Part shown: positions 1-64,000 of the stretch, piece by piece
Position numbering within the stretch: the first letter of the stretch is position 1
Layout: every line of letters starts with the position of its first letter
Assembly: GCF_029227855.1 (NCBI RefSeq)
Contig: NZ_CP074356.1
Origin: Escherichia coli
GTDB lineage: Bacteria; Pseudomonadota; Gammaproteobacteria; Enterobacterales; Enterobacteriaceae
Direction: 5' to 3' (one strand)
Length of the DNA stretch: 64,000 nucleotides
Program-made: the position numbers and the translations under genes
The notes under the pieces: model-generated
Database searches by the model: none
Seen by the model: only the letters and a program-made list of their open reading frames with translations
What the model was told of the DNA's origin: nothing

Positions 1-1739
1 TCGTTGTACTTCTGCTGTTTCTCGCGGCGACGTTCGGTTTCGCCAATCGCTTTCGCCATTGACGGGGTGATCTTATCGCCGTAGAGAATCGCTTTACCGT
101 TAACGTTACGCGCCGCACGACCAATAGTCTGGATCAACGAACGTTCAGAACGCAGGAAGCCTTCTTTGTCGGCGTCGAGGATCGCCACCAGCGACACTTC
201 TGGCATATCCAGACCTTCGCGCAGTAAGTTGATCCCCACCAGCACGTCGAACTCGCCCAGACGCAAGTCGCGGATAATCTCCATACGCTCGACGGTGTCG
301 ATATCGGAGTGAAGATAACGCACGCGCTCGCCGTGTTCTTCGAGATATTCCGTGAGATCTTCCGCCATTCGCTTGGTCAGAGTTGTAACCAGTACGCGTT
401 CGTTAATTGCCGCTCGCTGACGAATCTCCGAAAGAAGATCATCAACCTGTGTCGCCACTGGCCGCACTTCGATAATCGGATCAAGCAATCCGGTTGGACG
501 CACCACCTGATCCACCACATCGCCGCCCGATTTTTCCAGCTCGTAATTACCCGGCGTCGCCGAAACATAGATGGTTTGCGGCGCTAATGCTTCGAACTCT
601 TCAAACTTCAGCGGACGGTTATCCAGCGCTGATGGCAGGCGGAAGCCGTACTCCACCAGCGTCTCTTTACGCGCCCGGTCACCGCGATACATGCCGCCAA
701 TTTGCGGAATGGTGACGTGTGATTCATCGACCACCAGCAGCCCATCGGCAGGCAGGTAATCAAACAGCGTCGGCGGTGGCTCACCCGGTCCACGACCGGA
801 GAGGAAGCGCGAGTAGTTCTCAATCCCGGAACAGTAGCCCAGCTCGTTCATCATCTCCAGATCAAACTGGGTACGCTGGGTCAGCCGCTGCTCTTCAAGC
901 AACTTGTTGTTCTCCAACAGCACTTTGCGTCTGGCGGCCAGTTCTTCTTTGATCTCTTCCATCGCCTGTACGATGCGCTCGCGCGGCGTGACGTAGTGCG
1001 TTTTCGGGTAGATGGTAAAACGTGGAATAGTGGAAACAATCTGCCCGGTGAGCGGGTCAAATAACGACAATCGTTCCACTTCCTCGTCAAACAGCTCCAC
1101 GCGAAGTGCAATGTCATCCGATTCTGCTGGGAAGATATCAATCACCTCACCACGAACGCGGAAAGTACCACGCTGGAATGCCTGATCATTACGAGCGTAT
1201 TGCAGCTCCGCCAGTCGGCGCAGAATCGCGCGCTGATCGATAATCATACCGACCGTGAGATGGAGCATCATCTTGAGATATAAATCAGGATCGCCCAGAC
1301 CATAAATCGCGGAAACAGAGGCCACTACAACCACATCACGCCGCTCCAGCATCGCTTTGGTGGCGGATAAACGCATCTGCTCAATATGTTCGTTAACCGA
1401 GGCATCTTTCTCAATGAAGGTGTCGGAACTCGGTACATAGGCTTCCGGCTGATAGTAGTCGTAGTAGGAGACGAAATATTCCACCGCGTTTTCCGGGAAG
1501 AACTCTTTCATTTCGCCATACAACTGGGCCGCCAGCGTTTTGTTGGGCGCAAGTACCATGGTAGGGCGCTGAAGATCAGCAATGACATTGGCAATGGTGA
1601 AGGTTTTCCCGGAGCCAGTCACGCCAAGTAACGTCTGATGCGCCAGGCCATCTTCCAGCCCCTCTTCGAGACGTCGAATCGCCTCTGGCTGATCGCCAGA
1701 AGGTTTAAAAGCGGAATTCAGTTTGAACGGTTTACTCAT
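1..1739 (-). CDS. uvrB: Excinuclease ABC subunit B (UvrB), partial; 3' end runs off the window start
   Basis: Minus-strand reading frame from the ATG (complement at 1737-1739) begins [21 protein letters not shown] and continues uninterrupted to position 1, where it reads ...[12 protein letters not shown]; matches remembered UvrB. Not in the ORF track because no stop lies in the window. Confidence 0.95.
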
Positions 1740-1815
1740 GAGTCGCTACCTGAAGGAGTTGGGCGGGCAGGTATGTAATTTTACTCGTCGTACTTAATTA
1801 TGCCAACAAATTATA

Positions 1816-1831
1816 CTGGATAAAAAAACAG
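1816..1831. promoter_or_regulatory. LexA (SOS) box in the uvrB promoter region
   Basis: Sequence ctggataaaaaaacag has the CTG-N10-CAG form of a LexA operator and lies about 90 bp upstream of the uvrB start. Confidence 0.75.
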
Positions 1832-2317
1832 TTCCTCACCATAATATTTCTGTTACAGCGTAAACTCCGCTGTCAATCATGAGCAAAATTTACTCTGTGG
1901 CGAGATAAAACTCCGGCCTTACCGGGTTATCCCCAAAGCAACGGCTTTTTTAACATTTGTCAAGATGAGTGATGACAGTTTTATGGCAAGAGATGCCTCT
2001 TCAGTGACTGCCATTGCAATTATCTAACCAGTTAAAAAATAAAAGATATTTCTTTGAGCCGTCTTTAACGCCAATTCGCGTGCAAGCCGCGTATTCTCTC
2101 GCTTGCCTCGTGTTTTCTAACTCTAATACACATGGTTATCCACAGGAATAGTGGATAACTGTCTGCAGCCCCTATCCCCCGCCGCCTGGGCAATTCCCAC
2201 ATTCATCGCATGATGCGGAAGTAAAATTTTTTTCGTGATTATTTTAGAATTTAATTGGTTAAATTGCAGTCAATCGAAGACGCGATCTCGCTCGCAATTT
2301 AACCAAATACAGGATGG

Positions 2318-2995
2318 CTACAACAAGGCAAGGTTTATGTACTTTCCGGTTGCCGCATTTTCTGGATTTTCTGCAAGCCAGGGGATCTCTCCCAGCAGCG
2401 GCGCGGGAATCATGCGGGTGAGCGTGGTCATATATTCAGCGTGACGTTTTCCCGGAGGCGTGACATCATTCGCCACCCAACCCGCCAGAGTCAGCCCGGC
2501 GTGTTGTATTGCCTGTGCCGTCAACATCGCGTGATTAATACAGCCGAGTTTCACACCAACTACCAGTATCACCGGCAGTTGTTCCTGTGTTACCCAATCT
2601 GCAAAAGTGAAAGTGTCAGAAAGCGGCGTAAACCAGCCGCCAGCACCTTCCACTAACACCCAGTCAGCCTGTTGTTCAAGCGCGCGTAATCCGGCGCTCA
2701 TTACCAATGATTCTATCGGCCTGCCCTCTTGTGCGCTGATGATGTGCGGCGAAGTGGGTTCTGCGAAGGTGTAAGGATTTACCGTTGCGTAATCCAGCTG
2801 CAGGCTGCTGTTGCGCTGTAACGCCAGCGCGTCACTATTACGTAAGCCTTCCGGGGTCTTTTCGCTGCCAGAGGCGACCGGTTTATAACCTGCCGTCCGA
2901 TAACCTGCTGCCTTCGCGGCTTGTAAAAGTGCACAACTGGCGACAGTTTTCCCCACTTCGGTATCCGTTCCGGTGACAAAATAACGTTTACTCAC
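2318..2995 (-). CDS. bioD: Dethiobiotin synthetase (BioD)
   Basis: ORF-track protein ...[27 protein letters not shown]... matches BioD; start placed at the GTG (2993-2995) giving MSKRYF, since the ORF track begins two codons earlier at a TTG. Confidence 0.93.
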
Positions 2996-3743
2996 GAGCA
3001 ATTACTCCCAAAAAAAGATGATACGTCAGAGGATATCGCCCCTGTTGTTGCGGCCAGGCCAGTTGCAATCGCTGCAACTGCGAACGCGTTAATATTCGTG
3101 GGTCGCGCCCTTTATGAATATGCGTGGCACCGATGCCTTTCAGCGAACGCATGGCACTGAGCGCATCAGCAAACCACAGCGTGATGGGCTGAATATGATG
3201 TTGATAATGCACGCCGTTCAGCGACTGTTCGATTTCATCTGGCGGTAAAAAGCGATTAGCATGCGGGCGCTCGTCCACCGCCTGCCACGCCTGATGTAAT
3301 TCAGGGAGCGATCCCTGCGCCAGCGTGGTAAACGCGACCACGCCTCCGGGGCGCACCACCCTGTATAGCTCGCGGAGTGCCGTGGATAAATTACCGCACC
3401 ACTGCACCGCGAGATTGCTCCATGCAAGATCGAACGTCGCAGTCGCTAACGGCAGGGATTCGATATCTCCCGCCAGATAATGGTCTGCGGCATCTTTATG
3501 GCGGGCTTGCGCAAGCATTGGCGGCGAGAGATCTAACGCCGTCACCTGCGCGTGACGTTCCCGCCAGTGGCGGCTCATCCAGCCAGGTCCACAACCCGCG
3601 TCCAGTACGTGGGTGTATTTACGCTGTGGAAGCATTGCCAGTAAGACGTCAGCACTCTGGCGCTGTAACTCTGCGTGTTGCTCATAGTGCGCGGCTGCCC
3701 GACCAAATGCCGCTGCAATGGCTTGTTTATTAACCGTTGCCAT
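2988..3743 (-). CDS. bioC: Malonyl-ACP O-methyltransferase (BioC)
   Basis: Translation from the internal Met reads [28 protein letters not shown]..., a SAM-methyltransferase matching BioC; start trimmed from ORF-track 3782 to 3743; overlaps bioD start and bioF stop as in the bio operon. Confidence 0.9.
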
Positions 3744-4884
3744 GCAGCACCTCCAGCAGACGGTCGATATCCTGCATTTCATGCGCGGCGGTTAGTGTTA
3801 AGCGCAGTCGCGCAGTACCAGCAGGTACGGTTGGCGGGCGAATCGCCGTGACCCAGCAGCCTTGCTGGCGCAGTTTTTCTGCCAGTTGTAACGCACGGCT
3901 GTTATCACCAACAATCAATGGCTGGATGGCGCTGCATGAATCAGCAAGCGTAAACGGTAAATCCTGTACTCCGGCACGAAAACGCGTAATGAGTGCCGCC
4001 AGTTTTTCGCGCCGTGCATCACCCTCATCACTGCGAATGACCGCCAGCGATGCACGTAATGCCTGCGCCTGAGCGGGCGGCATACTGGTGCTGTAGATAA
4101 GATGGCGGGCGAATTGCAGCAGATAATCCGCCACCGTATTGGAGCAAAGCACCGCAGCCCCGCTGACGCCAAATCCTTTGCCAAAAGTCACCACCAGCAA
4201 TTCTGGTTTTACCTTTTGCAACCAGCAGGTGCCGCGCCCCTGCTCCCCGATAACGCCCGTGCCGTGGGCATCATCGACCATCAACCAGCCATTGTGCTGT
4301 TGCGTTACCTGCTGGATTTCCGCCAGTGGCGCACTATCGCCGTCCATGCTGAACACGCCTTCTGTCACCACCAGTTGCTGCCCCGGACAGGGGGAAGCAA
4401 GCAGTCGCGCCAGATGAGTAACATCGTTATGAACAAAACGGCGAAGCTGCGCCGGGCTTAAACTGGCAGCTTCCAGCAATGAGGCGTGACTCAGCCGATC
4501 GGCAACAATACGGTCCTCTTTCGCCGTCATCGCGGTAATAACTGCCTGGTTAGCGGCAAAACCAGAGATAAACAGCAGTGCCCGCGAATAGCCCAGCCAC
4601 TCGGCCAGTTCTTCTTCCAGCGCCTGATGCGCCACGCTATAACCGCTGACGTGACCGGAACCGCCGCTACCGACGCCAAATTGCTCCGCACTCTGCTTCC
4701 AGGCACGGATAATTTGCGGATGATGGCTTAAACCTAAATAATCGTTACTGGAAAAGTTCAGATACTGGCGATCGTCCGCCACCAGCCAGCGTCCGGCCCC
4801 TTGCGCCACTGGATAACGGCGACGCAGGGCATCGGCAGCACGCCGCGCATCGAGCGCCGCGTTGATTTTATCCTGCCAGCTCAT
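3730..4884 (-). CDS. bioF: 8-amino-7-oxononanoate synthase (BioF)
   Basis: 384 aa [55 protein letters not shown]..., PLP-dependent acyltransferase matching BioF. Confidence 0.95.
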
Positions 4885-5921
4885 AGCGCTGCCGCGTTGT
4901 AATATTCGTCAGTGTCCGGGGTCATCAGTGCCTGCTCCAGACGCTGCTGTTGTTCGTTATCCCCTGCCAGCACGGCAGTTTGCTGCGGATTTAGCCCCAG
5001 TTTGCGGAACAGTTGCAGGTCTTTATCTTCTTCCGGATTCGGCGTGGTTAGCAGTTTGCAACCGTAGAAAATCGAGTTAGCCCCGGCCATAAAGCACATC
5101 GCCTGAGTCTGTTCATTCATCTGCTCGCGTCCGGCAGAAAGGCGCACGTATGAGGTCGGCATCATGATCCGCGCTACGGCAATGGTGCGAATAAAATCAA
5201 AGGCATCGACATCATCGTTATCCGCCAGCGGTGTGCCTTTCACCTTCACCAGCATGTTGATTGGCACGCTTTCCGGCGGCGTCGGCAGGTTTGCCAGTTG
5301 CAGTAATAATCCGGCGCGATCTTTCACCGTTTCGCCTAAGCCCACAATGCCACCTGAGCAGACTTTGATCCCGGCATCGCGCACTTTTTCCAGCGTATCA
5401 AGGCGTTCCTGATAAGTGCGTGTGGTGATGATATTGCCGTAAAACTCCGGCGAGGTGTCGAGGTTGTGGTTGTAGTAATCCAGCCCGGCGTTCGCAAGGC
5501 GCTGCGCCTGAGATTCACTCAACGTACCCAGCGTCATACACGCCTCCAGCCCCATCGCTTTTACTCCCTGCACCATTTGTTCCAGGTAGGGCATATCGCG
5601 TTCGTGGGGATTCTTCCACGCCGCGCCCATGCAGAAGCGCGTCGATCCTGCCGCTTTCGCTTTGCGCGCCGACTCCAGCACCTGTTCAACTTCCATCAAC
5701 CGCTCGGCTTCCAGCCCGGTTTTGTAGCGCGAGCTTTGCGGGCAGTATTTGCAATCTTCCGGACAAGCTCCGGTCTTAATTGACAGCAAAGTGCTGACCT
5801 GCACCTGACGTGGATCGAAATGCTGACGATGCACCTGCTGCGCTTCAAACAGCAGATCCAGCAACGGTTTTTCAAATAATTCTGTGACTTGCGACAATGT
5901 CCAGCGTGGGCGGTGAGCCAT
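4881..5921 (-). CDS. bioB: Biotin synthase (BioB), radical SAM
   Basis: 346 aa [67 protein letters not shown]... with the CxxxCxxC radical-SAM motif; matches BioB. Confidence 0.96.
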
Positions 5922-5964
5922 GGGGCTTCTCCAAAACGTGTTTTTTGTTGTTAATTCGGTGTAG

Positions 5965-6004
5965 ACTCGTAAACCTAAATCTTTTCAATTTGGTTTACAA
6001 GTCG
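5965..6004. promoter_or_regulatory. bio operator (BirA binding site) in the divergent bioA/bioBFCD promoter
   Basis: Imperfect palindrome cgtaaacctaaatcttttcaatttggtttacaag (TGTAAACC ... GGTTTACA half-sites) sits between the divergent bioB and bioA starts. Confidence 0.8.
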
Positions 6005-6007
6005 ATT

Positions 6008-7297
6008 ATGACAACGGACGATCTTGCCTTTGACCAACGCCATATCTGGCACCCATACACATCCATGACCTCCCCGCTACCGGTTTATCCGGTGGCGAGC
6101 GCCGAAGGTTGCGAGCTAATTTTGTCTGACGGCAGACGCCTGGTTGACGGTATGTCGTCCTGGTGGGCGGCGATCCACGGCTACAATCACCCGCAGCTTA
6201 ATGCGGCGATGAAGTCGCAAATTGATGCCATGTCGCATGTGATGTTTGGTGGTATCACTCATGCGCCAGCCATTGAGCTGTGCCGCAAACTGGTGGCGAT
6301 GACGCCGCAACCGCTGGAATGCGTTTTTCTCGCGGACTCCGGTTCCGTAGCGGTGGAAGTGGCGATGAAAATGGCGTTGCAGTACTGGCAGGCCAAAGGC
6401 GAAGCGCGCCAGCGTTTTCTGACCTTCCGCAATGGTTATCATGGCGATACCTTTGGCGCGATGTCTGTGTGCGATCCGGACAACTCGATGCACAGCCTGT
6501 GGAAAGGCTATCTGCCAGAAAACTTGTTTGCTCCCGCCCCGCAAAGCCGCATGGATGGTGAATGGGATGAACGCGATATGGTGGGCTTTGCCCGCCTGAT
6601 GGCGGCACATCGTCATGAAATCGCCGCCGTGATCATTGAACCGATTGTCCAGGGCGCAGGCGGGATGCGCATCTACCATCCGGAATGGTTAAAACGAATC
6701 CGCAAAATGTGCGATCGCGAAGGTATCTTGCTGATTGCTGACGAGATCGCCACCGGATTTGGTCGTACCGGCAAACTGTTTGCCTGTGAACATGCAGATA
6801 TCGCGCCGGACATTTTGTGCCTCGGTAAAGCCTTAACCGGCGGTACAATGACCCTTTCCGCCACACTCACCACGCGCGAGGTTGCGGAAACCATCAGCAA
6901 CGGCGAAGCCGGTTGCTTTATGCATGGGCCAACTTTTATGGGCAATCCGCTGGCCTGCGCAGCAGCAAACGCCAGCCTGGCGATTCTCGAATCTGGCGAC
7001 TGGCAGCATCAGGTGGCGGCTATTGAAGGGCAGCTACGCGAGCAACTTGCCCCCGCCTGTGACGCCGAAATGGTTGCCGATGTGCGCGTACTGGGGGCAA
7101 TCGGCGTGGTCGAAACCACTCGTCCGGTGAATATGGCGGCGCTGCAAAAATTCTTTGTCGAACAGGGGGTATGGATCCGGCCTTTTGGCAAACTGATTTA
7201 CCTGATGCCGCCCTATATTATTCTCCCGCAACAGTTGCAGCGTCTGACCGCAGCGGTTAATCGTGCGGTGCAGGATGAAACATTTTTTTGCCAATAA
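6008..7297 (+). CDS. bioA: Adenosylmethionine-8-amino-7-oxononanoate aminotransferase (BioA)
   Basis: ORF-track frame 5897..7297 contains [34 protein letters not shown]... from the ATG at 6008; the upstream 37 codons overlap the operator and bioB and are treated as a spurious extension. Confidence 0.95.
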
Positions 7298-7355
7298 CGG
7301 GAAGTCAGCGTGAGGGTTTCTGGCTACACTTTCTGCAAACTAGAAAGGAGGGTTC

Positions 7356-7832
7356 ATGAAACTCATCAGTAATGATCTGCGCGATGGCGATAAGCTGCCG
7401 CATCGTCATGTCTTTAACGGCATGGGTTACGATGGCGATAATATTTCACCGCATCTGGCGTGGGATGATGTTCCTGTGGGAACGAAAAGTTTTGTTGTCA
7501 CCTGCTACGACCCGGATGCGCCAACTGGCTCCGGCTGGTGGCACTGGGTAGTTGTTAATTTACCCGCGGATACCCGCGTATTACCGCAAGGGTTTGGCTC
7601 TGGTCTGGTAGCAATGCCAGACGGCGTTTTGCAGACGCGTACCGACTTTGGTAAAACCGGGTACGATGGTGCAGCGCCGCCGAAAGGCGAAACCCATCGC
7701 TACATTTTTACCGTTCACGCGCTGGATGTAGAACGTATTGATGTCGATGAAGGTGCCAGCGGCGCGATGGTCGGGTTTAACGTCCATTTCCATTCTCTGG
7801 CAAGCGCCTCGATTACTGCGATGTTTAGTTAA
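7356..7832 (+). CDS. ybhB: PEBP/YbhB-family protein (kinase-inhibitor homologue)
   Basis: 158 aa ORF MKLISNDLRDGDKLPHRHVFNGMGYDGDNISPHLAWDD... matches YbhB. Confidence 0.92.
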   Translation: MKLISNDLRDGDKLPHRHVFNGMGYDGDNISPHLAWDDVPVGTKSFVVTCYDPDAPTGSGWWHWVVVNLPADTRVLPQGFGSGLVAMPDGVLQTRTDFGKTGYDGAAPPKGETHRYIFTVHALDVERIDVDEGASGAMVGFNVHFHSLASASITAMFS

Positions 7833-7983
7833 TCACTCTGCCAGATGGCGCTATGCCATCTGGTATCACTTAAAGGTATTAAAAACAACTTTTTGTCTTT
7901 TTACCTTCCCGTTTCGCTCAAGTTAGTATAAAAAAGCAGGCTTCAACGGATTCATTTTTCTATTTCATAGCCCGGAGCAACCT

Positions 7984-9267
7984 GTGAACACATTTTCAGT
8001 TTCCCGTCTGGCGCTGGCATTGGCTTTTGGCGTGACGCTGACCGCCTGTAGCTCAACACCGCCCGATCAACGTCCTTCTGATCAAACCGCGCCTGGTACC
8101 TCTTCTCGCCCGATTCTGTCGGCAAAAGAAGCGCAGAATTTCGATGCTCAACACTATTTTGCATCCCTGACACTAGGTGCGGCAGCGTGGAATCCTTCCC
8201 CGATTACCCTGCCTGCGCAACCTGACTTTGTTGTCGGCCCGGCGGGTACTCAAGGTGTAACGCATACCACGATTCAGGCGGCGGTAGATGCGGCAATTAT
8301 CAAGCGCACCAACAAGCGCCAGTATATTGCCGTGATGCCTGGTGAGTATCAGGGAACGGTGTATGTCCCTGCCGCTCCGGGTGGAATTACTCTGTACGGT
8401 ACAGGTGAAAAACCGATTGATGTGAAGATTGGGCTTTCCCTTGATGGTGGCATGAGCCCTGCCGACTGGCGTCACGACGTCAACCCGCGCGGCAAATATA
8501 TGCCAGGTAAACCGGCGTGGTATATGTACGATAGCTGCCAGAGCAAACGCAGCGACAGTATCGGCGTTCTCTGCTCTGCGGTCTTCTGGTCACAAAACAA
8601 TGGCCTGCAACTGCAAAACCTGACCATCGAAAACACGCTGGGCGATAGCGTAGATGCGGGTAACCATCCGGCGGTGGCACTGCGTACTGATGGTGACCAG
8701 GTACAGATTAACAACGTTAACATTCTCGGTCGTCAGAACACCTTCTTTGTCACCAACAGCGGTGTGCAGAACCGTCTGGAAACGAATCGTCAGCCGCGTA
8801 CTCTGGTGACCAACAGTTACATTGAAGGGGATGTGGATATCGTTTCTGGTCGCGGCGCAGTGGTGTTCGATAATACCGAATTCCGCGTGGTGAACTCACG
8901 TACTCAGCAAGAAGCGTATGTGTTTGCACCGGCTACGCTGTCTAACATCTATTACGGTTTCCTCGCCGTAAACAGCCGTTTCAATGCTTCCGGTGATGGC
9001 GTGGCGCAACTGGGTCGCTCGCTGGATGTTGATGCCAATACCAACGGTCAGGTGGTGATCCGTGATAGCGCCATCAACGAAGGTTTTAACACGGCTAAAC
9101 CGTGGGCCGATGCGGTGATTTCCAATCGTCCGTTTGCGGGTAATACTGGCAACGTTGATGATAACGACGAAGTACAGCGTAATCTGAATGACACTAACTA
9201 CAACCGCATGTGGGAATACAATAACCGCGGCGTGGGTAGCAAAGTGGTTGCAGAGGCGAAGAAGTAA
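7984..9267 (+). CDS. ybhC: Outer-membrane lipoprotein YbhC (pectinesterase-like fold)
   Basis: 427 aa ORF with lipoprotein signal peptide ...LALAFGVTLTAC-SSTPPDQ; GTG start; matches YbhC. Confidence 0.9.
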   Translation: MNTFSVSRLALALAFGVTLTACSSTPPDQRPSDQTAPGTSSRPILSAKEAQNFDAQHYFASLTLGAAAWNPSPITLPAQPDFVVGPAGTQGVTHTTIQAAVDAAIIKRTNKRQYIAVMPGEYQGTVYVPAAPGGITLYGTGEKPIDVKIGLSLDGGMSPADWRHDVNPRGKYMPGKPAWYMYDSCQSKRSDSIGVLCSAVFWSQNNGLQLQNLTIENTLGDSVDAGNHPAVALRTDGDQVQINNVNILGRQNTFFVTNSGVQNRLETNRQPRTLVTNSYIEGDVDIVSGRGAVVFDNTEFRVVNSRTQQEAYVFAPATLSNIYYGFLAVNSRFNASGDGVAQLGRSLDVDANTNGQVVIRDSAINEGFNTAKPWADAVISNRPFAGNTGNVDDNDEVQRNLNDTNYNRMWEYNNRGVGSKVVAEAKK

Positions 9268-9273
9268 AAAAGA

Positions 9274-9338
9274 AAACCCGATAGTCTGAACCATCGGGTT
9301 AATGAAACAGGGCGCTATATTTCATAGCGCCTTTTTTT
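9274..9338. terminator. Pair of convergent intrinsic terminators between ybhC and ybhJ
   Basis: Hairpin aacccgat-N11-atcgggtt preceded by an A-run (terminator read on the minus strand) and hairpin ggcgctat-N5-atagcgcc followed by ttttttt (read on the plus strand). Confidence 0.7.
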
Positions 9339-11598
9339 ACATCTGACGGTTTTTATTGAAATTAATCAAACTACCCGCCTTGATAATCTCGCGCTCTTCA
9401 GCAGTCAGACTTTCCATATAGAGCGTAATCTCTGTTACCGGCGCATCTTCATGGATCACATAACCTTTAAACGTCGTACCCGGATTATCCAGCGCCGCTT
9501 TAATGCCAGGGATGTAAATGTAATCCCCCACTTCAAACGTTGGTGCTTCCGCCATTTGCAGCGGTAACATCCCCCAGTTGATGACGTTAGAACGGTAGCG
9601 TTTAGTCGCGTATTCCTCGGCAATATTCGCCAGACCGCCAATCACACGCTGGCAGCTCGCCGCCTGCTCACGCGCAGAACCATCGCCTGGTTTCACCGCA
9701 TAGACCATGCTGCCAATTTCAGTTTGCAGCGGATCAATATGCTCCTGACCAGCAATCTGCTTAATGCGCGCAAACACCTCTGTCAGCTCGCTGACATTCC
9801 CCGCCAGACGCTGATTTTCCAGCTCGGCAGTCGCTTTACTTCTGCCAACATAACCTGGATCGCGGCGTGACAGGGTAAACTCCGCCAGACCAATCGGATT
9901 TGAACGATAAGAAGATGTTTCACCGGAAGGAATCAGTTCGTCGGTGGTGGTGACTTCGTCGAGGATCTTCGAGCACACTTTGAGGACGATATTGTCAGTC
10001 AGCGCACCCAATTCCGGCCAGTCTTTAATGTTCGGTCCGTAAATCAGCGGTTGCTGGGTCGCCCCTTTCACAAAGCCCTGATAAACACGGTTTTTATACG
10101 GCGTTACATCGAAGGCGTACTCCGGCACGTTGTCCCAGCAATCGAGTTCGCTGGCAGAAGTTAAATAGCCACCGTTTGCCGCAGTCGCAGCGATAGAACG
10201 AGCGTCCATCAACGCCACCGCTGACATCTGCCCATTAGCTGGCTTAGAGCCTTCGCGGTTCGGGAAGTTACGCGTAGTGTGGCGAATACTTAAACCGTTG
10301 TTGATTGGCGTATCGCCCGCGCCAAAGCATGGGCCGCAGAACGCGGTTCTGATGATTGCGCCTGCGCCAATCAAATCTGCTACCACACCTTTTTTGGCGA
10401 GATCCATAAACACCGGCTGTGATGACGGGTAAACCGCCAGCGAGAAGGTGTCATTGCCACAGGATTGACCGCGCAGTGCATTCGCCGCCGCGATGACGTT
10501 TTCGTAGTTACCGCCAGAACAGCCCGCGATAATCCCCTGCTGCACTTTCAGGCGACCATTTTCCACTTTATCCAGCAGCGAGAGTTTGGCTTTACCGTGC
10601 GCCACGCGTTCGGACTCAATTTCAATCTCACGCAGAATGTCGGTCAGGTTCTGGTTCAGTGTGTCGATTTCATACACGTTGCTCGGGTGGAACGGCAGCG
10701 CAATCATTGGTTTGATAGCGCTTAAATCAACGCTGATGCAGCCATCGTAGTACGCCATCGGTTGAGGGTTAAGCTGGCAGTAATCCTGGCCGCGACCGTG
10801 CAGCGCCAGCCAGTTATGGACTTCTTCATCGGTTTGCCAGACAGAACTTAAACAGGTCGTTTCAGTGGTCATAACGTCAACGCTGTTACGGAAATCGGTA
10901 GAGAGCGCAGCAACACCGGGACCTACGAATTCCATCACTTTGTTTTTGACGTAGCCGTTTTTGAACACCGCGCCGATAATCGCCAGCGCCACATCCTGCG
11001 GACCCACATACGGAGCAGGTTTTCCGGTCAGATGCACCGCAACCACGTCCGGATAGTCGATATCCCATGTGTCATTAAGCAGTTGTTTTACCAGCTCGCC
11101 GCCGCCCTCACCGACTGCCATTGTCCCTAATGCACCGTAACGGGTGTGGCTGTCTGACCCGAGGATCATTTTGCCGCCGCCTGCCATCATTTCACGCATA
11201 TATTGATGGATAACCGCAATATGCGGAGGCACAAAAATACCGCCATAACGCTGCGCTGCCGATAAGCCAAAAATATGGTCATCACCGTTAATGGTGCCGC
11301 CGACGGCGCAGAGTGAGTTATGGCAGTTGGTCAGCACATACGGCAGCGGGAAACGTTCCATACCCGACGCTTTAGCGGTCTGTACAATACCAACAAAGGT
11401 AATATCGTGAGAGGCTAATGAATCAAACTTAATTTTAAGTTTATCCATATTTCCGGACGTATTATGAGAAGAGAGAATAGACCAGGCAATAGTGCCTTTT
11501 TTTGCTTCTTCTTTTTTAATTTCGCCGGTGAAATGTTCTTCGGCAATTATTTCGTTATTACTGGCGAGAAACACGCCTTTTTCAGATAACTTGATCAT
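9337..11598 (-). CDS. ybhJ: Aconitase-family hydratase YbhJ
   Basis: Long minus ORF (761 aa in track) with aconitase-family sequence; start moved to the ATG giving [10 protein letters not shown]..., which has a GGAG ribosome-binding site 6 nt upstream; the track start is an upstream GTG. Confidence 0.88.
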
Positions 11599-11652
11599 CA
11601 AATGCTCCAGATATCTGCGCACCGAGAAGTGCGCAGAAAGATAATAAATGGA

Positions 11653-11779
11653 TATACTCTAAATAATTCGAGTTGCAGGAAGGCGACAATCGAGTGAATC
11701 CCCAGGAGCTTACATAAGTAAGTGACTGGGGTGAGCGAACGCAGACGCAGCACATGCAACTTGAAGTATGACGAGTATA
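11653..11779. repeat. ERIC (IRU) enterobacterial repetitive intergenic consensus element, 127 bp
   Basis: Contains the two classic ERIC core sequences gtgaatccccaggagcttacat and aagtaagtgactggggtgagcg with flanking inverted ends (agttgcagg ... tgcaactt); sits between the ybhI stop and the ybhJ start. Confidence 0.9.
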
Positions 11780-11780
11780 T

Positions 11781-13214
11781 TTACAGCATGTTCCAGCCGA
11801 TCAGCATATTCCACCACCACACGCCAAGGGTGATATGCACCAGGAAGGTTAATATCGTCAGTACCGCACCGACCAACCACCAGGATTTAATATCGTTATA
11901 ACCCACGCCAAAGATGACCGGACCTGCCGCGCCGCCATAGTGAGTAACCATGCCGCCATAGGAGTTGGAGAACAACAGTGCCAGCGCGGTTAACATTAAC
12001 GGTGCGCCGGAGACGTTCGCCAGCATGGCAAATACCGGTAACATGGCAACGATATAGGCACTACCGGAAGCGAAGAAATAACGCACGATAATGCTGAGGA
12101 AAATAATAACGAAGAAAGCAACGTTACCGTGACCATCAAATGCCAGGTTATTTTTAAAGACTTCAGCTAACCATTCGAAGAATTTAACTTTCGATAATAA
12201 GGAGCTTAAGCCGATAATACCGCCGTACCAGATTAAGGTATTCCAGCCGCCTTTATTTTTAACCACGTCTTCCCAGGTAACGATACCCAGCAGCAGCATA
12301 GTCGCCATAACAACGATTGCCACGGTGGATTCATCAACCCCCAGTGACTTACTGAAAATCCAGCCCAGCAGCGCCAGCACGAAGACACCGAGCAGCATTT
12401 TTTCGCGGATTTTCATCGGTCCCAGTTCGGCAAGGCCCGCTTTGGCGATGGTTTTGTTATCCACCTTCTTAATTTCTGGCGGATACATGGTGTAAATCAC
12501 CAGCGGGGTGACCAGCAGCATAATGATACCCGGCAATCCGGCTGCCAGCGCCCATCCACCCCAGCTAATTTGCAGGTGCAGAATGTCGTTGATCATTTTC
12601 AGCGCCAGAATGTTCCCCGCCATTGCGGTAAAGAACATATAGCTGGTGGTTTTGGTGACCATGTAAATGGACATCATCAGGTAATGTCCGACACGACGCG
12701 GACTTTTTTCCGGTTCTGACCCCAAAGCCACCGCCACGCTGTTGATGATCGGTAACACAATGCCGCCCGCACGCGCGGTGTTAGACGGTGTTGCCGGAGC
12801 CAGTACCAGATCGAGGAATACCGTAACGTAACCCAGACCCAGCGTGGTGTTACCGATTTTACCAATCAGCAGATAGGCAATACGTTTACCTAAGCCGGTG
12901 GTCACAAATGCGGCGCTTAAGGTAAACGCGGAGAACACCAGCCAGGTGGTACCTGAAGAGTAACCGCTTAATACGGCGGTGGTCTTAAACGCACCGTCGG
13001 ATAAGTTACCGACCACCACCATGGAGGCAGCAACGGCAATTAACAGTACGACAGGTTCCGGGAAAGGCTTGATAACCAGCCCCACAATGGCCGCCAGGTA
13101 AATACCAAAAAGCACCCACGCCAGTTCGCTTAATCCTGCCGGAGCTGGCATAAAGCCAATAATACATGGGATCGCTAATATCAGAATTAGCTTCCATAAC
13201 GATTTTTTATTCAT
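11781..13214 (-). CDS. ybhI: DASS-family anion transporter YbhI (putative di/tricarboxylate carrier)
   Basis: 477 aa hydrophobic ORF MNKKSLWKLILILAIPCIIGFMPAPAGL... matching YbhI. Confidence 0.92.
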   Translation of the reverse strand: MNKKSLWKLILILAIPCIIGFMPAPAGLSELAWVLFGIYLAAIVGLVIKPFPEPVVLLIAVAASMVVVGNLSDGAFKTTAVLSGYSSGTTWLVFSAFTLSAAFVTTGLGKRIAYLLIGKIGNTTLGLGYVTVFLDLVLAPATPSNTARAGGIVLPIINSVAVALGSEPEKSPRRVGHYLMMSIYMVTKTTSYMFFTAMAGNILALKMINDILHLQISWGGWALAAGLPGIIMLLVTPLVIYTMYPPEIKKVDNKTIAKAGLAELGPMKIREKMLLGVFVLALLGWIFSKSLGVDESTVAIVVMATMLLLGIVTWEDVVKNKGGWNTLIWYGGIIGLSSLLSKVKFFEWLAEVFKNNLAFDGHGNVAFFVIIFLSIIVRYFFASGSAYIVAMLPVFAMLANVSGAPLMLTALALLFSNSYGGMVTHYGGAAGPVIFGVGYNDIKSWWLVGAVLTILTFLVHITLGVWWWNMLIGWNML

Positions 13215-13289
13215 TTAAAATCCTGTTCTTTCTGTATGACTCATACAGAAGTCCTTTATTGATTGTCCTTATCCTGACAACGAATTTTT

Positions 13290-14342
13290 TCAGGGAAGAA
13301 AAACTTCACCGGAAAATATTTTTCTGGTTGTCCGAATAACAGATGCGCGTAACGTCGTGGCATCCTGACCTTCATTACTTAAATGAACGTCGAGCGCACC
13401 ACTGGGGTGTTCAATATTGATATTGCCGTATCCTATAGAAGAGACGATTTGTCGGGTGACGGTGCCTTCCAATGCACAACTACTGGAAATGGCAATAGCA
13501 CCGGTTATCGCCAGCGCGCGATGGCAAGAATGCGGCATAAAATAACGCACATTAATTGCTCCGCCTTTCTGCGCTGGAGAAATAAGCACAGGTTTAGGGA
13601 TAACCATATTACTGACATCGCCTAAGCCCATTGCTTTACCCGCTTGTAGACGGATAGATTCAATGCGAGCTAATAATGCTTTGTCGGCATCCAGTTCCGT
13701 CGGTAATTCATAGCCTGTTTTTCCCAGATATTCAGCAGGAATAATGACAACTGGCATCGCCATATCGATACAGGTCACCGGGACATCGTCAAAATAATCA
13801 ATCTGATTATCCGTCGGGAAGACTTTTCCGGTTTTGGTTCCGGCGGCATTCAGGAAAGTGAGCGCAACCGGTGCGGCAGTACCCGGTACGCCGTCAATTC
13901 TGGCGCTACCCTCGTACTCGACAACACCATTTGGCGTTTGCACATCAGCTTCGATGAACGTACCCGTATTGACGTTGCGGATACGTACGCGGGTAACTGG
14001 CGAAGTCGCTGCAATCAAACCATTTTCAATGGCGAATGCCCCAACGCCAGACAGCATATTGCCGCAGTTAGGCGTGGTATCGACACGTTGCTCATGGACG
14101 ATAACTTGAGCAAACAGATAATCGACATCAGCACGCGGATCGCTGGAACGGCTAATAATGGCGACTTTACTGGTCAGCGGATTACCGCCGCCAATACCGT
14201 CAATTTCCAGATCGTTACCGGAACCCATAATTGCCATCAATATTTTATCGCGCTGCGTTTGATCTTCGGGTAGATGTTCCGCTAACAGGAACGCGCCCCT
14301 CGAGGTTCCACCTCGCATCATCACGCAGGGTATTTTTTTCAT
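13290..14342 (-). CDS. ybhH: PrpF/AcnD-accessory-family isomerase YbhH
   Basis: 350 aa ORF MKKIPCVMMRGGTSRGAFLLAEHLPEDQTQRDKILMAIMGSGNDLEIDGIGGGNPLTSKVAIISRS... typical of the PrpF family. Confidence 0.9.
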   Translation of the reverse strand: MKKIPCVMMRGGTSRGAFLLAEHLPEDQTQRDKILMAIMGSGNDLEIDGIGGGNPLTSKVAIISRSSDPRADVDYLFAQVIVHEQRVDTTPNCGNMLSGVGAFAIENGLIAATSPVTRVRIRNVNTGTFIEADVQTPNGVVEYEGSARIDGVPGTAAPVALTFLNAAGTKTGKVFPTDNQIDYFDDVPVTCIDMAMPVVIIPAEYLGKTGYELPTELDADKALLARIESIRLQAGKAMGLGDVSNMVIPKPVLISPAQKGGAINVRYFMPHSCHRALAITGAIAISSSCALEGTVTRQIVSSIGYGNINIEHPSGALDVHLSNEGQDATTLRASVIRTTRKIFSGEVFLP

Positions 14343-14525
14343 AATAATGCCCTCAATTTAAAAACATAACTTATTGCGATATGGTTACATTAAGGGCAAA
14401 GCATCTCTAATGACTTTAGCTCAACGATTAATAACATTTTTTCATTAATTTAAGTTAGCTAAATGCAGTTAGAATTTTTAACGGCCAGTCACCCAAAATC
14501 GACGCTTCCATTTTCCGGAGTAATA

Positions 14526-15479
14526 ATGAAGCATGAATTATCAAGTATGAAGGCATTTGTCATACTGGCAGAGTCCAGTTCATTTAACAATGCCGCTAAA
14601 TTACTCAATATTACGCAACCTGCATTAACGCGAAGAATAAAAAAGATGGAGGAAGATTTACATATCCAACTATTTGAGCGTACAACTCGCAAGGTTACGT
14701 TAACAAAAGCAGGAAAAAGATTGCTCCCGGAGGCGCGGGAATTAATAAAGAAATTCGATGAAACGCTTTTTAATATTCGTGATATGAATGCTTATCATCG
14801 TGGTATGGTGACATTAGCGTGTATTCCGACCGCAGTATTTTATTTTTTACCGCTGGCAATCGGTAAATTTAATGAGCTTTATCCCAATATTAAAGTGCGG
14901 ATTCTGGAACAAGGTACGAATAATTGCATGGAATCGGTGCTGTGTAACGAATCAGACTTTGGCATAAACATGAACAACGTCACAAATTCATCCATCGATT
15001 TTACCCCACTGGTCAACGAGCCGTTCGTGCTGGCCTGTCGGCGTGACCATCCATTGGCCAAAAAGCAGCTTGTAGAATGGCAGGAGTTAGTGGGTTACAA
15101 AATGATTGGCGTACGCTCCTCCAGCGGCAACCGACTGTTGATAGAACAACAGCTAGCCGACAAGCCCTGGAAGCTGGACTGGTTTTACGAAGTGCGTCAT
15201 CTTTCGACGTCATTAGGACTGGTGGAGGCAGGACTGGGGATTTCGGCGCTTCCTGGTCTGGCAATGCCCCATGCGCCCTATTCTTCGATTATTGGTATCC
15301 CACTGGTGGAACCGGTTATACGTCGGACATTGGGGATTATTCGCCGCAAAGATGCCGTGCTTTCTCCGGCAGCTGAACGCTTTTTTGCCTTGCTGATTAA
15401 TTTGTGGACTGACGATAAAGACAATTTGTGGACCAATATCGTCGAACGCCAGAGACATGCGTTACAGGAGATAGGTTAA
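14526..15479 (+). CDS. ybhD: LysR-family transcriptional regulator YbhD
   Basis: Frame contains MKHELSSMKAFVILAESSSFNNAAKLLNITQPALTRRIKKMEEDL (helix-turn-helix) from the ATG at 14526; divergent from ybhH; the ORF-track upstream extension is rejected. Confidence 0.88.
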   Translation: MKHELSSMKAFVILAESSSFNNAAKLLNITQPALTRRIKKMEEDLHIQLFERTTRKVTLTKAGKRLLPEARELIKKFDETLFNIRDMNAYHRGMVTLACIPTAVFYFLPLAIGKFNELYPNIKVRILEQGTNNCMESVLCNESDFGINMNNVTNSSIDFTPLVNEPFVLACRRDHPLAKKQLVEWQELVGYKMIGVRSSSGNRLLIEQQLADKPWKLDWFYEVRHLSTSLGLVEAGLGISALPGLAMPHAPYSSIIGIPLVEPVIRRTLGIIRRKDAVLSPAAERFFALLINLWTDDKDNLWTNIVERQRHALQEIG

Positions 15480-15519
15480 TACACCGGCGCAGAAGAGACT
15501 GCGCCGGGTAAATCAGCGG

Positions 15520-16551
<1,032 letters not shown>

Positions 16552-16669
16552 CTAAAATTAGTCGCTTTTGGCGGTGAATGCTGAATTAAAACGCAGAATT
16601 TTGTCCGATAGTGGTATCGGTGTACCATTCGCGCAGAAGAAAATTCTTAACCTTAATCTGGAATACGCC

Positions 16670-17488
16670 ATGACCACACGCGTGATTGCTCTCGACTTAG
16701 ACGGCACCTTATTGACCCCGAAAAAGACCTTGCTTCCATCATCGATAGAAGCCCTGGCCCGCGCTCGCGAAGCAGGCTATCAATTAATCATCGTCACAGG
16801 TCGCCATCACGTCGCTATTCATCCTTTTTATCAGGCGCTGGCGCTGGATACACCTGCTATTTGCTGTAATGGCACCTATTTGTATGATTATCATGCAAAA
16901 ACAGTGCTGGAAGCGGACCCAATGCCCGTTAATAAAGCCCTGCAACTCATTGAGATGCTGAATGAACACCACATTCACGGTCTGATGTATGTCGATGATG
17001 CAATGGTCTATGAGCACCCGACCGGGCATGTCATTCGCACGTCTAACTGGGCGCAAACCCTGCCGCCGGAACAGCGTCCGACTTTCACACAAGTCGCTTC
17101 TCTGGCTGAAACGGCGCAACAAGTTAACGCCGTATGGAAGTTCGCCCTGACGCACGATGACCTGCCGCAATTGCAGCATTTTGGTAAGCATGTCGAACAT
17201 GAACTGGGACTTGAGTGTGAATGGTCCTGGCACGATCAGGTTGATATTGCACGCGGCGGCAACAGCAAAGGTAAACGTTTGACGAAATGGGTTGAGGCAC
17301 AAGGTTGGTCGATGGAAAACGTCGTGGCATTCGGCGATAACTTTAATGATATCAGTATGCTGGAAGCCGCTGGTACAGGCGTGGCGATGGGCAACGCCGA
17401 TGACGCGGTAAAAGCGCGCGCCAACATTGTGATTGGTGATAACACTACCGACAGCATTGCCCAGTTCATTTATAGCCACCTGATTTAA
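16670..17488 (+). CDS. ybhA: HAD-family phosphatase YbhA (pyridoxal phosphate phosphatase)
   Basis: From the ATG at 16670: MTTRVIALDLDGTLLTPKK... with the HAD DxDGT motif; the ORF-track upstream extension is rejected. Confidence 0.9.
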   Translation: MTTRVIALDLDGTLLTPKKTLLPSSIEALARAREAGYQLIIVTGRHHVAIHPFYQALALDTPAICCNGTYLYDYHAKTVLEADPMPVNKALQLIEMLNEHHIHGLMYVDDAMVYEHPTGHVIRTSNWAQTLPPEQRPTFTQVASLAETAQQVNAVWKFALTHDDLPQLQHFGKHVEHELGLECEWSWHDQVDIARGGNSKGKRLTKWVEAQGWSMENVVAFGDNFNDISMLEAAGTGVAMGNADDAVKARANIVIGDNTTDSIAQFIYSHLI

Positions 17489-18547
17489 TCAGGCGGTTAT
17501 CGACACACTTTTAATTTGCGCGTACAGCCACAGGCCTGGTTTGATCGCCAGTTCATCCCTGGCCCACGGGCTGATACGCGCCCACAGCGTTTTACCGCCG
17601 ACTTCCAGCTCCACTTCCACCTGGCCGTTGTCGTCATAACTATTAACAACTTTTGCCCGCAATACGTTACGAATGCTGGTTTGCTGCGGCGGTTGTAAAA
17701 CCAGCGAGACATCGGAAGCCTGAATGCGGATGCGTAGTGCAGCTTGCAGCGGTTCGTCCAGCTTATTGACCCACAAATGCTGATCGCCCAGCGCCAGCGC
17801 GGTCATCGCGTAATGCGGATGATGCTCAAGCACCGTCACTTTCAGAATGCTACTTTGTTGCTCTTTCGGCAGCCACGGATTCATCACGCTACTGCCCCAC
17901 ACTTCCTCCAGCGCGCCAAAGGCTTTCACCTGACCGTTTTCCAGTACCATCACTCTGTCTGCCAGATGGAGGATCTCATCCAGCGAATGGCTGACATACA
18001 ACATCGGAATGTTGATTTCCCGTGTCAGCCGTTGCAGATAAGGCAACAGTTCGCGTTTACGCGGAATATCCAGTGACGCCAGCGGTTCATCCAGCAACAG
18101 CAATTCCGGTGCTGTCAGCAAAGCCCGACCAATCGCCACGCGCTGTTTTTCGCCTCCGGACAGGCTGCCTGGTAAACGGTCAAGCAACGGTTCAATGCCT
18201 AAAAGCGCCACCAGCTTATCGAACTGATCGACCATACTTTTCGACATGCCGTAGCGCAGATTGCCACGCACTTTGTAATGCGGGAACAGCCGCGCATCCT
18301 GAAAAACATAGCCAACGCGACGCTTTTCCGGCGTCAGGCAGATACCTTTTTCGGCATCATTTAGTACCCGCCCATTGAGGACAATCCGCCCTTTTTGCGG
18401 ACGCGTCAGTCCACTGATGGCGTTAATCAGCGAAGTTTTTCCGGCACCGGAGACGCCAAAGATAGCAGTGATGCCATTGGCGGGCAGCGTTTCATTAATG
18501 GTCAGGCAATGGTTGCCCAACGTCTGGGAAAAATTCAGTTCCAGCAT
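17489..18547 (-). CDS. modC: Molybdate ABC transporter ATPase ModC
   Basis: 352 aa ORF with Walker [10 protein letters not shown] and ABC signature LSGGEKQR plus a C-terminal Mop-type domain; matches ModC. Confidence 0.95.
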
Positions 18548-18549
18548 GA

Positions 18550-19239
18550 TTAGCGCCCCGCCCGTTCACGGCTGATTCTGGCCAGCCATTCTGAAATCAA
18601 CAGGGAGATCATCGCCAGCGCAATAGAAATAATGCACAGTCTCGCCGCGCCACTTTCCCCGCCGGGGGTCTGGATCAGGGTATACATGGCAGAAGGAATG
18701 GTTCGCGTTTCACCAGGAATGTTCGACACAAAGGTGATGGTTGCACCAAACTCACCGAGAGAACGAGCAAAAGCCAGTACCGTACCAACAATAATGCCCG
18801 GTAAGGTCAGCGGTAACGTGATAGTAAAGAAAACGCGCCAGCGCCCGGCACCCAGTGTTCTTGCGGCCTGTTCCAGTTTGACATCAACCCCTTCCAGCGC
18901 CAGACGAATTGCCCGCACCATCAGCGGAAACGACATGACGGCGGCAGCGAGAACCGCGCCGCGCCAGCTAAAGGCGAAGGTAATGCCAAACCAGTCATAC
19001 AGACGTTCACCGATAAATCCGCGCCGTCCCATCGAAACTAATAATAAGTAACCGACGACCACGGGCGGTAACACCAGCGGTAGATGCAGTACGCTGTCGA
19101 GCAGAGCTTTGCCCGGAAACGTGCAACGCACCAGTAACCAGGCAAAAAAGATCCCAAACGGCAGGCTAAACAGCACAGCCAGGGAAGAAACTTTCAGGCT
19201 TAATAAAACTGCCTGCCATTCTGGATCGGTCAGTATCAT
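18550..19239 (-). CDS. modB: Molybdate ABC transporter permease ModB
   Basis: 229 aa hydrophobic [42 protein letters not shown]...; operon position between modA and modC. Confidence 0.95.
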
Positions 19240-20012
19240 TACTTGGTTGTAAATCCGTAACGTTTAAAGATTTCCGCAGCCTGCGGCCCTTTCAAATAAT
19301 CATAAAATGCTTTCACCGTCGCATTGTTATGCCCTTCCACAACAGCAACCGGATATTCCACTTTTTTATGCGAATCTTCCGGGAAGGTGGCAACCACTTT
19401 TACCCCTTTGCTGGCAACTGCGTCAGAACCGTAAACAATACCCAGCGGCGCTTCATTGCGTTCGACCAACGCCAGCGCGCCACGAACATCTTCCGCCGGA
19501 GCCAGTTTCGGGGAGAGCGTATCCCATGCGCCCAGTTTTTGCAGTGCTTCTTTTGCATAAATGCCAGCGGGAACATGTTCCGGATCGCCAACCGCCAGAC
19601 GACCGCCATTCAGCAGCGAAGTCCAGTTGGTTTTGCTGTCGATGGTGAAATCTTTCTGCTCGCTGGCTTTCGGTGCTACAACGACCAGGCTATTGCCGAG
19701 CAGTGTCTGACGCGTAGCTGTATCGATCGCTTTTTTATCAACCGCATAATCCATCCATTTCTGATCGGCAGAAATAAACAGATCCGCAGGGGCTCCCGCT
19801 TCAATCTGACGGGCGAGAGTAGATGACGAAGCGAAAGAAGAAACCACATCCACGCCTTTCTCTTTTTTATACTGCGTAGCAATGTCCTGCATTGCGTTAG
19901 TCAGTGATGCGGCGGCGAACACCGTGATTTTCCCTTCATCTGCCAGTGCATTGCCAGCAACAGCGAAAGAGAGTGCCGCCCCGGCAAACAAGTTCAACCA
20001 TTTACGAGCCAT
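19239..20012 (-). CDS. modA: Periplasmic molybdate-binding protein ModA
   Basis: 257 aa ORF with signal peptide MARKWLNLFAGAALSFAVAGNALA; matches ModA. Confidence 0.95.
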   Translation of the reverse strand: MARKWLNLFAGAALSFAVAGNALADEGKITVFAAASLTNAMQDIATQYKKEKGVDVVSSFASSSTLARQIEAGAPADLFISADQKWMDYAVDKKAIDTATRQTLLGNSLVVVAPKASEQKDFTIDSKTNWTSLLNGGRLAVGDPEHVPAGIYAKEALQKLGAWDTLSPKLAPAEDVRGALALVERNEAPLGIVYGSDAVASKGVKVVATFPEDSHKKVEYPVAVVEGHNNATVKAFYDYLKGPQAAEIFKRYGFTTK

Positions 20013-20031
20013 TGGTAACCCCTTAATCTAA

Positions 20032-20055
20032 CGTTATGTAGGCGTCAATATAACG
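20032..20055. promoter_or_regulatory. ModE operator at the modABC promoter
   Basis: Inverted repeat cgttatgtaggcgtcaatataacg (CGTTAT-N12-ATAACG) lies 20 bp upstream of the modA start codon, where the ModE site is expected. Confidence 0.8.
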
Positions 20056-20178
20056 GCAAGTTCGGAATTTTCCCAGCAGTTATTGCTAACCTTTGTGAGG
20101 TAGATGAGAAAAAATATCGGCAGGAAAAGCAGGAAGTTGAGAAAAAGAAAATGCCCGACTAAGCGGGCATTCAGGGAA

Positions 20179-20346
<168 letters not shown>

Positions 20347-20456
20347 TCATGAGACTATTCTAACCGCTAAGCACAGAAAAGCACTCCCCTTTTGTGCGGT
20401 CAGCTTTGCGTGGCGTTCGTTTTCCGTCACAATAAGACTTTTGCCAGGATATTGTT

Positions 20457-21245
20457 ATGCAGGCCGAAATCCTTCTCACCCTTAAGCTCCAACAAAAATT
20501 ATTCGCCGACCCGCGCCGCATTTCGCTACTAAAACACATTGCGCTTTCCGGTTCCATTAGCCAGGGAGCGAAAGATGCCGGTATCAGCTATAAAAGCGCC
20601 TGGGATGCCATTAACGAAATGAATCAGTTAAGTGAGCATATTCTGGTCGAGCGCGCAACAGGCGGTAAAGGTGGCGGCGGCGCAGTACTGACCCGCTATG
20701 GTCAGCGACTGATTCAGCTCTATGACTTACTGGCGCAAATCCAGCAAAAAGCCTTTGATGTGTTAAGTGACGATGACGCCCTGCCACTGAACAGCCTGCT
20801 GGCCGCGATCTCACGTTTTTCACTGCAAACCAGCGCCCGTAACCAGTGGTTCGGTACCATCACCGCCCGCGATCATGATGACGTTCAACAGCATGTTGAT
20901 GTCTTACTGGCTGATGGAAAAACACGCCTGAAAGTCGCAATTACCGCACAAAGCGGCGCGCGTCTGGGGCTGGATGAAGGCAAAGAAGTGTTGATATTGC
21001 TAAAAGCGCCGTGGGTAGGCATTACTCAGGACGAAGCTGTCGCACAAAACGCCGACAACCAATTACCGGGTATTATTAGTCATATTGAGCGCGGCGCAGA
21101 GCAGTGCGAAGTATTAATGGCGCTACCCGACGGGCAAACACTGTGCGCCACAGTGCCGGTAAATGAAGCGACTTCTCTTCAGCAAGGACAGAATGTCACG
21201 GCCTACTTTAATGCCGACAGCGTGATTATCGCCACGCTGTGCTAA
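20457..21245 (+). CDS. modE: Molybdate-responsive transcriptional regulator ModE
   Basis: 262 aa ORF MQAEILLTLKLQQKLFADPRRISLLKHIALSGSISQGAKDAGISYKSAWDAINEMN... matches ModE. Confidence 0.95.
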   Translation: MQAEILLTLKLQQKLFADPRRISLLKHIALSGSISQGAKDAGISYKSAWDAINEMNQLSEHILVERATGGKGGGGAVLTRYGQRLIQLYDLLAQIQQKAFDVLSDDDALPLNSLLAAISRFSLQTSARNQWFGTITARDHDDVQQHVDVLLADGKTRLKVAITAQSGARLGLDEGKEVLILLKAPWVGITQDEAVAQNADNQLPGIISHIERGAEQCEVLMALPDGQTLCATVPVNEATSLQQGQNVTAYFNADSVIIATLC

Positions 21246-21312
21246 GCGTGTTGACAATTTGTTATGAAACACGTATCCCTGTCAGTAATCTCTGCAAAAA
21301 ATGGGATATAAA

Positions 21313-22785
21313 ATGTCATCGTTGCAAATTTTGCAAGGCACGTTTCGTCTTAGCGACACAAAAACACTGCAATTGCCTCAGCTAACGTTAAACGCGGGTG
21401 ATAGTTGGGCGTTTGTCGGTTCGAATGGAAGCGGCAAGTCAGCGCTGGCCCGCGCGCTGGCGGGGGAACTTCCGCTTTTGAAAGGTGAACGGCAAAGCCA
21501 GTTTTCCCACATCACTCGTCTCTCCTTCGAGCAATTGCAAAAGCTCGTCAGCGACGAATGGCAGCGGAATAACACCGATATGCTCGGCCCTGGCGAAGAT
21601 GACACCGGGCGTACCACGGCTGAAATCATTCAGGATGAAGTAAAGGATACTCCGCGTTGCATGCAACTGGCGCAGCAGTTCGGTATTACCGCCCTCCTCG
21701 ACCGACGCTTTAAATACCTTTCCACTGGCGAGACGCGAAAAACCCTGCTGTGTCAGGCGCTGATGTCGGAGCCTGACTTGTTGATCCTTGATGAACCGTT
21801 CGATGGCCTGGATGTTGCCTCACGTCAGCAGCTGGCTGAGCTACTCGCCTCGTTACATCAGTCCGGTATTACTCTGGTACTGGTGCTCAATCGCTTCGAT
21901 GAGATCCCAGAATTTGTCCAGTTTGCTGGCGTGCTGGCGGATTGTACGTTAGCGGAAACTGGCGCTAAAGAGGAACTGCTCCAGCAAGCACTCGTCGCGC
22001 AACTGGCGCATAGCGAACAGCTTGAAGGTGTACAATTGCCGGAGCCGGATGAACCTTCAGCACGTCACGCCTTACCCGCCAACGAACCGCGCATTGTGCT
22101 GAGCAATGGCGTGGTTTCTTATAACGATCGCCCCATTCTTAATAACCTTAGCTGGCAGGTGAATCCAGGCGAGCACTGGCAAATTGTCGGGCCAAATGGC
22201 GCGGGAAAATCGACGTTATTAAGCCTGATTACTGGCGATCATCCGCAAGGTTACAGCAACGATTTGACGCTTTTCGGCCGACGTCGCGGCAGCGGCGAAA
22301 CCATCTGGGACATCAAAAAGCATATCGGTTACGTCAGCAGTAGTTTGCATCTGGATTACCGGGTCAGCACTACTGTGCGTAATGTGATTCTTTCTGGCTA
22401 TTTTGATTCGATTGGCATTTATCAGGCCGTTTCGGATCGCCAGCAAAAACTGGTGCAGCAGTGGCTGGATATTCTCGGCATTGATAAACGCACGGCTGAC
22501 GCTCCTTTCCATAGTCTTTCCTGGGGACAGCAGCGTCTGGCGCTGATCGTCCGTGCACTGGTGAAACATCCGACGTTGCTTATTCTCGATGAACCACTAC
22601 AGGGGCTTGATCCGCTCAATCGCCAGCTTATCCGCCGTTTTGTTGATGTGCTGATTAGCGAAGGTGAAACGCAATTGTTGTTTGTTTCGCACCACGCTGA
22701 AGATGCGCCTTCCTGTATTACCCATCGTCTTGAGTTCGTGCCGGACGGTGACTTTTATCGCTATGCGCTGACAAAAATAAACTGA
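21313..22785 (+). CDS. modF: ABC-type ATPase ModF (two nucleotide-binding domains)
   Basis: Frame contains MSSLQILQGTFRLSDTKTLQLPQLTLNAGDSWAFVGSNGSGKSALARALAGELP... and a second Walker A GPNGAGKST; start trimmed to the ATG at 21313. Confidence 0.92.
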   Translation: MSSLQILQGTFRLSDTKTLQLPQLTLNAGDSWAFVGSNGSGKSALARALAGELPLLKGERQSQFSHITRLSFEQLQKLVSDEWQRNNTDMLGPGEDDTGRTTAEIIQDEVKDTPRCMQLAQQFGITALLDRRFKYLSTGETRKTLLCQALMSEPDLLILDEPFDGLDVASRQQLAELLASLHQSGITLVLVLNRFDEIPEFVQFAGVLADCTLAETGAKEELLQQALVAQLAHSEQLEGVQLPEPDEPSARHALPANEPRIVLSNGVVSYNDRPILNNLSWQVNPGEHWQIVGPNGAGKSTLLSLITGDHPQGYSNDLTLFGRRRGSGETIWDIKKHIGYVSSSLHLDYRVSTTVRNVILSGYFDSIGIYQAVSDRQQKLVQQWLDILGIDKRTADAPFHSLSWGQQRLALIVRALVKHPTLLILDEPLQGLDPLNRQLIRRFVDVLISEGETQLLFVSHHAEDAPSCITHRLEFVPDGDFYRYALTKIN

Positions 22786-22939
22786 GTCGGTAATGCTGAC
22801 TGTACCGGAGGCGGCCTAAGCGCCCTCTCCGGCCTAAAGTCCGACGCATCCAGGCATGAAACCGCGACTTTTTTCAGATAAAAAGCGCAATCATTCATAA
22901 ACCCTCTGTTTTATAATCACTTAATCGCGCATAAAAAAC

Positions 22940-23045
22940 GGCTAAATTCTTGTGTAAACGATTCCACTAATTTATTCCATGTCACACTTTTCGCATCTTT
23001 GTTATGCTATGGTTATTTCATACCATAAGCCTAATGGAGCGAATT
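22940..23045 (+). promoter_or_regulatory. gal operon promoter region (P1/P2) with GalR operator OE and CRP site
   Basis: gtgtaaacgattccac (OE, 22952-22967), then taatttattccatgtcacacttttcg (CRP site) and tatgctatggttatttcatacc (-10 region) directly upstream of galE; matches the remembered gal control region. Confidence 0.85.
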
Positions 23046-24062
23046 ATGAGAGTTCTGGTTACCGGTGGTAGCGGTTACATTGGAAGTCATACCTGTGTGC
23101 AATTACTGCAAAACGGTCATGATGTCATCATTCTTGATAACCTCTGTAACAGTAAGCGCAGCGTACTGCCCGTTATCGAGCGTTTAGGCGGCAAACATCC
23201 AACGTTTGTTGAAGGCGATATCCGTAACGAAGCGTTGATGACCGAGATCCTGCACGATCACGCTATCGACACCGTGATCCACTTCGCCGGGCTGAAAGCC
23301 GTTGGCGAATCGGTACAAAAACCGCTGGAATATTACGACAACAATGTTAACGGCACCCTGCGCCTGATTAGCGCCATGCGCGCCGCGAACGTCAAAAACT
23401 TTATCTTTAGCTCCTCCGCCACCGTTTATGGCGATCAGCCCAAAATTCCATACGTTGAAAGCTTCCCGACCGGCACACCGCAAAGCCCTTACGGCAAAAG
23501 CAAACTGATGGTTGAACAGATCCTCACCGATCTGCAAAAAGCCCAGCCGGACTGGAGCATTGCCCTGCTGCGCTACTTCAACCCGGTTGGCGCGCATCCG
23601 TCGGGCGATATGGGCGAAGATCCGCAAGGCATTCCGAATAACCTGATGCCATACATCGCCCAGGTTGCTGTAGGCCGTCGCGACTCGCTGGCGATTTTTG
23701 GTAACGATTATCCGACTGAAGACGGTACTGGTGTACGCGATTACATCCACGTAATGGATCTGGCCGACGGTCACGTCGTGGCGATGGAAAAACTGGCGAA
23801 CAAGCCCGGCGTACACATCTACAACCTCGGCGCTGGCGTAGGCAGCAGCGTGCTGGACGTGGTTAATGCCTTCAGCAAAGCCTGCGGCAAACCGGTTAAC
23901 TATCATTTTGCACCGCGTCGCGAGGGCGACCTTCCGGCCTACTGGGCGGACGCCAGCAAAGCCGACCGTGAACTGAACTGGCGCGTGACGCGCACACTCG
24001 ATGAAATGGCGCAGGACACCTGGCACTGGCAGTCACGCCATCCACAGGGATATCCCGATTAA
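23046..24062 (+). CDS. galE: UDP-glucose 4-epimerase GalE
   Basis: From the ATG at 23046: MRVLVTGGSGYIGSHTCVQLLQNGHDVIILDN... (Rossmann GxxGxxG); the internal GalR operator OI gtggtagcggttacat lies at 23065-23080. Confidence 0.97.
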   Translation: MRVLVTGGSGYIGSHTCVQLLQNGHDVIILDNLCNSKRSVLPVIERLGGKHPTFVEGDIRNEALMTEILHDHAIDTVIHFAGLKAVGESVQKPLEYYDNNVNGTLRLISAMRAANVKNFIFSSSATVYGDQPKIPYVESFPTGTPQSPYGKSKLMVEQILTDLQKAQPDWSIALLRYFNPVGAHPSGDMGEDPQGIPNNLMPYIAQVAVGRRDSLAIFGNDYPTEDGTGVRDYIHVMDLADGHVVAMEKLANKPGVHIYNLGAGVGSSVLDVVNAFSKACGKPVNYHFAPRREGDLPAYWADASKADRELNWRVTRTLDEMAQDTWHWQSRHPQGYPD

Positions 24063-24071
24063 GGAACGACC

Positions 24072-25118
24072 ATGACGCAATTTAATCCCGTTGATCATCC
24101 ACATCGCCGCTATAACCCGCTCACCGGGCAATGGATTCTGGTTTCACCGCACCGCGCTAAGCGCCCCTGGCAGGGGGCGCAGGAAACGCCAGCCAAACAG
24201 GTGTTACCTGCGCACGATCCAGATTGCTTCCTCTGCGCAGGTAATGTGCGGGTGACAGGCGATAAAAACCCCGATTACACCGGGACTTACGTTTTCACTA
24301 ATGACTTTGCGGCCTTGATGTCTGACACGCCAGATGCGCCAGAAAGCAACGATCCGCTGATGCGTTGCCAGAGCGCGCGCGGTACCAGCCGGGTGATCTG
24401 CTTTTCACCGGATCACAGTAAAACGTTGCCAGAACTCAGCGTTGCGGCATTGACGGAAATCGTCAAAACCTGGCAGGAGCAAACCGCAGAACTGGGGAAA
24501 ACATACCCATGGGTGCAGGTCTTTGAAAACAAAGGTGCGGCGATGGGCTGCTCTAACCCGCATCCGCACGGACAGATTTGGGCAAATAGCTTCCTGCCTA
24601 ACGAAGCTGAGCGTGAAGACCGCCTGCAAAAAGAATATTTTGCCGAACAGAAATCACCAATGCTGGTGGATTATGTTCAGCGCGAGCTGGCAGACGGTAG
24701 CCGTACCGTTGTCGAAACCGAACACTGGTTAGCCGTTGTGCCTTACTGGGCTGCCTGGCCGTTCGAAACGCTACTGCTGCCCAAAGCCCACGTTTTGCGG
24801 ATCACCGATTTGACCGACGCCCAGCGCAGCGATTTGGCGCTGGCGTTGAAAAAGCTGACCAGTCGTTATGACAACCTCTTCCAGTGCTCCTTCCCCTACT
24901 CTATGGGCTGGCACGGCGCGCCATTTAATGGCGAAGAGAATCAACACTGGCAGCTGCACGCGCACTTTTATCCGCCTCTGTTGCGCTCCGCCACCGTACG
25001 TAAATTTATGGTTGGTTATGAAATGCTGGCAGAGACCCAGCGAGACCTGACCGCAGAACAGGCAGCAGAGCGTTTGCGCGCAGTCAGCGATATCCATTTT
25101 CGCGAATCCGGAGTGTAA
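24072..25118 (+). CDS. galT: Galactose-1-phosphate uridylyltransferase GalT
   Basis: 348 aa [38 protein letters not shown]... with the HPH motif; matches GalT. Confidence 0.97.
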
Positions 25119-25121
25119 GAA

Positions 25122-26270
25122 ATGAGTCTGAAAGAAAAAACACAATCTCTGTTTGCCAACGCATTTGGCTACCCTGCCACTCACACCATTCAGGCGCCTG
25201 GCCGCGTGAATTTGATTGGTGAACACACCGACTACAACGACGGTTTCGTTCTGCCCTGCGCGATTGATTATCAAACCGTGATCAGTTGTGCACCACGCGA
25301 TGACCGTAAAGTTCGCGTGATGGCAGCCGATTATGAAAATCAGCTCGACGAGTTTTCCCTCGATGCGCCCATTGTCGCACATGAAAGCTATCAGTGGGCT
25401 AACTACGTTCGTGGCGTGGTGAAACATCTGCAACTGCGTAACAACAGCTTCGGCGGCGTGGACATGGTGATCAGCGGCAATGTTCCGCAGGGTGCCGGGT
25501 TAAGTTCTTCCGCTTCACTGGAAGTCGCGGTCGGAACCGTATTGCAGCAGCTTTATCATTTGCCGCTGGACGGCGCACAAATCGCGCTTAACGGTCAGGA
25601 AGCAGAAAACCAGTTTGTTGGCTGTAACTGCGGGATCATGGATCAGCTAATTTCCGCACTCGGCAAGAAAGATCATGCCTTGCTGATTGACTGCCGCTCA
25701 CTGGGGACTAAAGCAGTCTCCATGCCGAAAGGTGTGGCTGTCGTCATCATTAACAGTAACTTCAAACGTACCCTGGTTGGCAGCGAATACAACACCCGTC
25801 GTGAACAGTGCGAAACCGGTGCGCGTTTCTTCCAGCAGCCAGCGCTGCGCGATGTCACCATTGAAGAGTTCAACGCTGTTGCGCATGAACTGGACCCAAT
25901 CGTGGCGAAACGCGTGCGTCATATCCTGACTGAAAACGCCCGCACCGTTGAAGCTGCCAGCGCGCTGGAGCAAGGCGACCTGAAACGTATGGGCGAGTTG
26001 ATGGCGGAGTCTCATGCCTCTATGCGCGATGATTTCGAAATCACCGTGCCGCAAATTGACACTCTGGTAGAAATCGTCAAAGCTGTGATTGGTGACAAAG
26101 GTGGCGTACGCATGACCGGCGGCGGATTTGGCGGCTGTATCGTCGCGCTGATCCCGGAAGAGCTGGTGCCTGCCGTACAGCAAGCTGTCGCTGAACAATA
26201 TGAAGCAAAAACAGGTATTAAAGAGACTTTTTACGTTTGTAAACCATCACAAGGAGCAGGACAGTGCTGA
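25122..26270 (+). CDS. galK: Galactokinase GalK
   Basis: 382 aa [52 protein letters not shown]... GHMP kinase; matches GalK. Confidence 0.97.
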
Positions 26271-27304
26271 ACGAAACTCCCGCACTGGCACCCGATGGTC
26301 AGCCGTACCGACTGTTAACTTTGCGTAACAACGCAGGGATGGTAGTCACGCTGATGGACTGGGGTGCGACTTTACTTTCAGCCCGTATTCCGCTTTCCGA
26401 TGGCAGCGTCCGCGAGGCGCTGCTCGGCTGTGCCAGCCCGGAATGCTATCAGGATCAGGCCGCGTTTCTGGGGGCCTCTATTGGTCGTTATGCCAACCGT
26501 ATCGCCAATAGCCGTTATACCTTTGACGGTGAAACCGTGACGCTTTCGCCAAGTCAGGGCGTTAACCAGCTGCACGGCGGCCCGGAAGGGTTCGACAAAC
26601 GTCGCTGGCAGATTGTGAACCAGAACGATCGTCAGGTACTGTTTGCCCTGAGTTCAGATGATGGCGATCAGGGCTTCCCGGGTAATCTCGGTGCGACGGT
26701 GCAATATCGTCTGACCGACGATAACCGTATCTCCATTACTTATCGCGCCACAGTTGATAAACCTTGCCCGGTGAATATGACTAATCACGTCTATTTCAAT
26801 CTTGACGGCGAGCAGTCTGACGTGCGCAATCACAAGTTGCAGATTCTGGCGGACGAATATCTGCCGGTTGATGAAGGCGGCATTCCGCTCGACGGCCTGA
26901 AATCTGTCGCCGGAACGTCTTTTGATTTCCGCAGCGCCAAAATCATCGCCAGTGAGTTTCTTGCCGACGACGATCAGCGCAAAGTGAAAGGTTACGATCA
27001 CGCATTCTTGTTACAGGCCAAAGGCGATGGCAAGAAAGTGGCGGCGCATGTCTGGTCAGCAGATGAAAAATTGCAGCTGAAGGTCTACACCACCGCTCCG
27101 GCTCTGCAATTCTACTCCGGCAACTTCCTCGGCGGCACACCTTCGCGGGGAACCGAACCTTACGCCGACTGGCATGGGCTGGCTCTGGAAAGCGAGTTTC
27201 TGCCGGACAGCCCGAACCACCCTGAATGGCCGCAACCGGACTGCTTCCTGCGTCCTGGCGAAGAGTATTCCAGCCTGACGGAATATCAGTTTATTGCTGA
27301 GTAA
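26264..27304 (+). CDS. galM: Aldose 1-epimerase (galactose mutarotase) GalM
   Basis: 346 aa [46 protein letters not shown]...; matches GalM. Confidence 0.96.
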
Positions 27305-27308
27305 TGTT

Positions 27309-27338
27309 AAGCCCTCGTCATGAGGGCTTTATCTTCAT
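27309..27338 (+). terminator. Intrinsic terminator after galM
   Basis: GC hairpin gccctc-gtcat-gagggc followed by tttatcttc immediately after the galM stop. Confidence 0.75.
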
Positions 27339-27506
27339 ATTGTTCAAATCACCAGCGAACACCGACATATTTGCAACTCAATATTCACAACAACCTTACA
27401 CTGCGACACTATTTTCGCTATGGTTATGCGTAAGCATTGCTGTTGCTTCGTCACGGCAATATAATGAGAATTATTATCATTAAAAGATGATTTGAGGAGT
27501 AAGTAT

Positions 27507-28259
27507 ATGGCTGTAACTAAGCTGGTTCTGGTTCGTCATGGCGAAAGTCAGTGGAACAAAGAAAACCGTTTCACCGGTTGGTACGACGTGGATCTGTCTG
27601 AGAAAGGCGTAAGCGAAGCAAAAGCAGCAGGTAAGCTGCTGAAAGAGGAAGGTTACAGCTTTGACTTTGCTTACACCTCTGTGCTGAAACGCGCTATTCA
27701 TACCCTGTGGAATGTGCTGGACGAACTGGATCAGGCATGGCTGCCCGTTGAGAAATCCTGGAAACTGAACGAACGTCACTACGGTGCGTTGCAGGGTCTG
27801 AACAAAGCGGAAACCGCTGAAAAGTATGGCGACGAGCAGGTGAAACAATGGCGTCGTGGTTTTGCGGTGACTCCGCCGGAACTGACTAAAGATGATGAGC
27901 GTTATCCGGGTCACGATCCCCGTTACGCGAAACTGAGCGAGAAAGAACTGCCGCTAACGGAAAGCCTGGCGCTGACCATTGACCGCGTGATCCCTTACTG
28001 GAATGAAACTATTCTACCGCGTATGAAGAGCGGTGAGCGCGTCATCATCGCTGCACACGGTAACTCGTTACGTGCGCTGGTGAAATATCTTGATAACATG
28101 AGCGAAGAAGAGATTCTTGAGCTGAATATCCCGACTGGCGTGCCGCTGGTTTATGAGTTTGACGAGAACTTCAAACCGCTGAAACGCTATTATCTGGGTA
28201 ATGCTGACGAGATCGCGGCGAAAGCAGCGGCCGTTGCAAACCAGGGTAAAGCGAAGTAA
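27507..28259 (+). CDS. gpmA: 2,3-bisphosphoglycerate-dependent phosphoglycerate mutase GpmA
   Basis: From the ATG at 27507 with GAGGAG ribosome-binding site: [34 protein letters not shown]... (RHGE motif); a Fur-box-like AT-rich palindrome (aatgagaattattatcatt) lies about 30 bp upstream. Confidence 0.96.
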
Positions 28260-28284
28260 ACGTCATTCGTTTAAAAAATAAATA

Positions 28285-28310
28285 TCCTCCGGCATAGCCG
28301 GAGGTTTTTC
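28285..28310 (+). terminator. Intrinsic terminator after gpmA
   Basis: Hairpin tcctccggc-ata-gccggagg followed by ttttt. Confidence 0.8.
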
Positions 28311-28324
28311 AAATGCGCCTATAA

Positions 28325-29025
28325 GGCTCTCTTACCAGCCGCGCCCTAACAGGCGCACACGATCTGACATTTGCATCCAACTTCGTTACTTACGGCCCGT
28401 AAACGGGCTGCCCGGATAGGGAATCGATAACTGCTCTCCCATTTTATCCTCTTCAAGCTGGTGCTTTATGTAATCCTGTATCTTCGCCGTGTTCTTACCC
28501 ACTGTATCGACGTAGTACCCTCTGCACCAGAACTCCCTGTTCCTGTATTTGAATTTCAAATCACCAAACTGCTCGTAAAGCATCAGACTGCTTTTCCCTT
28601 TCAGATATCCCATAAACCCGGATACGCTCATTTTGGGCGGGATCTCCACAAGCATATGGATATGATCTGCACAGCATTCAGCTTCCAGAATCCGTACGCT
28701 TTTCCACTCACACAGCTTTCTCAAAATACTGCCTATTGCTCTACGCTTCTCTCTGTAGAACACCTGTCTTCGGTATTTTGGCGCAAAAACTATGTGATAT
28801 TTACAGTTCCATCGGGTGTGCGCTAAGCTCTTTTCGTTCCCCATTGGGACCCCCTTTTGATTTCTTGTTTGACACTTGCAGTTGCCAGACCGCAAAGTGT
28901 TTTAACAAATCAAAAGGGGTTTTAATAACTGGCTCAAAGCTGAAAGCTTTCCGGAACCCCCAGCCTAGCTGGGGGTTTTCTGTGCACAATGAGAAAGCCG
29001 ACTGCAAGTGAGTCGGCTTTTTTGT
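28325..29025 (-). mobile_element. IS200-family insertion sequence (IS200/IS605 group); ends approximate
   Basis: Contains a Y1 HuH transposase gene; on the transposase-upstream side there are two strong hairpins characteristic of the IS200 left end (aacccccagc-ctag-gctgggggtt at about 28951-28975 and aagccgactgc-aagt-gagtcggctt plus T-run at about 28994-29025); about 700 bp total, the expected IS200 size. Confidence 0.75.
28386..28844 (-). CDS. tnpA: IS200-type transposase TnpA (Y1 HuH transposase, 152 aa)
   Basis: MGNEKSLAHTRWNCKYHIVFAPKYRRQVFYREKRRAIGSILRKLCEWKSVRILEAECCADHIHMLVEIPPK... with the HxH motif (HIHML) and catalytic-Tyr region; start trimmed from the ORF track to the internal Met. 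Confidence 0.9.
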   Translation of the reverse strand: MGNEKSLAHTRWNCKYHIVFAPKYRRQVFYREKRRAIGSILRKLCEWKSVRILEAECCADHIHMLVEIPPKMSVSGFMGYLKGKSSLMLYEQFGDLKFKYRNREFWCRGYYVDTVGKNTAKIQDYIKHQLEEDKMGEQLSIPYPGSPFTGRK

Positions 29026-29052
29026 TTGTCGTTGCTAACAATGGAGCACATT

Positions 29053-29130
29053 GCCTGATGCGACGCTGCGCGTCTTGTCAGGGCTACGGTGATTCATCGG
29101 ATACGCCACTCTGACGGCGCATCCGACAAT
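29053..29130. repeat. REP (palindromic unit) elements, probable BIME, downstream of aroG
   Basis: gcctgatgcgacgctgcgcgtcttgtcagggctac matches the REP consensus form; a second inverted REP-like unit (ggatacgccactctgacggcgcatccg) follows. Confidence 0.75.
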
Positions 29131-29136
29131 TAAACC

Positions 29137-30189
29137 TTACCCGCGACGCGCTTTTACTGCATTCGCCAGTTGACGTAACAGAGCATCGGTATCTTCCCAG
29201 CCGATGCAGGCATCAGTGATGCTCTTGCCATAGGCCAGCGGTTCCCCACTCTCGAGGCTCTGATTGCCTTCCACCAGATGGCTTTCCACCATCACGCCAA
29301 TAATGGCCTTTTCGCCACCGGCAATCTGCTGGCAAACGTCAGCACAAACATCCATCTGCTTTTTAAATTGTTTTGACGAGTTAGCATGGCTGAAATCGAT
29401 CATCACCTGTGCTGGCAGGCCTGCTTTGTTCAGCCCTTCTTTCACTTCAGCAACGTGCTTCGCGCTGTAGTTAGGCTCTTTACCGCCGCGCAGAATGATA
29501 TGGCAATCGCCGTTACCGCTGGTATTCACAATCGCCGAATGCCCCCATTTCGTTACGGACAGGAAGCAGTGCGGCGCACCGGCGGCATTAATGGCATCGA
29601 TAGCCACTTTAATCGTACCATCAGTGCCATTTTTGAAGCCTACCGGGCAAGAAAGCCCTGATGCCAGTTCGCGGTGCACCTGCGATTCCGTAGTACGTGC
29701 GCCAATTGCGCCCCAGCTCATCAGGTCAGCGAGATACTGCGGGGTGATCATATCGAGAAATTCACCCGCTGCTGGCAAACCGCTGTCGTTAATATCAAGC
29801 AGCAATTTACGGGCAATACGCAGACCGTCGTTGATCTGGAAGCTGTTATCCATATGCGGATCATTAATCAGCCCTTTCCAGCCCACAGTGGTACGCGGCT
29901 TTTCAAAATAGACGCGCATCACGATTTCCAGCTCATCTTGCAGCTCTTCACGCAGCGTCAGCAAGCGAGTGGCATACTCTTTAGCCGCGACAGGATCATG
30001 AATTGAGCACGGACCAATCACCACCAACAGGCGATCATCATTACCTTTCAGGATCTTATGGATCTCTTTTCGGGCATGGGCGACCGTATTCGCGGCATTT
30101 TCAGTAGCGGGGAATTTTTCCAGCAATGCGACAGGAGGAAGTAACTCTTTGATTTCTTTGATGCGTAAATCGTCGTTCTGATAATTCAT
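29137..30189 (-). CDS. aroG: DAHP synthase, Phe-sensitive (AroG)
   Basis: 350 aa ORF MNYQNDDLRIKEIKELLPPVALLEKFPATENAANTVAHARK...; matches AroG. Confidence 0.96.
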   Translation of the reverse strand: MNYQNDDLRIKEIKELLPPVALLEKFPATENAANTVAHARKEIHKILKGNDDRLLVVIGPCSIHDPVAAKEYATRLLTLREELQDELEIVMRVYFEKPRTTVGWKGLINDPHMDNSFQINDGLRIARKLLLDINDSGLPAAGEFLDMITPQYLADLMSWGAIGARTTESQVHRELASGLSCPVGFKNGTDGTIKVAIDAINAAGAPHCFLSVTKWGHSAIVNTSGNGDCHIILRGGKEPNYSAKHVAEVKEGLNKAGLPAQVMIDFSHANSSKQFKKQMDVCADVCQQIAGGEKAIIGVMVESHLVEGNQSLESGEPLAYGKSITDACIGWEDTDALLRQLANAVKARRG

Positions 30190-30504
30190 GTCTGTTCCAG
30201 TGTTGCCATACTTATCTTAGTGAATGCAATACTTCCAATCTATATCTTCCGTCAGAATGTGTAAACGGGGTTTTACACTATGAACGGATTAATCCTGGAA
30301 TTAGCAAGAAAAACGCCAGATTGTCGCGAAAAACGAGATCTCTCCTACAATTTCTAACTGTAACTCCTTTGTTTGTTAATTATTTCAAGATTCTCTGCTG
30401 GATATCTTTGCCTGGCTGAAATCTTAAACCATTGCCTTATATTCACCTGCAAATGCACTGTTGGAAGAGGTTATCCGACATAACGACCATAACAGGAGCA
30501 TCCT

Positions 30505-30885
30505 ATGAAAATGACAAAACTGGCCACACTATTTTTGACTGCCACTCTAAGCCTTGCCAGCGGTGCCACACTGGCTGCCGATAGCGGAGCGCAAAGCAAT
30601 AACGGCCAGGCAAACGCCGCAGCTGATGCGGGCCAGGTAGCCCCTGATGCCCGTGAAAATGTCGCGCCAAATAACGTCGACAATAACGGGGTAAATACCG
30701 GCTCTGGCGGCACAATGCTGCATCCGGATGGTTCTTCAATGAACAATGACGGCATGACCAAAGATGAAGAGCACAAGAACACCATGTGCAAAGATGGTCG
30801 CTGCCCGGATATCAATAAAAAAGTCCAAACCGGTGATGGCATCAACAATGATGTCGATACCAAAACCGACGGTACCACGCAGTAA
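30505..30885 (+). CDS. ybgS: Secreted protein YbgS
   Basis: 126 aa ORF with signal peptide [24 protein letters not shown]; low-complexity Asn/Gly/Asp-rich mature part; matches YbgS. Confidence 0.88.
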
Positions 30886-30998
30886 CCCTGCGAAATAGCC
30901 AATAATGGGAGAGCGGAGTCTCTCCCTTTTAATTTTTCCCTTCTAAAAGCAGTATGATGTCATAAAGTTAAGTGAGAATAATTAAGGGATGACTCGTC

Positions 30999-31940
30999 AT
31001 GGCGCACTCACACTCACACACTTCCTCACACCTGCCAGAAGATAATAATGCTCGTCGCTTGTTGTATGCTTTCGGCGTGACTGCCGGGTTTATGCTCGTA
31101 GAAGTCATTGGTGGTTTTCTTTCCGGTTCTCTGGCATTGCTGGCCGATGCGGGTCATATGTTGACCGATACTGCCGCCCTGCTTTTTGCCCTACTCGCAG
31201 TGCAATTTTCCCGTCGTCCTCCCACCATTCGCCACACTTTCGGTTGGCTAAGATTGACCACGCTCGCGGCGTTTGTGAATGCCATCGCCCTGGTGGTGAT
31301 TACTATTTTGATTGTCTGGGAGGCGATAGAACGCTTCCGCACTCCGCGTCCGGTCGAGGGCGGCATGATGATGGCAATTGCCGTGGCTGGGCTGCTGGCA
31401 AATATACTTTCTTTCTGGTTACTTCATCACGGCAGCGAAGAGAAAAACCTCAACGTGCGAGCAGCGGCACTGCATGTCCTCGGGGACCTGCTGGGTTCGG
31501 TTGGGGCTATTATTGCCGCGTTGATTATTATCTGGACCGGCTGGACACCTGCTGATCCCATTCTCTCAATACTGGTGTCGCTTCTGGTTCTGCGTAGCGC
31601 GTGGCGACTGTTGAAAGATAGCGTGAATGAATTACTTGAAGGTGCACCGGTATCGCTGGATATCGCCGAACTGAAGCGTCGTATGTGCCGGGAAATCCCG
31701 GAAGTCCGCAATGTGCACCATGTACATGTATGGATGGTAGGCGAGAAGCCGGTGATGACGCTGCATGTGCAGGTGATCCCGCCACACGATCACGATGCCT
31801 TGTTAGATCAGATCCAACACTACCTGATGGATCACTATCAGATTGAGCACGCCACTATTCAAATGGAATATCAACCTTGTCATGGGCCAGACTGCCACCT
31901 GAATGAAGGGGGGTCTGGCCATTCACATCATCACCATTAA
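30999..31940 (+). CDS. zitB: Zinc efflux CDF transporter ZitB
   Basis: 313 aa [42 protein letters not shown]... with His-rich termini; matches ZitB. Confidence 0.95.
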
Positions 31941-32656
31941 TGGGACAGCGCGCGTGAACCTCTTTCGCGTGCGCTGTTGATCCACATCCGGCTGCCGTTG
32001 AGGGCAATAAAGGTCAGGATGATGTACTCCAGAGACATGGCGTAAACGCCCTGAAGTGCAAAAATAACGACGCTAATCACGTTAATAATCACCCACAACA
32101 GCCAGTTTTCCACATACTTACGCGTCATCAGAATCATTGCCACGATAGATAACACCATCATGCAGGAATCCCAGAACGGGAAAGCGTCCGGTTGCAGTTC
32201 AGGCATCACAACCTGTAATCCTAATGCTTGCATGATCATGACTGCCACGCGGGTCAAAAATGCAAACACCGGATTGATAAATACCGTCATCAGACCAATC
32301 GAAACAACGCAAACCGCCAACCAGCTTAGCGCCTTCGGCAATGGCAACCAGCGAATTTTCAACTCCGCCTCGTTCTGACTGGTTTGTCGCGACCACGCAT
32401 ACCAACCGTAAATATTCGCGGCAAAGAAAAACACCTGTAATAGCAGGCTGGCATACAGCTGAATCTGAAAGAAAATAATGCCAAACAAGGTGACGTTGAT
32501 CAGGCCAAAGAAGTAGTTGCTGATCTTCTCCAGACTGGCAAGGCCAATACACAGCAACCCGGCGATCGTGCCTACCGCTTCGATCCATGAGAGATCATAA
32601 CCGCCTGCTCCTATTGGTATATGTACCAGGATATTCTGCACACTAAAAAAATCCAT
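31937..32656 (-). CDS. pnuC: Nicotinamide riboside transporter PnuC
   Basis: 239 aa hydrophobic [40 protein letters not shown]...; convergent 4-bp overlap with the zitB stop. Confidence 0.95.
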
Positions 32657-32693
32657 CTTTCCCCCAAAGCGTAACGTTACGCCTTATTATTCG

Positions 32694-33737
32694 TTATCCA
32701 CGTAGTGTAGCCGCAAAATCCAGCATACGATTGAGCGGCACCAGCGCCCTCTCTCGCAGCCTTTCATCAACATGAACCTCGTGATTGCTTCCTTCCTGTT
32801 CTAATGCCTCTGCGATGGCCTGAAGGCCATTCATGGCCATCCACGGACAATGCGCGCAGCTGCGGCAGGTTGCACCCTCACCTGCGGTTGGTGCTTCCAG
32901 TAACTCTTTATCTGGCACCGCCTGCTGCATTTTGTAGAAAATACCCCGATCGGTTGCCACAATAAGCCTCTGATGTGGCAATGTTTTCGCAGCAGCGATC
33001 AGTTGACTGGTGGAACCGACCGCATCCGCCATATCGACAATAGCTTGTGGTGATTCTGGATGCACCAGTATGGCAGCATCCGGGTATTCTTCTTGCAAGC
33101 GGGTTAACGCCTGAGTCTTAAATTCATCATGCACAATGCAGGCACCCTGCCAGCATAAAATGTCTGCGCCCGTCTGTTTTTGCACGTAACGCCCCAGATG
33201 TTTGTCGGGTGCCCAGATGATTTTTTCACCCAAACTATCCAGATGATCAATAAGTTCGACGGCAATGCTTGAAGTTACCACCCAATCTGCCCGCGCTTTT
33301 ACCGCAGCAGAAGTGTTGGCGTAGACGACGACAGTATGATCGGGATGGGCATCGCAAAATGCGTTAAATTCTTCAACAGGGCAGCCGAGATCCAGTGAAC
33401 ATTCAGCCTGAAGTGTCGGCATCAGAATTGTTTTTTCCGGACTGAGAATTTTGGCGGTTTCTCCCATAAATCTCACCCCAGCGACTAACAACGTAGAAGC
33501 GGGATGCTTTGCACCGAAGCGCGCCATTTCCAGAGAATCAGAAATACAGCCACCGGTTTCTTCTGCCAGTTGTTGAATTTCGGGATCGGTATAGTAATGG
33601 GCAACCATCACCGCATTACGTTCTTTTAGCAGACGTTTTATCTTCTCGCGGTAATACGCTTTTTCATCAATGCTTAACGGCGTCGGCTTCGGGGGGAAAG
33701 GATAAATCGCCGTGTCTGGATCAAACATCACGCTCAT
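32694..33737 (-). CDS. nadA: Quinolinate synthase NadA
   Basis: 347 aa [58 protein letters not shown]...; matches NadA. Confidence 0.96.
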
Positions 33738-34169
33738 CTTACCATCTCGTTTTACAGGCTTAACGTTAAAACCGACATGAGCGTAATATTCGCTGTTATC
33801 GGTGTAATTTGTTTTATATGCTAAACAAGATAGTCGAATGGTGGGGAAAAGTCACTCGAATTACGTATGAGATGCCGAATGCCACACTTTGCGTCTTATT
33901 TCTCCGACGTAAAGTTGTTTACGCAGCAAACGCGGAGTATGTCATCTGGGTTAAGAATTGAAATTGAGAGATGCCTGAATAGCAAAAAAGCGCCTTTAGG
34001 GCGCTTTTTTACATTGGTGGGTCGTGCAGGATGACTCGCTTCGCTCGCCCTACGGGCCGTCGCCGCGAGCGGCTCCGTTATTTCGCTGCGCTCAACTCGA
34101 ACCTGCTGCAGGTTCGAATCTTTGAGTATCGCAGATAGTAAAAAAGCGCCTTTAGGGCGCTTTTTTACA

Positions 34170-34245
34170 TTGGTGGGTCGTGCAGGATTCGAACCTGCGA
34201 CCAATTGATTAAAAGTCAACTGCTCTACCAACTGAGCTAACGACC
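34170..34245 (-). tRNA. lysQ: tRNA-Lys (anticodon UUU)
   Basis: Reverse complement is GGGTCGTTAGCTCAGTTGGTAGAGCAGTTGACTTTTAATCAATTGGTCGCAGGTTCGAATCCTGCACGACCCACCA; gene name by position in the K-12 order. Confidence 0.93.
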
Positions 34246-34278
34246 CCTTGCGGGATTATGCTGCTTTAATCATTCAGG

Positions 34279-34354
34279 ATGGTGGGTCGTGCAGGATTCG
34301 AACCTGCGACCAATTGATTAAAAGTCAACTGCTCTACCAACTGAGCTAACGACC
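34279..34354 (-). tRNA. lysZ: tRNA-Lys (UUU)
   Basis: Identical 76-nt tRNA-Lys sequence on the minus strand. Confidence 0.93.
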
Positions 34355-34500
34355 CATACGGGTGTTACCTGAAAGATTTCTACTCGGAACCAATCTTTAA
34401 AATTGGTGGGTCGTGCAGGATGACTCGCTTCGCTCGCCCTACGGGCCGTTGCTGGCGCAACGTTATCCTTCACGCTTAACATCTGAGTTTGATGTTAAAA

Positions 34501-34576
34501 TTGGTGGGTCGTGCAGGATTCGAACCTGCGACCAATTGATTAAAAGTCAACTGCTCTACCAACTGAGCTAACGACC
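34501..34576 (-). tRNA. lysY: tRNA-Lys (UUU)
   Basis: Identical 76-nt tRNA-Lys sequence on the minus strand. Confidence 0.93.
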
Positions 34577-34579
34577 CGA

Positions 34580-34655
34580 GTGGTGGGTGATGACGGGATC
34601 GAACCGCCGACCCCCTCCTTGTAAGGGAGGTGCTCTCCCAGCTGAGCTAATCACC
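34580..34655 (-). tRNA. valZ: tRNA-Val (anticodon UAC)
   Basis: Reverse complement is GGGTGATTAGCTCAGCTGGGAGAGCACCTCCCTTACAAGGAGGGGGTCGGCGGTTCGATCCCGTCATCACCCACCA. Confidence 0.93.
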
Positions 34656-34706
34656 CGATACTGCGCTGGATACTACAAACTACTTCCACCGAACCCACCG
34701 TAATTA

Positions 34707-34782
34707 GTGGTGGGTCGTGCAGGATTCGAACCTGCGACCAATTGATTAAAAGTCAACTGCTCTACCAACTGAGCTAACGACC
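34707..34782 (-). tRNA. lysW: tRNA-Lys (UUU)
   Basis: Identical 76-nt tRNA-Lys sequence on the minus strand. Confidence 0.93.
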
Positions 34783-34784
34783 CG

Positions 34785-34860
34785 GTGGTGGGTGATGACG
34801 GGATCGAACCGCCGACCCCCTCCTTGTAAGGGAGGTGCTCTCCCAGCTGAGCTAATCACC
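34785..34860 (-). tRNA. valT: tRNA-Val (UAC)
   Basis: Identical 76-nt tRNA-Val sequence on the minus strand. Confidence 0.93.
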
Positions 34861-34995
34861 CGATACTACGCTGGATACTACAACTAACTAGGTTAGTGGT
34901 GGGTCGTGCAGGATGACTCGACTTCGTCTCGCCCTTCGGGCCGTTGCTGACGCAACGTTATCCTTCACGTTTTACTACCGCTTCCACCTTAGCGA

Positions 34996-35071
34996 TTGGT
35001 GGGTCGTGCAGGATTCGAACCTGCGACCAATTGATTAAAAGTCAACTGCTCTACCAACTGAGCTAACGACC
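34996..35071 (-). tRNA. lysT: tRNA-Lys (UUU), first gene of the operon
   Basis: Identical 76-nt tRNA-Lys sequence on the minus strand. Confidence 0.93.
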
Positions 35072-35236
35072 CACTTTTTCGTTGCTTTCGGTTTGTTTGA
35101 TATCCCGTGGCAACGGCGGCATATATTACTGATTTCAGACTTGAGCGCAACAAAAATTTCGATGTAGATCACTCAACTGCTTATGATTCGCACGACACGA
35201 CCAGAAATAATGCGACTTCTGGTCGTGTGTTATGCA

Positions 35237-36028
35237 TTACATCGCGTTCAGACGTTTTTGTGCCTGTTTAGCGCCATCAGTACCAGGGTATTTACTGATA
35301 ACCTGCTGGTATACGGCTTTCGCTTTTGCGGTGTCACCTTTGTCCTGCATGATGACGCCGACTTTAAACATCGCATCTGCAGCCTTTGGTGACTTCGGAT
35401 AGTTTTTTACTACCGAAGCAAAATAGTACGCCGCATCATCTTTTTTACCCTTGTTGTAGTTTAACTGACCCAGCCAATAATTGGCGTTTGGCAGGTAAGT
35501 TGAATCAGGGTAATTTTTGATGAAATTCTGAAATGCCACCATTGCGTCATCCTGGCGGGATTTATCCTGCACCAGCGCAATTGCTGCATTGTAATCCGTG
35601 TTTGCATCGCCGCTTTTCACCGGCGCGCCAGCATTCGCAGTACCAGCATCAGCTGTCGGCGTCGTTGATGCCGCCGCACCGCTTTGATCACCGCTGGTTG
35701 ATTGCGCCGCTGCACCACCGCTGCTGAGGCTGTCGATCTGCAACAGGATCTGCTTTTGCCGCTCCACGACCTGATTCAGTTGATACTGATTTTCCTGAAT
35801 CTGGCCACGCAGGGAATCAATATCGGATTGATTATCAGAGAGTTGTTGCTGGAGTTGGGTTAAAAGCTGGCTGTGAGCATTTGAAATACGCTCAAGTTGA
35901 GTGACGCGGTCTTCGACCGAGCCTGAGCCGACACTACTGATTGGTGCCTGAGCAAAAGCGGCCCAGGGGGCCGCTATACCAACCAGTAACGACAGACTCA
36001 ATAGTTGATGTCTGAAGTTACTGCTCAT
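35237..36028 (-). CDS. cpoB: Cell-division coordinator CpoB (YbgF), periplasmic TPR protein
   Basis: 263 aa ORF with signal peptide MSSNFRHQLLSLSLLVGIAAPWAAFA and a coiled-coil/TPR C-terminus; matches CpoB. Confidence 0.95.
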   Translation of the reverse strand: MSSNFRHQLLSLSLLVGIAAPWAAFAQAPISSVGSGSVEDRVTQLERISNAHSQLLTQLQQQLSDNQSDIDSLRGQIQENQYQLNQVVERQKQILLQIDSLSSGGAAAQSTSGDQSGAAASTTPTADAGTANAGAPVKSGDANTDYNAAIALVQDKSRQDDAMVAFQNFIKNYPDSTYLPNANYWLGQLNYNKGKKDDAAYYFASVVKNYPKSPKAADAMFKVGVIMQDKGDTAKAKAVYQQVISKYPGTDGAKQAQKRLNAM

Positions 36029-36037
36029 GCAATTCTC

Positions 36038-36583
<546 letters not shown>

Positions 36584-36593
36584 TTAATTATTA

Positions 36594-37886
36594 TCACAGA
36601 TACGGCGACCAGGCAGGGAATTTGACCTGTCCATCAGTTGCCGGAAGACGCGCTTTGAAACGCCCATCTGTAGAAACCAAATTCAGCACGGATCCCATCC
36701 CCTGAGAAGAGCTGTAGATTACCATAGTGCCGTTAGGTGCCAGACTTGGCGTTTCATCCAGGAACGTGGACGACAGAACTTGTACGCCTCCCGTTGCCAG
36801 ATCTTGTTTGGCAATGTGCTGCTGCCCACCATTGGAGCTGACCATTACCATAAATTTACCGTCGCTGCTGACATCCGCATCCTGGTTCTGCGAACCTTCC
36901 CAGGTAATACGTTGTGGCGCACCGCCGTTGATATTCACTTTATAAACCTGTGGACGACCGGCCTGGTCAGAAGTAAATGCCAGGTTCTGGCTGTCCGGGA
37001 ACCAGGTCGGTTCGGTATTGTTACTGCGACCATCCGTCACCTGGCGGATCTGACCAGAAGCCAAATCCATTACGTACAGGTTCAGACTACCGGTTTTCGA
37101 CAAGGCGAATGCCAGTTTGCTGCCGTCTGGCGAGAATGCAGGTGCACCGTTGTGACGCGGGAATGAAGCCACCTGACGTACAGCGCCATTTGCCAGCGTT
37201 TGGATGACCAGCGCGGAACGACCGCTTTCGAAGGTCACATAAGCCAGTTTAGAACCGTCTGGTGACCACGCCGGAGACATCAGCGGCTGCGGTGAACGGT
37301 GAACGACAAACTGGTTGTAACCGTCATAGTCAGATACGCGCAGTTCATACGGGAACTGACCGCCGTTGGTCTGAACAACGTAGGCAATACGGGTACGGAA
37401 CGCACCTTTAATGCCGGTCAGTTTTTCAAACACTTCATCACTGGCGGTATGACCAGCATAACGCAGCCACTGCTTGTTCACTTTGTACGAGTTCTGAGCA
37501 AGTACAGTACCCGGTGCGCCGCCAGTGTCAACAAGTTGATAAGCAACATTGTAAGAACCATCCGGATTCGGAGTGACCTGACCGACAACTACAGCGTCAA
37601 TGCCCAGTGCGGACCATGCAGCTGGTTGTACTTCCTGCGCACTACCCGGCTGCTGTGGCAGACGAGCGCGATCTAACGGATTAAATTTACCGCTGTTACG
37701 CAAGTCAGCAGCAACGATGCCGCCAATATCTTCAGGTGCCGCACCAGGACCCGCCCACTGGAAAGGAACAACACCAATAGGACGACCGGAATCTACACCG
37801 CTGTCGATCACAATGCGGACTTCAGCATGCAGAACTGATGCCCACAGTATGAGAAAACCAAATGCTACTCGTAATGCCTGCTTCAT
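36594..37886 (-). CDS. tolB: Tol-Pal system periplasmic protein TolB
   Basis: [21 protein letters not shown] signal peptide followed by a beta-propeller domain; start taken at the second Met of the ORF-track protein. Confidence 0.95.
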
Positions 37887-38018
37887 CATATCTCCCTTAT
37901 CTGGACCGATGGCCCACGATAATTTAGCAGAATGTTAACAAACTAAAATACACAAAACTACCAGAACCCCGTGGCAACCGGTGCCTGATGTTGACCGTCG
38001 GAACAGTCAACATCGCGA

Positions 38019-39329
38019 TTACGGTTTGAAGTCCAATGGCGCGTTTTTGAACACTTCATATACTGCCTGGCTTGGTGGTTTCGGGATCTTCGCAAGTTTA
38101 GCTGCTGCCAACGCAGCCTGACAAAGTGCGGGATCGCCACCTTCAGGTTTGATATCCAGTAACATACCATCGGGTGCCAGTTTTATGCGCAGCGTACAGG
38201 TTTTGCCTGCATAGGACGATGCGTCATAGAACTTACTTTCGATAGCAGATTTAATCTGCCCGGCATAGTTATTGATATCGGCCCCTGATGCGCCATTGTT
38301 TTTAGTATTACCACTCCCGGCAGGCGAAGCATTGTTCCCTTTCGCCCCTCCCCCCGTTTTCGGTGCATTCTTACCAGAGCTTAGCTCACCGAAAATATCA
38401 TCTGCCTCTGCGGCAGCTTTTGCTGCAGCGGCTTTTTCAGCTGCTGCTTTTGCAGCTGCTGCTTTTGCAGCTGCCGCTTTTTTGTCTGCGGCGGCTTTTT
38501 CTGCCGCTGCTTTCTTATCAGCTGCTGCCTTTTCAGCAGCTGCCTTTTCAGCAGCTGCCTTTTCAGCAGCCGCTTTTTCTGCTGCTTTTTTGTCGGCTGC
38601 AGCTTTCTCTGCTGCCACTTTCTTATCAGCTGCAGCCTTTTCAGCAGCCGCTTTCTTCTCAGCTTCTGCCTTGGCTTTTTCAGCAGCTTCAGTTGCCGCT
38701 TTCTTTCTTGCTTCAGCTGCAGCTGCTTCTGCCGCTTCCGCTTTCTTCTTCAGTGCCGCAGCGGCTGCCTCGGCTTTTTTCTGCGCTTCGGCTGCGGCTT
38801 TGGCGGCTTCTGCTTCTGCTTTTTTCTTCGCGTCTGCAGCCGCTTTCTTCGCAGCTTCTTCCGCAGCTTTAGCATCCGCTTCAGCCTTCGCTTTAGCATC
38901 TTCCGCCGCTTTCGCTGCCGCTTCTTCCGCTTGCTTCTGCTTTAACTCGGCCTGTTTTGCGGCTTCTTCAGCCTGCTTTTTCTGTTCCTGAGCAGCTAAC
39001 CGCTCTTTCTCAAGTTGCTTCAGGCGTTCCTGTTCAGCCGCTTGTTTCTCACGCAGTTCTTCAGCAGCCTGCTGTTCCTTCATCTTGCGCTGCTCATCAG
39101 AACGCTTCGCGCTTGATTCCTGGCTTTGCATGCGTTTGTACTGCTCAACTACCGCACCTGAATCAACCATGACAGCGTCGATGGATGAACCACCGCCGCC
39201 TCCGGCTGAAGCTTCTATATTCTCATCGAACGAACTCCAGATCAGCGCCGCAAATAAGATGACATGCAGCACTGCTGAAATAATTATCGCCCGCTTGAGC
39301 TTGTCGTTTTGTTCGGTTGCCTTTGACAC
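38019..39329 (-). CDS. tolA: Tol-Pal system protein TolA
   Basis: 436 aa ORF MSKATEQNDKLKRAIIISAVLHVILFAALIW... with a long Ala/Lys/Glu-rich helical domain II and a conserved C-terminal domain; matches TolA. Confidence 0.95.
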   Translation of the reverse strand: MSKATEQNDKLKRAIIISAVLHVILFAALIWSSFDENIEASAGGGGGSSIDAVMVDSGAVVEQYKRMQSQESSAKRSDEQRKMKEQQAAEELREKQAAEQERLKQLEKERLAAQEQKKQAEEAAKQAELKQKQAEEAAAKAAEDAKAKAEADAKAAEEAAKKAAADAKKKAEAEAAKAAAEAQKKAEAAAAALKKKAEAAEAAAAEARKKAATEAAEKAKAEAEKKAAAEKAAADKKVAAEKAAADKKAAEKAAAEKAAAEKAAAEKAAADKKAAAEKAAADKKAAAAKAAAAKAAAEKAAAAKAAAEADDIFGELSSGKNAPKTGGGAKGNNASPAGSGNTKNNGASGADINNYAGQIKSAIESKFYDASSYAGKTCTLRIKLAPDGMLLDIKPEGGDPALCQAALAAAKLAKIPKPPSQAVYEVFKNAPLDFKP

Positions 39330-39393
39330 TCTCGGTTTCCAAAAACTGTTCGCCTGTTACCCGCTCTCTTTCAAGCAAGGGAAACGCAGATGT

Positions 39394-39822
39394 TTAGATA
39401 GGCTGCGTCATTAAACCAACCGATTTCACACCCGCACTATGTAACAAGTTCAGTGCTTTAATTATTTCATCGTAAGGCACATCTTTTGCGCCACCGATCA
39501 GAAAGACCGTTTTCGGGTTGGCCTTGAAACGGCTGGACACTTCCGCCACCACCTGCTCTGGTGGTAAACGCTCCAGGCGATCTTTCTCAACCACCACGGT
39601 GTACTGACCAATACCAGACACTTCAACAATCACTGGCGGATTATCGTTACTGCTAACCGCCTGTGATTCAGTAGCGTCTGGCAGATCGACCTCCACGCTC
39701 TGGGTGATGATGGGCGCTGTCGCCATAAAGATCAGCAACAGCACCAGCAGTACGTCCAGCAACGGTACAATGTTGATTTCGGACTTGAGATCGCGACGAC
39801 CTCGTCCACGCGCTCTGGCCAT
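39394..39822 (-). CDS. tolR: Tol-Pal system protein TolR
   Basis: 142 aa ORF MARARGRGRRDLKSEINIVPLLDVLLVLLLIFMATAPIITQ...; matches TolR. Confidence 0.96.
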   Translation of the reverse strand: MARARGRGRRDLKSEINIVPLLDVLLVLLLIFMATAPIITQSVEVDLPDATESQAVSSNDNPPVIVEVSGIGQYTVVVEKDRLERLPPEQVVAEVSSRFKANPKTVFLIGGAKDVPYDEIIKALNLLHSAGVKSVGLMTQPI

Positions 39823-39825
39823 GGC

Positions 39826-40919
<1,094 letters not shown>

Positions 40920-41068
40920 TTTACATCCCGGTAATGCAACAAAAGTTAGAGCTTTTAAACGCTGCTACTATACGCGCGCGATTGAGGTTTGGGAATGAGG
41001 GCAAGTTAAGGGAGCGTAAAAATTTATGGGCCTGGAGCGGCCCATAATTTTTTAAAGAGAATTCTGAT

Positions 41069-41362
41069 TTAAAAGAAGAAGAAAATCAGCCCGACAATGA
41101 GAACAATATCAGCAAGCAATGGGCAAAAAATCCCTTGCCAAAGAACCTTCTGCGGACGAAAGCCCACGCCGTGAATCACACCAGCACAGACGGCCCACAT
41201 CAGCAATAAACCATGCCAGATTTCCAGTTCACTGGTCTTCGCGGCGAAACGTGATGGGTCCCAAAACATACATCCGGCTAACAGAAGCGCCATCACGAAG
41301 GAAAGCGCCCGCAGGGGGCGCTTGTCCATTACCGCATACAAGGTTGCGATAATCTTACTCAT
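41069..41362 (-). CDS. ybgE: Inner-membrane protein YbgE (cyd operon)
   Basis: 97 aa hydrophobic ORF MSKIIATLYAVMDKRPLRALSFVMALLLAGCMFW... Confidence 0.9.
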   Translation of the reverse strand: MSKIIATLYAVMDKRPLRALSFVMALLLAGCMFWDPSRFAAKTSELEIWHGLLLMWAVCAGVIHGVGFRPQKVLWQGIFCPLLADIVLIVGLIFFFF

Positions 41363-41475
41363 CAGATGTCTTCTTGACCGGCTTTGCCTGATTCGACGTG
41401 CTCAAGCGCCAGCGCGGTGATTACCCCAAACGAACAGGCAAGAAGCGTTCCCAGAATCCATGCGAAATACCACAT
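41362..41475 (-). CDS. cydX: CydX (YbgT), 37 aa subunit of cytochrome bd-I oxidase
   Basis: My own translation of the minus strand gives MWYFAWILGTLLACSFGVITALALEHVESGKAGQEDI; stop overlaps the ybgE start (ATGA); below the ORF-track size floor. Confidence 0.9.
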   Translation of the reverse strand: MWYFAWILGTLLACSFGVITALALEHVESGKAGQEDI

Positions 41476-41489
41476 TTTTAGCTCCTTAC

Positions 41490-42629
41490 TTAGTACAGAG
41501 AGTGGGTGTTACGTTCAATATCTTCTTTGGTGATACGACCGAACATTTTCCAGTAACACCAGGCGGTGTAGAGCAGAATGATCGGTACCAGAACCACCGC
41601 AACCCAGGTCATGACGTTAAGCGTCAGCTGGCTGGAAGTTGCATCCCACATTGTCAGACTTGCGTTCATCATGGTGCTGGACGGCATCACAAACGGGAAC
41701 ATTGCGATACCGGCAGTCAGGATGATGCAGGCCAGCGTCAGGGAGGAGAACACAAACGCCCACGCGGCTTTATCCATACGTGCAGTCAGGATGGTCAGCA
41801 GCGGCAGAACCACACCCAGTGCCGGAATAGCCCACAGAATTGGCGTGTTGTTGAAGTTTACCAGCCATGCGCCAGCTTCACGAACCACTTCTTTATTCAG
41901 TGGGTTAGAGGCTGCGTAATGGTCCATTGTCGATTTCACGACATAACCATCGATACCGTACATCACCCATACGCCAGCCAGTGCGAAACAGACCAGTGTC
42001 ACCAGTGCCGCCACCTGAGCCGTTGCACGGGTACGCAGGTGCAGTTCGCCCACGGTACGCATTTGCAGATAGGTTGCGCCCTGAGTAATGATCATCCCTA
42101 CGCTCACCACGCCTGCCAGCAGGCCGAACGGGTTAAGCAGCTGGAAGAAGTTACCGGTGTAGTACAGACGCAGATATTCATCAACGTTGAACGGTACGCC
42201 CTGCAACAGGTTACCGAACGCTACACCAATCACCAGCGGCGGAACGAAGCTACCAATGAAGATGCCCCAGTCCCACATGTTACGCCAGCGGGTTTCTTCA
42301 ATCTTGGAGCGGTAGTCAAAACCGACCGGACGGAAGAACAAAGACGCCAGCACGAGGATCATCGCCACATAGAAGCCGGAGAACGCAGCGGCATAGACCA
42401 TCGGCCAGGCAGCAAAGAGTGCGCCGCCTGCGGTGATCAGCCAAACCTGGTTACCGTCCCAGTGTGGTGCAATGGAGTTAATCATAATTCGACGCTCGGT
42501 GTCGTTACGACCGAGGAAACGGGTGAGCATGCCCACCCCCATGTCGAAACCGTCAGTGACTGCAAAACCAATCAGCAGAACGCCAACCAGCAGCCACCAG
42601 ATAAAACGCAATACTTCATAATCGATCAT
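41490..42629 (-). CDS. cydB: Cytochrome bd-I ubiquinol oxidase subunit II (CydB)
   Basis: 379 aa ORF MIDYEVLRFIWWLLVGVLLIGFAVTDGFDMGVGMLTRFLG...; matches CydB. Confidence 0.96.
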   Translation of the reverse strand: MIDYEVLRFIWWLLVGVLLIGFAVTDGFDMGVGMLTRFLGRNDTERRIMINSIAPHWDGNQVWLITAGGALFAAWPMVYAAAFSGFYVAMILVLASLFFRPVGFDYRSKIEETRWRNMWDWGIFIGSFVPPLVIGVAFGNLLQGVPFNVDEYLRLYYTGNFFQLLNPFGLLAGVVSVGMIITQGATYLQMRTVGELHLRTRATAQVAALVTLVCFALAGVWVMYGIDGYVVKSTMDHYAASNPLNKEVVREAGAWLVNFNNTPILWAIPALGVVLPLLTILTARMDKAAWAFVFSSLTLACIILTAGIAMFPFVMPSSTMMNASLTMWDATSSQLTLNVMTWVAVVLVPIILLYTAWCYWKMFGRITKEDIERNTHSLY

Positions 42630-42644
42630 TTGACGACTCCTGTC

Positions 42645-44213
42645 TTAGCGTGCCGGCTGAGTAGTCGTGGAAGACTGCTCAAAGTGATAGCGACCGGTTT
42701 TCAGGCTGCTTGGGCCGAGGCGTGCAAACTTGAACATTAAGAACAATTCTGCCACCAGGAACAGGGTATACAGGCCGCAAATCAGCACCATTGAGAAGAT
42801 GAGATCGCCTGCGGTCAGTGACGAGTTCGCCACAGCTGTCGGCAGCACTTCACCGATAGCCCACGGTTGGCGGCCATATTCAGCCACAAACCAGCCCGCT
42901 TCTACAGCAATCCACGGCAGCGGAATACCGTACAGCGCGGCGCGCAGCAGCCATTTTTTCTCGCCAATGCGGTTGCGGATGACACTCCAGAAAGAGAGCG
43001 CGATGATTGCCAGCAGTAGGAAGCCACACGCCACCATGATACGGAACGCGAAGTACAGCGGCGCTACACGCGGAATGGAGTCTTTGGTTGCCTGTTGAAT
43101 CTGCGCTTCAGTCGCATCAGCCACGTTTGGCGTATAGCGTTTCAGCAGCAGACCGTAACCGAGGTCTTTCTTCATGCTATTGAACTGGTCACGAACCGCC
43201 TGGTCGGTAGAACCAGAACGCAGTTGCTCGAGCAGAGAGTACGCCTTCATCCCGTTACGAATGCGTTCTTCATGCTGCACCATCAGTTCTTTCAGGCCGA
43301 TAACTGGAGTATCCACGGAACGCGTTGCAATGATGCCCAGCGCGTAAGGGATCTGGATCGCAAATTTGTTCGTCTCCTCTTCCTGATCAGGAATGCCGAA
43401 CAGAGTAAAGGCAGCAGGCGCAGGTTGCGTTTCCCACTCGGCTTCAATAGCAGCCAGTTTGGTTTTCTGCACGTCGCCCATTTCGTAACCAGATTCATCA
43501 CCCAGAACAATAACAGACAGAACGGCAGCCATACCGAAGCTGGCAGCGATAGCAAAGGAGCGTTTAGCGAAGGCGAAGTCACGACCTTTCAGCATATACC
43601 ATGCGCTGATACCGAGGATGAACATCGCGCCAGTCACATAACCAGACGCTACAGTGTGAACGAATTTCACCTGAGCAACCGGGTTAAGCACCAGCTCGGA
43701 GAAGCTCACCATCTCCATACGCATAGTTTCAAAGTTGAAATCGGACGCGATTGGGTTTTGCATCCAGCCGTTCGCAACCAGAATCCACAGTGCGGACAGG
43801 TTTGAACCGAGCGCCACCAGCCAGGTGACACACATATGCTGAACTTTACCCAGACGATCCCAACCGAAGAAGAACAGACCTACAAAGGTGGATTCGAGGA
43901 AGAAGGCCATCAGACCTTCGATTGCCAGCGGCGCACCGAAGATATCCCCTACATAGTGGGAATAGTAAGACCAGTTAGTCCCGAACTGGAACTCCATGGT
44001 CAGACCGGTAGCCACACCCAGAGCGAAGTTGATACCAAACAACTTGCCCCAGAACTTGGTCATATCTTTATAAATCTGTTTGCCGGAAAGGACGTAGACC
44101 GTTTCCATAATGGCCAGCAGGAACGCCATACCGAGCGTCAGTGGCACAAAAAGGAAGTGGTACATCGCGGTCAAGGCAAACTGTAAGCGCGACAGTTCGA
44201 CTATATCTAACAT
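42645..44213 (-). CDS. cydA: Cytochrome bd-I ubiquinol oxidase subunit I (CydA)
   Basis: [41 protein letters not shown]... (start taken at the second Met of the ORF-track protein); matches CydA. Confidence 0.96.
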
Positions 44214-44550
44214 CATGACTCCTTGCTCATCGCATGAAGACTCCGAGAGTGAACCCCGTTAGAAAGGGTCACACGCATGCCCCAATACAAAATTATTTGC
44301 TCGCCTCTATCGTTGCCATTTCATCAAAAGAGGAAAAGACAATGATAAAAAAGTTACAAATATGTTAATGAATAAACCAAATTGATCCCGTAATTATATT
44401 ACGCCGCAAAATCCTTACAATAAACATGTTTTTATTGAGCAAATTTGCATTTTTCGACAGTGATCAATTTATAGCGAAATTGTCACGATCTCACCAATTT
44501 GATCTACGACAATTTATCGTGTTTTGCAGATTTTTTTCAAGAATTAAAAA

Positions 44551-44564
44551 TTGATTTATATCAA
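44551..44564. promoter_or_regulatory. FNR-type box (TTGAT-N4-ATCAA) in the cydAB upstream regulatory region
   Basis: Perfect match ttgatttatatcaa about 340 bp upstream of the cydA start, within a long AT-rich leader; cydAB is a known FNR/ArcA-controlled operon. Confidence 0.65.
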
Positions 44565-45018
44565 AACCAACCAAATATGTTAATTGTGTATAAACCATAG
44601 ATCATTGGTGATTTTATTGTTAATTTATTGTGAAATATTTATGCAACACAATTATTACAATGAAAAGGTATAGATAAAAAACCAGTGTTTTATTTAACAG
44701 AACCGCCTTATCCACTTTTTATAATACCAATTGATTAGATTAGCCAATTTGTTGCTATTTTACATAACATATTTTTATCAAAGTTAATTGATTGTTGCGT
44801 TTATGAGCACCGGCCGTAAGCCCGTTATGTTATTGTTTCATTAGTAATAATCACTTAAATGTATCGATGAAACAGGTATGACTTAGCGGGAGTGATTGTT
44901 TCTGAGTGAACAGAGACCACTTTCGCCTGATAAATGAAAAATGAGCGATTTTTGCAAGTTAGTTTTTCTATAGCCGAGTACGCTCAGCGCCTCGCTTGAT
45001 TACAATGAGGTTGCTGCT

Positions 45019-45963
45019 ATGAGTCCTGATAATATCAGTTCTGCTGTCAATCGCTTCTCAGGTTGGCCATCTAATGATCCTCTAAAAACAGATAAAGAAT
45101 CAATGACATCACCCATGACTGTGCAGGTAATAAAGATGATTGCCGCCATCCTTGACCCACATCGGATAGTCGTTGGAATCGATACACTTTATACAACGCA
45201 GCGCGAAACATTTACCTCAGAGAGTCAACAGCTCATTGAATCAGCATTGCAAACACTTCATGTGATGAATTTAAATAACCTGGAAACAAATCTCGATGAG
45301 GAAGGTCACTATCTGGCTTTTGGATATAACGTTGACACTCCTGACAGAATAACCGTTTCTGCTTATAATGAAAAAAAGCCTGGCTGCTATGGCCAATGTC
45401 TTTTAATACAGGATGACGAAACAGACTTATTTAACCTGATAAAAGTTAAAATTTTTGAAGCCAGGCATAATTATGTCGCTCAATTGATGAGCGATCCGGA
45501 ATTTATGTTCAAATTTAGTTATAGCGCTCAACAAAATAGATTAGAACCTCATCTTCTGGTTCCCACTTATTTCCCTCTAAAAACAAACGAACCGGTTACG
45601 CAAGAGGATGTACTGTTACTTTATCGTTTCTTTAAAATGGATGGTGATTTTAATATATTAACATCAGATGAATACATGAGTATCATGACACCTCTAATGA
45701 AGTGTGAGCGTAGCATCCACGACCACAACAGGTATGTGACGGGCAAAGATACCCTTCTTCTGGACTATCCTCCTTCTGGTAACCAGATATATTTCCATAT
45801 TTTTCCTGACGAATCAGCAACACTAGTCCTTTATTTTTCAAACAATGACATTGAATGTTTCGTCTTTGAAAGAGATATTCCGAGCCAGTATCGCTTTTTC
45901 AAAATGTTTACCAATCTGGCACTGGTTATTGATCAGTTAACCGATGCCAATCAAATACTTTAA
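45019..45963 (+). CDS. Hypothetical protein, 314 aa, AT-rich accessory gene; no family recognised
   Basis: A long open frame in DNA that is markedly AT-rich (where chance ORFs of this length are unlikely); polar Ser/Thr/Pro-rich N-terminus (MSPDNISSAVNRFSGWPSNDPLKTDKESMTSP), no signal peptide or transmembrane segment evident. Confidence 0.6.
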   Translation: MSPDNISSAVNRFSGWPSNDPLKTDKESMTSPMTVQVIKMIAAILDPHRIVVGIDTLYTTQRETFTSESQQLIESALQTLHVMNLNNLETNLDEEGHYLAFGYNVDTPDRITVSAYNEKKPGCYGQCLLIQDDETDLFNLIKVKIFEARHNYVAQLMSDPEFMFKFSYSAQQNRLEPHLLVPTYFPLKTNEPVTQEDVLLLYRFFKMDGDFNILTSDEYMSIMTPLMKCERSIHDHNRYVTGKDTLLLDYPPSGNQIYFHIFPDESATLVLYFSNNDIECFVFERDIPSQYRFFKMFTNLALVIDQLTDANQIL

Positions 45964-46043
45964 TTTTTATATATTCCCTGTGGCAAATATTGCTAAACAA
46001 TGCCCGGGGATTAATTTTTATTACTCACGGAAAGATTTAAATA

Positions 46044-46466
46044 ATGATCCCATCTCAAATCTCTTTCAACACCCTTCCTGTCAATGCAACATACGCTTCA
46101 GAGACAACAGTTGACACACAAAAATTCTCTGACATCCTCTACTCAGCGGGGTGTTCCCTAAAGGATCTGGCTTATTTGAGCAGATGTCTGGCATCAATAC
46201 ATCCGACTATCGCCAAAAACATTTATGAAACAGAAAATCTCAGCGATCAAAAATTACTACATATTGATTGCCGTAGTACAAATGAAATCAAGATAAATAT
46301 CTTTTTTGGTCGACAACGAGAAGGATTAATTGAAATTAGTTCTGACACAGTCATTTTTTCGATACTGTCTTCATTGATTGACTCCACCATTTCTAAATTT
46401 CAACACCAAAACCCCGTTAACGGTTCTGTAAATCCTGACCTATTGTATGAGGATTATACTGATTAA
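46044..46466 (+). CDS. Hypothetical protein, 140 aa, AT-rich accessory gene; no family recognised
   Basis: ORF 81 bp downstream of the previous gene on the same strand; predominantly acidic, Ser/Thr-rich N-terminus (MIPSQISFNTLPVNATYASETTVDTQKF). Confidence 0.5.
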   Translation: MIPSQISFNTLPVNATYASETTVDTQKFSDILYSAGCSLKDLAYLSRCLASIHPTIAKNIYETENLSDQKLLHIDCRSTNEIKINIFFGRQREGLIEISSDTVIFSILSSLIDSTISKFQHQNPVNGSVNPDLLYEDYTD

Positions 46467-47013
46467 ATCCCTCCTGTCGCGAAAAATGGCCTGCGTTATT
46501 GCCAGACGTAATAAAACTTTTGATTAACGTTTCTCGTACTGGTAGCACCCTCATGTACTTTTCTTTTTTACGAAAAATCAAAAGAGCTAACAAAGGTCAT
46601 AATTCGCATGAATCATTAATTATTTGTTATTTTCAACATTATTTTTACATTAAGCAGAGATGAATTGCAGTGAAATTCGACTTAACTTTTATGAAATGCA
46701 TTTACTCATGGCTAAAGCCACGTCACAAAAATGCAAATTAGAAGTTGATCACAATTATCTCAATACATCAAATCAAGTTAATTTTAAAAATTTAACATTC
46801 ATGACATCAGTTGACATAACACACTGAATTAAAATGAGAATTTGAAAACACACTTTAAACAATCATTTCCCGAAAGACATTTTGAAAATAGATCAATTGC
46901 AACATTACGGTCAGATAAAGACACTCCTGTGATATTAAACCTGTGCCGTTATGAACGGCCATAAATACGACGTGTGTAACTTATTTTACTCTCTGTCTTA
47001 CAAAGGATTACCC

Positions 47014-47463
47014 ATGAAGAAAGCAACACTTGTGATTGGCGTTATTGGCGCGGACTGCCATGCAGTAGGCAATAAAGTTCTGGACCGCGTTTTTAGCAAC
47101 CATGGCTTCAGAGTCATTAATCTGGGCGTAATGGTCAGCCAGGACGAATATATTGATGCTGCCATTGAAACTGGTGCTGACGCGATTGTCGTCTCCTCTA
47201 TCTATGGGCATGGCGATATCGACTGTCTGGACATGCGCGAACGCTGCATCGAGCGTGGACTGGGGGACATCCTGCTCTATGTGGGCGGTAACCTGGTGGT
47301 CGGAAAACATGACTTCGCTGACGTGGAAACCAAATTCAAAGAGATGGGATTTGATCGCGTCTTTGCCCCAAGTCATGACTTAGAAGATGTTTGTCAGCTG
47401 ATGGCCCACGATATCAACCAACGTCATGACGTTGATACTCGTATTCTTGAAGAGGCAATCTGA
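47014..47463 (+). CDS. Glutamate mutase S (sigma) component, B12-binding subunit (methylaspartate mutase small subunit)
   Basis: From the ATG at 47014 (AAGGAT ribosome-binding site): [62 protein letters not shown]...; the DxHxxG cobalamin-binding motif (DCHAVG) and strong similarity to clostridial GlmS/MutS as I remember it. The ORF-track upstream extension is rejected. Confidence 0.88.
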
Positions 47464-48851
47464 TGCAAATCGTCTCTGTCGATATTGGATCGACGTGGAC
47501 CAAAGCAGCCCTCTTCGCCCGGGAGGGGGACGCGTTAACGTTGGTTAACCACGTACTGACCCCAACCACCCCCCATCATCTGGCGAAGGGGTTTTTCTCC
47601 AGTCTGAACCTGGTGTTAAACGTAGATGATGCCCTCCCCCTGTTTAACAGCGGTGAGGTTGCATTGAAGTATTCCTCCTCTGCCAAAGGTGGGCTGGCGG
47701 TTGCCGCAATGGGATTGGTGCCTTCTATCACCCTGGAAACCGCGAAAGTAACCGCTCACTCTGCGGGGGCTAAAATTGCGCAATATTACGCCTACAAGCT
47801 GAACCGCCGTGATATCCAGGCACTGGAAGAAACGCAGCCCGATATTCTCTTGTTCACCGGCGGCACCGACGGCGGAGAAGAAAGCTACGGCCTGAATAAC
47901 GCCCGTGTGCTGGCAGAATCCAAACTCGACTGCGCCATTATTTATGCCGGAAACCGGGATATTCAGGACAAGGTGCAGGAGATCCTAGGGCATAAAGACC
48001 TGACCATCGTCGACAACGTTCTGCCCGATCTTGACCATCCGAACCCTTTAGCTGCACGCCAGGCTATCTGCGACATATTCCTTAAACGCATCGTTAAAGG
48101 GAAAGGGCTGGATGTCGTTGTTGATAAAACAGGCGAAGAACCAATGCCGACACCGTGGACAGTCTTTGAACTGGTTAAGGCAATCAGTAATGTCGATCAC
48201 AGCTGGAAAGAGTTCATGCTGATCGACATGGGCGGCGCAACCACCGATGTCTATTCCGCCTGTGCCAACACGCTCTCGCCCGACACCGTTTTACACGGCG
48301 TACCGGAACCCTTCGTGAAACGGACGGTGGAAGGCGATCTGGGAATGCGCGTCTCGGCAATGGTGGTTGGTGAAAGTGCGAAAGAGTTAGTCAATGTGAA
48401 TTTTGCTCAGCAACCCGCACAGCTGGACGCTTTTTATCATTACCTCCGTCATCTAGTCGCTCATCCCGACTACTTACCCGCGAATTCAGAAGAAAAATAT
48501 TTCGATACCGTCCTGGCCGGACTGTGTGTGGGTTATGCCACCGAAAGACATGCGGGCACCAAAAAAGAGGTCTGCACCTGCGTCGGCAATGTCGATTTAC
48601 AGATGGGACGTGACCTGACAACCGTGCGTAAAGTCGTCGGATCCGGCGGATGGCTCTCGCGTGCCAGTCAGTTCGATATGCATCACTGGTTGAAATACCG
48701 CAAGTTAAACGACGACGGTAAACGCATTCTCTTACCGACCGAATTTGAATATTACCGCGATTCCCGGGGGCTATTACCATTGCTGGCAAACGTCGCCAGA
48801 GTCGATCCGCTGGCCGCCGCGCGCACCAGTATTCAATGCTTAACCCTATAA
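47463..48851 (+). CDS. Glutamate mutase L component (MutL/GlmL-like accessory/reactivating protein)
   Basis: 462 aa [39 protein letters not shown]... (actin-like ATPase N-terminus); start overlaps the stop of the preceding gene (TGATG); position between the S and E subunits as in clostridial operons. Confidence 0.8.
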   Translation: MQIVSVDIGSTWTKAALFAREGDALTLVNHVLTPTTPHHLAKGFFSSLNLVLNVDDALPLFNSGEVALKYSSSAKGGLAVAAMGLVPSITLETAKVTAHSAGAKIAQYYAYKLNRRDIQALEETQPDILLFTGGTDGGEESYGLNNARVLAESKLDCAIIYAGNRDIQDKVQEILGHKDLTIVDNVLPDLDHPNPLAARQAICDIFLKRIVKGKGLDVVVDKTGEEPMPTPWTVFELVKAISNVDHSWKEFMLIDMGGATTDVYSACANTLSPDTVLHGVPEPFVKRTVEGDLGMRVSAMVVGESAKELVNVNFAQQPAQLDAFYHYLRHLVAHPDYLPANSEEKYFDTVLAGLCVGYATERHAGTKKEVCTCVGNVDLQMGRDLTTVRKVVGSGGWLSRASQFDMHHWLKYRKLNDDGKRILLPTEFEYYRDSRGLLPLLANVARVDPLAAARTSIQCLTL

Positions 48852-48869
48852 CAATTAAGGCTGCAATCA

Positions 48870-50315
48870 ATGGAACTTCGAAATAAGAAATTAACCCATG
48901 ACGAATTCATGACCGAGCGGCAACAGGTACTGAAAACCTGGGAAACCGGCAAGGATGTTGAAAACTTTGAAGATGGCGTTAAATACCAACAAACCATTCC
49001 TGAGCATAAACGCTTCTCTCTTGCGCTGTTGAAAGCAGACAAGGAAGGTAAAACCCTTAGCCAACCGCGCGCAGGTGTGGCGCTGATGGACGAACACATC
49101 GAACTACTGAAAACACTACAAGAAGAGTGCGATCTGCTGCCGAGCACTATCGATGCATATACCCGTCTGAATCGGTACGAAGAAGCGGCTGTAGGGATTA
49201 AAAAATCCATCGAAGCCGGAACCTCTAAACTGAACGGTTTGCCGGTAGTTAACCATGGCGTCGCAGCTTGCCGTCGCCTCACCGAAACCCTGCAAAAACC
49301 GCTACAGATCCGCCACGGCACGCCAGATGCGCGTCTGCTGGCTGAAATCTCGATGTCCAGCGGCTTTACCAGTTACGAAGGCGGCGGCATTTCCTACAAC
49401 ATTCCGTATGCCAAACGCGTAACGCTGGAAAAATCGATCCGCGACTGGCAGTACTGCGACCGTTTAATGGGGATGTATGAAGAACACGGGATCCGCATCA
49501 ACCGCGAACCGTTTGGCCCACTAACAGGTACGCTGATCCCGCCGTTTATCTCGCACTCTATCGCGATAATCGAAGGCTTGCTGGCGCTGGAACAGGGTGT
49601 GAAATCTATCACCGTTGGTTATGGACAGGTCGGCAGCCTGACGCAGGATGTTGCGGCGATCCAGTCTCTGCGTGAACTTGCACACGAATATTTTCAGAGC
49701 TATGGCTATACCGACTATGAATTAAGTACCGTGTTTCACCAGTGGATGGGCGGCTTTCCGGAAGACGAATCGAAAGCGTTCGCTATTATCTCCTGGGGCG
49801 CAGCCGTCGCGGGGATGTCTGGTGCCACCAAAGTCATCACCAAAAGCCCGCACGAAGCCTGGGGTATCCCGACTGCCGCTGCCAACATTCAGGGGCTGAA
49901 AGCCTCCCGCCAGATGCTCAACATGGTCAACGAGCAGAAATTCCCGCCGTGCCCTGCGGTTGAACTGGAAATTGAACTGATTAAGAGCGAGGTTCGCGCG
50001 GTACTGAATAAAGTGTTCGAACTGGGTAATGGTGATATTGCGCGCGGTACGGTGCTGGCATTTGAAGCGGGCGTACTGGATGTGCCGTTTGCGCCAGCCG
50101 CCTGCAACGCGGGCAAAATTCTTCCGGTCCGTGACAACACCGGCGCGATACGCGTACTGGAAGCCGGAGCCGTTCCATTGCCAAAAGATATTCTCGACCT
50201 CCACCACGATTACGTTGCTGAACGCGCACGCTTTGAAGGACGCCAACCGACATTCCAGATGGTTGTAGATGACATCAATGCTGTATCCCACAGTAAATTA
50301 ATAGGAAGACCATAA
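48870..50315 (+). CDS. Glutamate mutase E (epsilon) catalytic subunit (methylaspartate mutase large subunit)
   Basis: 481 aa ORF MELRNKKLTHDEFMTERQQVLKTWETGKDVENFEDGVKYQQTIPEHKRFSLALLKADKEGKTLSQPRAGVALMDEHIELLKTLQ... matching remembered GlmE/MutE. Confidence 0.88.
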   Translation: MELRNKKLTHDEFMTERQQVLKTWETGKDVENFEDGVKYQQTIPEHKRFSLALLKADKEGKTLSQPRAGVALMDEHIELLKTLQEECDLLPSTIDAYTRLNRYEEAAVGIKKSIEAGTSKLNGLPVVNHGVAACRRLTETLQKPLQIRHGTPDARLLAEISMSSGFTSYEGGGISYNIPYAKRVTLEKSIRDWQYCDRLMGMYEEHGIRINREPFGPLTGTLIPPFISHSIAIIEGLLALEQGVKSITVGYGQVGSLTQDVAAIQSLRELAHEYFQSYGYTDYELSTVFHQWMGGFPEDESKAFAIISWGAAVAGMSGATKVITKSPHEAWGIPTAAANIQGLKASRQMLNMVNEQKFPPCPAVELEIELIKSEVRAVLNKVFELGNGDIARGTVLAFEAGVLDVPFAPAACNAGKILPVRDNTGAIRVLEAGAVPLPKDILDLHHDYVAERARFEGRQPTFQMVVDDINAVSHSKLIGRP

Positions 50316-51556
50316 TGAAAATAAAACAGGCCCTTTTTACCGCTGGCTACTCCTCATTCTATTTCGATGACCAGCAGGCGATAAAAAACGGAGCGGGTCA
50401 CGACGGTTTTTTTTATACCGGGGAGCCAGTAACACAGGGGTTTAACGCCGTACGTCAGGCCGGGGAGTGCGTATCGGTACAGTTGATTCTGGAAAACGGC
50501 GCGGTCGCCGTAGGTGACTGTGCTGCCGTACAGTATTCCGGGGCAGGCGGTCGCGATCCACTGTTCCTCGCGGAGCACTTTATTCCGTTCCTCAACGACC
50601 ATATCAAGCCATTACTGGTAGGCCGCGATGTGGATGTTTTCCTGCCGAATGCCCGTTTCTTCGACAAATTGCGTATTGACGGCAACTTGCTGCATACCGC
50701 CGTGCGCTACGGATTATCACAGGCTCTGCTTGATGCTACCGCGCTGGCAACCGGCCGTCTGAAAACTGAAGTGATCTGTGATGAATGGCAGTTGCCACGC
50801 GTGGCGGAATCCATTCCATTATTTGGTCAGAGCGGGGACGATCGATATATCGCCGTCGATAAGATGATCCTTAAGGGCATCGACGTGCTGCCCCATGCGC
50901 TGATTAATAACGTCGAAGAGAAGCTGGGCTTTAAAGGTGAAAAACTGCGCGAATATGTCCGCTGGTTGTCGGATCGCATTCTGAGCAAGCGCACCAGCGC
51001 ACGCTACCACCCAATCCTGCACATCGATGTATACGGCACTATCGGTCTGATCTTCGATATGGATCCGCTTCGCTGTGCGCAATACATCGCCAGCCTGGAA
51101 AAAGAAGCGCAAGGCCTGCCGCTCTACATTGAAGGGCCGGTCGATGCCGGTAACAAGCCCGATCAAATTCGCCTGCTGACCGCGATTACCAAAGAGCTGA
51201 CGCGCCTCGGTTCCGGCGTGAAACTAGTGGCCGATGAATGGTGTAACACCTACCAGGATATTGTTGATTTCACAGATGCCGCCAGTTGCCACATGGTGCA
51301 AATCAAAACCCCGGATCTGGGCAGTATTCACAACATCGTCGATGCAGTTCTTTATTGCAACAGCCACAGCATGGAAGCGTACCAGGGCGGCACCTGCAAT
51401 GAAACTGATGTCAGTGCCCGCACCTGTGTCCACGTCGCCCTTGCCGCTCGCCCCATGCGTATGCTGGTAAAACCAGGGATGGGCTTTGACGAAGGCCTCG
51501 ATATCGTCTTCAACGAAATGAATCGTACTATCGCGCTGTTGCAGGCTAAGGATTAA
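50315..51556 (+). CDS. 3-methylaspartate ammonia-lyase (methylaspartase; enolase superfamily)
   Basis: 413 aa ORF MKIKQALFTAGYSSFYFDDQQAIKNGAGHDGFFYTGEPVTQGFNAVRQAGECVSVQLILENG... with conserved blocks (CAAVQYSGAGGRDPLFLA, QSGDDRY, LPHALINNVEEKLG, HMVQIKTPDLG, AKPGMG) shared with the clostridial enzyme; start overlaps the preceding stop. Confidence 0.9.
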   Translation: MKIKQALFTAGYSSFYFDDQQAIKNGAGHDGFFYTGEPVTQGFNAVRQAGECVSVQLILENGAVAVGDCAAVQYSGAGGRDPLFLAEHFIPFLNDHIKPLLVGRDVDVFLPNARFFDKLRIDGNLLHTAVRYGLSQALLDATALATGRLKTEVICDEWQLPRVAESIPLFGQSGDDRYIAVDKMILKGIDVLPHALINNVEEKLGFKGEKLREYVRWLSDRILSKRTSARYHPILHIDVYGTIGLIFDMDPLRCAQYIASLEKEAQGLPLYIEGPVDAGNKPDQIRLLTAITKELTRLGSGVKLVADEWCNTYQDIVDFTDAASCHMVQIKTPDLGSIHNIVDAVLYCNSHSMEAYQGGTCNETDVSARTCVHVALAARPMRMLVKPGMGFDEGLDIVFNEMNRTIALLQAKD

Positions 51557-51559
51557 CAA

Positions 51560-52930
51560 ATGGCTCGTTCTTTTAAAGTCTTATCGCCAACGGCAATCCT
51601 CGGGTATGGATTCCCGGAAGAGAGCTTCCGCAAAGCGATGGCAGAATCGCCCGATCTGATCGCCGTTGATGCAGGCTCTTCCGATCCTGGCCCCCACTAC
51701 CTCGGGGCGGGCAAACCGTTTACCGATCGCGCAGGGGTCAAGCGCGATCTGCGCTATATGATCACCGCAGGCGTGCAAAATAATATACCGGTGGTGATCG
51801 GAACGGCCGGCGGTTCTGGTGCCGCTCCACACCTGGAGTGGTGCCGAGAAATAATTCATGAGATTGCCCGGGAAGAGCACCTCTCGTTCTCGATGGCGTT
51901 GATCCCGGCAGACGTTGACAAAGCCATCGTCCACCAGGCGCTGGATAACGGCAAAATCACGGCGCTGGAGTTTGTCCCGCCGTTAACCCACGACGCGATT
52001 GACGAAAGTACGTATATCGTTGCGCAAATGGGCATCGAACCCTTCCAGCGGGCGCTGAAAGAAGGCGCGCAAGTGGTGCCGGGCGGGCGCGCTTACGACC
52101 CGGCCTGCTTTGCTGCGCTTCCGATCATGCAAGGCTTTGATGAAGGTCTGGCGCTTCATTGTGGGAAAATCCTTGAATGCGCGGCAATCGCCGCAACGCC
52201 CGGCTCAGGCTCTGACTGTGCGATGGGCATCATTGATGACAACGGCTTTACGCTGAAGACATTTAATCCGAAGCGTAAATTTACCGAAACGTCAGCAGCT
52301 GCACACACACTGTATGAGAAATCCGATCCCTACTTCCTGCCTGGACCTGGCGGCGTGTTGAACCTGAAAGGCTGCACATTTAAAGCGGTCAATGACAGCG
52401 AAGTGTACGTCAGCGGTTCTAAGCATGAAGAAACGCCGTATTCCCTGAAACTGGAAGGTGCGCGACGGGTGGGCTTCCGCTGTCTGACCATCGCAGGAAC
52501 GCGCGACCCGATCATGATCGCCGGGATCGATAAAATCATCGATGAAGTCAAAACCAGCGTTTCGCGTAACCTGTCGCTCGACGATGACAGCATTCACATC
52601 AATTTCCACCTGTACGGCAAAAACGGGGTGATGGGCGACCATGAACCGATGCAAACTGCCGGGCATGAGCTGGGGATTGTCCTAGATGTAGTTGCGCCGA
52701 CCCAGGAAATTGCCAACAGCGTTTGCTCGCTGGTGCGCTCTACTATGCTGCACTACGGCTATGAAAACCGCATCGCTACCGCAGGCAACCTGGCGTTCCC
52801 GTTCTCCCCTTCTGATATCCAGGGCGGGCCGGTATACGAATTTTCCATATATCACCTGATTGAAGCCAACGACGCTCTGCGTTTTGATTTCCATATTGAA
52901 CAGGTGACGCCAGAAGGAGTTCAGGCATGA
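51560..52930 (+). CDS. Conserved hypothetical protein, 456 aa (possibly DUF1446/AtuA-like; assignment from memory, unverified)
   Basis: ORF MARSFKVLSPTAILGYGFPEESFRKAMAESPDLIAVDAGSSDPGPHYLGAGKPF... begins 4 bp after the methylaspartase stop; no catalytic motif I can name. Confidence 0.6.
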   Translation: MARSFKVLSPTAILGYGFPEESFRKAMAESPDLIAVDAGSSDPGPHYLGAGKPFTDRAGVKRDLRYMITAGVQNNIPVVIGTAGGSGAAPHLEWCREIIHEIAREEHLSFSMALIPADVDKAIVHQALDNGKITALEFVPPLTHDAIDESTYIVAQMGIEPFQRALKEGAQVVPGGRAYDPACFAALPIMQGFDEGLALHCGKILECAAIAATPGSGSDCAMGIIDDNGFTLKTFNPKRKFTETSAAAHTLYEKSDPYFLPGPGGVLNLKGCTFKAVNDSEVYVSGSKHEETPYSLKLEGARRVGFRCLTIAGTRDPIMIAGIDKIIDEVKTSVSRNLSLDDDSIHINFHLYGKNGVMGDHEPMQTAGHELGIVLDVVAPTQEIANSVCSLVRSTMLHYGYENRIATAGNLAFPFSPSDIQGGPVYEFSIYHLIEANDALRFDFHIEQVTPEGVQA

Positions 52931-53244
52931 AACAGTCAATTGTCTCACTGGCGCAAGTCATTCGTTCGAAAAATGCCGGACCTTACGAACTGGTTTTAGA
53001 TATTTTATTTAAAACGAAAGAAAACTATGAGCGAGTTAAATCATCAGGGCAATTAACCCCAGAACTGATTGCGCGCTTATATCATGTTGAACCTGACTTT
53101 ATTCACCGTATTGTCTGGTTTGATCCTTCTAACGCAGTAAAAATCGTCATGCCACGAGATATTATCTCCGGGAATGTAGGTGACAATGATGTCTATGGTG
53201 CACAGCAACATGCACCTTTATTAAATATGAGTTTCGATTTGTAA
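52927..53244 (+). CDS. Conserved hypothetical protein, 105 aa (possibly DUF4387-like partner of the preceding gene; unverified)
   Basis: ORF MKQSIVSLAQVIRSKNAGPYELVLDILFKTKENYERVKSSGQLTPELIARLYH...; start codon overlaps the stop of the upstream gene (ATGA), implying translational coupling. Confidence 0.55.
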   Translation: MKQSIVSLAQVIRSKNAGPYELVLDILFKTKENYERVKSSGQLTPELIARLYHVEPDFIHRIVWFDPSNAVKIVMPRDIISGNVGDNDVYGAQQHAPLLNMSFDL

Positions 53245-53404
53245 AAATCCGAATACTTTTAGCCAACTGACATCCCGTCACTTATTGCAGTTCAACACTT
53301 CAGCTATTTGTAAGGTTGTAATAGCAGGTAGATGCCTGAATCTCTATTCAGGCATCTACTTCTCCTGATTCTGATTTATCGCCGTGCACCTGATGGAGGA
53401 AAAA

Positions 53405-54685
53405 ATGAAGAAAATAAGTTTAACCACGATGATTCTTTTGGCGCTGGTACTTGGAATGATTATCGGCGTAGTGCTCAATAACACTGCTTCACCGGAAACC
53501 GCAAAACTCTATGCGCAAGAAATATCGATATTCACGACGATTTTCTTACGACTGATAAAAATGATTATCGCTCCGTTAGTGGTCTCTACCCTGGTGGTAG
53601 GTATAGCTAAAATGGGCGATGCCAAAGCCCTTGGTCGTATTTTTTCTAAAACACTCTTTTTATTTATTTGCGCCTCATTGCTGTCAATTGCCTTAGGCTT
53701 GATAACAGTAAATTTCTTCATGCCAGGCACAGGAATTAATTTTGTTGCACACGGAGCCGAAACCACCGGAGTGGTCGCGTCAGAACCCTTTACGCTAAAA
53801 GTATTTATTTCGCATGCTTTCCCCACCAGCATTGTCGATGCCATGGCGCACAATGAAATTTTGCAAATCGTGGTGTTCTCAATTTTCCTCGGCTGTAGCC
53901 TGACGGCGATTGGCGAGAAAGGCAGCGCCATCGTTCACGCCTTAGATTCGCTGGCACATGCCATGTTAAAGCTCACTGGCTACGTCATGCTCTTCGCTCC
54001 CCTGACCGTATTCGCTGCTATTTCAGCATTGATTGCTGAACGAGGACTGGCAGTTATGGTGAGCGCCGGGATCTTTATGGGTGAATTTTATTTCACCATG
54101 TTATTACTTTGGGTGCTGCTTATCGGTCTGGCCATCGTTTATGTTGGCCCCTGCATCAGACGCCTGACCCGCGCCCTTTCGGAACCCGCCCTGCTGGCAT
54201 TTACCACATCCAGTTCTGAAGCGGCTTTTCCGGGAACGCTTGAAAAACTGGAGCAATTTGGCGTTTCCCCAAAAATTGCCAGTTTTGTCTTACCCATTGG
54301 CTACTCATTTAATCTCGTTGGATCAATGGCCTACTGCTCCTTCGCCACAGTTTTCATCGCCCAGGCCTGCAATATCCATTTATCCATCGGTGAGCAAATC
54401 ACCATGCTGTTGATCCTGATGTTGACCTCGAAAGGAATGGCTGGCGTACCACGCGCCTCAATGGTGGTTATCGCCGCCACGCTCAACCAGTTCAATATTC
54501 CGGAAGCGGGGCTGATCTTGCTGATGGGCGTTGATCCGTTCCTTGATATGGGGCGTTCAGCGACAAACGTCATGAGCAACGCAATGGGCGCTGCGATGGT
54601 GAGTCGGTGGGAAGGCGAACATTTCGGCGAGGGCTGTCGGGGTAAAGCATTAAAACCCAATGAATCGAACGTTGCTCTGCCCTGA
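53405..54685 (+). CDS. Dicarboxylate/amino acid:cation symporter (DAACS family; GltP/DctA-like)
   Basis: From the ATG at 53405 (GGAGGA ribosome-binding site): MKKISLTTMILLALVLGMIIGVVLN... multi-pass membrane protein with DAACS-type layout; substrate not inferable from sequence alone. Confidence 0.8.
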   Translation: MKKISLTTMILLALVLGMIIGVVLNNTASPETAKLYAQEISIFTTIFLRLIKMIIAPLVVSTLVVGIAKMGDAKALGRIFSKTLFLFICASLLSIALGLITVNFFMPGTGINFVAHGAETTGVVASEPFTLKVFISHAFPTSIVDAMAHNEILQIVVFSIFLGCSLTAIGEKGSAIVHALDSLAHAMLKLTGYVMLFAPLTVFAAISALIAERGLAVMVSAGIFMGEFYFTMLLLWVLLIGLAIVYVGPCIRRLTRALSEPALLAFTTSSSEAAFPGTLEKLEQFGVSPKIASFVLPIGYSFNLVGSMAYCSFATVFIAQACNIHLSIGEQITMLLILMLTSKGMAGVPRASMVVIAATLNQFNIPEAGLILLMGVDPFLDMGRSATNVMSNAMGAAMVSRWEGEHFGEGCRGKALKPNESNVALP

Positions 54686-54792
54686 GGGGGATCTTAAGCA
54701 ATCAGAAGCCAATGACTACGCATTTTTATAAGCCGGATCATGAAGTTAGACGGCAATTAAGTAAAACTAACGTTTAAGGTGAAAAGTGAAAT

Positions 54793-56445
54793 ATGTCCAA
54801 ACCATTTATCTGGCAAGAACCGTTTCTACAAAATAAAGACGGTACAGAATATACATTAATTAGCGATCAACATATTACAGTAACGGAATTAGACGGCGAA
54901 GAAGTAATAAAAATCGCTCCTGAAGCATTAACGCTGCTTGCCCGGCAGGCATTTTATGAAGCCTCTTTTTTCTTACGTTCCGCTCATTTGCAACAGGTCG
55001 CCAGCATTCTTAACGATCCGCAGGCCAGTAGTAATGATAAATACGTTGCGTTGCAGTTATTACGTAATGCTGAAGTCTCAGCAAAAGGGGTATTACCCAA
55101 CTGTCAGGATACCGGCACCGCAACTATTGTTGCCAGTAAAGGGCAACAGATATGGACGGGAGGTAACGACGCTGAAGCCTTAAGCAAAGGCATTTACACC
55201 ACTTTTCAGGAAAATAATCTGCGCTTTTCACAAAATGCGCCACTGGATATGTTTACCGAAGTCAATACGCAAACCAATCTCCCGGCGCAGATTGATATCA
55301 GCGCCGTCGCTGGTGATGAGTACCATTTTCTCTGTATTAATAAAGGGGGCGGCTCTGCCAATAAAGCCGCGCTTTATCAGGAAACCAAATCCCTATTGCA
55401 ACCAGAAAAACTGACCGCATTTTTAATCGAAAAAATGAAATCGCTGGGCACCGCTGCCTGCCCGCCTTACCACATCGCCTTTGTCGTCGGAGGACTTTCA
55501 GCCGATCAAACCTTAAAAGTTGCCAAGCTGGCCTCAACGAAATATTACGACAATTTGCCCACCAGCGGAAACGAGCAAGGACAAGCATTCCGTGATATTG
55601 AGCTGGAAAAAGTATTGCTCGAGGCCAGTCAGCAATTTGGTATTGGTGCGCAATTTGGGGGTAAATATTTCGCTCATGATATTCGCGTCATTCGTCTGCC
55701 GCGTCACGGTGGCTCTTGCCCGATAGCTATGGCGCTCTCCTGTTCTGCGGATCGCAATATCAAAGCAAAAATTAACAAGCACGGTATCTGGCTGGAAAAA
55801 CTCGAACACAATCCGGGGCAATATATTCCAGCCTCACTGCGGGAAGAAAATCACGCGCAACATGTACAGCTGGATCTAAACCGTCCGTTGCGTGACGTGA
55901 TGCAGGATCTCGCCAGATTACCGGTAGGCACCCGCGTGTCGTTAAGTGGTCCCATCGTAGTGGCGCGCGATATCGCCCACGCCAAAATAAAAGCGCGGCT
56001 GGATAGCGGCGAACCGATGCCGGATTACCTGAAGCATCATATTGTCTATTACGCTGGCCCGGCGAAAACACCGGAGAACATGGCCTGCGGTTCACTGGGT
56101 CCAACCACGGGCGGTCGAATGGACGGTTATGTCGATACCTTCCAGGCGGTTGGCGGCAGTCTGGTGATGTTATCGAAAGGTCACCGCAGCCAGCAGGTCA
56201 CCGATGCCTGTCACAAACATGGCGGCTTCAATCTGGGAAGTATTGGCGGTGCAGCTGCGTTACTGGCGCAAGAATATGTCAAAAGTCTGCGTTGCCTGGA
56301 ATACCCGGAGCTGGGTATGGAAGCGGTGTGGATGATGGAAGTGGAAAATCTGCCCGCATTCATCCTGGTAGATGATAAAGGCAATAATTTCTTTAGTCAG
56401 TTTGAGCAGCAACACCGCTGCGCCAGTTGCCCTGCGGGACATTAA
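54793..56445 (+). CDS. fumD: Class I (Fe-S) fumarate hydratase paralogue; probable mesaconase/fumarase
   Basis: 550 aa [65 protein letters not shown]... collinear with remembered FumA/FumB (e.g. [41 protein letters not shown] blocks). The symbol is from my recollection of a described O157:H7 paralogue. Confidence 0.85.
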
Positions 56446-56454
56446 GGAAAATGA

Positions 56455-57057
56455 ATGGAAGCGCGAATTTCAACTGAACGGCATGTGCAGCGCCAGCAGA
56501 AATTGAAGGAACAGGTCGATACGCGCATCGCGGCGGCGATAGAGAAAAAAGGGATTTTGATTGTTTTCACCGGCAATGGCAAAGGGAAATCCACTGCCGC
56601 GTTTGGTACTGTGACGCGCGCGGTGGGTCATGGCAAAACGGTGGGGGTTGCGCAGTACATCAAGGGGCAATGGGACAACGGCGAATACAACCTTCTCCAG
56701 CCGCTGGGGGTTGAGTTTCATATTATGGGAACCGGTTTTACCTGGGAGACACAGAACCGGCAAGCGGATATCGACGCGGCGAAAGAGGTCTGGTCGGAAA
56801 GCAAACGGATGCTGGCTGACAAGCGTTACGACTTAGTGGTGCTTGATGAGCTGACCTATATGCTGGCTTACCATTATCTGGATACCGAAGAAGTGATCGC
56901 TTCTCTGCAAAACCGCCCGGCACAACAAAGTGTCATTGTCACCGGACGCGGTTGCCACAGTCAGATATTAAAAATGGCGGATACGGTCAGCGAAATCCGC
57001 CCCGTCAAACATGCTTTTGATAACGGCATTCAGGCGCAGCCGGGTATCGACTGGTAA
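56455..57057 (+). CDS. Cob(I)alamin adenosyltransferase paralogue (CobA/BtuR family)
   Basis: 200 aa ORF with P-loop GNGKGKSTAAFG and blocks shared with E. coli BtuR (RAVGHGK, TGFTWETQNR, LDELTYM, GRGCH, ADTVSE, RPVKHAF). Confidence 0.85.
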   Translation: MEARISTERHVQRQQKLKEQVDTRIAAAIEKKGILIVFTGNGKGKSTAAFGTVTRAVGHGKTVGVAQYIKGQWDNGEYNLLQPLGVEFHIMGTGFTWETQNRQADIDAAKEVWSESKRMLADKRYDLVVLDELTYMLAYHYLDTEEVIASLQNRPAQQSVIVTGRGCHSQILKMADTVSEIRPVKHAFDNGIQAQPGIDW

Positions 57058-57090
57058 TAACTGCGCCTGGCATCCCGCCAGGCGCAGGTT

Positions 57091-57996
57091 TTACATCTCC
57101 TGCGGTACAACCGATTTCGCCAGCAACCATTCACGAAATTGCTGCAAGTGCGGTGAGTCAGACTTCTCTTCCTGCCACGTCATAATAAAACGATTACCGG
57201 TACGAATAGGCACATCACAGGGGATCACCATATCGCCACTATCCAAATCATGTTGAATAGCGAAACGTGGTAACAGCGCCACGCCGAGATTAGAGCGCAC
57301 GGCGGCAATCAGCATTGAAAGCAAATCGAAACGTGGTCCGTTGTTGACCAGTGGACTGCTAACGCCAGATAAAGCAAACCACTCTTCCCAGCCAGTAATA
57401 CGGGTGCTTTGATGCAGAAGTGGTAACTCAGTAAGCAGTTCTGCCACTGACAGTTTTTGATCGGACATTGCAAGCAAACTGCCGCTGCATACCGGCAAAA
57501 TCTCCTCATCAAAGAGATATTCTACTTCCGCCCAGGGCGCGCAAAAATTTTCGCGCATAATGACAGCATCGTACTCCCGATTAAGAAAATCGCCGTTATT
57601 AGCTAAAGAGTGAATATTAACAATAATATCGGGATGTAACTTTGTGAATTCATGTAAATTTGGGATTAACCAGTGGGTACTAAACGTAGGATTCACGGCA
57701 AGTTCAATAACCTGAACCGTAGGCTGCCAGGTCATAATAGTATTGGTATCGCGTTCCAGCTTATTTAATGTTTCTTTTACTATCCCCAGGTAATACTTCC
57801 CTGCATCATTAAGAAAAATACGTTTTTTAGAGTGTGAAAATAACGGAGTATGTAAAAATTCCTCCAGCGCACTCACTTGTCTGAATACAGCACTTTGGGT
57901 TAACGCTAACTCCTCTGCCGCTCTGGTATAACTTTCATAACGTGCGACGACCTCAAAAGTCACCAGCAGCTCCGTTTTAGGTATTTTTCCTCGCAT
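57091..57996 (-). CDS. LysR-family transcriptional regulator
   Basis: Minus ORF with N-terminal helix-turn-helix (LVTFEVVARYESYTRAAEELALTQSAVFRQVSALEEFL) and a LysR substrate-binding domain; start assigned to the Met of MRGKIPKTELL (the ORF track begins 10 codons upstream); start uncertain. Confidence 0.8.
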   Translation of the reverse strand: MRGKIPKTELLVTFEVVARYESYTRAAEELALTQSAVFRQVSALEEFLHTPLFSHSKKRIFLNDAGKYYLGIVKETLNKLERDTNTIMTWQPTVQVIELAVNPTFSTHWLIPNLHEFTKLHPDIIVNIHSLANNGDFLNREYDAVIMRENFCAPWAEVEYLFDEEILPVCSGSLLAMSDQKLSVAELLTELPLLHQSTRITGWEEWFALSGVSSPLVNNGPRFDLLSMLIAAVRSNLGVALLPRFAIQHDLDSGDMVIPCDVPIRTGNRFIMTWQEEKSDSPHLQQFREWLLAKSVVPQEM

Positions 57997-58209
57997 AATT
58001 CCGTCCGTGAAAAAATAACAATTCAAAAATTATTTTATAAAAAACAGTAGCACTAATGAATATCATAATTCAAATAAACAAACCAGTCAGCTATATGTCT
58101 AACCAGGAAAATAAAGTGACAATAATCCTAAAACAGGAATTTCACCTCAGTTATCCGCATGCAATACTTTAAAGCTATTATTGCAAGAATATTATTCATA
58201 TACATGAAT

Positions 58210-58334
58210 ATACTCTAAATAAGTCAAGTTGCAGGAAGGGAACAAATAATGAATTTCCAGAAGCTTACATAAGTAAGTGACCTGAGTGAGCGAACATCGA
58301 TGCAGCACATGCAACTTGAATTATGACAAGTATA
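58210..58334. repeat. Diverged ERIC (IRU) element
   Basis: tatactctaaataagtcaagttgcaggaagg ... agcttacataagtaagtgacctgagtgagcgaac ... gcagcacatgcaacttgaattatgacaagtata aligns along its length with the ERIC copy at 11653-11779, with substitutions. Confidence 0.8.
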
Positions 58335-58585
58335 CAATGATAAATTTATATACCCTATGTTATATATTATCTATGTCCGGTTAAATTGAATGAGTCATGG
58401 CCTTAAAAGACTTCACAAAAGATAATTCCTCTTTAACAATAAGCCAGATTTACCACTTGTAAAACTTGCTATCGCCACATACACTACGCGCGTTTTCTTT
58501 CCCTTTTGCTGGCTGCTGACCGGAAAGACAAAATTACCCTCGCAATACAGGGGGTTGTTTAACGTCTATATTTCAGGACAGCGTT

Positions 58586-59983
58586 ATGCATCATCTTTCA
58601 AGGCTTGATAAAGCCTTTCTGCGCAAAGGGATCCAACTTTCCCGCGCCAACAATATTGTTTCATTATCTCGTCCATCAGGTGCCAGTGCCCGCGTACTGC
58701 TGCCGGACGAACTGCCGCTGGAAGAAAAAGCAGTAACACAACTGCTTGATTTTGCAGAAGTGAAGCTACCAGACCACCCAGGTTATGTGCGCCAGACGTG
58801 CGCGACGCCAGATTTTCATCCCGGCAATGGCGTCCCCGTTGGCGCGGTGGTGGCCTCAACGCCGGATTTAGTCATTCCCGCCGCCATCGGCACCGATATT
58901 TCTTGTGGCATGCGGCTGCTGACGACCGGATTAACACTTGAGCAAGCCGAAGCGCATAAAGACATCATCGCTCAGCGGTTAACGCAAGTGCTGCTGCAAA
59001 ATGAGCGCGATGTTCCGTTATCCGCACAGGCGTTCACTGCGCTTTTTGATGGCGGACCGGCAGATTGCGTGTCGACCTTGCCATCAGCAGGTCTCTGGAC
59101 ACGCACGAATATCCCCCGAATGGTACAAGAGATTGACTGCTGCATTGGGCTTAACGAGCATAACAGTCATTCGCGTTATGCCCCACCCGCCCTGCTGGCA
59201 ACGGACCGCGCATTACTCCGCGATCCTTGTCTGGGTACGCCGGGTTCAGGTAATCATTTTATTGAACTTCAGGTCGTTGATAGCGTGGTTGATCGCCATG
59301 TAGCCTGGCAACAAGGGCTGAAAACAGGCGATATTGTGGTGATGATCCACAGTGGATCGCGAGATGTTGGCTTTTACGTCGGAAGACGCTGGATGGATCG
59401 CGCCCGTGCTGAATGGCCCACCGGACATAAACATCCACAAAGCGGGTTATATGGTCTGGCAGGCGGACTGGCGGAGGAATATCTACAAGCGATAGGAATG
59501 GCTGCGCGTTACGCGTGGTTAAATCGCGTCACAATTGCCGAAATGGTGCGCGTATGTCTCGCCAATCTCTTTCATCAGGACAATTCGCATCTGGTGGTGG
59601 ATGTGCCGCATAACATCATCCTTCGCGAGCATGAAATGAATATTCATCGCAAAGGTGCAACACCGGCACGAGTGGGCGATCTGGCATTAATCCCCGGTTC
59701 AATGGGCGATTATTCGTGGCTTGCAGTCGGTTGCGGCAACCCGGAGTGGCTGTGGTCATGCAGTCACGGAGCAGGACGCAGCCAGCGTCGACAGGCCATG
59801 CGCTCAAGCGCGACTGAAGAGTCAACGCTGCCGTGGCAATGCGTCACATTGCGTGAAGAACGACGTCTTGAAGAAGCGCCAGCGGCTTATAAAGATATTG
59901 GTCCGGTTATCGAAGCCCAACAAGAAGCCGGATTAATTCAACCAGCGGTCAGATTTCGACCGTGGTTAACGTTTAAGGGGTAA
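58586..59983 (+). CDS. RtcB-family protein (RNA 3'-phosphate ligase paralogue), 465 aa
   Basis: ORF with RtcB-like blocks: TPDFHPGNGVPVG, GTDISCGM, GSGNHFIEL, HSGSRDVG, HNIILREHE, SCSHGAGR. No rtcA, rtcR or prfH-like gene adjacent. Confidence 0.8.
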   Translation: MHHLSRLDKAFLRKGIQLSRANNIVSLSRPSGASARVLLPDELPLEEKAVTQLLDFAEVKLPDHPGYVRQTCATPDFHPGNGVPVGAVVASTPDLVIPAAIGTDISCGMRLLTTGLTLEQAEAHKDIIAQRLTQVLLQNERDVPLSAQAFTALFDGGPADCVSTLPSAGLWTRTNIPRMVQEIDCCIGLNEHNSHSRYAPPALLATDRALLRDPCLGTPGSGNHFIELQVVDSVVDRHVAWQQGLKTGDIVVMIHSGSRDVGFYVGRRWMDRARAEWPTGHKHPQSGLYGLAGGLAEEYLQAIGMAARYAWLNRVTIAEMVRVCLANLFHQDNSHLVVDVPHNIILREHEMNIHRKGATPARVGDLALIPGSMGDYSWLAVGCGNPEWLWSCSHGAGRSQRRQAMRSSATEESTLPWQCVTLREERRLEEAPAAYKDIGPVIEAQQEAGLIQPAVRFRPWLTFKG

Positions 59984-60127
59984 CTGAAATGATAAATGGC
60001 CTGCGGTTCTCACGCAGGTCAAATCTGGTATCTGCGTAAGCTAACAAACTTGTTTATCAACAATCTCAGGCCATCCGAAGATGGCCTGAAATTATTGCCC
60101 CCCTTAGATACACTTTTAGCGCAATAA

Positions 60128-62761
60128 TCAGCCAAGGCGGTAGCTAAATGTCCGTGACTGCCCCGGTAAAAATGCCCCCAGTTCCTTTAAATTATCTCTT
60201 TCCGCTGTGCTGATGCTTTCATCCATCATCGTTTGCGTACATGAAATCACCTCACGACTGAACGCGACAGTTGCCTCACAGGTTGTCGATTCTGCCGGAT
60301 TAAACAGTCGCAATACCACTTCTTGCCGGTCTTCCGCTTTTTTAAGAGCGCTAATCAGGCATCCCACAGGGGGCATTTTCAGCAAGCTATAGCTTTCCGG
60401 CACATTGAATCCGGCTTTATTTAACTTCATCGCATCCCACGGGATTTTGTTGTAACACTGTACTGGCGTCAGCCATGCACGCGCCTGCTGGGCTACACCG
60501 GCGGTCGAAGGCGTACCTGTATAACTAAATAAGCTCAGACGGCAGCTAAAGGAGCCACGTAATTGTGAATCGGGCACCGGCATTTTTATACCCGAAGGAC
60601 GTCCAGGCCTTAAAAGCAGATCTTCTTTCCCCAGTAAGCCCACGCCACGCAGCAACGTAATGGCAAAGGTTTTCTTCTCTTCACCGATGACTTCGAATTC
60701 ACGTAGCCCTTCGCTAAAGACAGCCAGACCGTTACGCCCTTCCTGTAAGGCAGCATAGTTGAGCATATTCCATACCGGAACAGGCGCTTCTTTCCAGCCT
60801 TCTTGTTGCCAGACATCCATCGCACTGTCGCTCACCGGGCGCGTTAGCGAACCAAACTGGGTATCGGCCAGAACATTGTCGGTGTTGAAAGGTGTAGGGA
60901 CCAGGACGCGAAGGCGATGATCGTCAGCCTGGTTATCAAGGTTGATAACCACATCAATGCGCCTGCTGTTATCACTCAGAGTGACAACCAACTCCACCCC
61001 TACTCTACCCGTGCATTGCCGTGCGCTGCGTTCTTGTAGATTACGCGGCACCGCCATGTCATAGCGGATAACAGCCCTGCTCTGCCAGGCCTCATGAATA
61101 ATCTCGCATTGCGGTTTCGCATTCGCCGAAGTAATTACCCACTCTTCTTTTGCAGGTGAATAGTCATATTCATCACCATCATCAGAGCTTTCTTCAATTT
61201 GCAATACCCGGTCATAGCGCACACCGCTGTCTTTATCTACCAGTTGTAGCGTTCCATCCTCATTGAGCGCAATTTGCCAGAAAGCATTTTCCAGTATCCC
61301 TTCAGCGTCACTTTTTGCCGCAATCACGTTGCCAGGCTGATTCGTTTCGATATAAAGCGTGCGATAGCCCATAGAAGGGACAATCTGGTTGATCTGAATA
61401 TCAAACTCCATAAAGGGATCGTAATTACCGTAATGAACGATTTGCCGATCGATTAGGCCAGGATCGATCTCACGGGCATGGCGAATAAAATACGGTACAG
61501 GCTGACCGCGATCGTCCCGCAAATTAAACTGGCTAGCGCGCAGCCGCACAGTGGTGTTGATCACTTCTTCCCGCGGCCAGGGCATCAGGTTAAACAGCAC
61601 AAGTTTGTCGGCATCACTCTGTGGCATGTTATCGGCAATTTTGCGCATGTAGAAACGAATCAGATTATCCGCCATGTCTTCAGCCAGTTCGAAGCGGGCG
61701 ACGATTTCGCGATGAACTTTGTCACTGCAACAACAACCGATACTGTCGTGGGCATGATTTTTTAAGATCTCTTTCCACATTTTCTCCAGCAAGCCGTGGT
61801 GGTATTCAAAACCTAAAGTCCAGGCCAGTGTTGCCAGCGGTTCCAGCAGATTAACAATCTTATTTTCAATACGCGCGTGGGCAATTTTGATATCCATGCG
61901 CGTGGAACCGATGGTGCGATGCACGCGCATATATTTGCCATCGATAAATTCACCTTTCAGAGTCGCCAGATTATCTCGCTGCGCTTCAATCTGCTCGAAT
62001 ACCTCTTCAAAGCGGCTCATCACAAACTTTCGTTGAGGATAAATTTCGCGAAGTTTCTCCATCACTTCGAAGATATTTTGCTGCAATGGCATCTGATCAT
62101 GACCATTCGGCAATAAAATTTCTTTGGTTACTGACGCTTTTTCCAGCACGTCAAAATAACTGTCGAGACGTTTGCGTAATCCGTCTTCGTCGGCAGGTAA
62201 GTACTTACCGATGGCGTAGCCCAGCGGCAGCACCTGCGCCGTCACTTCGCTACCATCACTGCTTTGCCACAAAAACTCGGTTTTATCAGTACCGTGGCGC
62301 TCAGAACATCCGCGCCAGAACATGGTGCGGGTAATGCCAAATCCATTGTAAATATGCGGCAGTTGCTCGGACATGCCAAAGGAATCTGGTAAATAACCTA
62401 TTTTCATCGGCTCGCCAAACGCGAGGCAGTCACGCATTCCGTACATCAGATTACGGACGATGGATTCCGCAGAAACAATCGTGGTATCGGTCTGGGTATA
62501 CCAGGGGCCGATAATCAACTTACCGGCTTCTACCAGTTTCTTCACGCGCTCTTTGTTTTCCGGTTTCACCGCGAAATAATCTTCGAGGATCGCCGTTTGC
62601 CCGTCGAGTACGTAATATTTGTATTCGTTGTCCTGTTCCAGTCGGCGCAGGATCTCTTCCATATTATTGACCAGCAGAATGCGTGACTCTTCGGTGGTGA
62701 AATACCACTCCCGATCCCAGTGCATATGCGGGGTGATGTGAACGCGAGATACCGCTTTCAT
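60128..62761 (-). CDS. mngB: Alpha-mannosidase MngB (mannosylglycerate hydrolase; GH38)
   Basis: 877 aa [47 protein letters not shown]... matching MngB. Confidence 0.95.
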
Positions 62762-62778
62762 CGTCGTTTCCTTTTTGT

Positions 62779-64000
62779 TTATGGCATTACGCCATCAGTC
62801 AGATAGTTGCCATGCTTAACCGCGTAACGCCGCCAGATCAGGAGAATTGCAGTCGAGATTGCAGCCCCCACCAATGCCGCACCAAACCAGCCAATTGCCG
62901 CCATAACACCGCCCGCGCCATTATCATGAAGTAAAAAGAGCGAGAAAATGCCGGCACCGGGTGTCGAAAGGCCGATATTCATCGCGCCGACAATAGCGCC
63001 CGTTACCATAGAGCCCAGCACAAACGAACCAATAACCCGCAGCGGATCTTCAATCGCCATCGGGATCGCCCCTTCGGTAATACCTGCCAGCCCTAACAGC
63101 CAGGTGGATTTCCCGGTCTCAATTTCAAACTCTTTAAACAGGCGCGGTGCGAGCATCGTGGAAGCGGTTACGGTAAATGCCGAAACCATTTTGACGGAGG
63201 CGAAAATGGCATACGGGCCGTAAACGCCGTTCGCCATTGCGCCCAGGCAGAATGCATAAGCGGCTTTGTTCACTGGCCCTCCAAGGTCAAAGGAACACAT
63301 AAAACCGAGAATGGCACCCAGCAACAGCGCGTTACTTCCTGACAGACCGTTCAGCCAGGCGGTAAGCGAGTTATTGATCCAGGCGACAGGTTCCCCCACC
63401 ACAAACAGCATCAGACTGCCCGCTCCCAACGTACCGAGCACCGGGTAGAGATAAAAAGTCAGGAATCCATTGAATTTACTGCTAAGACGTAAGTGATTTT
63501 TCACCCAGCGCATCAGATAACCGGCTATCAATCCGCCAACGACCGCGCCGAGAAACCCGGAACCGATCATGTTGGCGGCAAGTCCAGCCGCAAAGCCCGG
63601 CGCTAACGCCGGTTTATCTGCCAGCGAATAGGCGGTATAGGCTGCCAGCACCGGCACCATCAAAATCCCGAGCATCCCGCCGCCCAGTTTGCGGTACATC
63701 CACAACCAGGAGTTTTCTTCATTAAATAGATCTTGTAGCCCGAAGATTTGCGACAGTAATACCGCAACCGCCAGCACCGTACCCCCCGCGACAATCAACG
63801 GCACGGCGAAAGAGATCCCGCTTAACAGCGCCTGTTTCAGCTCCGTTTTGACGCTTTTCGCCGGTTGCGTATCTTGCTGTACGGTACGCGTCTCACCGCT
63901 ACGCTCGAGGGTCAGTGCTTGTTGGATCAACGCTTCAGCATGGCGAATCGGCTCGGCAACAGGCACTGAAAGCGCGGGAATGCCGTTAAAACGCTCACTC
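62779..64000 (-). CDS. mngA: PTS 2-O-alpha-mannosyl-D-glycerate transporter MngA (EIIABC), partial; 5' end beyond the window
   Basis: Minus-strand frame is open from the window end (reads ...[27 protein letters not shown]...) to the stop at 62779; the C-terminal part is a hydrophobic fructose-type EIIC domain. The ORF-track start at 63966 is an internal GTG. Confidence 0.9.

Follow-up and report, generated by a model that had tools for sequence, protein, structure and literature searches.

The tarR/tarA-tarB system of Bacillus velezensis FZB42 serves the assimilation of trans-aconitic acid (PMC11495376). The gene of its LysR-type activator TarR shares a promoter region with the divergent operon, in which tarA for a PrpF-superfamily isomerase precedes the gene of an MFS transporter. 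Acidaminococcus fermentans ferments trans-aconitate via citrate and oxaloacetate to pyruvate (PMC3035267). The enzymes named are aconitate isomerase, aconitase, citrate lyase and oxaloacetate decarboxylase (Hartel and Buckel, 1996, as cited in PMC3035267); the genes for the isomerase and aconitase steps are identified by annotation only. On plasmid pCT281 of B. thuringiensis CT-43, tbrA-tbrB also comprises a PrpF-family aconitate isomerase gene followed by a transporter gene. It is a trans-aconitate production operon, directed to biosynthesis and to export by a DMT exporter, and it has neither regulator nor aconitase. Two further systems use PrpF-superfamily isomerases: GalD/LigU, 4-oxalomesaconate (OMA) delta-isomerases of gallate and protocatechuate 4,5-cleavage, and the 2-methylcitrate cycle, where the isomerase gene prpF adjoins acnD for an aconitase-superfamily dehydratase.

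The Escherichia coli ybhD/ybhH-ybhI-ybhJ cluster is located in a window of 64,000 nt on contig NZ_CP074356.1. ORF positions, gene content, orientation and family calls of the sequence-only reading all match those found here. The features are:

9275..9300, minus strand: terminator-like hairpin with T-run, immediately 3' of the ybhJ stop codon
9309-9333, plus strand: hairpin that would serve the convergent ybhC
9337-11598, minus strand: ybhJ, 753 aa from the RefSeq start ATG at 11598; RefSeq name hydratase
11694..11737, no strand assigned: ERIC element core within the 182-bp ybhI-ybhJ spacer
11781-13214, minus strand: ybhI, 477 aa; RefSeq name anion permease
13290-14342, minus strand: ybhH, 350 aa; RefSeq name 4-oxalomesaconate tautomerase
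14343..14525, no strand assigned: divergent control region between ybhH and ybhD
14374-14392 and 14407-14417: two further conserved blocks in the control region
14428-14448: candidate LTTR-type box TTAAT-N11-ATTAA in the control region
14526-15479, plus strand: ybhD, 317 aa from the RefSeq start; RefSeq name LysR regulator

In the RefSeq annotation, ybhC and pgl border the four-gene block. The ybhJ frame stays open upstream to a GTG at 11622 on the minus strand (9337-11622, 761 aa). A longer ybhD ORF (14463-15479, plus strand, 338 aa) exists as well; the 317 aa from the RefSeq start fit the orthologues of 308-317 aa. The cluster is real and more than a chance arrangement. Among 5426 complete E. 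coli genomes, 5315 (about 98%) hold 80% or more of the 7-kb block. The unit of a LysR gene divergent from PrpF, DASS and aconitase genes also occurs in Klebsiella aerogenes and Edwardsiella tarda, where its chromosomal surroundings differ. In Klebsiella and Edwardsiella the module moves between chromosomal sites as one unit; in K. aerogenes it lies two genes away from citAB-oadGAB-citS. All four genes are under strong purifying selection, with dN/dS values versus Citrobacter and Edwardsiella of 0.03-0.11 that are rough, as dS is saturated. Citrobacter and Edwardsiella hoshinae have a shorter spacer between ybhI and ybhJ, of 68-73 bp. In E. coli it contains what we take to be an enterobacterial repetitive intergenic consensus (ERIC), recognised by the ERIC1R/ERIC2 primer sequences. 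This core is an insertion and no functional part of the pathway; it could affect co-transcription of ybhJ or mRNA stability.

YbhD is a LysR-family protein. According to the literature it keeps ybhH repressed as long as no inducer is present: a ChIP-exo site was located in the ybhH/ybhD control region, and deletion of ybhD derepressed ybhH (PMC9068703). Furthermore, ybhH is among the CRP SELEX targets (PMC3105977). The sole reported phenotype of the ybhD deletion is a growth effect in glycerol M9 that appears only with added L-malate, an observation that hints away from tricarboxylates (PMC9068703).

In ybhHI, gene order and divergent LysR gene are as in tarR/tarA-tarB. The E. coli module differs from it in three respects: the transporter YbhI belongs to the DASS instead of the MFS family, the dedicated aconitase YbhJ is added, and without induction YbhD acts as a repressor, in contrast to the activator TarR. 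YbhH belongs to the PrpF superfamily, with Lys59 and Cys93 conserved, and the structure of the K-12 protein has been solved (6otv). It is related to the proven aconitate isomerases TbrA, the next outgroup to the YbhH and GalD clades together (41% identity), and TarA, among whose homologues a Shigella YbhH-type copy is listed with 40.5% identity (PMC11495376). As a point against an aconitate isomerase role, PrpF-family homologues with 35-41% identity to TarA displayed between 0.4% and 115% of its activity in vitro; the only enterobacterial one assayed, from Providencia and not established as a YbhH orthologue, reached 0.7%. The YbhH clade is sister to true GalD and linked only to LysR regulators and transporters. 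Its closest non-enteric members (55-58% identity) in Rhizobium, Aureimonas and Phyllobacterium are encoded in units of a LysR gene divergent from isomerase and ABC-transporter genes, and galB and galC are absent from these units. We propose that YbhH is a candidate isomerase interconverting trans- and cis-aconitate. YbhI matches the DASS model TIGR00785 with 554 bits (cutoff 199), shares 33% identity with the citrate/succinate antiporter CitT across the whole protein and is proposed as a candidate tricarboxylate importer, possibly working by exchange.

YbhJ is an aconitase-superfamily protein with an equivalog model of its own (NF008503). Fe-S cysteines, catalytic serine and carboxylate-binding arginines are intact: of the pig mitochondrial aconitase residues it keeps Cys358/421/424, Ser642, His101, His147, Asp165, His167, Glu262, Arg447, Arg452 and Arg644, and the loop arginine equivalent to Arg580 is R565 within 'SSYRSN'. 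Across 83 family members, the aconitase-type residues are 95-100% conserved. We infer that YbhJ is a [4Fe-4S]-type hydratase and probably a genuine aconitase that converts cis-aconitate to citrate or isocitrate and back. In Lachnospiraceae, Clostridium sp. AT4, Enterocloster bolteae and Megasphaera, proteins with 67-73% full-length identity to E. coli YbhJ are encoded in tight operons (gaps of 2-30 bp) with citrate synthase and isocitrate dehydrogenase (IDH), which argues that citrate and isocitrate themselves are what this family acts on. Other relatives adjoin PrpF-type isomerases, transporters and citrate lyase genes. Examples are Oribacterium L054, where a LysR gene is divergent from PrpF-MatC/CitMHS transporter-YbhJ-citD-citE-citF-citX-citG...citC, loci L084 and L087 (LysR divergent from YbhJ-PrpF-transporter), L025 (LysR-YbhJ-citDEF) and L065 (IDH-citDEF-YbhJ with RraA-like oxaloacetate decarboxylases). 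Judged by such neighbourhoods, catabolic versions of the cluster exist. A. fermentans has a YbhJ homologue with 67.5% identity, and its reaction order is the one proposed for ybhHIJ. In related Firmicutes of rumen and gut, genes for PrpF, YbhJ and a MatC/CitMHS carrier are clustered with citDEF. Unlike in the A. fermentans route, the citrate lyase and CitT genes of E. coli lie about 150 kb from the module, and an oxaloacetate decarboxylase pump is lacking.

The sequence-only reading had inferred import and isomerisation or hydration of an aconitate-like tricarboxylate from the AcnD-PrpF pairing. The neighbouring aconitase-type and isomerase genes are shared with that pairing, yet prpB and prpC are not near ybhHIJ, which has a transporter and a dedicated regulator instead. 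Membership does not hold: YbhJ as an AcnD-type protein was rejected (TIGR02333, 66 bits versus a cutoff of 1420), and so was YbhH as a PrpF equivalog (TIGR02334, 187 bits versus 440.6). The proposed tricarboxylate function itself agrees with the independent evidence from homologue neighbourhoods and is supported by this comparison, not by the AcnD/PrpF analogy. The better analogues are tarR/tarAB (PMC11495376) and the A. fermentans fermentation (PMC3035267). The context of the YbhH clade, its identity to TarA and TbrA and the features of YbhJ together make the module look like a tarRAB trans-aconitate variant that has gained a transporter of the DASS family and an aconitase of its own. The proximity to citAB-oadGAB-citS in K. 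aerogenes, the derepression of ybhH upon ybhD deletion and its place among the CRP SELEX targets lend further support.

We therefore propose, at about an even chance, that ybhD/ybhHIJ is a LysR-controlled, normally repressed module for the catabolism of an aconitate-type tricarboxylate from outside the cell, with trans-aconitate as the most likely substrate. The acid would enter via the CitT-like YbhI, perhaps against a dicarboxylate. YbhH would convert trans- to cis-aconitate by an allylic proton shift using Lys59/Cys93, and YbhJ, as a working [4Fe-4S] aconitase whose family is typical of gut anaerobes, would hydrate the latter to citrate or isocitrate. This product could enter the TCA cycle or be cleaved by citrate lyase (citCDEFXG). 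YbhD would bind the TTAAT-N11-ATTAA box, and the operon would be released or activated when the acid is present. As the sequence-only reading had stated, a substrate is not established; our literature search found no published assignment for ybhD/ybhHIJ. Growth of E. coli on trans-aconitate is not known, which speaks against this acid. A further point against is that the residual aconitase activity of an acnAB mutant was unchanged upon ybhJ inactivation (Blank et al., 2002, as cited in PMC4054840), which could be due to repression of the module by YbhD.

A different plant or microbial tricarboxylate, e.g. a homoaconitate-, hydroxycitrate- or methylaconitate-like one, might be imported, isomerised and hydrated in the same manner. 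We consider this unlikely, although several features point to it. Cys replaces Asp100 of the Asp-His pair in the entire YbhJ family, which also argues against aconitate, and the family has two insertions of about 40 aa each. Blautia (L020) and a metagenome contig (L009) encode a canonical PRK07229 aconitase right beside a YbhJ-type protein, so that both types may differ in specificity, and some Firmicute loci carry additional lactonase-like and RraA-like genes. By contrast, the operons with citrate synthase and IDH and the adjoining citrate lyase genes point to citrate and isocitrate, and no gene indicates any of the candidate compounds.

Less probable are C5 branched dicarboxylates, with YbhH as a methylitaconate/itaconate-type isomerase and YbhJ as a hydratase of citraconate or mesaconate that forms citramalate or methylmalate. 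YbhH matches 3-methylitaconate isomerase (3g7k, E = 3e-67), and in archaea citraconate is hydrated by aconitase-family enzymes. A Firmicute citE representative scores below the citrate lyase beta-subunit cutoff (379 versus 443 bits), so some of the citDEF sets could encode citramalate lyases. However, citF, citD, citX and citC pass their citrate lyase cutoffs, citrate synthase and IDH as neighbours fit citrate and not citramalate, and YbhJ retains the Arg580-equivalent arginine that binds the third carboxylate.

It is improbable that YbhH is, as its RefSeq name says, an OMA tautomerase/delta-isomerase and that the module processes tricarboxylates from the ring cleavage of gallate or protocatechuate, YbhJ taking the place of the GalB/LigJ hydratase. 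YbhH passes the NCBI equivalog NF033377 for OMA tautomerase (515 bits, cutoff 440), which counts against aconitate, and matches the GalD structures 6p3h, 6p3j and 6p3k at 1e-92. The Lys/Cys catalytic pair is shared with GalD/LigU, and OMA, too, is a tricarboxylate resembling aconitate. But the GalD clade (44-49% identity) is separate, and YbhH is unlike GalD by gene context: all GalD-clade loci examined adjoin galB and the CHA aldolase gene, whereas ybhH and its nearest relatives are never found beside galB, galC or a ring-cleavage dioxygenase. A CHA aldolase was not found in the window region, and YbhJ relatives occur in strict anaerobes, which lack ring cleavage that depends on oxygen.

More improbable still is a decaying relic in which YbhJ, an aconitase paralogue without catalytic activity, would play a part in regulation or stress. 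YbhJ has been called catalytically inactive, and a ybhJ deletion mutant is H2O2-sensitive and low in NADPH (PMC4054840). A rare ybhJ allele has lost two Fe-S cysteines by an in-frame deletion. Nevertheless, the source cited for inactivity tested only a knockout in uninduced cells, catalytic and cluster residues are intact family-wide, dN/dS of ybhJ is 0.03, and 5375 of the 5380 genomes carrying ybhJ retain the deleted segment. C4-dicarboxylate (L-malate) utilisation, as proposed from the ybhD deletion phenotype and consistent with 35% identity of YbhI to a plant 2-oxoglutarate/malate translocator (PMC9068703), is very improbable, since malate metabolism has no role for a PrpF-type isomerase or an aconitase-type hydratase and the phenotype could be an indirect effect of a derepressed DASS exchanger swapping malate.

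The arrangement of the genes and their conservation are established, as are the intact catalytic residues, the literature finding that YbhD represses ybhH, and the homologue neighbourhoods; from these we infer the substrates and activities of all components. The comparison with other bacteria suggests that E. coli possesses a normally repressed module for import, isomerisation and hydration of a tricarboxylate. In the best explanation, trans-aconitate would most likely derive from plant material in the gut.

The ybh module, proposed here to be a normally repressed unit for an aconitate-type tricarboxylate such as trans-aconitate, occupies the local order bioCFB/bioA-ybhB-ybhC, ybhJ-ybhI-ybhH, ybhD, pgl-ybhA-modCBA:

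9300-9275, hairpin followed by a T-run, 3' of ybhJ
9337-11598, minus strand, ybhJ (ORF call; frame open upstream to a GTG at 11622)
11781-13214, minus strand, ybhI (ORF call)
13290-14342, minus strand, ybhH (ORF call)
14526-15479, plus strand, ybhD (ORF call; frame open from 14463)

The window, chromosomal E. coli DNA, agrees at 100% identity with strain JNEC-KY178. ORF calling found the four genes at the same coordinates as the sequence-only reading, whose family assignments of the products also held. YbhI, read as a DASS-type transporter, scores 553.9 bits with TIGR00785 (cutoff 198.6). Over its entire 477 aa, it shares 33% identity with CitT, the citrate/succinate antiporter of this strain (E = 5e-85). 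YbhH had been called a PrpF-family protein: its orthologues carry PF04303, and K59 and C93, invariant in 17 aligned family members, are kept. YbhD had been described as a LysR regulator divergent from the module. Its orthologues have HTH_1 and LysR_substrate domains, and it is encoded opposite to ybhHIJ; its shorter form starting at 14526 is favoured by orthologues of 308-317 aa. ybhI lies 3' of ybhH after a 75-bp gap, in an operon arrangement of isomerase and transporter genes; no terminator with a T-tail was found in this gap. The 182-bp ybhI-ybhJ spacer (11599-11780) is filled by a repeat (core 11694-11737) that we take to be ERIC, going by the ERIC1R and ERIC2 primer sequences. In E. albertii this spacer is as long as in E. 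coli, 182 bp, but Citrobacter sp. FP75 and Edwardsiella hoshinae have only 68-73 bp, which makes the ERIC an Escherichia-lineage insertion inside the operon. No Rfam family matched in window 7000-18000.

Membership of the YbhJ-YbhH pair in the AcnD/PrpF system, on which the sequence-only reading had drawn, had to be abandoned. YbhJ reaches 66.4 bits with the AcnD model TIGR02333 (cutoff 1419.85) and YbhH 186.7 bits with the PrpF equivalog TIGR02334 (cutoff 440.55). Neither prpB nor prpC is located near the ybh cluster, and prpF proper comes after acnD. By contrast, YbhH passes the 4-oxalomesaconate tautomerase (GalD) model NF033377 with 515.3 bits (curated cutoff 440). Relatives of YbhH were searched by tblastn against plasmids and their annotated neighbourhoods inspected. 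The proteins of Rhizobium pRL12, Aureimonas and Phyllobacterium (55-58% identical to YbhH) are encoded in units of an isomerase gene with ABC-transporter genes and a divergent LysR gene, and nothing else. Those of Sodalis, Pantoea, Nitratireductor and Agrobacterium (44-49%) are flanked by galB and a 4-carboxy-4-hydroxy-2-oxoadipate aldolase gene, sometimes with tannase or dioxygenase genes, and P. putida GalD belongs to this group by sequence. Among the loci with neighbourhoods examined, galB/galC is present in none of six from the YbhH clade vs. all four from the GalD clade. In a neighbour-joining tree (no bootstrap), enteric and alphaproteobacterial YbhH proteins form one clade that is sister to GalD and not inside it. 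The next branch out is a PrpF-domain protein of B. thuringiensis, 41% identical to YbhH. The gene for this protein and the DMT transporter gene beside it match a segment of the CT-43 plasmid NC_017203.1 at 100% identity. In this strain, the aconitate isomerase TbrA and the transporter TbrB were defined (PMC11495376, PMC12492653), and we infer that the PrpF-domain gene is tbrA.

Judged by context and clade, YbhH would not be GalD although it passes the GalD model, and it is probably mis-named as 4-oxalomesaconate tautomerase. Where an isomerase gene is accompanied by nothing but transporter and regulator genes, the enzyme has to convert the imported compound to a central metabolite: conversion of trans- to cis-aconitate fits, 4-oxalomesaconate does not. 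YbhH is ~40.5% identical to TarA, the aconitate isomerase of the trans-aconitate system tarR/tarA-tarB of Bacillus velezensis FZB42. A 2024 census of TarA homologues included proteins of Shigella, E. fergusonii, Citrobacter, Klebsiella and Edwardsiella at 38-40.5%; ybhH was not discussed. Homologues at this distance display 0.4%-115% of TarA activity in vitro, so homology alone does not settle the function of YbhH. K59 and C93 would correspond to the catalytic pair K73 and C107 of S. oneidensis PrpF; a catalytic Lys and Cys are also reported in PMC5690661. Since both residues are invariant everywhere, they do not discriminate between isomerase clades. Nine positions separate YbhH, GalD and the aconitate-isomerase set, and they point both ways. 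With these data, trans-aconitate as the physiological substrate is about evenly balanced. Another tricarboxylate is improbable, and C5 branched dicarboxylates are distinctly less probable again. 4-Oxalomesaconate or gallate products have the model score on their side and the absence of galB/galC from the YbhH-clade loci against them, and are a poor candidate. The structure of K-12 YbhH has been solved (6otv); a literature search found no paper behind PDB 6otv/6p3h. The window YbhH deviates from the crystallised protein by T215A, S301P, I303V and F348Y (window residue first).

In HMM searches, the only model that YbhJ matches is its own equivalog, NF008503 ('hydratase'); it stays far below the cutoffs of all named aconitase, IPM isomerase, homoaconitase and AcnD models. 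Alignment to pig and bovine mitochondrial aconitase (mAcn), with conservation assessed over 83 family members, suggests an active enzyme. The Fe-S cysteines C360, C421 and C424 correspond to mAcn C358, C421 and C424 (motifs AGCSGG and FCGPCFG) and are kept in 81-82 of the 83 members. The catalytic serine is present (S641, mAcn Ser642), and H93, H131, D149, H151 and E246 match mAcn His101, His147, Asp165, His167 and Glu262; the matched catalytic and cluster residues are 95-100% conserved. R443, R448 and R643 align directly to mAcn Arg447, Arg452 and Arg644. R565 ('SSYRSN') aligns to the loop arginine ('SSMRSN') of a canonical PRK07229 aconitase from Blautia, and we take it to be the equivalent of mAcn Arg580, in WLKFRGH of the mitochondrial sequence. 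Arg580 of mAcn binds the third carboxylate. All four carboxylate-binding arginines are at least 98% conserved. The position of mAcn Asp100 is occupied by Cys92 throughout the family (C-H-N vs. D-H-N in the canonical PRK07229 aconitase), and the family has two insertions of ~40 residues each. YbhJ has the appearance of a functional aconitase, and its sequence lends no support to the literature label 'catalytically inactive aconitase paralogue'. A non-catalytic YbhJ could draw on a ybhJ knockout with unchanged residual aconitase activity (Blank et al., 2002, as cited in PMC4054840), which silence of the operon would explain; given the conserved residues above, we consider it very improbable.

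Two allelic variations of ybhJ were seen. An in-frame deletion of 357 bp (residues 418-536, window 9991-10347) occurs in some E. coli; it results in a 634-aa product (protein cluster P0037 and ~20 sibling clusters) and removes Cys421, Cys424, Arg443 and Arg448. This allele is rare: among complete genomes, 5375 contain the deleted segment vs. 5380 the flanking one. In the window, the same stretch 9991-10347 is locally divergent, with 34 records at least 99% identical vs. 1951 over the adjacent 553 bp (10348-10900). This suggests a recombined allele segment.

A scan with one genome per species yielded at least 598 confirmed YbhJ relatives. The best 80 of them belong mostly to gut and rumen anaerobes (Lachnospiraceae, Enterocloster, Blautia, Butyrivibrio, Collinsella, Megasphaera, Acidaminococcus, Synergistales, Ellagibacter), and the family is mainly not enterobacterial. 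ORFs were called in all loci and clustered, and recurrent neighbours annotated. At least nine loci, spread over several families, have the YbhJ gene in tight operons with citrate synthase and isocitrate dehydrogenase genes (gaps of 2-30 bp) or facing a divergent pair of the two. E. coli YbhJ is 67-73% identical to the YbhJ-type proteins of these loci, whose composition suggests that the YbhJ family handles citrate and isocitrate. A second pattern is controlled by LysR. In Oribacterium sp. KHPX15, a LysR gene diverges from PrpF-MatC/CitMHS carrier-YbhJ-citD-citE-citF-citX-citG...citC. Loci L084 and L087 contain LysR divergent from YbhJ-PrpF-carrier, L025 LysR-YbhJ-citDEF, and L065 IDH-citDEF-YbhJ with genes for RraA-like oxaloacetate decarboxylase/aldolase. 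By their gene content, such clusters appear to reproduce, gene for gene, the route trans-aconitate -> cis-aconitate -> citrate -> acetate + oxaloacetate -> pyruvate. This route is biochemically established in Acidaminococcus fermentans (Hartel and Buckel, 1996, as summarised in PMC3035267), whose YbhJ homologue is 67.5% identical. In a third pattern, the metagenome contig L009 carries LysR-Iso_dh-PrpF-YbhJ-like beside two further aconitase genes. L009 and L020 encode a canonical aconitase in addition to a YbhJ-type protein, so redundancy between the two types may be incomplete. The most divergent YbhJ-like representatives (P0148, P0154) are followed by Macro-domain genes only. Collinsella homologues (~68% identical; L035-L064 and others) have a conserved neighbourhood of their own (clusters of 630, 597, 875, 228, 236 and 138 aa), in which PrpF, CS, IDH and citDEF are absent.

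The ybhH/ybhD spacer contains the box TTAAT-N11-ATTAA (14428-14448) of the LTTR T-N11-A type. Its first half-site is invariant in six enteric species (E. coli, E. albertii, Citrobacter, two Edwardsiella species and Klebsiella), and further conserved blocks are located at 14374-14392 and 14407-14417. A study with ChIP-exo and RNA-seq identified a YbhD site, a strong increase of ybhH in the ybhD deletion mutant and a Nac link (PMC9068703). ybhH is among the CRP SELEX targets (PMC3105977); inspection of the intergenic region by eye revealed no convincing CRP half-site pair. ybhJ mRNA increases 18-fold when E. coli feeds on Chlamydomonas (PMC10972114). Together, these data describe ybhHIJ as a carbon-catabolic operon silent in standard media. 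That the module serves malate, as a growth phenotype of the ybhD mutant dependent on L-malate might imply (PMC9068703), is the least probable alternative. The best NCBIfam match of YbhD, L-proline-binding PsrA of Serratia (257 bits, cutoff 540), was dropped as a guide: it is an unrelated pleiotropic regulator, its paper mentions no ybh-like neighbours, and we treat it as a distant paralogue of YbhD, an ordinary LysR protein.

In the mechanism proposed, YbhI would import an aconitate-type tricarboxylate, probably by exchange like CitT, YbhH would convert it to cis-aconitate, and YbhJ would hydrate the latter to citrate or isocitrate, to be taken over by citrate lyase, whose genes are ~150 kb from the module, or by the TCA cycle. 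Trans-aconitate is long known to inhibit aconitase competitively (PMC11495376, introduction), and a dedicated aconitase would make sense if YbhJ tolerated it. The complete scheme is put forward tentatively and is more doubtful than the substrate alone: YbhJ would be a third, fully functional aconitase of E. coli, from a family found elsewhere mostly in strict anaerobes of the gut, and would work with an aconitate isomerase and a CitT-like exchanger in a cryptic route that ferments trans-aconitate and feeds into citrate lyase.

The module is well maintained. At least 80% of the 7-kb block is found in 5315 of 5426 complete E. coli genomes, and ybhJ-internal probes match 5375-5380. dN/dS of all four genes is 0.03-0.11 against Citrobacter and Edwardsiella hoshinae, an approximate range as dS is saturated. 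In Klebsiella aerogenes, the module is located between rihC and the citrate-fermentation genes citB-citA-oadBAG-citS (citAB-oadGAB-citS; L002/L003 13016-20286), two genes from the latter. In Edwardsiella tarda, it has yet another chromosomal context. These differing contexts and the conservation mean that the four genes travel as a module. Base composition (ybhJ ~52-54% GC, ybhI/H/D 41-50%) gives no clear signal of horizontal transfer. K. aerogenes encodes an additional 420-aa transporter between ybhI and ybhJ (L002/L003 7683-8945); a Firmicute MatC-type carrier was rejected, as the protein is not homologous to it but DASS-like. In E. tarda (L004/L005 7483-8915), ybhI is broken into overlapping ORFs of 230 aa (93% identical to one half of YbhI) and 260 aa (88% to the other) and is probably a frameshifted pseudogene beside intact ybhH, ybhJ and ybhD. 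In strain NMBU-W10C18 (NZ_CP044403.1), the module is interrupted by IS1B; the match falls into two parts, and the annotation gives ybhI no gene name. CP088669.1, deposited as a 730-kb E. coli plasmid and carrying ybhH at 99% identity, is most likely a mis-labelled chromosomal fragment. The 6-phosphogluconolactonase gene pgl (15520-16515) adjoins ybhD, and two Firmicute YbhJ loci (L065 329-1417, L020 14534-15694) encode a weakly Pgl-like beta-propeller lactonase (80-84 bits) beside a MatC-type carrier. This is probably a coincidence because the module of Klebsiella and Edwardsiella is not accompanied by pgl; in the two Firmicutes, a tricarboxylate-lactone substrate is conceivable.

Annotations have included the ybh cluster for a long time, and the 2024 census already contained the general idea implicitly. 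New are the comparative evidence that YbhJ-family proteins may be bona fide aconitases and the predicted separation of YbhH from GalD. Like tarRAB, the module would combine a LysR-controlled aconitate isomerase with a transporter and would add the aconitase step of Acidaminococcus. It differs from tarRAB by its DASS carrier and its dedicated aconitase of an anaerobe-type family.

ybhD, ybhH, ybhI and ybhJ are among the best-conserved E. coli y-genes still without function. If the proposal is true, the E. coli metabolic map would gain a third aconitase, an isomerase and a transporter, and both the RefSeq name of YbhH and the literature label of YbhJ would be corrected. The long-known trans-aconitate fermentation of Acidaminococcus and the rumen would obtain candidate genes for its aconitase and isomerase steps. 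Trans-aconitate is tied to grass tetany via its reduction to tricarballylate. Enterobacterial gut ecology would be connected to this major plant acid: enteric bacteria could use an organic acid that is among the most abundant in grasses and would, at the same time, dispose of a compound that strongly inhibits their housekeeping aconitases.

Follow-up and report, generated by a model that had tools for sequence, protein, structure and literature searches.

Consensus alignment identifies two ERIC elements in a 64-kb Escherichia coli window, one essentially fixed between ybhI and ybhJ and one apparently decayed within an accessory island

The stretch of Escherichia coli DNA analyzed here, 64,000 nucleotides long and called the window below, carries two copies of ERIC, an element described since 1990–91. 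According to our alignments, both copies are assigned to ERIC (IRU, RU-1), the miniature inverted-repeat element of about 127 bp found in Enterobacterales. We are highly confident of the overall explanation, in which copy A is the ancestral ERIC of the ybhI-ybhJ spacer, essentially fixed in E. coli, and copy B an old, decayed ERIC situated at a seam between modules. Both copies represent biology that is already known, copy A being the same element as the one in K-12.

11653–11779, minus strand: ERIC copy A, from consensus alignment and RNA fold
58209–58334, minus strand: ERIC copy B, decayed, in the same strand orientation as copy A

Copy A measures 127 bp (TATACTC...GAGTATA) and copy B 126 bp, with one 1-nt deletion, and the two are 84.3% identical over 127 columns (BLAST within the window, E = 5.6e-35). 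Both were aligned with the 127-nt E. coli ERIC/RU-1 consensus of Wilson & Sharp and with the Salmonella SeRU-1 sequence (Delihas 2007, PMC2759123, Table 1a). Copy A is 88.2% identical to the former and 92.9% to the latter, and the corresponding values for copy B are 75.6% and 79.5%. The initial annotation had named both copies ERIC, and the successful alignment bears this out. It had also placed a second, diverged copy in the intergenic region between the LysR- and RtcB-family genes; the copy is there, starting at 58209 and not at 58210. The published orientation of the consensus corresponds to the minus strand of the window for copy A and copy B alike. Both are intergenic and have TATAC...GTATA ends, with 7-bp terminal inverted repeats and TA termini; terminal inverted repeats, a target-site duplication and TA termini are listed for ERIC in Table 1 of PMC2229807. 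A BLAST search of the 64-kb window (word size 7, E ≤ 10) found no third ERIC copy or fragment. With copy A as query, the number of ERIC places per E. coli genome had a median of 12 and ranged from 3 to 21.

ERIC1R and ERIC2 are the standard primers of ERIC-PCR, their sequences appearing side by side in 233 papers, and copy A matches both exactly in the two arms of its central inverted repeat.

11694–11715, plus strand: complement of primer ERIC1R with 0 mismatches, forming the left arm of the central inverted repeat
11716–11737, plus strand: site of primer ERIC2 with 0 mismatches, forming the right arm of the same repeat

Neither primer found a match in 100 dinucleotide-preserving shuffles. 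The exact ERIC1R complement and ERIC2 site at 11694–11737 confirm the earlier description of a 127-bp ERIC with both core sequences between ybhI and ybhJ. In copy B these sites are degraded yet recognizable, with 3 mismatches to ERIC2 and 4 to the ERIC1R complement; the latter count comes from direct reading, since the ERIC1R search tolerated 3 mismatches and skipped the site. Because both primer sites contain mismatches, ERIC-PCR would probably not prime from copy B.

The copy A locus is present in 5330 of the 5426 complete E. coli genomes (98%), including K-12. Presence was scored with a 327-bp query (100 + 127 + 100 bp) at a coverage of at least 80%, of which an ERIC-less site would reach only 61%. 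In BLR(DE3), the one non-carrier examined, the flanks of copy A are absent too. A precise empty site would be expected to read ...GCTGTAAATATCCATTT... with a single TA. A 48-nt junction query, to which only a precise empty site could respond, revealed no empty-site or excision allele in the 5426 genomes. Outside Escherichia, the ybhI-ybhJ spacers examined in Salmonella enterica and Intestinirhabdus alba contained no ERIC. Neither did the corresponding spacers in Klebsiella aerogenes and Enterobacter hormaechei, both of which have an extra transporter gene between ybhI and ybhJ. In these four ERIC-less genera the spacers have diverged too far for an alignment spanning the site where copy A is inserted. 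As the element occurs at this site in nearly all E. coli and is missing from the spacer in four other genera, copy A appears to be an insertion of the Escherichia lineage that is now essentially fixed in E. coli.

The position of copy A relative to its neighbors is defined by the following features.

9337–11598, minus strand: ybhJ, flanking copy A
11596–11598, minus strand: ATG that starts ybhJ, 54 nt past ERIC along the mRNA (RefSeq annotation of JNEC-KY178)
11614–11637, minus strand: 10-bp GC-rich hairpin, not part of ERIC (-17 kcal/mol, z -5.0)
11781–11783, minus strand: TAA that ends ybhI, followed along the mRNA by 1 nt and then the ERIC hairpin
11781–13214, minus strand: ybhI, flanking copy A

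Read along the minus strand, the order is the ybhI TAA, 1 nt, ERIC, an AU-rich spacer of 15 nt, the 10-bp GC hairpin, a GGAG ribosome-binding site and the ybhJ ATG. The consensus strand of copy A is the one transcribed through ybhI and ybhJ, and when the whole spacer is folded, the first paired base of the ERIC stem comes directly after the ybhI stop codon. A simple scan of the ybhI-ybhJ spacer found no promoter-like or terminator-like site. Gene order and this crude scan suggest that copy A is co-transcribed with ybhI and ybhJ. The RNA of copy A folds as one long hairpin, with -40.6 kcal/mol (z -5.4 vs shuffles) on the minus strand, which is the RNA made by ybhI-ybhJ transcription, and -49.4 kcal/mol (z -7.7) on the plus strand, which folds better and is not made by these genes. 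The neighboring hairpin at 11614–11637 is a perfect 10-bp stem in which K-12 and the window differ in the loop only. By eye, Intestinirhabdus and perhaps Salmonella also have GC-rich inverted repeats ahead of ybhJ. In a predicted protein of 763 aa (P0009), transporter domains of YbhI (98% identity, covering 93% of YbhI) are joined to an Aconitase_C domain; this may reflect, in one assembly or another, a fusion or deletion that spans the ybhI-ERIC-ybhJ junction.

As recounted in the reviews PMC2229807, PMC3184786 and PMC10969869, Yersinia ERICs are co-transcribed with their neighbors and, in one orientation, lower the upstream message via an RNase E site unmasked in the 3′ arm (De Gregorio et al. 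2005). By analogy, an effect of copy A on mRNA stability is plausible. Transcription reading through from ybhI on the minus strand would give a long hairpin with its base 1 nt past the ybhI stop. As the stem begins so close to the stop codon, a ribosome terminating at ybhI would have to open it, and would hold its base open. The open stem would expose the AU-rich stretch GAAUUAUUUAG, located in the 3′ arm of the transcribed strand, to RNase E, and the ybhI and ybhJ parts of the transcript would then differ in stability, as proposed for stop-codon-adjacent Yersinia ERICs. On general grounds, we take GAAUUAUUUAG to be a putative RNase E site and copy A to lie in the destabilizing orientation. 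One orientation is reportedly the destabilizing one, and copy A would match it, judging from the position of its AU-rich arm. The initial annotation had proposed that ERIC copies yield structured RNA that can affect the stability of the flanking mRNA; this fits copy A, located between same-strand genes, but not copy B, located between divergent ones. That copy A really affects the balance of ybhI and ybhJ mRNA by this mechanism is a tentative proposal, somewhat short of an even chance; otherwise it would be a tolerated, neutral hairpin.

We give an even chance to copy A being a neutral, fixed relic of an old insertion, one that is merely transcribed along and leaves the expression of ybhI and ybhJ unchanged. 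The number and positions of ERICs do look largely static in E. coli, as judged from the median of 12 places, the 98% occupancy and the lack of an excision allele, and the cluster also occurs, ERIC-free, in four other genera. Such a relic would nevertheless be expected to drift, and copy A has no private change when compared with copy B, the E. coli consensus and SeRU-1, and lies 1 nt away from a second ERIC between cusC and cusF. This sameness is unexpected for unconstrained old DNA, unless it results from gene conversion or recent copying. The site itself, 1 nt from a stop codon, also belongs to the class reported to act on mRNA in Yersinia.

The cusC-cusF ERIC, known here from K-12 and B-lineage strains (K-12 spacer L022, 2475–2631; BLR(DE3), L007, 3001–3128), differs from the ybhI-ybhJ ERIC by a single nucleotide. 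It starts 6–7 nt after the cusC stop codon, and the same end of the element faces the upstream stop codon. Because the ybhI-ybhJ copy is essentially fixed, the near-identity of the twins needs copying shortly before E. coli diversified, gene conversion or constraint. It seems unlikely to us that selection or gene conversion keeps the twins alike because they work inside their operons to adjust how strongly the two flanking genes are expressed relative to each other, instead of being inert relics. Copy A is a clear case of an ERIC located 1 nt past a stop codon, and together with its cus-operon twin it would make a convenient pair on which to test, in E. coli, the mRNA-stability model from Yersinia.

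Copy B is located in an accessory island, within an AT-rich segment between two divergent genes.

44585–60124: 15.5-kb accessory island between cydA and mngB, with boundaries from BLAST against K-12 MG1655
57091–57996, minus strand: LysR-family gene, flanking copy B
58015–58477: 463-bp AT-rich segment (30.5% G+C) carrying copy B, specific to this island variant
58586–59983, plus strand: RtcB-family gene, flanking copy B

According to the RefSeq annotation, the island contains methylaspartate-pathway, LysR-family and RtcB-family genes. It has no counterpart in K-12 MG1655, where the gap between mngB and cydA is 846 bp, and it replaces 475 bp of that spacer.

At 16 positions, copy B differs privately where copy A, the E. 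coli consensus and SeRU-1 all agree. Eleven of these differences are GC-to-AT and 3 are AT-to-GC; the private substitutions include TTCCAGAAG and GACCTGAGTG. The G+C content of copy B is 36.5%, compared to 46–49% for the other three sequences and 26–31% for its own flanks. Since the private changes are mostly GC-to-AT and match the AT-rich flanks, copy B is best read as an old ERIC decayed by AT-biased mutation toward its AT-rich surroundings. Its RNA folds at about -30 kcal/mol (z -3.0 and -3.1 on the two strands), down from the -41/-49 kcal/mol of copy A, which is weaker than copy A and still beyond nearly all shuffles. When compared with the minus-strand structure of copy A, 35 of the 41 pairs are kept (28 unchanged, 5 with a one-sided change and 2 with compensatory double changes) and 6 are broken, some of them in the conserved core CCCCAG/CUGGGG stem. 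The 35 pairs kept and the two compensatory double changes may indicate some constraint on copy B. The element provides an example of AT-biased ERIC decay in AT-rich accessory DNA.

A different origin would have copy B not decayed at all, but belonging to a distinct ERIC subfamily of another genus that arrived intact with imported DNA. No relative of the 463-bp carrier turned up among the other island variants or plasmids, which points to its import from elsewhere, and the adjoining RtcB gene has relatives of 57–63% identity in Betaproteobacteria, Gilliamella and Snodgrassella. Yet among the 5426 E. coli genomes and 72,556 plasmids the closest ERIC to copy B is about 85% identical, and the private core of copy B has no exact match in the metagenome collection; for both reasons, there is no sign of a B-like subfamily. 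(One plasmid match, H207, measures 4.9 Mb and is evidently a chromosomal sequence deposited among plasmids.) The private changes, moreover, are strongly GC-to-AT, fit the AT-rich flanks and disrupt the conserved core helix. We therefore regard an intact import as quite improbable and retain the decay of an old ERIC as the preferred reading.

Copy B occupies a region of 589 bp with about 30% G+C, 213 nt from the start codon of the LysR-family gene and 252 nt from that of the RtcB-family gene. Lying between divergent genes, it is in no 3′ UTR and no operon-internal spacer, and an effect on mRNA stability is unsupported. It is likely to be a relic without function at this place. That it supplies promoter or regulatory sequence to the two divergent genes is very improbable: one promoter-like match directed toward the LysR gene (58219–58191, minus strand) does have its -35 hexamer inside the left end of copy B, and another, toward RtcB, lies just upstream of copy B (58168–58195, plus strand), but the 5 promoter-like matches are no excess at 30% G+C over the 2.9 ± 1.7 of shuffles, the conserved 108 nt preceding the RtcB gene are retained where strains and genera lack copy B, and the LysR gene is found in roughly a thousand genomes without it.

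The 463-bp segment is found whole in 144 of the 5426 E. coli genomes, at 95–100% identity, and about 1,100 genomes match some part of a 951-bp LysR/RtcB query. To its left, homology to O157-type islands ends at 58014; past this point, the O157-type and ETEC islands have unrelated DNA, short remnants of the RtcB 3′ end, and sucD. To its right, homology to the RtcB modules of other strains and genera begins at 58478. From 58478 onward, exactly 108 nt of upstream sequence and the RtcB gene itself are common to the window, EC42405, a Citrobacter MAG and Escherichia sp. MOD1-EC7003; because the sequence further upstream is unrelated, the module boundary at 58477/58478 is sharp. The 463-bp segment is unrelated to each of the spacers it was compared with, namely those from O157, ETEC4070, EC42405, Citrobacter sp. 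and Escherichia sp. MOD1-EC7003. The O157-type spacer is homologous to a cryptic Escherichia spacer (67% identity), and neither is related to the segment of the window. In plasmids, only the ERIC part of the segment finds matches, at no more than 85%, and the non-ERIC flanks have no relative. Copy B is thus not a property of the island in general, given that the segment is present in 144 genomes only and the others have different DNA; the comparisons place it in a filler segment at the seam between the methylaspartate/LysR and RtcB modules.

A 48-nt junction query found no empty site of copy B in the 5426 E. coli genomes or in metagenome contigs. The single candidate match proved to contain the element after all, its third base being changed by a SNP. 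Presence or absence among E. coli genomes was one of the checks suggested in the initial annotation, and its outcome is that copy A occurs in 5330 and the copy B segment in 144 of 5426, with no empty-site allele for either. The same annotation had deduced from copy B that the island had resided in an enterobacterial genome long enough to acquire a repeat, or had been transferred with it. This is only half right: copy B is limited to the 463-bp segment and 144 genomes, and no empty site shows that it was inserted where it is now found.

Two further candidates were rejected. The module breakpoints do not coincide with copy B: the left one is 195 bp away from it and the right one 143 bp. The bases shared by copies A and B just outside their left termini (7/9, ATAAATGGA vs ATACATGAA) are not meaningful either, because the cusC-cusF copy lacks this likeness and both flanks are AT-rich. 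In a single strain, JNE23-011, an internal deletion of the island ends 10 nt from copy B.

Several observations were made on the surroundings. The sucD-cydA interval is a mosaic hotspot, for which at least five states can be told apart.

K-12: mngRAB only
O157/ETEC: methylaspartate island, without RtcB or mng genes; RtcB 3′ remnants beside sucD
EC42405: hut genes and a split RtcB
Window: island, RtcB and mngBAR
JNE23-011: island deletion ending 10 nt from ERIC copy B

Copy B marks a segment of one variant (144/5426) of the mosaic island at this hotspot and is a possible typing marker. The 108 nt before the RtcB gene (58478–58585) are almost invariant in EC42405, the Citrobacter MAG and Escherichia sp. 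MOD1-EC7003; they have no Rfam match, and their RNA fold is unremarkable (z -1.8). The RtcB-family gene at 58586–59983 encodes 465 aa and is an orphan, with neither rtcA nor rtcR beside it. Relatives of its product at 94–95% identity were seen only in Citrobacter and cryptic Escherichia, and the next ones, at 57–63%, in Betaproteobacteria (Massilia, Acidovorax, Undibacterium, Saezia, Snodgrassella) and Gilliamella. The window as a whole is nearly identical to E. coli JNEC-KY178, and strain 7/2 matches too. Relative to JNEC-KY178, it has an insertion of about 711 bp between gpmA and aroG (28277–28988). This contains an ORF (28386–28895, minus strand) whose product, MGNEKSLAHTRWNCKYHIVFAPKYRR..., looks TnpA-like (IS200/IS605) on reading its sequence, and an Rfam STnc490 match at 28854–28977 (144.6 bits); the insertion appears to be an IS200-type element.

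Rfam contains no ERIC family and, at gathering thresholds, gave no match at copy A or copy B. At permissive thresholds, copy A aligns end to end with the Vibrio antisense RNA AS5 (V_AS5, RF02818; 11652–11775, whole 129-position model, 49.7 bits, E = 4.7e-10), yet stays far under the gathering score of 96, and copy B reaches 17.9 bits (E = 0.77). With scores this far below 96, membership of either copy in V_AS5 was rejected; it is the Vibrio RNA family that is evidently ERIC-like. The Salmonella isrH model (RF01391) also gave a weak partial match, at 11643–11781 (E = 0.008), and both Rfam families seem to contain ERIC-like sequence.

Among known systems, the stop-codon-adjacent ERICs of Yersinia enterocolitica resemble copy A in lying between same-strand genes with the stem 1 nt after the upstream stop, and in having an AU-rich stretch in the 3′ arm of the transcribed strand. 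In Y. enterocolitica the upstream mRNA is reported to be lowered via RNase E (De Gregorio et al. 2005), whereas for ybhI-ybhJ it is the layout that is known, from which we infer the equivalence of orientation. The cusC-cusF ERIC of K-12 and B strains has the same orientation relative to its operon as copy A; it differs in its locus and flanks and in the first base of the left terminus (CATACTC vs TATACTC on the window plus strand). When compared with ERIC/IRU/RU-1 as described (Sharples & Lloyd 1990; Hulton et al. 1991; Wilson & Sharp 2006), the elements are alike in length, similarity to the consensus, central inverted repeat, terminal inverted repeats, intergenic site and long RNA hairpin. 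Copy A shows no difference from that description, while copy B departs from it by its 16 private substitutions or deletions, its damaged core helix and its setting between divergent genes, not downstream of a gene.

Follow-up and report, generated by a model that had tools for sequence, protein, structure and literature searches.

ybhD-ybhHIJ is a poorly understood gene cluster, widespread in Enterobacterales, that encodes a LysR regulator, a PrpF-type isomerase, a DASS-family anion transporter and an aconitase-like protein. In the stretch of Escherichia coli DNA analysed here (64,000 nucleotides, referred to as the window), a perfect palindrome lies in the short gap between ybhH and ybhI, and the question raised by this locus is what such a palindrome might do inside an operon. 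A first-pass annotation had seen in it a protein-binding site rather than a terminator and had proposed an internal operator controlling expression of the transporter. The palindrome is a real, conserved and previously undescribed but ordinary cis element, and is most likely a small mRNA hairpin beside a ribosome-binding site (RBS) rather than a known protein-binding site. Our tentative choice, to which we give a probability of roughly 0.4 and which we favour over a roadblock operator, is a stem-loop in the mRNA between the two cistrons, linked to the ybhI ribosome-binding site, that would tune YbhI relative to YbhH. A conserved element between ybhH and ybhI would be the first cis-regulatory feature to be described within ybhD-ybhHIJ, and any imbalance in the expression of enzyme and transporter might be explained by it. 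The implications are limited, since hairpins of this size are common between cistrons and current views are left unchallenged.

The features of the region are as follows, in window coordinates.

11781..13214, minus strand: ybhI, anion permease (RefSeq annotation of matching records)
13212..13214, minus strand: ybhI start codon
13221..13225, minus strand: CAGGA, the ybhI Shine-Dalgarno (SD) sequence; invariant columns C36-G39 in the spacer alignment
13230..13250, minus strand: 21-bp perfect palindrome, 10-1-10; the mRNA reads UUCUGUAUGA G UCAUACAGAA
13231..13237, minus strand: conserved 3' arm core AUACAGA, invariant across Escherichia alleles
13238..13242, minus strand: variable centre; looped in most relatives, with additional stem pairing confined to E. 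coli
13243..13249, minus strand: conserved 5' arm core UCUGUAU, invariant across Escherichia alleles
13263..13280, minus strand: second, weak hairpin UUGUC-AGGAUAAG-GACAA, further upstream in the spacer; a predicted fold, polymorphic
13290..13292, minus strand: ybhH stop codon TGA; the palindrome follows after 39 nt
13290..14342, minus strand: ybhH, 4-oxalomesaconate tautomerase (RefSeq annotation of matching records)
14463..15479, divergent: ybhD, LysR regulator (RefSeq records matching the region)

The perfect 17-bp repeat of the first-pass annotation (8-1-8, ctgtatgactcatacag) was found exactly at 13232-13248 on the plus strand, and the gap to which it had been assigned is a spacer of 75 nt. 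With 17 nt lying between the 17-mer and the first base of the ybhI start codon (A, position 13214), its placement 18 bp upstream of that codon is correct as well. The inverted repeat is longer than had been noted, extending over 21 bp in a 10-1-10 arrangement, TTCTGTATGA C TCATACAGAA, at 13230-13250, with 15 nt between it and the A of the ATG. Read as mRNA, the spacer runs from the ybhH UGA through 39 nt, the palindrome, AGAAC, AGGA and UUUUAA to the ybhI AUG; CAGGA stands 4 nt past the 21-mer, 5 nt past TACAGA and 6 nt ahead of the ATG.

Perfect inverted repeats in the window were counted with a minimum arm length of 10 and a maximum loop of 5. Nine such repeats are present, clear terminator hairpins among them, and dinucleotide-shuffled windows contain 0.41 +/- 0.68, with at least one in 31% of shuffles. 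Because a comparable palindrome turns up in 31% of shuffles, this one is by itself not beyond chance for 64 kb; it is its conservation that makes it more than chance. Strong perfect palindromes are clustered at window positions 33984-34168, where AAAAAAGCGCCTTTAGGGCGCTTTTTT occurs twice with TCGAACCTGCTGCAGGTTCGA between the copies, and look like duplicated bidirectional terminators.

The shuffle result lends some weight to the view that the element has no function, being a drifted quasi-palindrome or one 'perfected' by a template-switch mutation in the E. coli lineage, its apparent conservation resulting from few independent events. Variation within E. coli speaks against this. The 75-nt spacer was found in 5319 of 5426 complete E. 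coli genomes, at an identity of >=99% in 2930, 95-99% in 1112, 90-95% in 1000 and 80-90% in 277, and yet a 30-nt stretch comprising the palindrome and the 9 nt to the Shine-Dalgarno sequence is unchanged in 5314 of 5333 E. coli genomes, at a median of one and a maximum of two places per genome. In the divergent alleles that were fetched, all substitutions fall outside the palindrome. Among ten distinct Escherichia alleles of equal length (the reference and nine variants; E. albertii, with 74 nt, was left out), none of the 14 outer arm bases (7+7) is variable, as opposed to 23 of the 56 other non-SD spacer sites (Fisher p = 0.0018), and five of the seven positions of the palindrome centre vary. 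For E. coli alone the palindrome has 0/21 variable sites and the flanking sites 10/49 (p = 0.02). These comparisons indicate that the arms are under purifying selection and that the element is selectively maintained.

The spacer upstream of the palindrome (within window 13215-13289) is very polymorphic for the E. coli core genome: about a quarter of E. coli genomes differ at 5-12% of spacer positions, forming phylogroup-like haplotypes, and the arms of the weak upstream hairpin (13263..13280) are altered in alleles L052 and L054. In O157:H7 strain Z1833 (L055 1545-2890, NZ_CP062705.1), an IS1203 element of the IS3 family has entered the ybhH-ybhI spacer; it abuts the left edge of the palindrome exactly, has a TTC target duplication, and splits ybhI and its hairpin from ybhH. 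That an O157:H7 strain tolerates this insertion is in keeping with a palindrome devoid of function.

Orthologous loci were gathered by a YbhI scan of a genome collection and by contig look-ups, and the gene order LysR<- ->PrpF-YbhI-(CitMHS)-aconitase is conserved in about 30 of them. All six species-level lineages of Escherichia keep TCTGTA-N7-TACAGA, as do Citrobacter youngae, Citrobacter sp. On2M and C. koseri; the repeat is also kept, with TACGGA as 3' arm, on a contig labelled Salmonella (L057), and Citrobacter sp. MGH106 (L015) has TCTGTA-N6-TACGGA, with a loop 1 nt shorter. The TCTGTA 5' arm is retained in C. youngae, On2M, MGH106, C. koseri and L057, and the only change found in the conserved core of an arm is the A to G of TACGGA, present in L015 and L057 and leaving a U.G pair in the sense RNA. 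The N7 arm spacing is constant in 10 of the 11 lineages with the repeat and the TACAGA-N5-CAGGA distance in all 11, the interval from SD to ATG ranging from 6 to 8 nt. The arms are kept across Escherichia and several Citrobacter while the flanks diverge.

Other relatives are less constant. Only E. coli has the perfect 10-1-10 form, the repeat is degenerate in C. sedlakii, and the C. gillenii group has lost the palindrome and has an unrelated, GC-richer hairpin of 7-8 bp in the same spacer. Nothing comparable was found in Klebsiella, Enterobacter, Pseudocitrobacter, Edwardsiella, Serratia or Intestinirhabdus, though the operon is shared. Such a patchy record would suit an element without function, but the arm sequence retained from Escherichia to Citrobacter, together with the near-invariance in 5333 genomes and the two tests of arm variation, leads us to regard this explanation as unlikely.

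Folding of the transcript provides a second line of evidence. The E. coli hairpin, folded in the sense orientation, has 9 pairs and a 3-nt loop, and at -9.3 kcal/mol is more stable than composition predicts (z = -2.75); its pair probability is 0.92-0.97 in context and 0.5-1.0 across the orthologues, in 10 of the 10 tested. The RNAalifold consensus independently gives a 7-bp stem with a 5-nt loop. Spacers of Escherichia exceed shuffled sequences in structure (z = -2.9 to -3.7), an excess not seen outside Escherichia (z about -1). A long-range CCUG/CAGG helix, joining the ybhH stop region to the ybhI SD, was dropped because it was seen in one fold and was absent from others.

Across the alignment, 82% of cells are paired, with one double change in 108 cells, which is not above shuffles, and covariation support is absent (RNAalifold covariation term +0.17) because the arms are invariant. 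Three arm changes, possibly representing two events, are compatible with wobble pairing in the sense RNA, namely U-A to U.G in L015/L057 and a change at pair 8 in C. youngae; in L003 and L018, a T to C change at pair 8 disrupts the stem in the sense RNA and would leave G.U only on the antisense strand. With three sense-compatible and two antisense-compatible wobble changes, neither strand is favoured. Conservation of the arms is at the level of sequence, a pattern that would fit an RNA stem over short evolutionary distances and DNA half-sites equally well, and with nil covariation and invariant arms the RNA stem and a DNA operator are not rigorously separable.

Invariant arm sequence, a free centre, N7 spacing in 10 of 11 lineages and the lack of covariation are indeed what might be left by a dimeric transcription factor bound to TTCTGTA-N7-TACAGAA, which would act as a roadblock to RNA polymerase or control a weak internal ybhI promoter and so uncouple the transporter from the isomerase. 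An odd-length dyad such as this one, of 21 bp, is what HTH dimers typically recognise. Operators acting as roadblocks within transcription units include PurR at purB and the CcpA cre sites, and the palindrome, as a candidate site of this kind, is likewise a dyad downstream of the promoter and inside the operon. An operator also draws support from the strong up-regulation of ybhH in a delta-ybhD mutant and from the listing of ybhH and ybhI among predicted YbhD targets (PMC9068703). YbhD ChIP-exo, however, gave a single peak, which is at yihQ, and none at the palindrome (PMC8464067 supplement).

Several further observations weigh against protein binding. A scan found no sigma-70-like promoter near the palindrome on the sense strand; the best candidate found by hand, AGGACA-18-TATGAG, lacks the -7 T and its -10 element is not conserved. 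A search for further copies of the motif, one of the checks suggested, turned up no second copy in the window, and one place per genome is typical in the 5333 E. coli genomes. A metagenome scan with TTCTGTAT-N5-ATACAGAA returned at least 120 stretches; about 18 of the matches listed are ybhH-ybhI, the rest are unrelated and mostly in low-GC contexts, and no second enterobacterial locus is among the matches listed. The half-site change in L015 and L057 is asymmetric, and in L015 the spacing is altered as well, yet both still fold; moreover, a DNA site would have no reason to keep a constant distance to the SD. An operator appears to us less probable than an RNA stem. Of the first-pass description, the denial of a sense-strand terminator holds, no U-run following directly. 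A function connected with ybhI expression is also probable, given that the arms are under purifying selection and the distance to the SD is fixed at 5 nt, whereas the claim of a protein-binding operator found no positive support.

The palindrome also fits none of the known binding-site motifs tested. A LysR T-N11-A site was rejected, since the centred positions of the palindrome read G-N11-C and its sequence is unrelated to ATTAAT-N11-ATTAAT. The latter, a textbook LysR-type T-N11-A dyad, occupies window positions 14427-14449 between the divergent ybhD and ybhH, 14-36 bp ahead of the ybhD start, and is flanked by an imperfect inverted repeat, TTAGCTAAC...GTTGAGCTAA; from its sequence it is likely to be the autoregulatory/operator site of YbhD, and the palindrome's lack of resemblance to it is a further point against an operator. 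With the LexA SOS box the palindrome shares CTGT...ACAG termini and AT-rich arms (CTGTAT...ATACAG), but it reads CTGT-N9-ACAG where the box is CTGT-N8-ACAG (CTG-N10-CAG), and it is absent from the 25 matches to CTGTN8ACAG at up to one mismatch. LexA-box geometry with one mismatch is present at window 1816-1831, CTGGATAAAAAAACAG (reverse complement CTGTTTTTTTATCCAG), which we take to be the uvrB SOS box, uvrB being expected in this chromosomal neighbourhood. The NikR operator is GTATGA-N16-TCATAC; both half-sites occur exactly in the E. coli palindrome, but they are 1 bp apart instead of 16, and these inner bases of the palindrome are those that vary among Escherichia species, the half-sites not being conserved in other Escherichia. 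The N16 pattern has two matches in the window (two mismatches each), neither at the palindrome. Spacing also fails for CRP, TyrR and lux-box motifs, the identity of the centre ATGAGTCAT with the eukaryotic AP-1/GCN4 site was treated as coincidence, and the palindrome sequence itself had no match in searchable papers.

We favour an RNA element, for five reasons: its position inside an operon spacer without a promoter-like site; the fixed distance to the SD; the survival of the fold where symmetry or spacing is broken (L015, L057); the replacement of the palindrome by a different hairpin in one Citrobacter clade; and the failure to find evidence of a binding protein, there being no second site, no resemblance to the ybhD/ybhH dyad, a single YbhD ChIP-exo peak elsewhere, and a YbhD study whose account of delta-ybhD is confined to strong up-regulation of ybhH (PMC9068703). 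The palindrome would be a cis element of the ybhH-ybhI(-ybhJ) transcript, most likely working as RNA. The polycistronic mRNA is predicted to fold into a short AU-rich stem-loop, ancestrally of 7-8 bp and probably lengthened to 9-10 bp in E. coli, which would lie 39 nt past the ybhH stop and place the TACAGA core exactly 5 nt before the ybhI Shine-Dalgarno sequence. We propose that the structure would mark off the ybhI ribosome-binding site on its 5' side, insulating that site from upstream sequence and/or giving a protective stem at a processed RNA end; either role would set the amount of YbhI transporter relative to YbhH. The analysis shows the sequence, its single copy, purifying selection on the arms, the constant spacing to the SD and the predicted fold; that the element acts as RNA, and that it influences translation or mRNA stability, is our inference. 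Searchable Term-seq/dRNA-seq supplements have no entries of RNA 3' ends or transcription start sites for ybhH/ybhI, a point against the stem-loop.

Intercistronic stem-loops that tune operon expression are known from papB-papA, from the malE-malF REP hairpins and from RBS-proximal insulating hairpins. The present element resembles them in lying between two cistrons, in forming a short, stable hairpin whose stem is conserved and whose loop is free, in adjoining the downstream RBS and in lacking a U-tract. It differs in being single-copy and not REP/ERIC and in having an AU-rich stem of only -9 kcal/mol, and any processing site or differential stability is putative here. The modest, AU-rich stem, the conservation of the arms as sequence in place of covariation, and the other genera that have the same operon without a comparable structure all count against a stem-loop.

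The same stem-loop might also be a translational switch, in which the 5' arm UUCUGU would pair either with the 3' arm, leaving the RBS open, or with the SD ACAGGA, closing it; some sRNA or RNA-binding protein could then capture the purine-rich 3' arm and turn the transporter off independently of YbhH. When the 3' arm was complemented in a simulation, SD accessibility fell from 0.48 to 0.03, but the effect was not robust under a neutral constraint (3' arm unpaired) or across orthologues, and the anti-SD idea was demoted for this reason. Such a switch, or alternatively a putative repressor using the dyad as an intra-operon roadblock, strikes us as improbable. CsrA-bound leaders have several GGA motifs, the SD among them; four are present in the 75-nt spacer, of which the upstream ones are not conserved, and the CsrA CLIP-seq supplements searched contain no ybhH or ybhI entry.

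Translation of the spacer itself would offer another way of coupling. A mini-ORF of nine codons at 13215-13244 on the minus strand (ATG AGT CAT ACA GAA AGA ACA GGA TTT TAA, MSHTERTGF) has its AUG in the palindrome centre, and its UAA stop directly abuts the ybhI AUG; ribosomes translating it as a leader would open the stem and be coupled to ybhI. The AAGGA 7 nt upstream and the UAAAUG junction are suggestive, and the frame is intact in E. coli, L002, L017 and L019. Its AUG, however, is missing in Escherichia sp. MOD1, in E. albertii and in every Citrobacter that keeps the hairpin, and the peptide changes freely (SH to NN, RT to SS), which makes a leader ORF very improbable.

Termination is hardly more promising. 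On the sense strand the palindrome does form a hairpin, as a Rho-independent terminator would, but it has only three G-C pairs and is followed by AGAACAGGA, without a direct U-run. The first-pass statement that a T-run is lacking on either strand stands for the sense strand, where AGAACAGGAUUUUAAAUG comes next; on the plus strand, which is antisense to ybhI, the tail TCCTTTATTG passes a permissive terminator rule. A terminator of an antisense (plus-strand) transcript through ybhI could be imagined from that tail and from a plus-strand fold of -9.7 kcal/mol. Three G-C pairs and an interrupted T tail argue otherwise, no plus-strand gene was seen upstream, the nearest promoter-like site is about 1 kb upstream, and terminator-like calls are as numerous as shuffles predict; among the explanations considered, we give this one the least credence. 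No relevant Rfam covariance-model match was obtained at E <= 10 in 12900-13600.

Families of dispersed repeats (REP/BIME, ERIC/IRU) were rejected on copy number, the palindrome having a median of one copy per genome against 11 for the ybhI-ybhJ spacer. The reading preferred here remains the stem-loop at the ybhI ribosome-binding site, and two neighbouring features may be recorded beside it. In E. coli 266917_2 (L056, NZ_CP026723.1), ybhH is annotated as a truncated pseudogene that is missing its N-terminus, and the spacer, the palindrome and ybhI are all intact. The ybhI-ybhJ spacer, of 158 nt, contains a dispersed repeat at window positions 11640-11775 on the minus strand, present in up to 20 copies per E. 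coli genome (median 11); by its sequence it is presumably an ERIC/IRU-like element, and it would give a large RNA structure between ybhI and ybhJ.

What the first reader, a model, noticed from the sequence alone, without database searches (positions are those of the whole stretch)
28325..29025. IS200-family insertion between gpmA and aroG
A complete-looking IS200 (HuH Y1 transposase gene plus the characteristic terminal hairpins) sits between the gpmA terminator and the REP elements downstream of aroG. I do not recall this locus carrying an insertion sequence in K-12. IS200 copies are strain-specific markers, and the element's terminal hairpin could act as an extra terminator for convergent aroG transcription.
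Basis: partly seen in the sequence, partly recalled or inferred. Interest (0 to 1): 0.5.

Follow-up and report, generated by a model that had tools for sequence, protein, structure and literature searches.

The report
IS200C copy inserted after aroG terminator
This is an ordinary, intact copy of the well-known small insertion sequence IS200C, sitting harmlessly between gpmA and aroG; it landed, as this family typically does, a few bases after a transcription-terminator hairpin, at a site hit several separate times in E. coli.

Summary
Comparison with empty sites in K-12 and in a near-isogenic genome (JNEC-KY178, 0 flank differences) puts the insertion at window 28277-28989. That is 712-713 bp net, with a 710-bp invariant core and ends blurred by A/T runs.

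It encodes an intact 152-aa Y1 HUH transposase identical to the RefSeq IS200C protein, and it has the IS200 5'UTR structures and similar subterminal hairpins at both ends. The hairpin at 28997-29017 that he placed inside the element is the native gpmA/aroG terminator, which K-12 also has.

Full-length IS200C occurs in 2,063 of 5,426 complete E. coli genomes, but only 6 carry it here. Those six have diverged flanks and IS variants that do not track the flanks, so the site is a recurrent hotspot rather than a clean lineage marker.

Across 126 distinct sites in many taxa, 88% of left ends lie 4-7 nt after a terminator-like hairpin. A recent preprint already reports this association statistically.

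Verdict: a known element, probably neutral here, of low interest.

The parts
28277..28989 (-). IS200C element (IS200 group of the IS200/IS605 family). The left end (LE) is at 28989 and the right end (RE) at 28277. The invariant core is 28279-28988; the termini are ambiguous by about 2 nt inside A/T runs.
   Evidence: Empty-site alignments with K-12 and JNEC-KY178. Ends shared with five copies at other loci. 97-100% identity to copies that PGAP annotates as IS200C.
28386..28844 (-). tnpA, encoding a 152-aa Y1 HUH transposase (stop codon included). HUH = H61-I-H63; catalytic Tyr = Y125.
   Evidence: NF033573 147.7 bits. Pfam Y1_Tnp 4.4e-38. Identical to WP_000526135.1. PDB relatives 2ec2, 2a6m (IS608) and 2xm3 (ISDra2). 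Y125F is catalytically dead in Salmonella IS200 (PMC4513863).
28955..28977 (-). LE subterminal hairpin (AACCCCCAGC-TAG-GCTGGGGGTT). It corresponds to the nt 12-34 'bidirectional terminator' of Salmonella IS200 and is the presumed TnpA-binding hairpin.
   Evidence: Fold -18.7 kcal/mol. Inverted repeat I6, 100% complementary. Model positions 1-23 of Rfam STnc490. Anatomy from PMC4513863.
28851..28919 (-). [quoted passage not shown] It corresponds to the nt 69-138 inverted repeat of Salmonella IS200.
   Evidence: Fold -33.4 kcal/mol, z -4.75, 0 of 200 shuffles as stable. Inverted repeat I1. Rfam STnc490 match at 28854-28977.
28836..28925 (+). [quoted passage not shown] Coordinates are inferred by homology, not measured.
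   Evidence: Inference from the description in PMC4513863 mapped onto the conserved 5'UTR. No expression data.
28286..28304 (-). RE subterminal hairpin (CCTCCGGC-TAT-GCCGGAGG), 9 nt from the RE tip. On the + strand TTTTT (28305-28309) follows it, making it a terminator-like structure now 27 nt downstream of the gpmA stop codon.
   Evidence: Folds -15.9 / -15.5 kcal/mol, z about -5. The terminator scan lists it on both strands. It is a 78% direct repeat of the LE hairpin, including the adjacent run of four T's on the + strand, i.e. AAAA 5' of the hairpin foot on the tnpA-sense strand (D1).
28991..29023 (.). Native bidirectional gpmA/aroG terminator hairpin (GC core 28997-29017, T6 at 18-23 of 290xx). 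It is flanking DNA and the insertion target, not part of the IS. On the tnpA-sense strand it reads GCCGACT..AGTCGGC-TTTCTCA, followed directly by the IS left end.
   Evidence: Present at the empty sites of K-12 and JNEC-KY178. Folds -18.7 (+) and -14.4 (-) kcal/mol.
27507..28259 (+). gpmA (context), intact. Its stop codon is 17 nt from the RE of the IS.
   Evidence: ORF list and RefSeq annotation of the homologous loci.
29137..30189 (-). aroG (context), intact. It keeps its native terminator and REP element (about 29052-29090) between itself and the IS.
   Evidence: The weak naRNA4/REP-type Rfam hit is below gathering.

Best explanation
This is an intact, autonomous copy of IS200C, the E. coli member of the IS200 group of the IS200/IS605 family. 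It is about 711 bp long and carries only tnpA.

Shown here:
- The boundaries, and an uninterrupted transposase with HUH and Y125.
- A right-end hairpin that is a direct-repeat relative of the left-end hairpin.
- No terminal inverted repeats and no need for a target duplication.
- The tnpA-sense strand lies on the G-rich strand, which is the lagging-strand template.
- The left end was placed 7 nt after the GC stem of the native aroG-side terminator hairpin.

Inferred from the established mechanism of the family (IS608/ISDra2 work, PMC5027513, PMC6006769):
- The element arrived by single-strand 'peel and paste' transposition. TnpA excises the top strand as a circle and inserts its left end 3' of a short T-rich target on the lagging-strand template.
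- That target probably pairs with the A-rich guide (AAAA) 5' of the hairpin foot.
- Expression is normally kept off by the left-end terminator, SD sequestration and the art200 antisense RNA (PMC4513863).

Local consequences (inferred): no gene is disrupted. aroG keeps its terminator. gpmA is cut off from its native terminator, but 27 nt after its stop codon it meets the right-end hairpin plus T5, which should terminate transcription. The insertion is therefore probably near neutral.

History: the event is recent relative to the split from JNEC-KY178, or else that strain lost the element by precise excision. The site is a hotspot hit independently in about 4-5 lineages, because IS200-group elements insert 4-7 nt after terminator-like hairpins.
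For: Identity and completeness: protein; RNA/DNA structures; 97-100% identity to annotated IS200C; a 100% identical 713-bp copy at another locus in MRSN346647.

Boundaries and absence of a target duplication.

Strand: GC skew is negative in all eight 8-kb bins of the + strand. This agrees with aroG lying on the K-12 + strand at 0.786 Mb, in the clockwise replichore.

Recency: JNEC-KY178 is 100.0% identical over 12,271 bp to the left and shows 0 differences in 759 + 1400 bp of flanks, yet its site is empty.

Hotspot: six occupied genomes share the same junction and orientation, while their flanks differ from the window by 10-19 of 759 and 24-38 of 1400 positions. Flank SNPs begin 3-41 bp left and 35-89 bp right of the IS. 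IS variants do not follow the flanks: L011 and L012 flanks differ at 7 and 9 positions but their IS copies at 6, whereas L012 and L009 IS copies differ at 1 position but their flanks at 13 and 43.

Target rule: 111 of 126 distinct left-end flanks have a hairpin ending within 12 nt. Controls give 13 of 125 for a region 100 nt further out and 9.6% for T-run ends in the same loci. Adjacent MFE is -18.9 vs -9.6 kcal/mol, p 1.4e-19. T occupies 94 of 97 sites at -3, 81 of 97 at -2 and 76 of 97 at -4. The insertion point is 4-7 nt past the last G/C pair in 82 of 97 sites.

The right-end hairpin on the + strand passes the terminator-like scan.
Against: No transposition, expression or termination was measured; all mechanism steps are by homology. 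The direction of the event, gain here or precise loss in JNEC-KY178, cannot be decided from the sequence. The exact termini are blurred by homopolymer runs: the A-run at the RE junction is 4-6 nt among occupied genomes, and net insert size is 711-713 bp. The window's target tail (TCTCA) matches the T-rich consensus only at -5 and -3. The hairpin association could owe part of its strength to purifying selection against insertions elsewhere rather than to target choice. The consensus terminator scan did not list the native terminator, although it folds stably and a U-run follows it (vs 29). IS200 is described as nearly immobile in the laboratory (PMC4513863; bioRxiv 10.1101/2024.06.26.600842).
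Confidence: 0.9

Rival explanations
1. This is one ancient insertion, inherited vertically. It persists in a few lineages and was lost from nearly all other E. coli by the precise excision typical of this family.
For: IS200/IS605 elements excise precisely and restore the donor site (PMC5027513). The IS copies at this site differ between lineages by 1-7 nt in 711, which is of the same order as flank divergence.
Against: 5,420 of 5,426 genomes lack it, which would require very many independent losses. IS variants do not co-vary with the flanks. The relative with zero flank differences has an empty site. The window's IS is 100% identical to a copy at a different locus in another strain. The junction A-run differs between genomes.
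Confidence: 0.07
2. The IS-bearing spacer spread between lineages by homologous recombination, so there was one insertion that was later transferred horizontally.
For: E. coli recombines frequently. L012 carries an IS nearly identical to that of L009/L010 (1 difference) despite very different flanks.
Against: Lineage-specific SNPs and indels start 3-41 bp left and 35-89 bp right of the junctions. Recombination tracts would therefore have to end within tens of bp of the IS on both sides, in each case. The 7-bp indel 35 bp from the left end also tracks the flank type and not the IS type.
Confidence: 0.05
3. The copy is retained or recurs because it is useful to the host. It could be a domesticated source of regulatory RNAs (5'tnpA, art200), or it could serve as a replacement terminator or insulator between the convergent gpmA and aroG genes.
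For: The 5'tnpA RNA from IS200 regulates virulence genes in Salmonella (PMC5435999; bioRxiv 10.1101/2024.06.26.600842). The 5'UTR is fully conserved here. The right-end hairpin supplies gpmA with a terminator-like structure. The same site was hit repeatedly.
Against: The general targeting rule, seen at 88% of 126 sites across many taxa, explains the recurrence without invoking selection. Only about 0.1% of genomes carry the element here. The native terminator already served both genes. No expression data exist.
Confidence: 0.05
4. The copy is a dead relic that can no longer move.
For: IS200 transposition is rarely or never seen in the laboratory with native regulation (PMC4513863).
Against: The ORF is intact and identical to the most common IS200C protein, with HUH and Y125 present. 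Both ends and all regulatory structures are intact. The empty site in a near-identical genome implies movement, either insertion or excision, on a very recent timescale.
Confidence: 0.1

Closest known systems
IS200C of E. coli (the ISfinder name used by NCBI PGAP)
   Same: 97-100% nucleotide identity over the full 713 bp, an identical TnpA (WP_000526135.1) and the same ends. RefSeq already annotates the same insertion in six genomes.
   Different: Nothing structural differs. Only the occupied site is rare (6 of 5,426 genomes).
IS200 of Salmonella enterica (707 bp)
   Same: Single tnpA. Left-end terminator hairpin at nt 12-34, SD-sequestering inverted repeat at nt 69-138, art200/STnc490 region, catalytic Y125 (PMC4513863). 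The Rfam STnc490 model matches end to end at 144.6 bits.
   Different: It is a different named iso-element. I did not align a Salmonella copy directly. My net insert length of 711-713 bp differs from the published 707 bp mainly in how the terminal T's are counted.
IS1541 of Yersinia pestis / Y. pseudotuberculosis
   Same: The 21-nt left-end hairpin is exactly conserved. The left-end tip is TTGTGCCCAG against TTGTGCACAG here. The right-end hairpin and the placement after terminator-like hairpins are the same.
   Different: High copy number in Yersinia, and tandem copies occur with a period of 710 bp.
IS608 (H. pylori) and ISDra2 (D. radiodurans), IS605 group
   Same: The same Y1 HUH TnpA family (PDB 2a6m E 4e-19, 2xm3 E 2e-16). 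Subterminal hairpins, no inverted repeats, no target duplication, left end inserted 3' of a short target, and a bias to the lagging-strand template (PMC5027513).
   Different: Those elements also carry tnpB and use fixed targets (TTAC, TTGAT) with no reported hairpin requirement. Here there is no tnpB, and the target is a degenerate T-rich tail 4-7 nt after a hairpin.
Bacterial class C group II introns (working analogy only, from my own knowledge)
   Same: They insert just downstream of intrinsic terminator hairpins, a safe site that also shields the element from read-through transcription.
   Different: They are RNA-based retroelements with an unrelated protein and chemistry. There is no family relationship.
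REP-associated tyrosine transposases (RAYT / TnpA-REP)
   Same: A distantly related Y1 HUH domain that recognises hairpins.
   Different: NF047646 scores 32.2 bits against a cutoff of 80, so this is not a member. The neighbouring REP (about 29052-29090) is native and is present in K-12.

Membership tests
IS200/IS605 family, IS200 group (IS200C) | Encodes a Y1 (single-tyrosine) HUH transposase of the Y1_Tnp / transpos_IS200 type | tested here: met
   NF033573 147.7 bits against a cutoff of 55. Pfam PF01797 E 4.4e-38, covering model positions 2-121 of 121.
IS200/IS605 family, IS200 group (IS200C) | HUH motif and catalytic tyrosine intact | tested here: met
   H61-I-H63 and Y125 in KIQDYIKHQ. Y125 is the residue whose Y125F change kills Salmonella TnpA (PMC4513863). 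It aligns with the equivalent Tyr region of 2ec2.
IS200/IS605 family, IS200 group (IS200C) | About 700-710 bp with tnpA as the only gene (no tnpB) | tested here: met
   Net insertion of 712-713 bp. The only family-matching ORF is tnpA, and the other ORFs inside the element are antisense or overlapping frames with no support.
IS200/IS605 family, IS200 group (IS200C) | No terminal inverted repeats; instead similar subterminal hairpins at LE and RE in the same orientation | tested here: met
   No inverted pair links the two tips. The LE and RE hairpins form a 78% direct repeat (D1), and each is a perfect or near-perfect palindrome (I3, I6).
IS200/IS605 family, IS200 group (IS200C) | No target-site duplication | tested here: inconclusive
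   The K-12 empty site is restored exactly by removing 28277-28989, with no duplication. However, both junctions lie in A/T runs whose length varies between genomes (4-6), so a 1-2 nt duplication of A/T cannot be excluded.
IS200/IS605 family, IS200 group (IS200C) | Left end inserted 3' of a short element-specific target sequence | tested here: met
   T-rich consensus at -4 to -1 (T in 76, 94, 81 and 56 of 97 sites; A in 21 of 97 at -1). The window site TCTCA is a weak match.
IS200/IS605 family, IS200 group (IS200C) | Active (tnpA-sense) strand on the lagging-strand template | tested here: met
   The + strand has negative GC skew in all bins, so the minus (tnpA) strand is the G-rich strand. This is consistent with the K-12 map position and the orientation of aroG. 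One copy only, so it is not a statistical test.
IS200/IS605 family, IS200 group (IS200C) | IS200-type 5' region: left-end terminator hairpin plus SD-sequestering stem-loop, and the STnc490/art200 locus | tested here: met
   Rfam RF01405 144.6 bits, model positions 1-124 of 124. Folds -18.7 and -33.4 kcal/mol.
IS200/IS605 family, IS200 group (IS200C) | Near-identity to named IS200C copies (an iso-element level of at least 95% DNA identity is the usual ISfinder convention, from my own knowledge) | tested here: met
   909 records at 99% or more and 2,019 at 95-99%. PGAP labels them 'IS200/IS605-like element IS200C family transposase'.
IS200/IS605 family, IS200 group (IS200C) | Single-strand peel-and-paste transposition catalysed by TnpA | not testable with these tools
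   Needs biochemistry or genetics. Only indirect support exists: an empty site in a near-identical genome.
REP-associated tyrosine transposase (RAYT) | Score above the NCBIfam NF047646 cutoff, and flanking by REP/BIME arrays in inverted orientation | tested here: not met
   32.2 bits against a cutoff of 80. A single native REP lies on one side only, and K-12 has it without the gene.
IS605 group (tnpA + tnpB) | Presence of a tnpB/iscB gene and omega-RNA | tested here: not met
   The element is only about 711 bp and has no second supported ORF. No further Rfam hit within it at E <= 1.

The most novel reading that the evidence does not exclude
IS200-group transposases may select their target by structure. 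On single-stranded lagging-strand template they would recognise an intrinsic-terminator hairpin plus its T-tail, a mimic of the element's own right end (hairpin plus 7-9 nt T-rich tail). They would then join the left end 4-7 nt after the stem, with the A-rich guide 5' of the hairpin foot pairing with the T-tail. This would make IS200 a terminator-homing 'safe harbour' element across phyla. It would also explain the repeated hits at the identical nucleotide at gpmA/aroG and the tandem IS1541 copies. The statistical association has been reported (bioRxiv 10.1101/2025.07.22.666184), but there it is read as regulation of the transposase. In the searchable library I found no direct demonstration that the hairpin is a determinant of target choice.
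Probability: 0.45. Interest if true: 0.45.

Novelty: already known. Interest (0 to 1): 0.2.

Why it matters
For this locus it matters little. No gene is broken and the element is a catalogued one. There are three modest points of value.

1. Annotation. The true native terminator and the IS-borne hairpins are easily confused here. After the insertion, gpmA most likely terminates at an IS-supplied hairpin.

2. Typing. IS200 position is used as a strain marker, but this site has been hit independently in several lineages, so sharing it does not prove relatedness.

3. Biology. IS200 is often described as essentially immobile. An empty site in a genome with zero flank differences shows movement on a very short evolutionary timescale. 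The strict placement 4-7 nt after terminator hairpins, in Enterobacterales, Vibrio and MAGs assigned to Desulfovibrionaceae, Bacillota and other groups, also gives a concrete, testable rule for how this minimal transposon finds harmless sites.

Tried and rejected
1. A longer element of about 749 bp (window about 28275-29023). BLAST matches of other copies extended past the junction. I rejected this because the extension comes from unrelated terminator hairpins that merely look alike (A-run, GC stem, T-run). The flanks diverge immediately after CTGTGCACAA, and the K-12 and JNEC-KY178 empty sites retain the 28991-29023 hairpin.

2. RAYT membership. The score is below the cutoff.

3. Weak Rfam hits for naRNA4 (33.1 bits against 59.5) and RcsR1 (24.9 against 60). 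Both are below gathering. The first is the native REP and the second is a chance match across two adjacent hairpins.

4. Terminal inverted repeats. None were found.

5. A 10-nt perfect complementarity between the apex of the tnpA 5'UTR stem (28873-28882) and the native terminator (29001-29010), plus a 9-nt pair at 28715-28723 / 28990-28998 (I7 and I10). About 0.3 such 10-mers are expected by chance in 781 bp, and the terminator predates the IS, so I treat these as coincidence.

6. Promoter scan. No sigma-70-like site appears in 28150-29250. This is consistent with the undefined, weak tnpA promoter and is not informative.

7. I tried to read Odaert et al. 1998 (PMC106867, IS1541 insertion sites) and Beuzon & Casadesus 1997 (PMC146608) to see whether terminator targeting was already stated there. 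Neither is held, so priority for that observation remains unchecked.

8. I could not count IS200C copies in the window's own genome, because only 64 kb is available. It holds one copy.
Full report
**Context.** The window is E. coli chromosome in the order galK-galM-gpmA (+) / aroG (-) -ybgS-zitB. gpmA (27507-28259) and aroG (29137-30189) converge. In K-12 MG1655 the spacer between them is 157 bp. Here it is 877 bp.

**Checking the observation.** The extra DNA contains a minus-strand ORF (28844-28386, 152 aa).
- It matches NCBIfam transpos_IS200 at 147.7 bits (cutoff 55) and Pfam Y1_Tnp at E 4e-38.
- Upstream of it, Rfam STnc490, the IS200 5' region, matches end to end at 144.6 bits.
- So an IS200-family element is really present. 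It is the only copy in the 64 kb.

**True boundaries.**
- Alignment with the K-12 empty site gives CGTTTAAAA|TGAGAAAGCC.
- The closest complete genome, JNEC-KY178, is 100.0% identical over 12,271 bp to the left and has 0 differences in 759 + 1400 bp of immediate flanks. Its site is also empty, reading GTTTAAAAA|TGAG.
- Five IS200C copies at unrelated loci (the thr attenuator in two strains, acrD/ypfM, yfeX/yfeY, ppdA/thyA) share exactly AATAAATATCC...CTGTGCACAA and diverge outside it.
- The insertion is therefore 28277-28989. It is 713 bp net against K-12 and 712 bp against JNEC-KY178, with a 710-bp invariant core at 28279-28988.
- Both tips lie in A/T runs whose length varies (4-6 A at the right-end junction among occupied genomes), so the termini carry about 2 nt of uncertainty. 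A 1-2 nt A/T duplication cannot be formally excluded.

- The hairpin he called the gpmA terminator (28286-28304 plus T5) is the element's right-end hairpin.
- The hairpin at 28997-29017, which he counted as part of the element, is the native bidirectional gpmA/aroG terminator. It is present in K-12 and in JNEC-KY178.
- An early BLAST result suggested a longer repeat of about 749 bp. This came from different terminator hairpins next to other copies resembling one another.

**Anatomy**, read on the tnpA-sense (minus) strand:
- The left-end tip is TTGTGCACAG.
- A perfect 10-bp hairpin lies at 28977-28955 (-18.7 kcal/mol). It corresponds to the nt 12-34 terminator described for Salmonella IS200.
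- A long stem-loop at 28919-28851 (-33.4 kcal/mol, z -4.75) buries the AAGGGGGU Shine-Dalgarno sequence.
- tnpA follows.
- The right-end hairpin lies at 28304-28286 (-15.9 kcal/mol), 9 nt from the tip (anatomy from PMC4513863).
- The two subterminal hairpins are a 78% direct repeat of each other, including the AAAA just 5' of each foot on the tnpA-sense strand (TTTT after each hairpin on the + strand). There are no terminal inverted repeats.
- TnpA is identical to the commonest RefSeq IS200C protein (WP_000526135.1). It has H61-I-H63 and Y125, the residue whose mutation inactivates Salmonella TnpA (PMC4513863).
- Its nearest solved relatives are the Sulfolobus, IS608 and ISDra2 TnpA proteins.
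- The RAYT model scores below its cutoff.

**Distribution.**
- Full-length IS200C is present in 2,063 of 5,426 complete E. coli genomes, with up to 35 places per genome. One copy elsewhere, in strain MRSN346647, is 100% identical to this one.
- At the gpmA/aroG site it is present in only 6 genomes. In all six the position and orientation are the same, and PGAP annotates it as IS200C.
- The flanks of those genomes differ from the window by 1.3-2.7%. Lineage-specific SNPs start 3-41 bp left and 35-89 bp right of the junctions.
- The IS variants do not follow the flank types. L011 and L012 have close flanks but 6 IS differences, while L012 and L009 have 1 IS difference but 13 + 43 flank differences.
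- The simplest reading is about 4-5 independent insertions at the same nucleotide, which makes this a hotspot. The event in this strain would be recent, or alternatively JNEC-KY178 underwent a precise excision. Either way the element moved recently.

**Why this nucleotide.**
- On the tnpA-sense strand, the left end directly follows GCCGACT-loop-AGTCGGC-TTTCTCA, the aroG-sense terminator.
- Every other E. coli copy I inspected also has its left end just after a different terminator-like hairpin plus T-tail. One of these is the thr attenuator.
- A scan of one genome per species for the exact 21-nt left-end hairpin returned at least 120 stretches. They came from Yersinia pestis (IS1541), Vibrio, Brenneria, Dickeya, Edwardsiella and others, and from MAGs assigned to Mailhella/Desulfovibrio, Bacillota, Peptococcaceae, Oxalobacter, Saccharibacteria and Elusimicrobiaceae.
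- Of 126 distinct left-end flanks, 111 (88%) have a hairpin ending within 12 nt of the boundary. The control region 100 nt further out gives 13 of 125, and T-run ends in the same loci give 9.6%.
- The adjacent 45 nt fold to a mean of -18.9 kcal/mol against -9.6 kcal/mol for the control (p 1.4e-19).
- The last flank bases are T-rich: T at -3 in 94 of 97 sites. The insertion point lies 4-7 nt beyond the last G/C pair in 82 of 97 sites, and 7 nt in the window.
- In Y. pestis a tandem pair has the second copy's left end directly after the right-end hairpin plus ATATTTA of the first copy. The element's own right end therefore looks like a target.
- A recent preprint reports that terminator-like sequences are strongly over-represented immediately upstream of ISs, most of all for IS200/IS605, and interprets this as limiting transposase expression (bioRxiv 10.1101/2025.07.22.666184). 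The association itself is therefore not new.
- I could not access the 1997-98 IS200/IS1541 papers to see whether they stated it earlier.

**Mechanism.** What is shown: the boundaries, the intact gene and structures, the strand, the empty sites, and the target pattern. What is inferred, from the established IS608/ISDra2 mechanism (PMC5027513, PMC6006769):
- TnpA binds the two subterminal hairpins on the top strand and excises that strand as a circle.
- It then inserts the left end 3' of a short target that pairs with a guide sequence 5' of the hairpin foot, preferentially on the lagging-strand template.
- Here the candidate guide is A-rich (AAAA) at both ends, which fits the T-rich target and the T-rich right-end tip.
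- The + strand of the window has negative GC skew throughout, and aroG lies on the K-12 + strand in the clockwise replichore. The tnpA-sense strand is therefore the lagging-strand template, as the family rule predicts.
- Whether the hairpin itself is recognised, or merely marks where T-tails in harmless positions occur, is untested.

**Local consequences (inferred).**
- No coding sequence is touched.
- aroG keeps its native terminator and REP. The IS left-end hairpin lies beyond them, and on that strand no T-run follows it.
- gpmA is separated from its native terminator by the whole element. However, 27 nt after its stop codon it meets the right-end hairpin followed by TTTTT on the + strand, which the consensus scan lists as terminator-like.
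- The insertion is therefore probably near neutral.
- The same scan did not list the native terminator, although it folds at -18.7 kcal/mol and U6 follows it. This is a limitation of the scan.

**Verdict.** This is a catalogued element (IS200C) in a rare but already annotated position. Interest is low. The most interesting residue is the very regular terminator-adjacent targeting and the evidence of recent mobility for an element usually described as dormant (PMC4513863; bioRxiv 10.1101/2024.06.26.600842).

Noticed in passing
L013-L132: The 21-nt IS200 left-end hairpin CCCCCAGCTAGGCTGGGGGTT is exactly conserved in genomes far outside Enterobacterales: Vibrio, and MAGs assigned to Mailhella/Desulfovibrio, Bacillota, Peptococcaceae, Oxalobacter, Saccharibacteria and Elusimicrobiaceae. 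Many matches lie at contig ends. The left-end tip varies by group (TTGTGCACAG, TTGTGCCCAG, TTGTATAGAG, TTGTGAAACG, TGGTTAAAAG). This suggests wide horizontal spread, although mis-binning of MAG contigs is not excluded.
   Followed up: partly
L003 301-1047 and L004 261-1014 (E. coli EC190329 and CFT073): An IS200C copy sits between the thrL attenuator terminator and thrA. Its left end lies directly after the attenuator T-run, so it is inside the thr operon leader-to-gene junction. The effect on thrA expression is unknown.
   Followed up: no
L089 about 2661-3391 (= L091), Yersinia pestis NCTC5923: Two IS1541 copies lie in head-to-tail tandem with a period of 710 bp. The second copy's left end abuts ...CCTCCGGCTATGCCGGAGGATATTTA of the first, so the right-end hairpin behaves like a target.
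   Followed up: partly
window 29024-29030: A 7-bp insertion (GTTTGTC) relative to K-12 lies right after the T-run of the native terminator. JNEC-KY178, L002, L009 and L010 share it; K-12, L011 and L012 lack it. It is a useful flank-type marker near the IS.
   Followed up: partly
window 28273-28278 and the homologous junctions in L002, L009-L012: The A-run at the right-end junction is 4, 5 or 6 nt in different occupied genomes. It even differs (6 vs 5) between L009 and L010, whose flanks and IS are otherwise identical. This points to homopolymer slippage or sequencing error at the junction.
   Followed up: partly
window 28854-28977 (minus strand): The Rfam STnc490 model matches the tnpA-sense strand (left-end hairpin plus 5'UTR). 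PMC4513863, in contrast, describes STnc490/art200 as the RNA antisense to the tnpA 5'UTR. The Rfam family may be modelled on the opposite strand to the sRNA as it was later defined.
   Followed up: no
hits H76-H79 (pO157-type plasmids, e.g. NZ_CP017447.1 38694-38834): Unannotated 141-bp fragments, 92% identical to the right-end part of IS200C (query positions 1-141), occur on O157:H7 virulence plasmids. Many other plasmids carry the left-end half (query 375-713), often next to IS1.
   Followed up: no
window 28873-28882 vs 29001-29010; 28715-28723 vs 28990-28998: There is a perfect 10-nt complementarity between the apex of the tnpA 5'UTR stem-loop and the native terminator hairpin, plus a 9-nt pair between the tnpA coding region and the sequence at the insertion junction (I7 and I10). 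This is probably chance: about 0.3 such 10-mers are expected in this stretch.
   Followed up: partly
window 34015-36137: The expected K-12-like features are present: seven lys/val tRNA genes with RtT repeats, and the cpoB/ybgF RNA thermometer. Nothing here is unusual.
   Followed up: no

Follow-up and report, generated by a model that had tools for sequence, protein, structure and literature searches.

The three tRNA-Lys 3' fragments found at the lysT tRNA operon in the 64-kb stretch of Escherichia coli DNA analysed here (the window) are, with a probability that we put at roughly 85%, Lys-type copies of the RtT repeat (Rfam RF00391), which undergo precise deletion or tandem amplification by recombination between direct repeats and are dispensable in the operon. 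Their identity as RtT is already known: the family is curated in Rfam, annotated by PGAP and also present in the reference operon of K-12, and the preliminary description of this DNA missed that the feature belongs to a described and annotated family. The importance of the finding for the window is small, since this is a described, curated repeat that K-12 also has. Annotation pipelines report the full-length terminal copy only; the internal short forms go unlabelled, and seem novel to the naive reader, because they overlap tRNA genes or fall just under the threshold.

Copied tRNA-Lys ends and RtT elements in the lysT operon

The tRNA array lies on the minus strand (34171..35072) and was assigned by ARAGORN, by matches to the Rfam tRNA model and by synteny with cpoB and nadA. 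Both programs returned the seven intact genes that had been noted earlier, namely five identical tRNA-Lys(UUU) and two tRNA-Val(UAC). The 17-mer TGGTGGGTCGTGCAGGA has eight exact matches in the window against none expected by chance. Five of them are the 3' ends of the tRNA-Lys genes (34171, 34280, 34502, 34708 and 34997), which are the source of the sequence, and the remaining three are extra copies outside tRNA genes at 34015, 34404 and 34897, where the preliminary description had placed them at 34014, 34404 and 34893. The shared block itself was correctly recognised, but it is 18 nt long rather than 17; on the transcribed minus strand it reads ATCCTGCACGACCCACCA, and it is exact in all three modules.

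Each fragment is joined to one and the same GC-rich hairpin module, as had been proposed. A 29-nt stretch of it, tgactcgcttcgctcgccctacgggccgt, is exact at 34032-34060 and 34421-34449, and in the third copy, from 34915 onwards, the stretch has diverged by more than three differences. The second common piece, gttgctg[g/a]cgcaacgttatccttcacg, was indeed found in copies two and three, and its palindrome corresponds to a hairpin, CGTTGC-loop-GCAACG. On the transcribed strand the modules end in ...ACCA, so that the tRNA-like 3' end predicted for them is there. They follow lysT, lysY and, beyond its terminator, lysQ, all on the same strand as the tRNA genes.

The first of these, a short-form module (34897..34996, minus strand), accounts for the initial 100 nt of the lysT-valT spacer, which is 135 nt long. 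An outer stem (CGUGAAGGAU / AUCCUGCACG) is present, as are the hairpins CGUUGC-GUCA-GCAACG and GCCC-GAA-GGGC, and the module terminates in the 18-nt tRNA-Lys copy at 34897-34914. The second short form (34404..34501, minus strand) occupies the initial 98 nt of the lysY-lysZ spacer, which is 146 nt long; it has a small AU-rich hairpin (UUAACAUC...GAUGUUAA) in front of it and terminates in the copy at 34404-34421. The third is a full-length element (34015..34140, minus strand) in which a T-arm palindrome (GAUUCGAACCUGC A GCAGGUUCGA) comes first, then the GC-rich core, and last the tRNA-Lys copy at 34015-34032.

Two identical terminators flank this last element. The first, read from the sequence (AUGUAAAAAAGCGCCCUAAAGGCGCUUUUUU; 34140..34170, minus strand), directly follows lysQ, and the second (33984..34014, minus strand) directly follows the pseudo-CCA of the terminal RtT. 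The earlier placement of the modules within the lysT operon is therefore right for the two that lie inside the operon transcript, but the 34015 copy is downstream of the first terminator. A simple terminator scan missed the terminator at 34140..34170, in our reading because A/T flanks lengthen its stem and consume the T run, and the plus-strand 'terminators' that it returned were core hairpins read on the wrong strand. The promoter/terminator scan found no promoter-like sites in the spacers. According to PMC4176162, the lysT and valU operons share an identical terminator, and the full-length transcript is picked up by a probe directed against it.

Scoring against RF00391, which has a curated gathering score of 45 bits, gave 60.6 bits for 34897..34996, 54.4 bits for 34404..34501 and 48.4 bits for 34015..34140 in their genomic context, all at least at the threshold, and the match at 34015..34140 spans the full model (positions 1-130). 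When the internal spacers were scored without the upstream tRNA, 34897..34996 and 34404..34501 gave 5'-truncated matches of 42.3 and 42.9 bits (E ~1e-7), just below 45. By the curated cut-off the internal copies are short-form relatives, and only the terminal copy is a full-length member by itself. In the 100%-identical record NZ_AP045174.1 the 34015-34140 stretch carries the PGAP label 'RtT sRNA'.

Comparison with K-12, which the preliminary description had proposed, showed such modules there too: there are five RtT matches in the K-12 lysT operon, of which the window lacks two, and four in tyrT at 133-137 bits. The two missing modules correspond to empty sites in the window. The lysW-valZ spacer (34657..34707, minus strand) measures 51 nt, which is the 149-nt K-12 spacer minus exactly a 98-nt RtT unit, and the lysZ-lysQ spacer (34247..34279, minus strand) measures 33 nt, which is the 132-nt K-12 spacer minus exactly a 99-nt unit.

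RtT was first described in the E. coli tyrT operon (Bosl and Kersten 1991, as cited in PMC4986893). The Lys units share with rtT RNA/rttR of the tyrT-tyrV operon the core ..CGUUGC-loop-GCAACG-RCCC-GNA-GGGY-GA..-CGAGU, a position directly after a tRNA gene on the same strand, an ending copied from the cognate tRNA (its last 18-19 nt, with the CCA), and a 5' arm complementary to that ending. They differ in that the cognate tRNA is Lys in the window and Tyr in tyrT, that neither the T-arm palindrome nor the model's first hairpin is present in the internal Lys copies, and that the Lys units are scattered between genes whereas those of tyrT form 178-bp tandem repeats. In addition, no tpr-like ORF is annotated in the Lys units, and their RNA product is only putative.

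Structure of the core and its distribution across tRNA genes

The predicted fold of the internal modules consists of the outer stem and two core hairpins in the minimum-energy or the centroid structure, and the terminal copy has a stable predicted fold without the outer stem. The fold z-scores were -2.5 for 34897..34996, -3.6 for 34404..34501 and -3.1 for 34015..34140. The tRNA-like fold for which the preliminary description had proposed looking did not emerge, since the modules fold as bundles of hairpins with no cloverleaf, and neither ARAGORN nor the Rfam tRNA model reports a gene beyond the seven intact ones. The tRNA-derived part of the modules is confined to tRNA positions 59-76, with 49-58 also present in the terminal copy. 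Each unit consists of a GC-rich core with several hairpins, after which the final 18 nt of the neighbouring tRNA are repeated exactly, from T-loop A59 to CCA. The stretch just 5' of the core is complementary to the copied T-stem and acceptor 3' strand, and the unit is therefore predicted to fold into a long stem, closed at its base, that leaves a short single-stranded ...CCCACCA tail.

In many Gammaproteobacteria the same core adjoins genes for tRNA-Lys, Tyr, Arg and Pro, and the copy begins at T-loop position 59. Of the 85 core copies in other genomes that have an upstream tRNA (Lys, Tyr, Arg or Pro), 73 continue into an exact copy of the final 18-19 nt of this tRNA, and the junction is constant at GGTTCGA|ATCC in the four tRNA families. 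The copied end tracks species-specific differences in the tRNA, and the 5' arm co-varies with it. Two-sided changes were also seen in hairpin 2, for which CGTTGC/GCAACG was found 79 times, CGTCGC/GCGACG seven times, CGCTGC/GCAGCG three times and CGCCGC/GCGGCG once, and hairpin 3 has more than 25 different stems. A published structure of an RtT RNA includes a tandem GA motif in which covariation supports one base pair (PMC7657543). The core has no similarity to the interior of tRNA-Lys.

Presence and absence in E. coli, and the fate of the transcript

Direct comparison of eight E. coli lysT operons showed precise presence/absence polymorphism at each of the five sites, with the 18-bp repeat as the boundary, and between zero and five modules per operon. 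The operons were compared directly because BLAST coverage joins pieces across neighbouring tRNA genes; over 5,426 E. coli genomes the query was at least 80% covered in 4146 and 1996 genomes, figures that are upper bounds only. The 100-nt lysT-valT unit is absent in L127 and L128, where a 35-nt spacer remains, and the 98-nt lysY-lysZ unit is absent in L128, leaving a 48-nt spacer. At the distal site (34015..34140) the copy number in other E. coli strains is 0, 1 or 2, and the variable unit is 156 nt long, comprising the terminator at 33984..34014 together with 34015-34139: L126, L127 and L128 have one terminator and no module, and L124 has three terminators and two modules. The L128 operon has no module at any site, and APEC E12053 (NZ_CP126928.1) is an example of a strain whose operon carries none. 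Point changes occur in the 18-nt block of some copies in L124, L125 and L126.

Module number therefore differs from one E. coli strain to another, and no module is essential in the lysT operon. Since the indels are precise, are bounded by the 18-bp repeat and leave between zero and five modules, we conclude that the operon can do without the modules and that recombination between the repeats deletes or amplifies them. The empty E. coli sites are most simply losses, because the matching spacers are filled in Citrobacter, Enterobacter, Pluralibacter and Phytobacter. An 18-bp direct repeat, extended to 49 bp by the terminator at the distal site, makes each unit prone to precise deletion or tandem amplification, and the end points suggest slippage or unequal recombination as the likely routes of loss and gain. 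The lysT operon is a hot spot of precise length polymorphism, which can confuse assembly, typing and comparisons of tRNA operons. At the same time, strains that lack individual modules or all of them form a natural deletion series for asking whether RtT RNAs act.

In K-12 the lysT operon is described as one polycistronic transcript that is processed by RNase P and RNase E (PMC4176162). The internal units 34404-34501 and 34897-34996 lie within this single precursor of more than 1100 nt, and must be removed during its maturation, in which RNase P cleaves at the 5' end of the following tRNA and RNase E within the spacers. By analogy with rttR of the tyrT operon, the annotated 3' end of which falls exactly at the pseudo-CCA, the by-product is likely to be a ~100-nt spacer RNA with a CCA end. 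The third unit, 34015-34140, lies between the two identical terminators and can be transcribed by read-through only. The suggestion in the preliminary description that the spacers might yield processed RNAs agrees with the literature on the founding rtT RNA, and a function of the Lys copies, as of RtT in general, is putative. A Northern signal has been reported for a Lys-associated RtT in Actinobacillus pleuropneumoniae (PMC4986893). The K-12 bands seen with lysT spacer probes in PMC4176162 are described for RNase P-deficient strains, and the literature searched describes no stable ~100-nt RNA from the lysT spacers of K-12.

It is unlikely that the modules are functional small RNAs that are freed from the tRNA precursor and act in trans, either by modulating the stringent response, as proposed for rtT, or by serving as sponges or decoys, a role demonstrated for the leuZ 3' external spacer. 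The rtT RNA is described as released from the tyrT transcript and has been implicated in the response to amino-acid limitation (Bosl and Kersten 1991, as cited in PMC4986893), stress reportedly up-regulates rttR (bioRxiv 10.1101/2024.07.17.603846), and in Klebsiella RtT RNAs have been listed among the differentially expressed RNAs (PMC4147364). The conserved hairpin structure and the tRNA-like ...ACCA tail would fit such a role. However, the Klebsiella annotations are 166-170 nt long, close to the 167-169 nt of cmscan matches that include the tRNA-Lys gene, and because of this agreement the Klebsiella reads may derive from the tRNA. The RNase P-deficient background of the K-12 spacer bands (PMC4176162) also weakens the case, as do the polymorphism of all five sites in E. 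coli, with one operon having none of the modules, and the lack of any known target, partner protein or phenotype for Lys-type copies. The leuZ sponge (Lalaouna 2015, as cited in PMC8082180) resembles the Lys modules in being a spacer RNA excised from a tRNA precursor, but it is not an RtT element, and the Lys modules have no known sRNA complementarity or link to Hfq.

Cores at other loci and the origin of the modules

The RtT core is also present in the rrnB T1-T2 spacer, including that of K-12, where it is joined to a copy of the 5S rRNA 3' end. Here the core GAACGTTGCGAAGCAACGGCCCGGAGGG lies between the first and the second terminator and is followed by the 5S rRNA 3' copy AACTGCCAGGCATCAAAT, an arrangement equivalent to the layout of the 34015-34170 unit. 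It differs in having 5S rRNA as the host RNA, in scoring only 17 bits with the RtT model and in being covered by no Rfam family. At four Dickeya loci the core splits ERIC repeats, and in L008 and L034 a core is nested inside another unit.

It can tentatively be proposed, although we consider it improbable, that the core is an independent and promiscuous module of ~65-75 nt, with three to four co-varying hairpins, placed in the 3' arm of a long host hairpin. The hosts may then be the pseudo T arm of at least four tRNA families (between A58 and A59), the 5S rRNA 3' end and ERIC. If so, RtT elements, the T1-T2 spacer and long ERICs would form one family, either as a mobile element directed at the terminal helices of stable RNAs or as a modular RNA that borrows a host terminal helix for its processing and stabilisation. 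A core that joins tRNA, 5S rRNA and ERIC copies merits dedicated study if it is absent from the older repeat literature.

A related and equally doubtful proposal is that the modules were left behind as footprints, either by a small mobile or insertional element or by an integrase-type exchange that duplicates the tRNA 3' end like an att site. The structured core of ~65-75 nt would insert in the 3' arm of hairpin targets, that is the tRNA T loop, the 5S rRNA 3' region and ERIC. The constant GGTTCGA|ATCC junction in four tRNA families is consistent with this, as are the splitting of the 5S rRNA 3' copy in rrn operons and of ERIC repeats at the four Dickeya loci, and the nested cores of L008 and L034. 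The precise presence or absence with an 18-bp direct repeat resembles att duplication, with such repeats flanking the 98-100-nt units and precise empty sites at all five positions. Tyrosine integrases of a T-loop class that target tRNA genes leave direct repeats there. The Lys modules are like such sites in that the repeat is the tRNA 3' end from the T loop, with an intact gene upstream and a displaced 3' fragment downstream, and in having precise empty sites; they are unlike them in that the RtT unit is only ~100 nt long and has no integrase, that its copies appear old, and that the core occurs at four tRNA families, 5S rRNA and ERIC. No transposase or integrase is associated with the modules: the 98-156-nt units have no credible ORF, and the adjacent genes are cpoB and nadA. 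That several genera have orthologous modules points to old residence, with the differences within E. coli read as losses, and no site was found to be filled in one strain yet empty in all outgroups. Ordinary unequal exchange accounts for the tandem amplification.

The preliminary description had also offered the modules as relics of recombination between tandem tRNA genes. This is correct in so far as the repeats drive precise indels, but the modules are not random scars, since the core is structured and is shared across Tyr, Arg and Pro tRNA genes in many genera. It is very improbable that they are inert products of unequal recombination or slippage between identical tRNA-Lys genes, with neither family identity nor selected structure: precise deletions and tandem amplification driven by the 18-bp repeats, point changes in the 18-nt block (L124, L125, L126) and the module-free L128 operon would be expected of such scars, but a core unlike the interior of tRNA-Lys, recurring in distant genera and next to tRNA genes for Tyr, Arg and Pro, with its junction at one T-loop position and its hairpins kept by compensatory changes, would not.

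The interpretation as Lys-type RtT copies was also set against other identities. A tRNA gene or pseudogene was rejected, there being no cloverleaf with acceptor, D, anticodon and T arms. Matches to other Rfam families (YrlA, at 44 bits against 69, Plastid-ycf2, AgrB and RNAI) are sub-threshold chance matches from tRNA or terminator sequence. REP/BIME, ERIC/IRU and BoxC elements are likewise short, GC-rich, hairpin-forming, multi-copy, co-transcribed and polymorphic among strains, but RtT is unrelated in sequence to BoxC and to ERIC itself and is tied to the 3' ends of stable-RNA genes. BoxC (CCCCTCACCCTAACCCTCTCCCC..GGGGCGAGGGGAC) was rejected because the sequences in the supplement of PMC2267715 are unrelated to the core, and the core does not occur in that stem-loop repeat catalogue, from which tRNA- and rRNA-linked clusters had been masked. 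An antisense 35-aa Arg-rich ORF (34031-34138, plus strand) and short TTG-start sense ORFs carry no evidence of being genes; the sense ORFs share RQQRPEGR-like residues with K-12 tpr only because both read through the same core.

RtT identity of the extra tRNA-Lys 3' ends

The seven tRNA genes of the lysT operon lie in the order Lys-Val-Lys-Val-Lys-Lys-Lys at 34171-35072 on the minus strand, and are flanked by cpoB and nadA in a 100%-identical E. coli record (NZ_AP045174.1). The preliminary description reported three additional, truncated tRNA-Lys 3' ends joined to a shared spacer module. An exact search with its 17-mer gave eight matches in the 64-kb window, where none is expected by chance; five fall in the tRNA-Lys genes and the three extra ones are at 34015, 34404 and 34897. 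The stretch in common with the tRNA is in fact 18 nt, ATCCTGCACGACCCACCA on the transcribed strand, and comprises the two final bases of the T loop, the 3' strands of the T and acceptor stems, and ACCA. Copies one (34015-34140) and two (34404-34501) carry the same 29-nt module without a difference, and copy three (34897-34996) has a diverged version of it; the further piece common to copies two and three, with its palindrome, is also present. The 17-mer count and these two shared pieces therefore confirm the observation.

All three copies, which are on the minus strand, match the Rfam RtT family, RF00391 (gathering score 45 bits), at 60.6 (34897), 54.4 (34404) and 48.4 bits (34015), and in the identical RefSeq genome PGAP labels the stretch equal to 34015-34140 'RtT sRNA'. 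The proposed comparison with K-12 revealed five RF00391 matches in its operon, after lysT, lysW, lysY, lysZ and lysQ, and the tyrT-tyrV type locus has four, at 133-137 bits. The lysT modules belong to a repeat that is already known and curated, and the reference strain has it too. When the internal copies are scored in context, the 5' third of the model falls on the T arm of the genuine upstream tRNA-Lys. The internal spacers alone give 5'-truncated matches of 42.3 (34897) and 42.9 bits (34404; E ~1e-7), below the gathering score, indicating that the internal copies are short forms. The sole full-length RtT among the three is the copy after the terminator (34015-34140).

Each internal unit, of 98-100 nt, consists of a variable leader of 26-29 nt, CGUGAAGGAU, a hairpin CGUUGC-NNNN-GCAACG, a second hairpin GCCC-GNA-GGGC, a tiny third hairpin, CGAGUC and finally the 18-nt tRNA copy. 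The predicted outer stem pairs CGUGAAGGAU with AUCCUGCACG with one mismatch, leaving ...CCCACCA single-stranded. The terminal unit has an additional palindrome formed by the 5' half of the T arm and its complement, and reads GCAGGUUCGA-[core]-AUCCUGC..., that is, the T arm of tRNA-Lys with the core between A58 and A59; the tyrT units follow the identical plan with tRNA-Tyr sequence in place of tRNA-Lys. The terminal RtT is flanked by two copies of an intrinsic terminator, AUGUAAAAAAGCGCCCUAAAGGCGCUUUUUU (33984-34014 and 34140-34170), neither being picked up by a simple terminator scan of the window.

Conservation of the element and its probable loss in E. coli

With one genome per species, an exact-pattern scan gave at least 120 loci. 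Among the matches listed, those adjoining stable RNAs are from Enterobacterales, Orbales (Gilliamella) and other Gammaproteobacteria; isolated matches in GC-rich genomes (Streptomyces, Mycobacterium) were judged to be chance. Where an upstream tRNA is present in the listed matches it is Lys, Tyr, Arg or Pro, and in 73/85 of these cases ..GAGU(A/C) comes after the core and leads into an exact copy of the final 18-19 nt of that tRNA, even where the tRNA sequence of the species differs. The arm 5' of the core co-varies with the tRNA copy (for tRNA-Arg, GCACCAGGGAGGAU with AUCCUCCCGGAUGC), and, again among the listed matches, compensatory changes on both sides of the stem are seen in hairpin 2, and hairpin 3 occurs with more than 25 different stems. 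On these comparative grounds, the tRNA-copy rule, the co-varying arm and the compensatory changes indicate that RtT is a structured, conserved family rather than the debris of tRNA-Lys genes.

Operons from the window, K-12 and six further complete E. coli genomes (n=8) were compared. The seven tRNA genes are constant, and each of five RtT sites occurs in a filled and a precisely empty form. Filled and empty spacers measure 135 and 35 nt for lysT-valT, 149 and 51 nt for lysW-valZ (empty in the window, 34657-34707), 146 and 48 nt for lysY-lysZ, and 132 and 33 nt for lysZ-lysQ (empty in the window, 34247-34279). The site after lysQ, when filled, holds one or two units of 156 nt, each a terminator plus RtT, and none when empty; other strains have 0, 1 or 2. 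The two empty spacers of the window equal their K-12 counterparts minus one RtT unit (98 and 99 nt, respectively), and throughout the comparison an empty form is the filled form minus one unit ending ...CCCACCA. Operons carry from 0 to 5 modules, with three in the window, five in K-12 and none in APEC E12053 (locus L128); the distal site of BEC1-S17-ESBL-09 (locus L124) holds a tandem pair.

Since Citrobacter, Enterobacter, Pluralibacter and Phytobacter have filled sites with matching trailing spacer sequences, the empty sites of E. coli would most simply be deletions between the 18-bp direct repeats. Unequal exchange between 49-bp repeats (18 nt plus terminator each) would account for the distal copy number. 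Thus, of the earlier interpretation as relics of recombination between tandem tRNA genes, recombination between repeats is supported by the precise indels, and an origin as tRNA gene remnants is displaced by the conserved structured family.

Transcription and processing of the modules

The K-12 lysT operon is a single transcript of >1100 nt, matured mainly by RNase P from the 3' end with the assistance of RNase E cuts in the long spacers, and the valU operon ends in an identical terminator (PMC4176162). Because the K-12 operon is one processed transcript, both internal modules are transcribed and have to be cut out; the terminal one lies beyond the operon terminator. At tyrT, the annotated rttR 3' end is exactly the CCA ending of the tRNA copy (pseudo-CCA) in the first RtT unit, and by analogy the Lys spacers would yield ~100-nt RNAs ending at the pseudo-CCA. 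The K-12 study describes spacer-probe bands for RNase P-deficient strains (PMC4176162), and in Actinobacillus Northern signals were obtained for RtT RNAs adjoining Lys and Asn tRNA genes (PMC4986893). A link between rtT and the stringent response appears as a proposal in the older literature. An essential role in the lysT operon is disfavoured, as the modules are freely lost in E. coli.

The core outside tRNA contexts, and neighbouring features

In many enterobacteria, among the matches listed, the core, here with an additional first hairpin, lies downstream of 5S rRNA genes (L013, L037, L068, L070, L071, L074, L089, L108, L109 and L116, from various Enterobacterales). It interrupts a copy of the 5S 3' end there (GAGAGUAGG / core / AACUGCCAGGCAUCAAAU), and a terminator, tRNA-Asp or tRNA-Thr comes next. 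Several of these copies have GGCAGTT and CTACTC 5' of the core, complementary to the split 5S end, a plan identical to that of RtT, in which a 5' arm is complementary to the split host-RNA end. Between T1 and T2 of K-12 rrnB (locus L130, 339-422), a core GAACGTTGCGAAGCAACGGCCCGGAGGG flanked by two further hairpins lies between GAGTAGG and a second 5S rRNA 3'-end copy, AACTGCCAGGCATCAAAT, with the T2 terminator next, a layout matching that of the terminal Lys RtT. No Rfam family covers this core, the RtT model scoring only 17 bits there. By BLAST the 78-nt rrnB stretch is matched in only 4316/5426 E. coli genomes; it may vary between strains.

Also among the listed matches, four Dickeya oryzae loci (L063:1318, L064:1034, L065:1887 and, on the minus strand, L066 7205) have the core inside ERIC repeats, between ..GGGTGAGCG and ACGCAGCCAACACACCTGCAACTTGAAGTATGACGGGTATA, and in two genomes (L008, ~100-206, and L034, ~70-177, both minus strand) a Lys-type RtT contains a further core unit nested in its 5' part, so that two serial cores precede one tRNA-Lys 3' copy. 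The 5S-linked, rrnB, ERIC-borne and nested copies suggest that the core is an independent module. Nor is it confined to the 3' side of stable-RNA genes, since in Brenneria roseae (L047, minus strand, 147) it immediately precedes the 5' end of a 5S rRNA gene (..CGAGAAATTTGCCTGGCGGC..). In Alishewanella, Arsukibacterium and Alkalimonas (L042, L059-L062, L110, L115), several near-identical cores per genome lie within longer GC-rich hairpin strings near contig ends, with no tRNA detected beside them.

An antisense 35-aa arginine-rich ORF runs through the terminal RtT (34031-34138, plus strand), and short TTG-start sense ORFs cross the internal units (34380-34460 and 34893-34955, minus strand); nothing supports any of them as genes. 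The sense ORFs share RQQRP(E/V)GR with the 'protamine-like' tpr product of K-12, a likeness that follows from their reading the identical core. A sub-threshold match to the Y RNA-like family YrlA (34195-34335, minus strand; 44 bits, gathering score 69) covers parts of lysZ and lysQ and is read as an effect of that model's tRNA-like part. The E. coli plasmid NZ_CP098226.1 (50,485 bp) carries tRNA-Val and tRNA-Lys genes with an adjoining partial RtT module at ~20289-20599. Upstream of the operon, the K-12 pal-cpoB junction (locus L002, 1-128) strongly matches the CpoB/ybgF RNA thermometer (RF02782, 119 bits).
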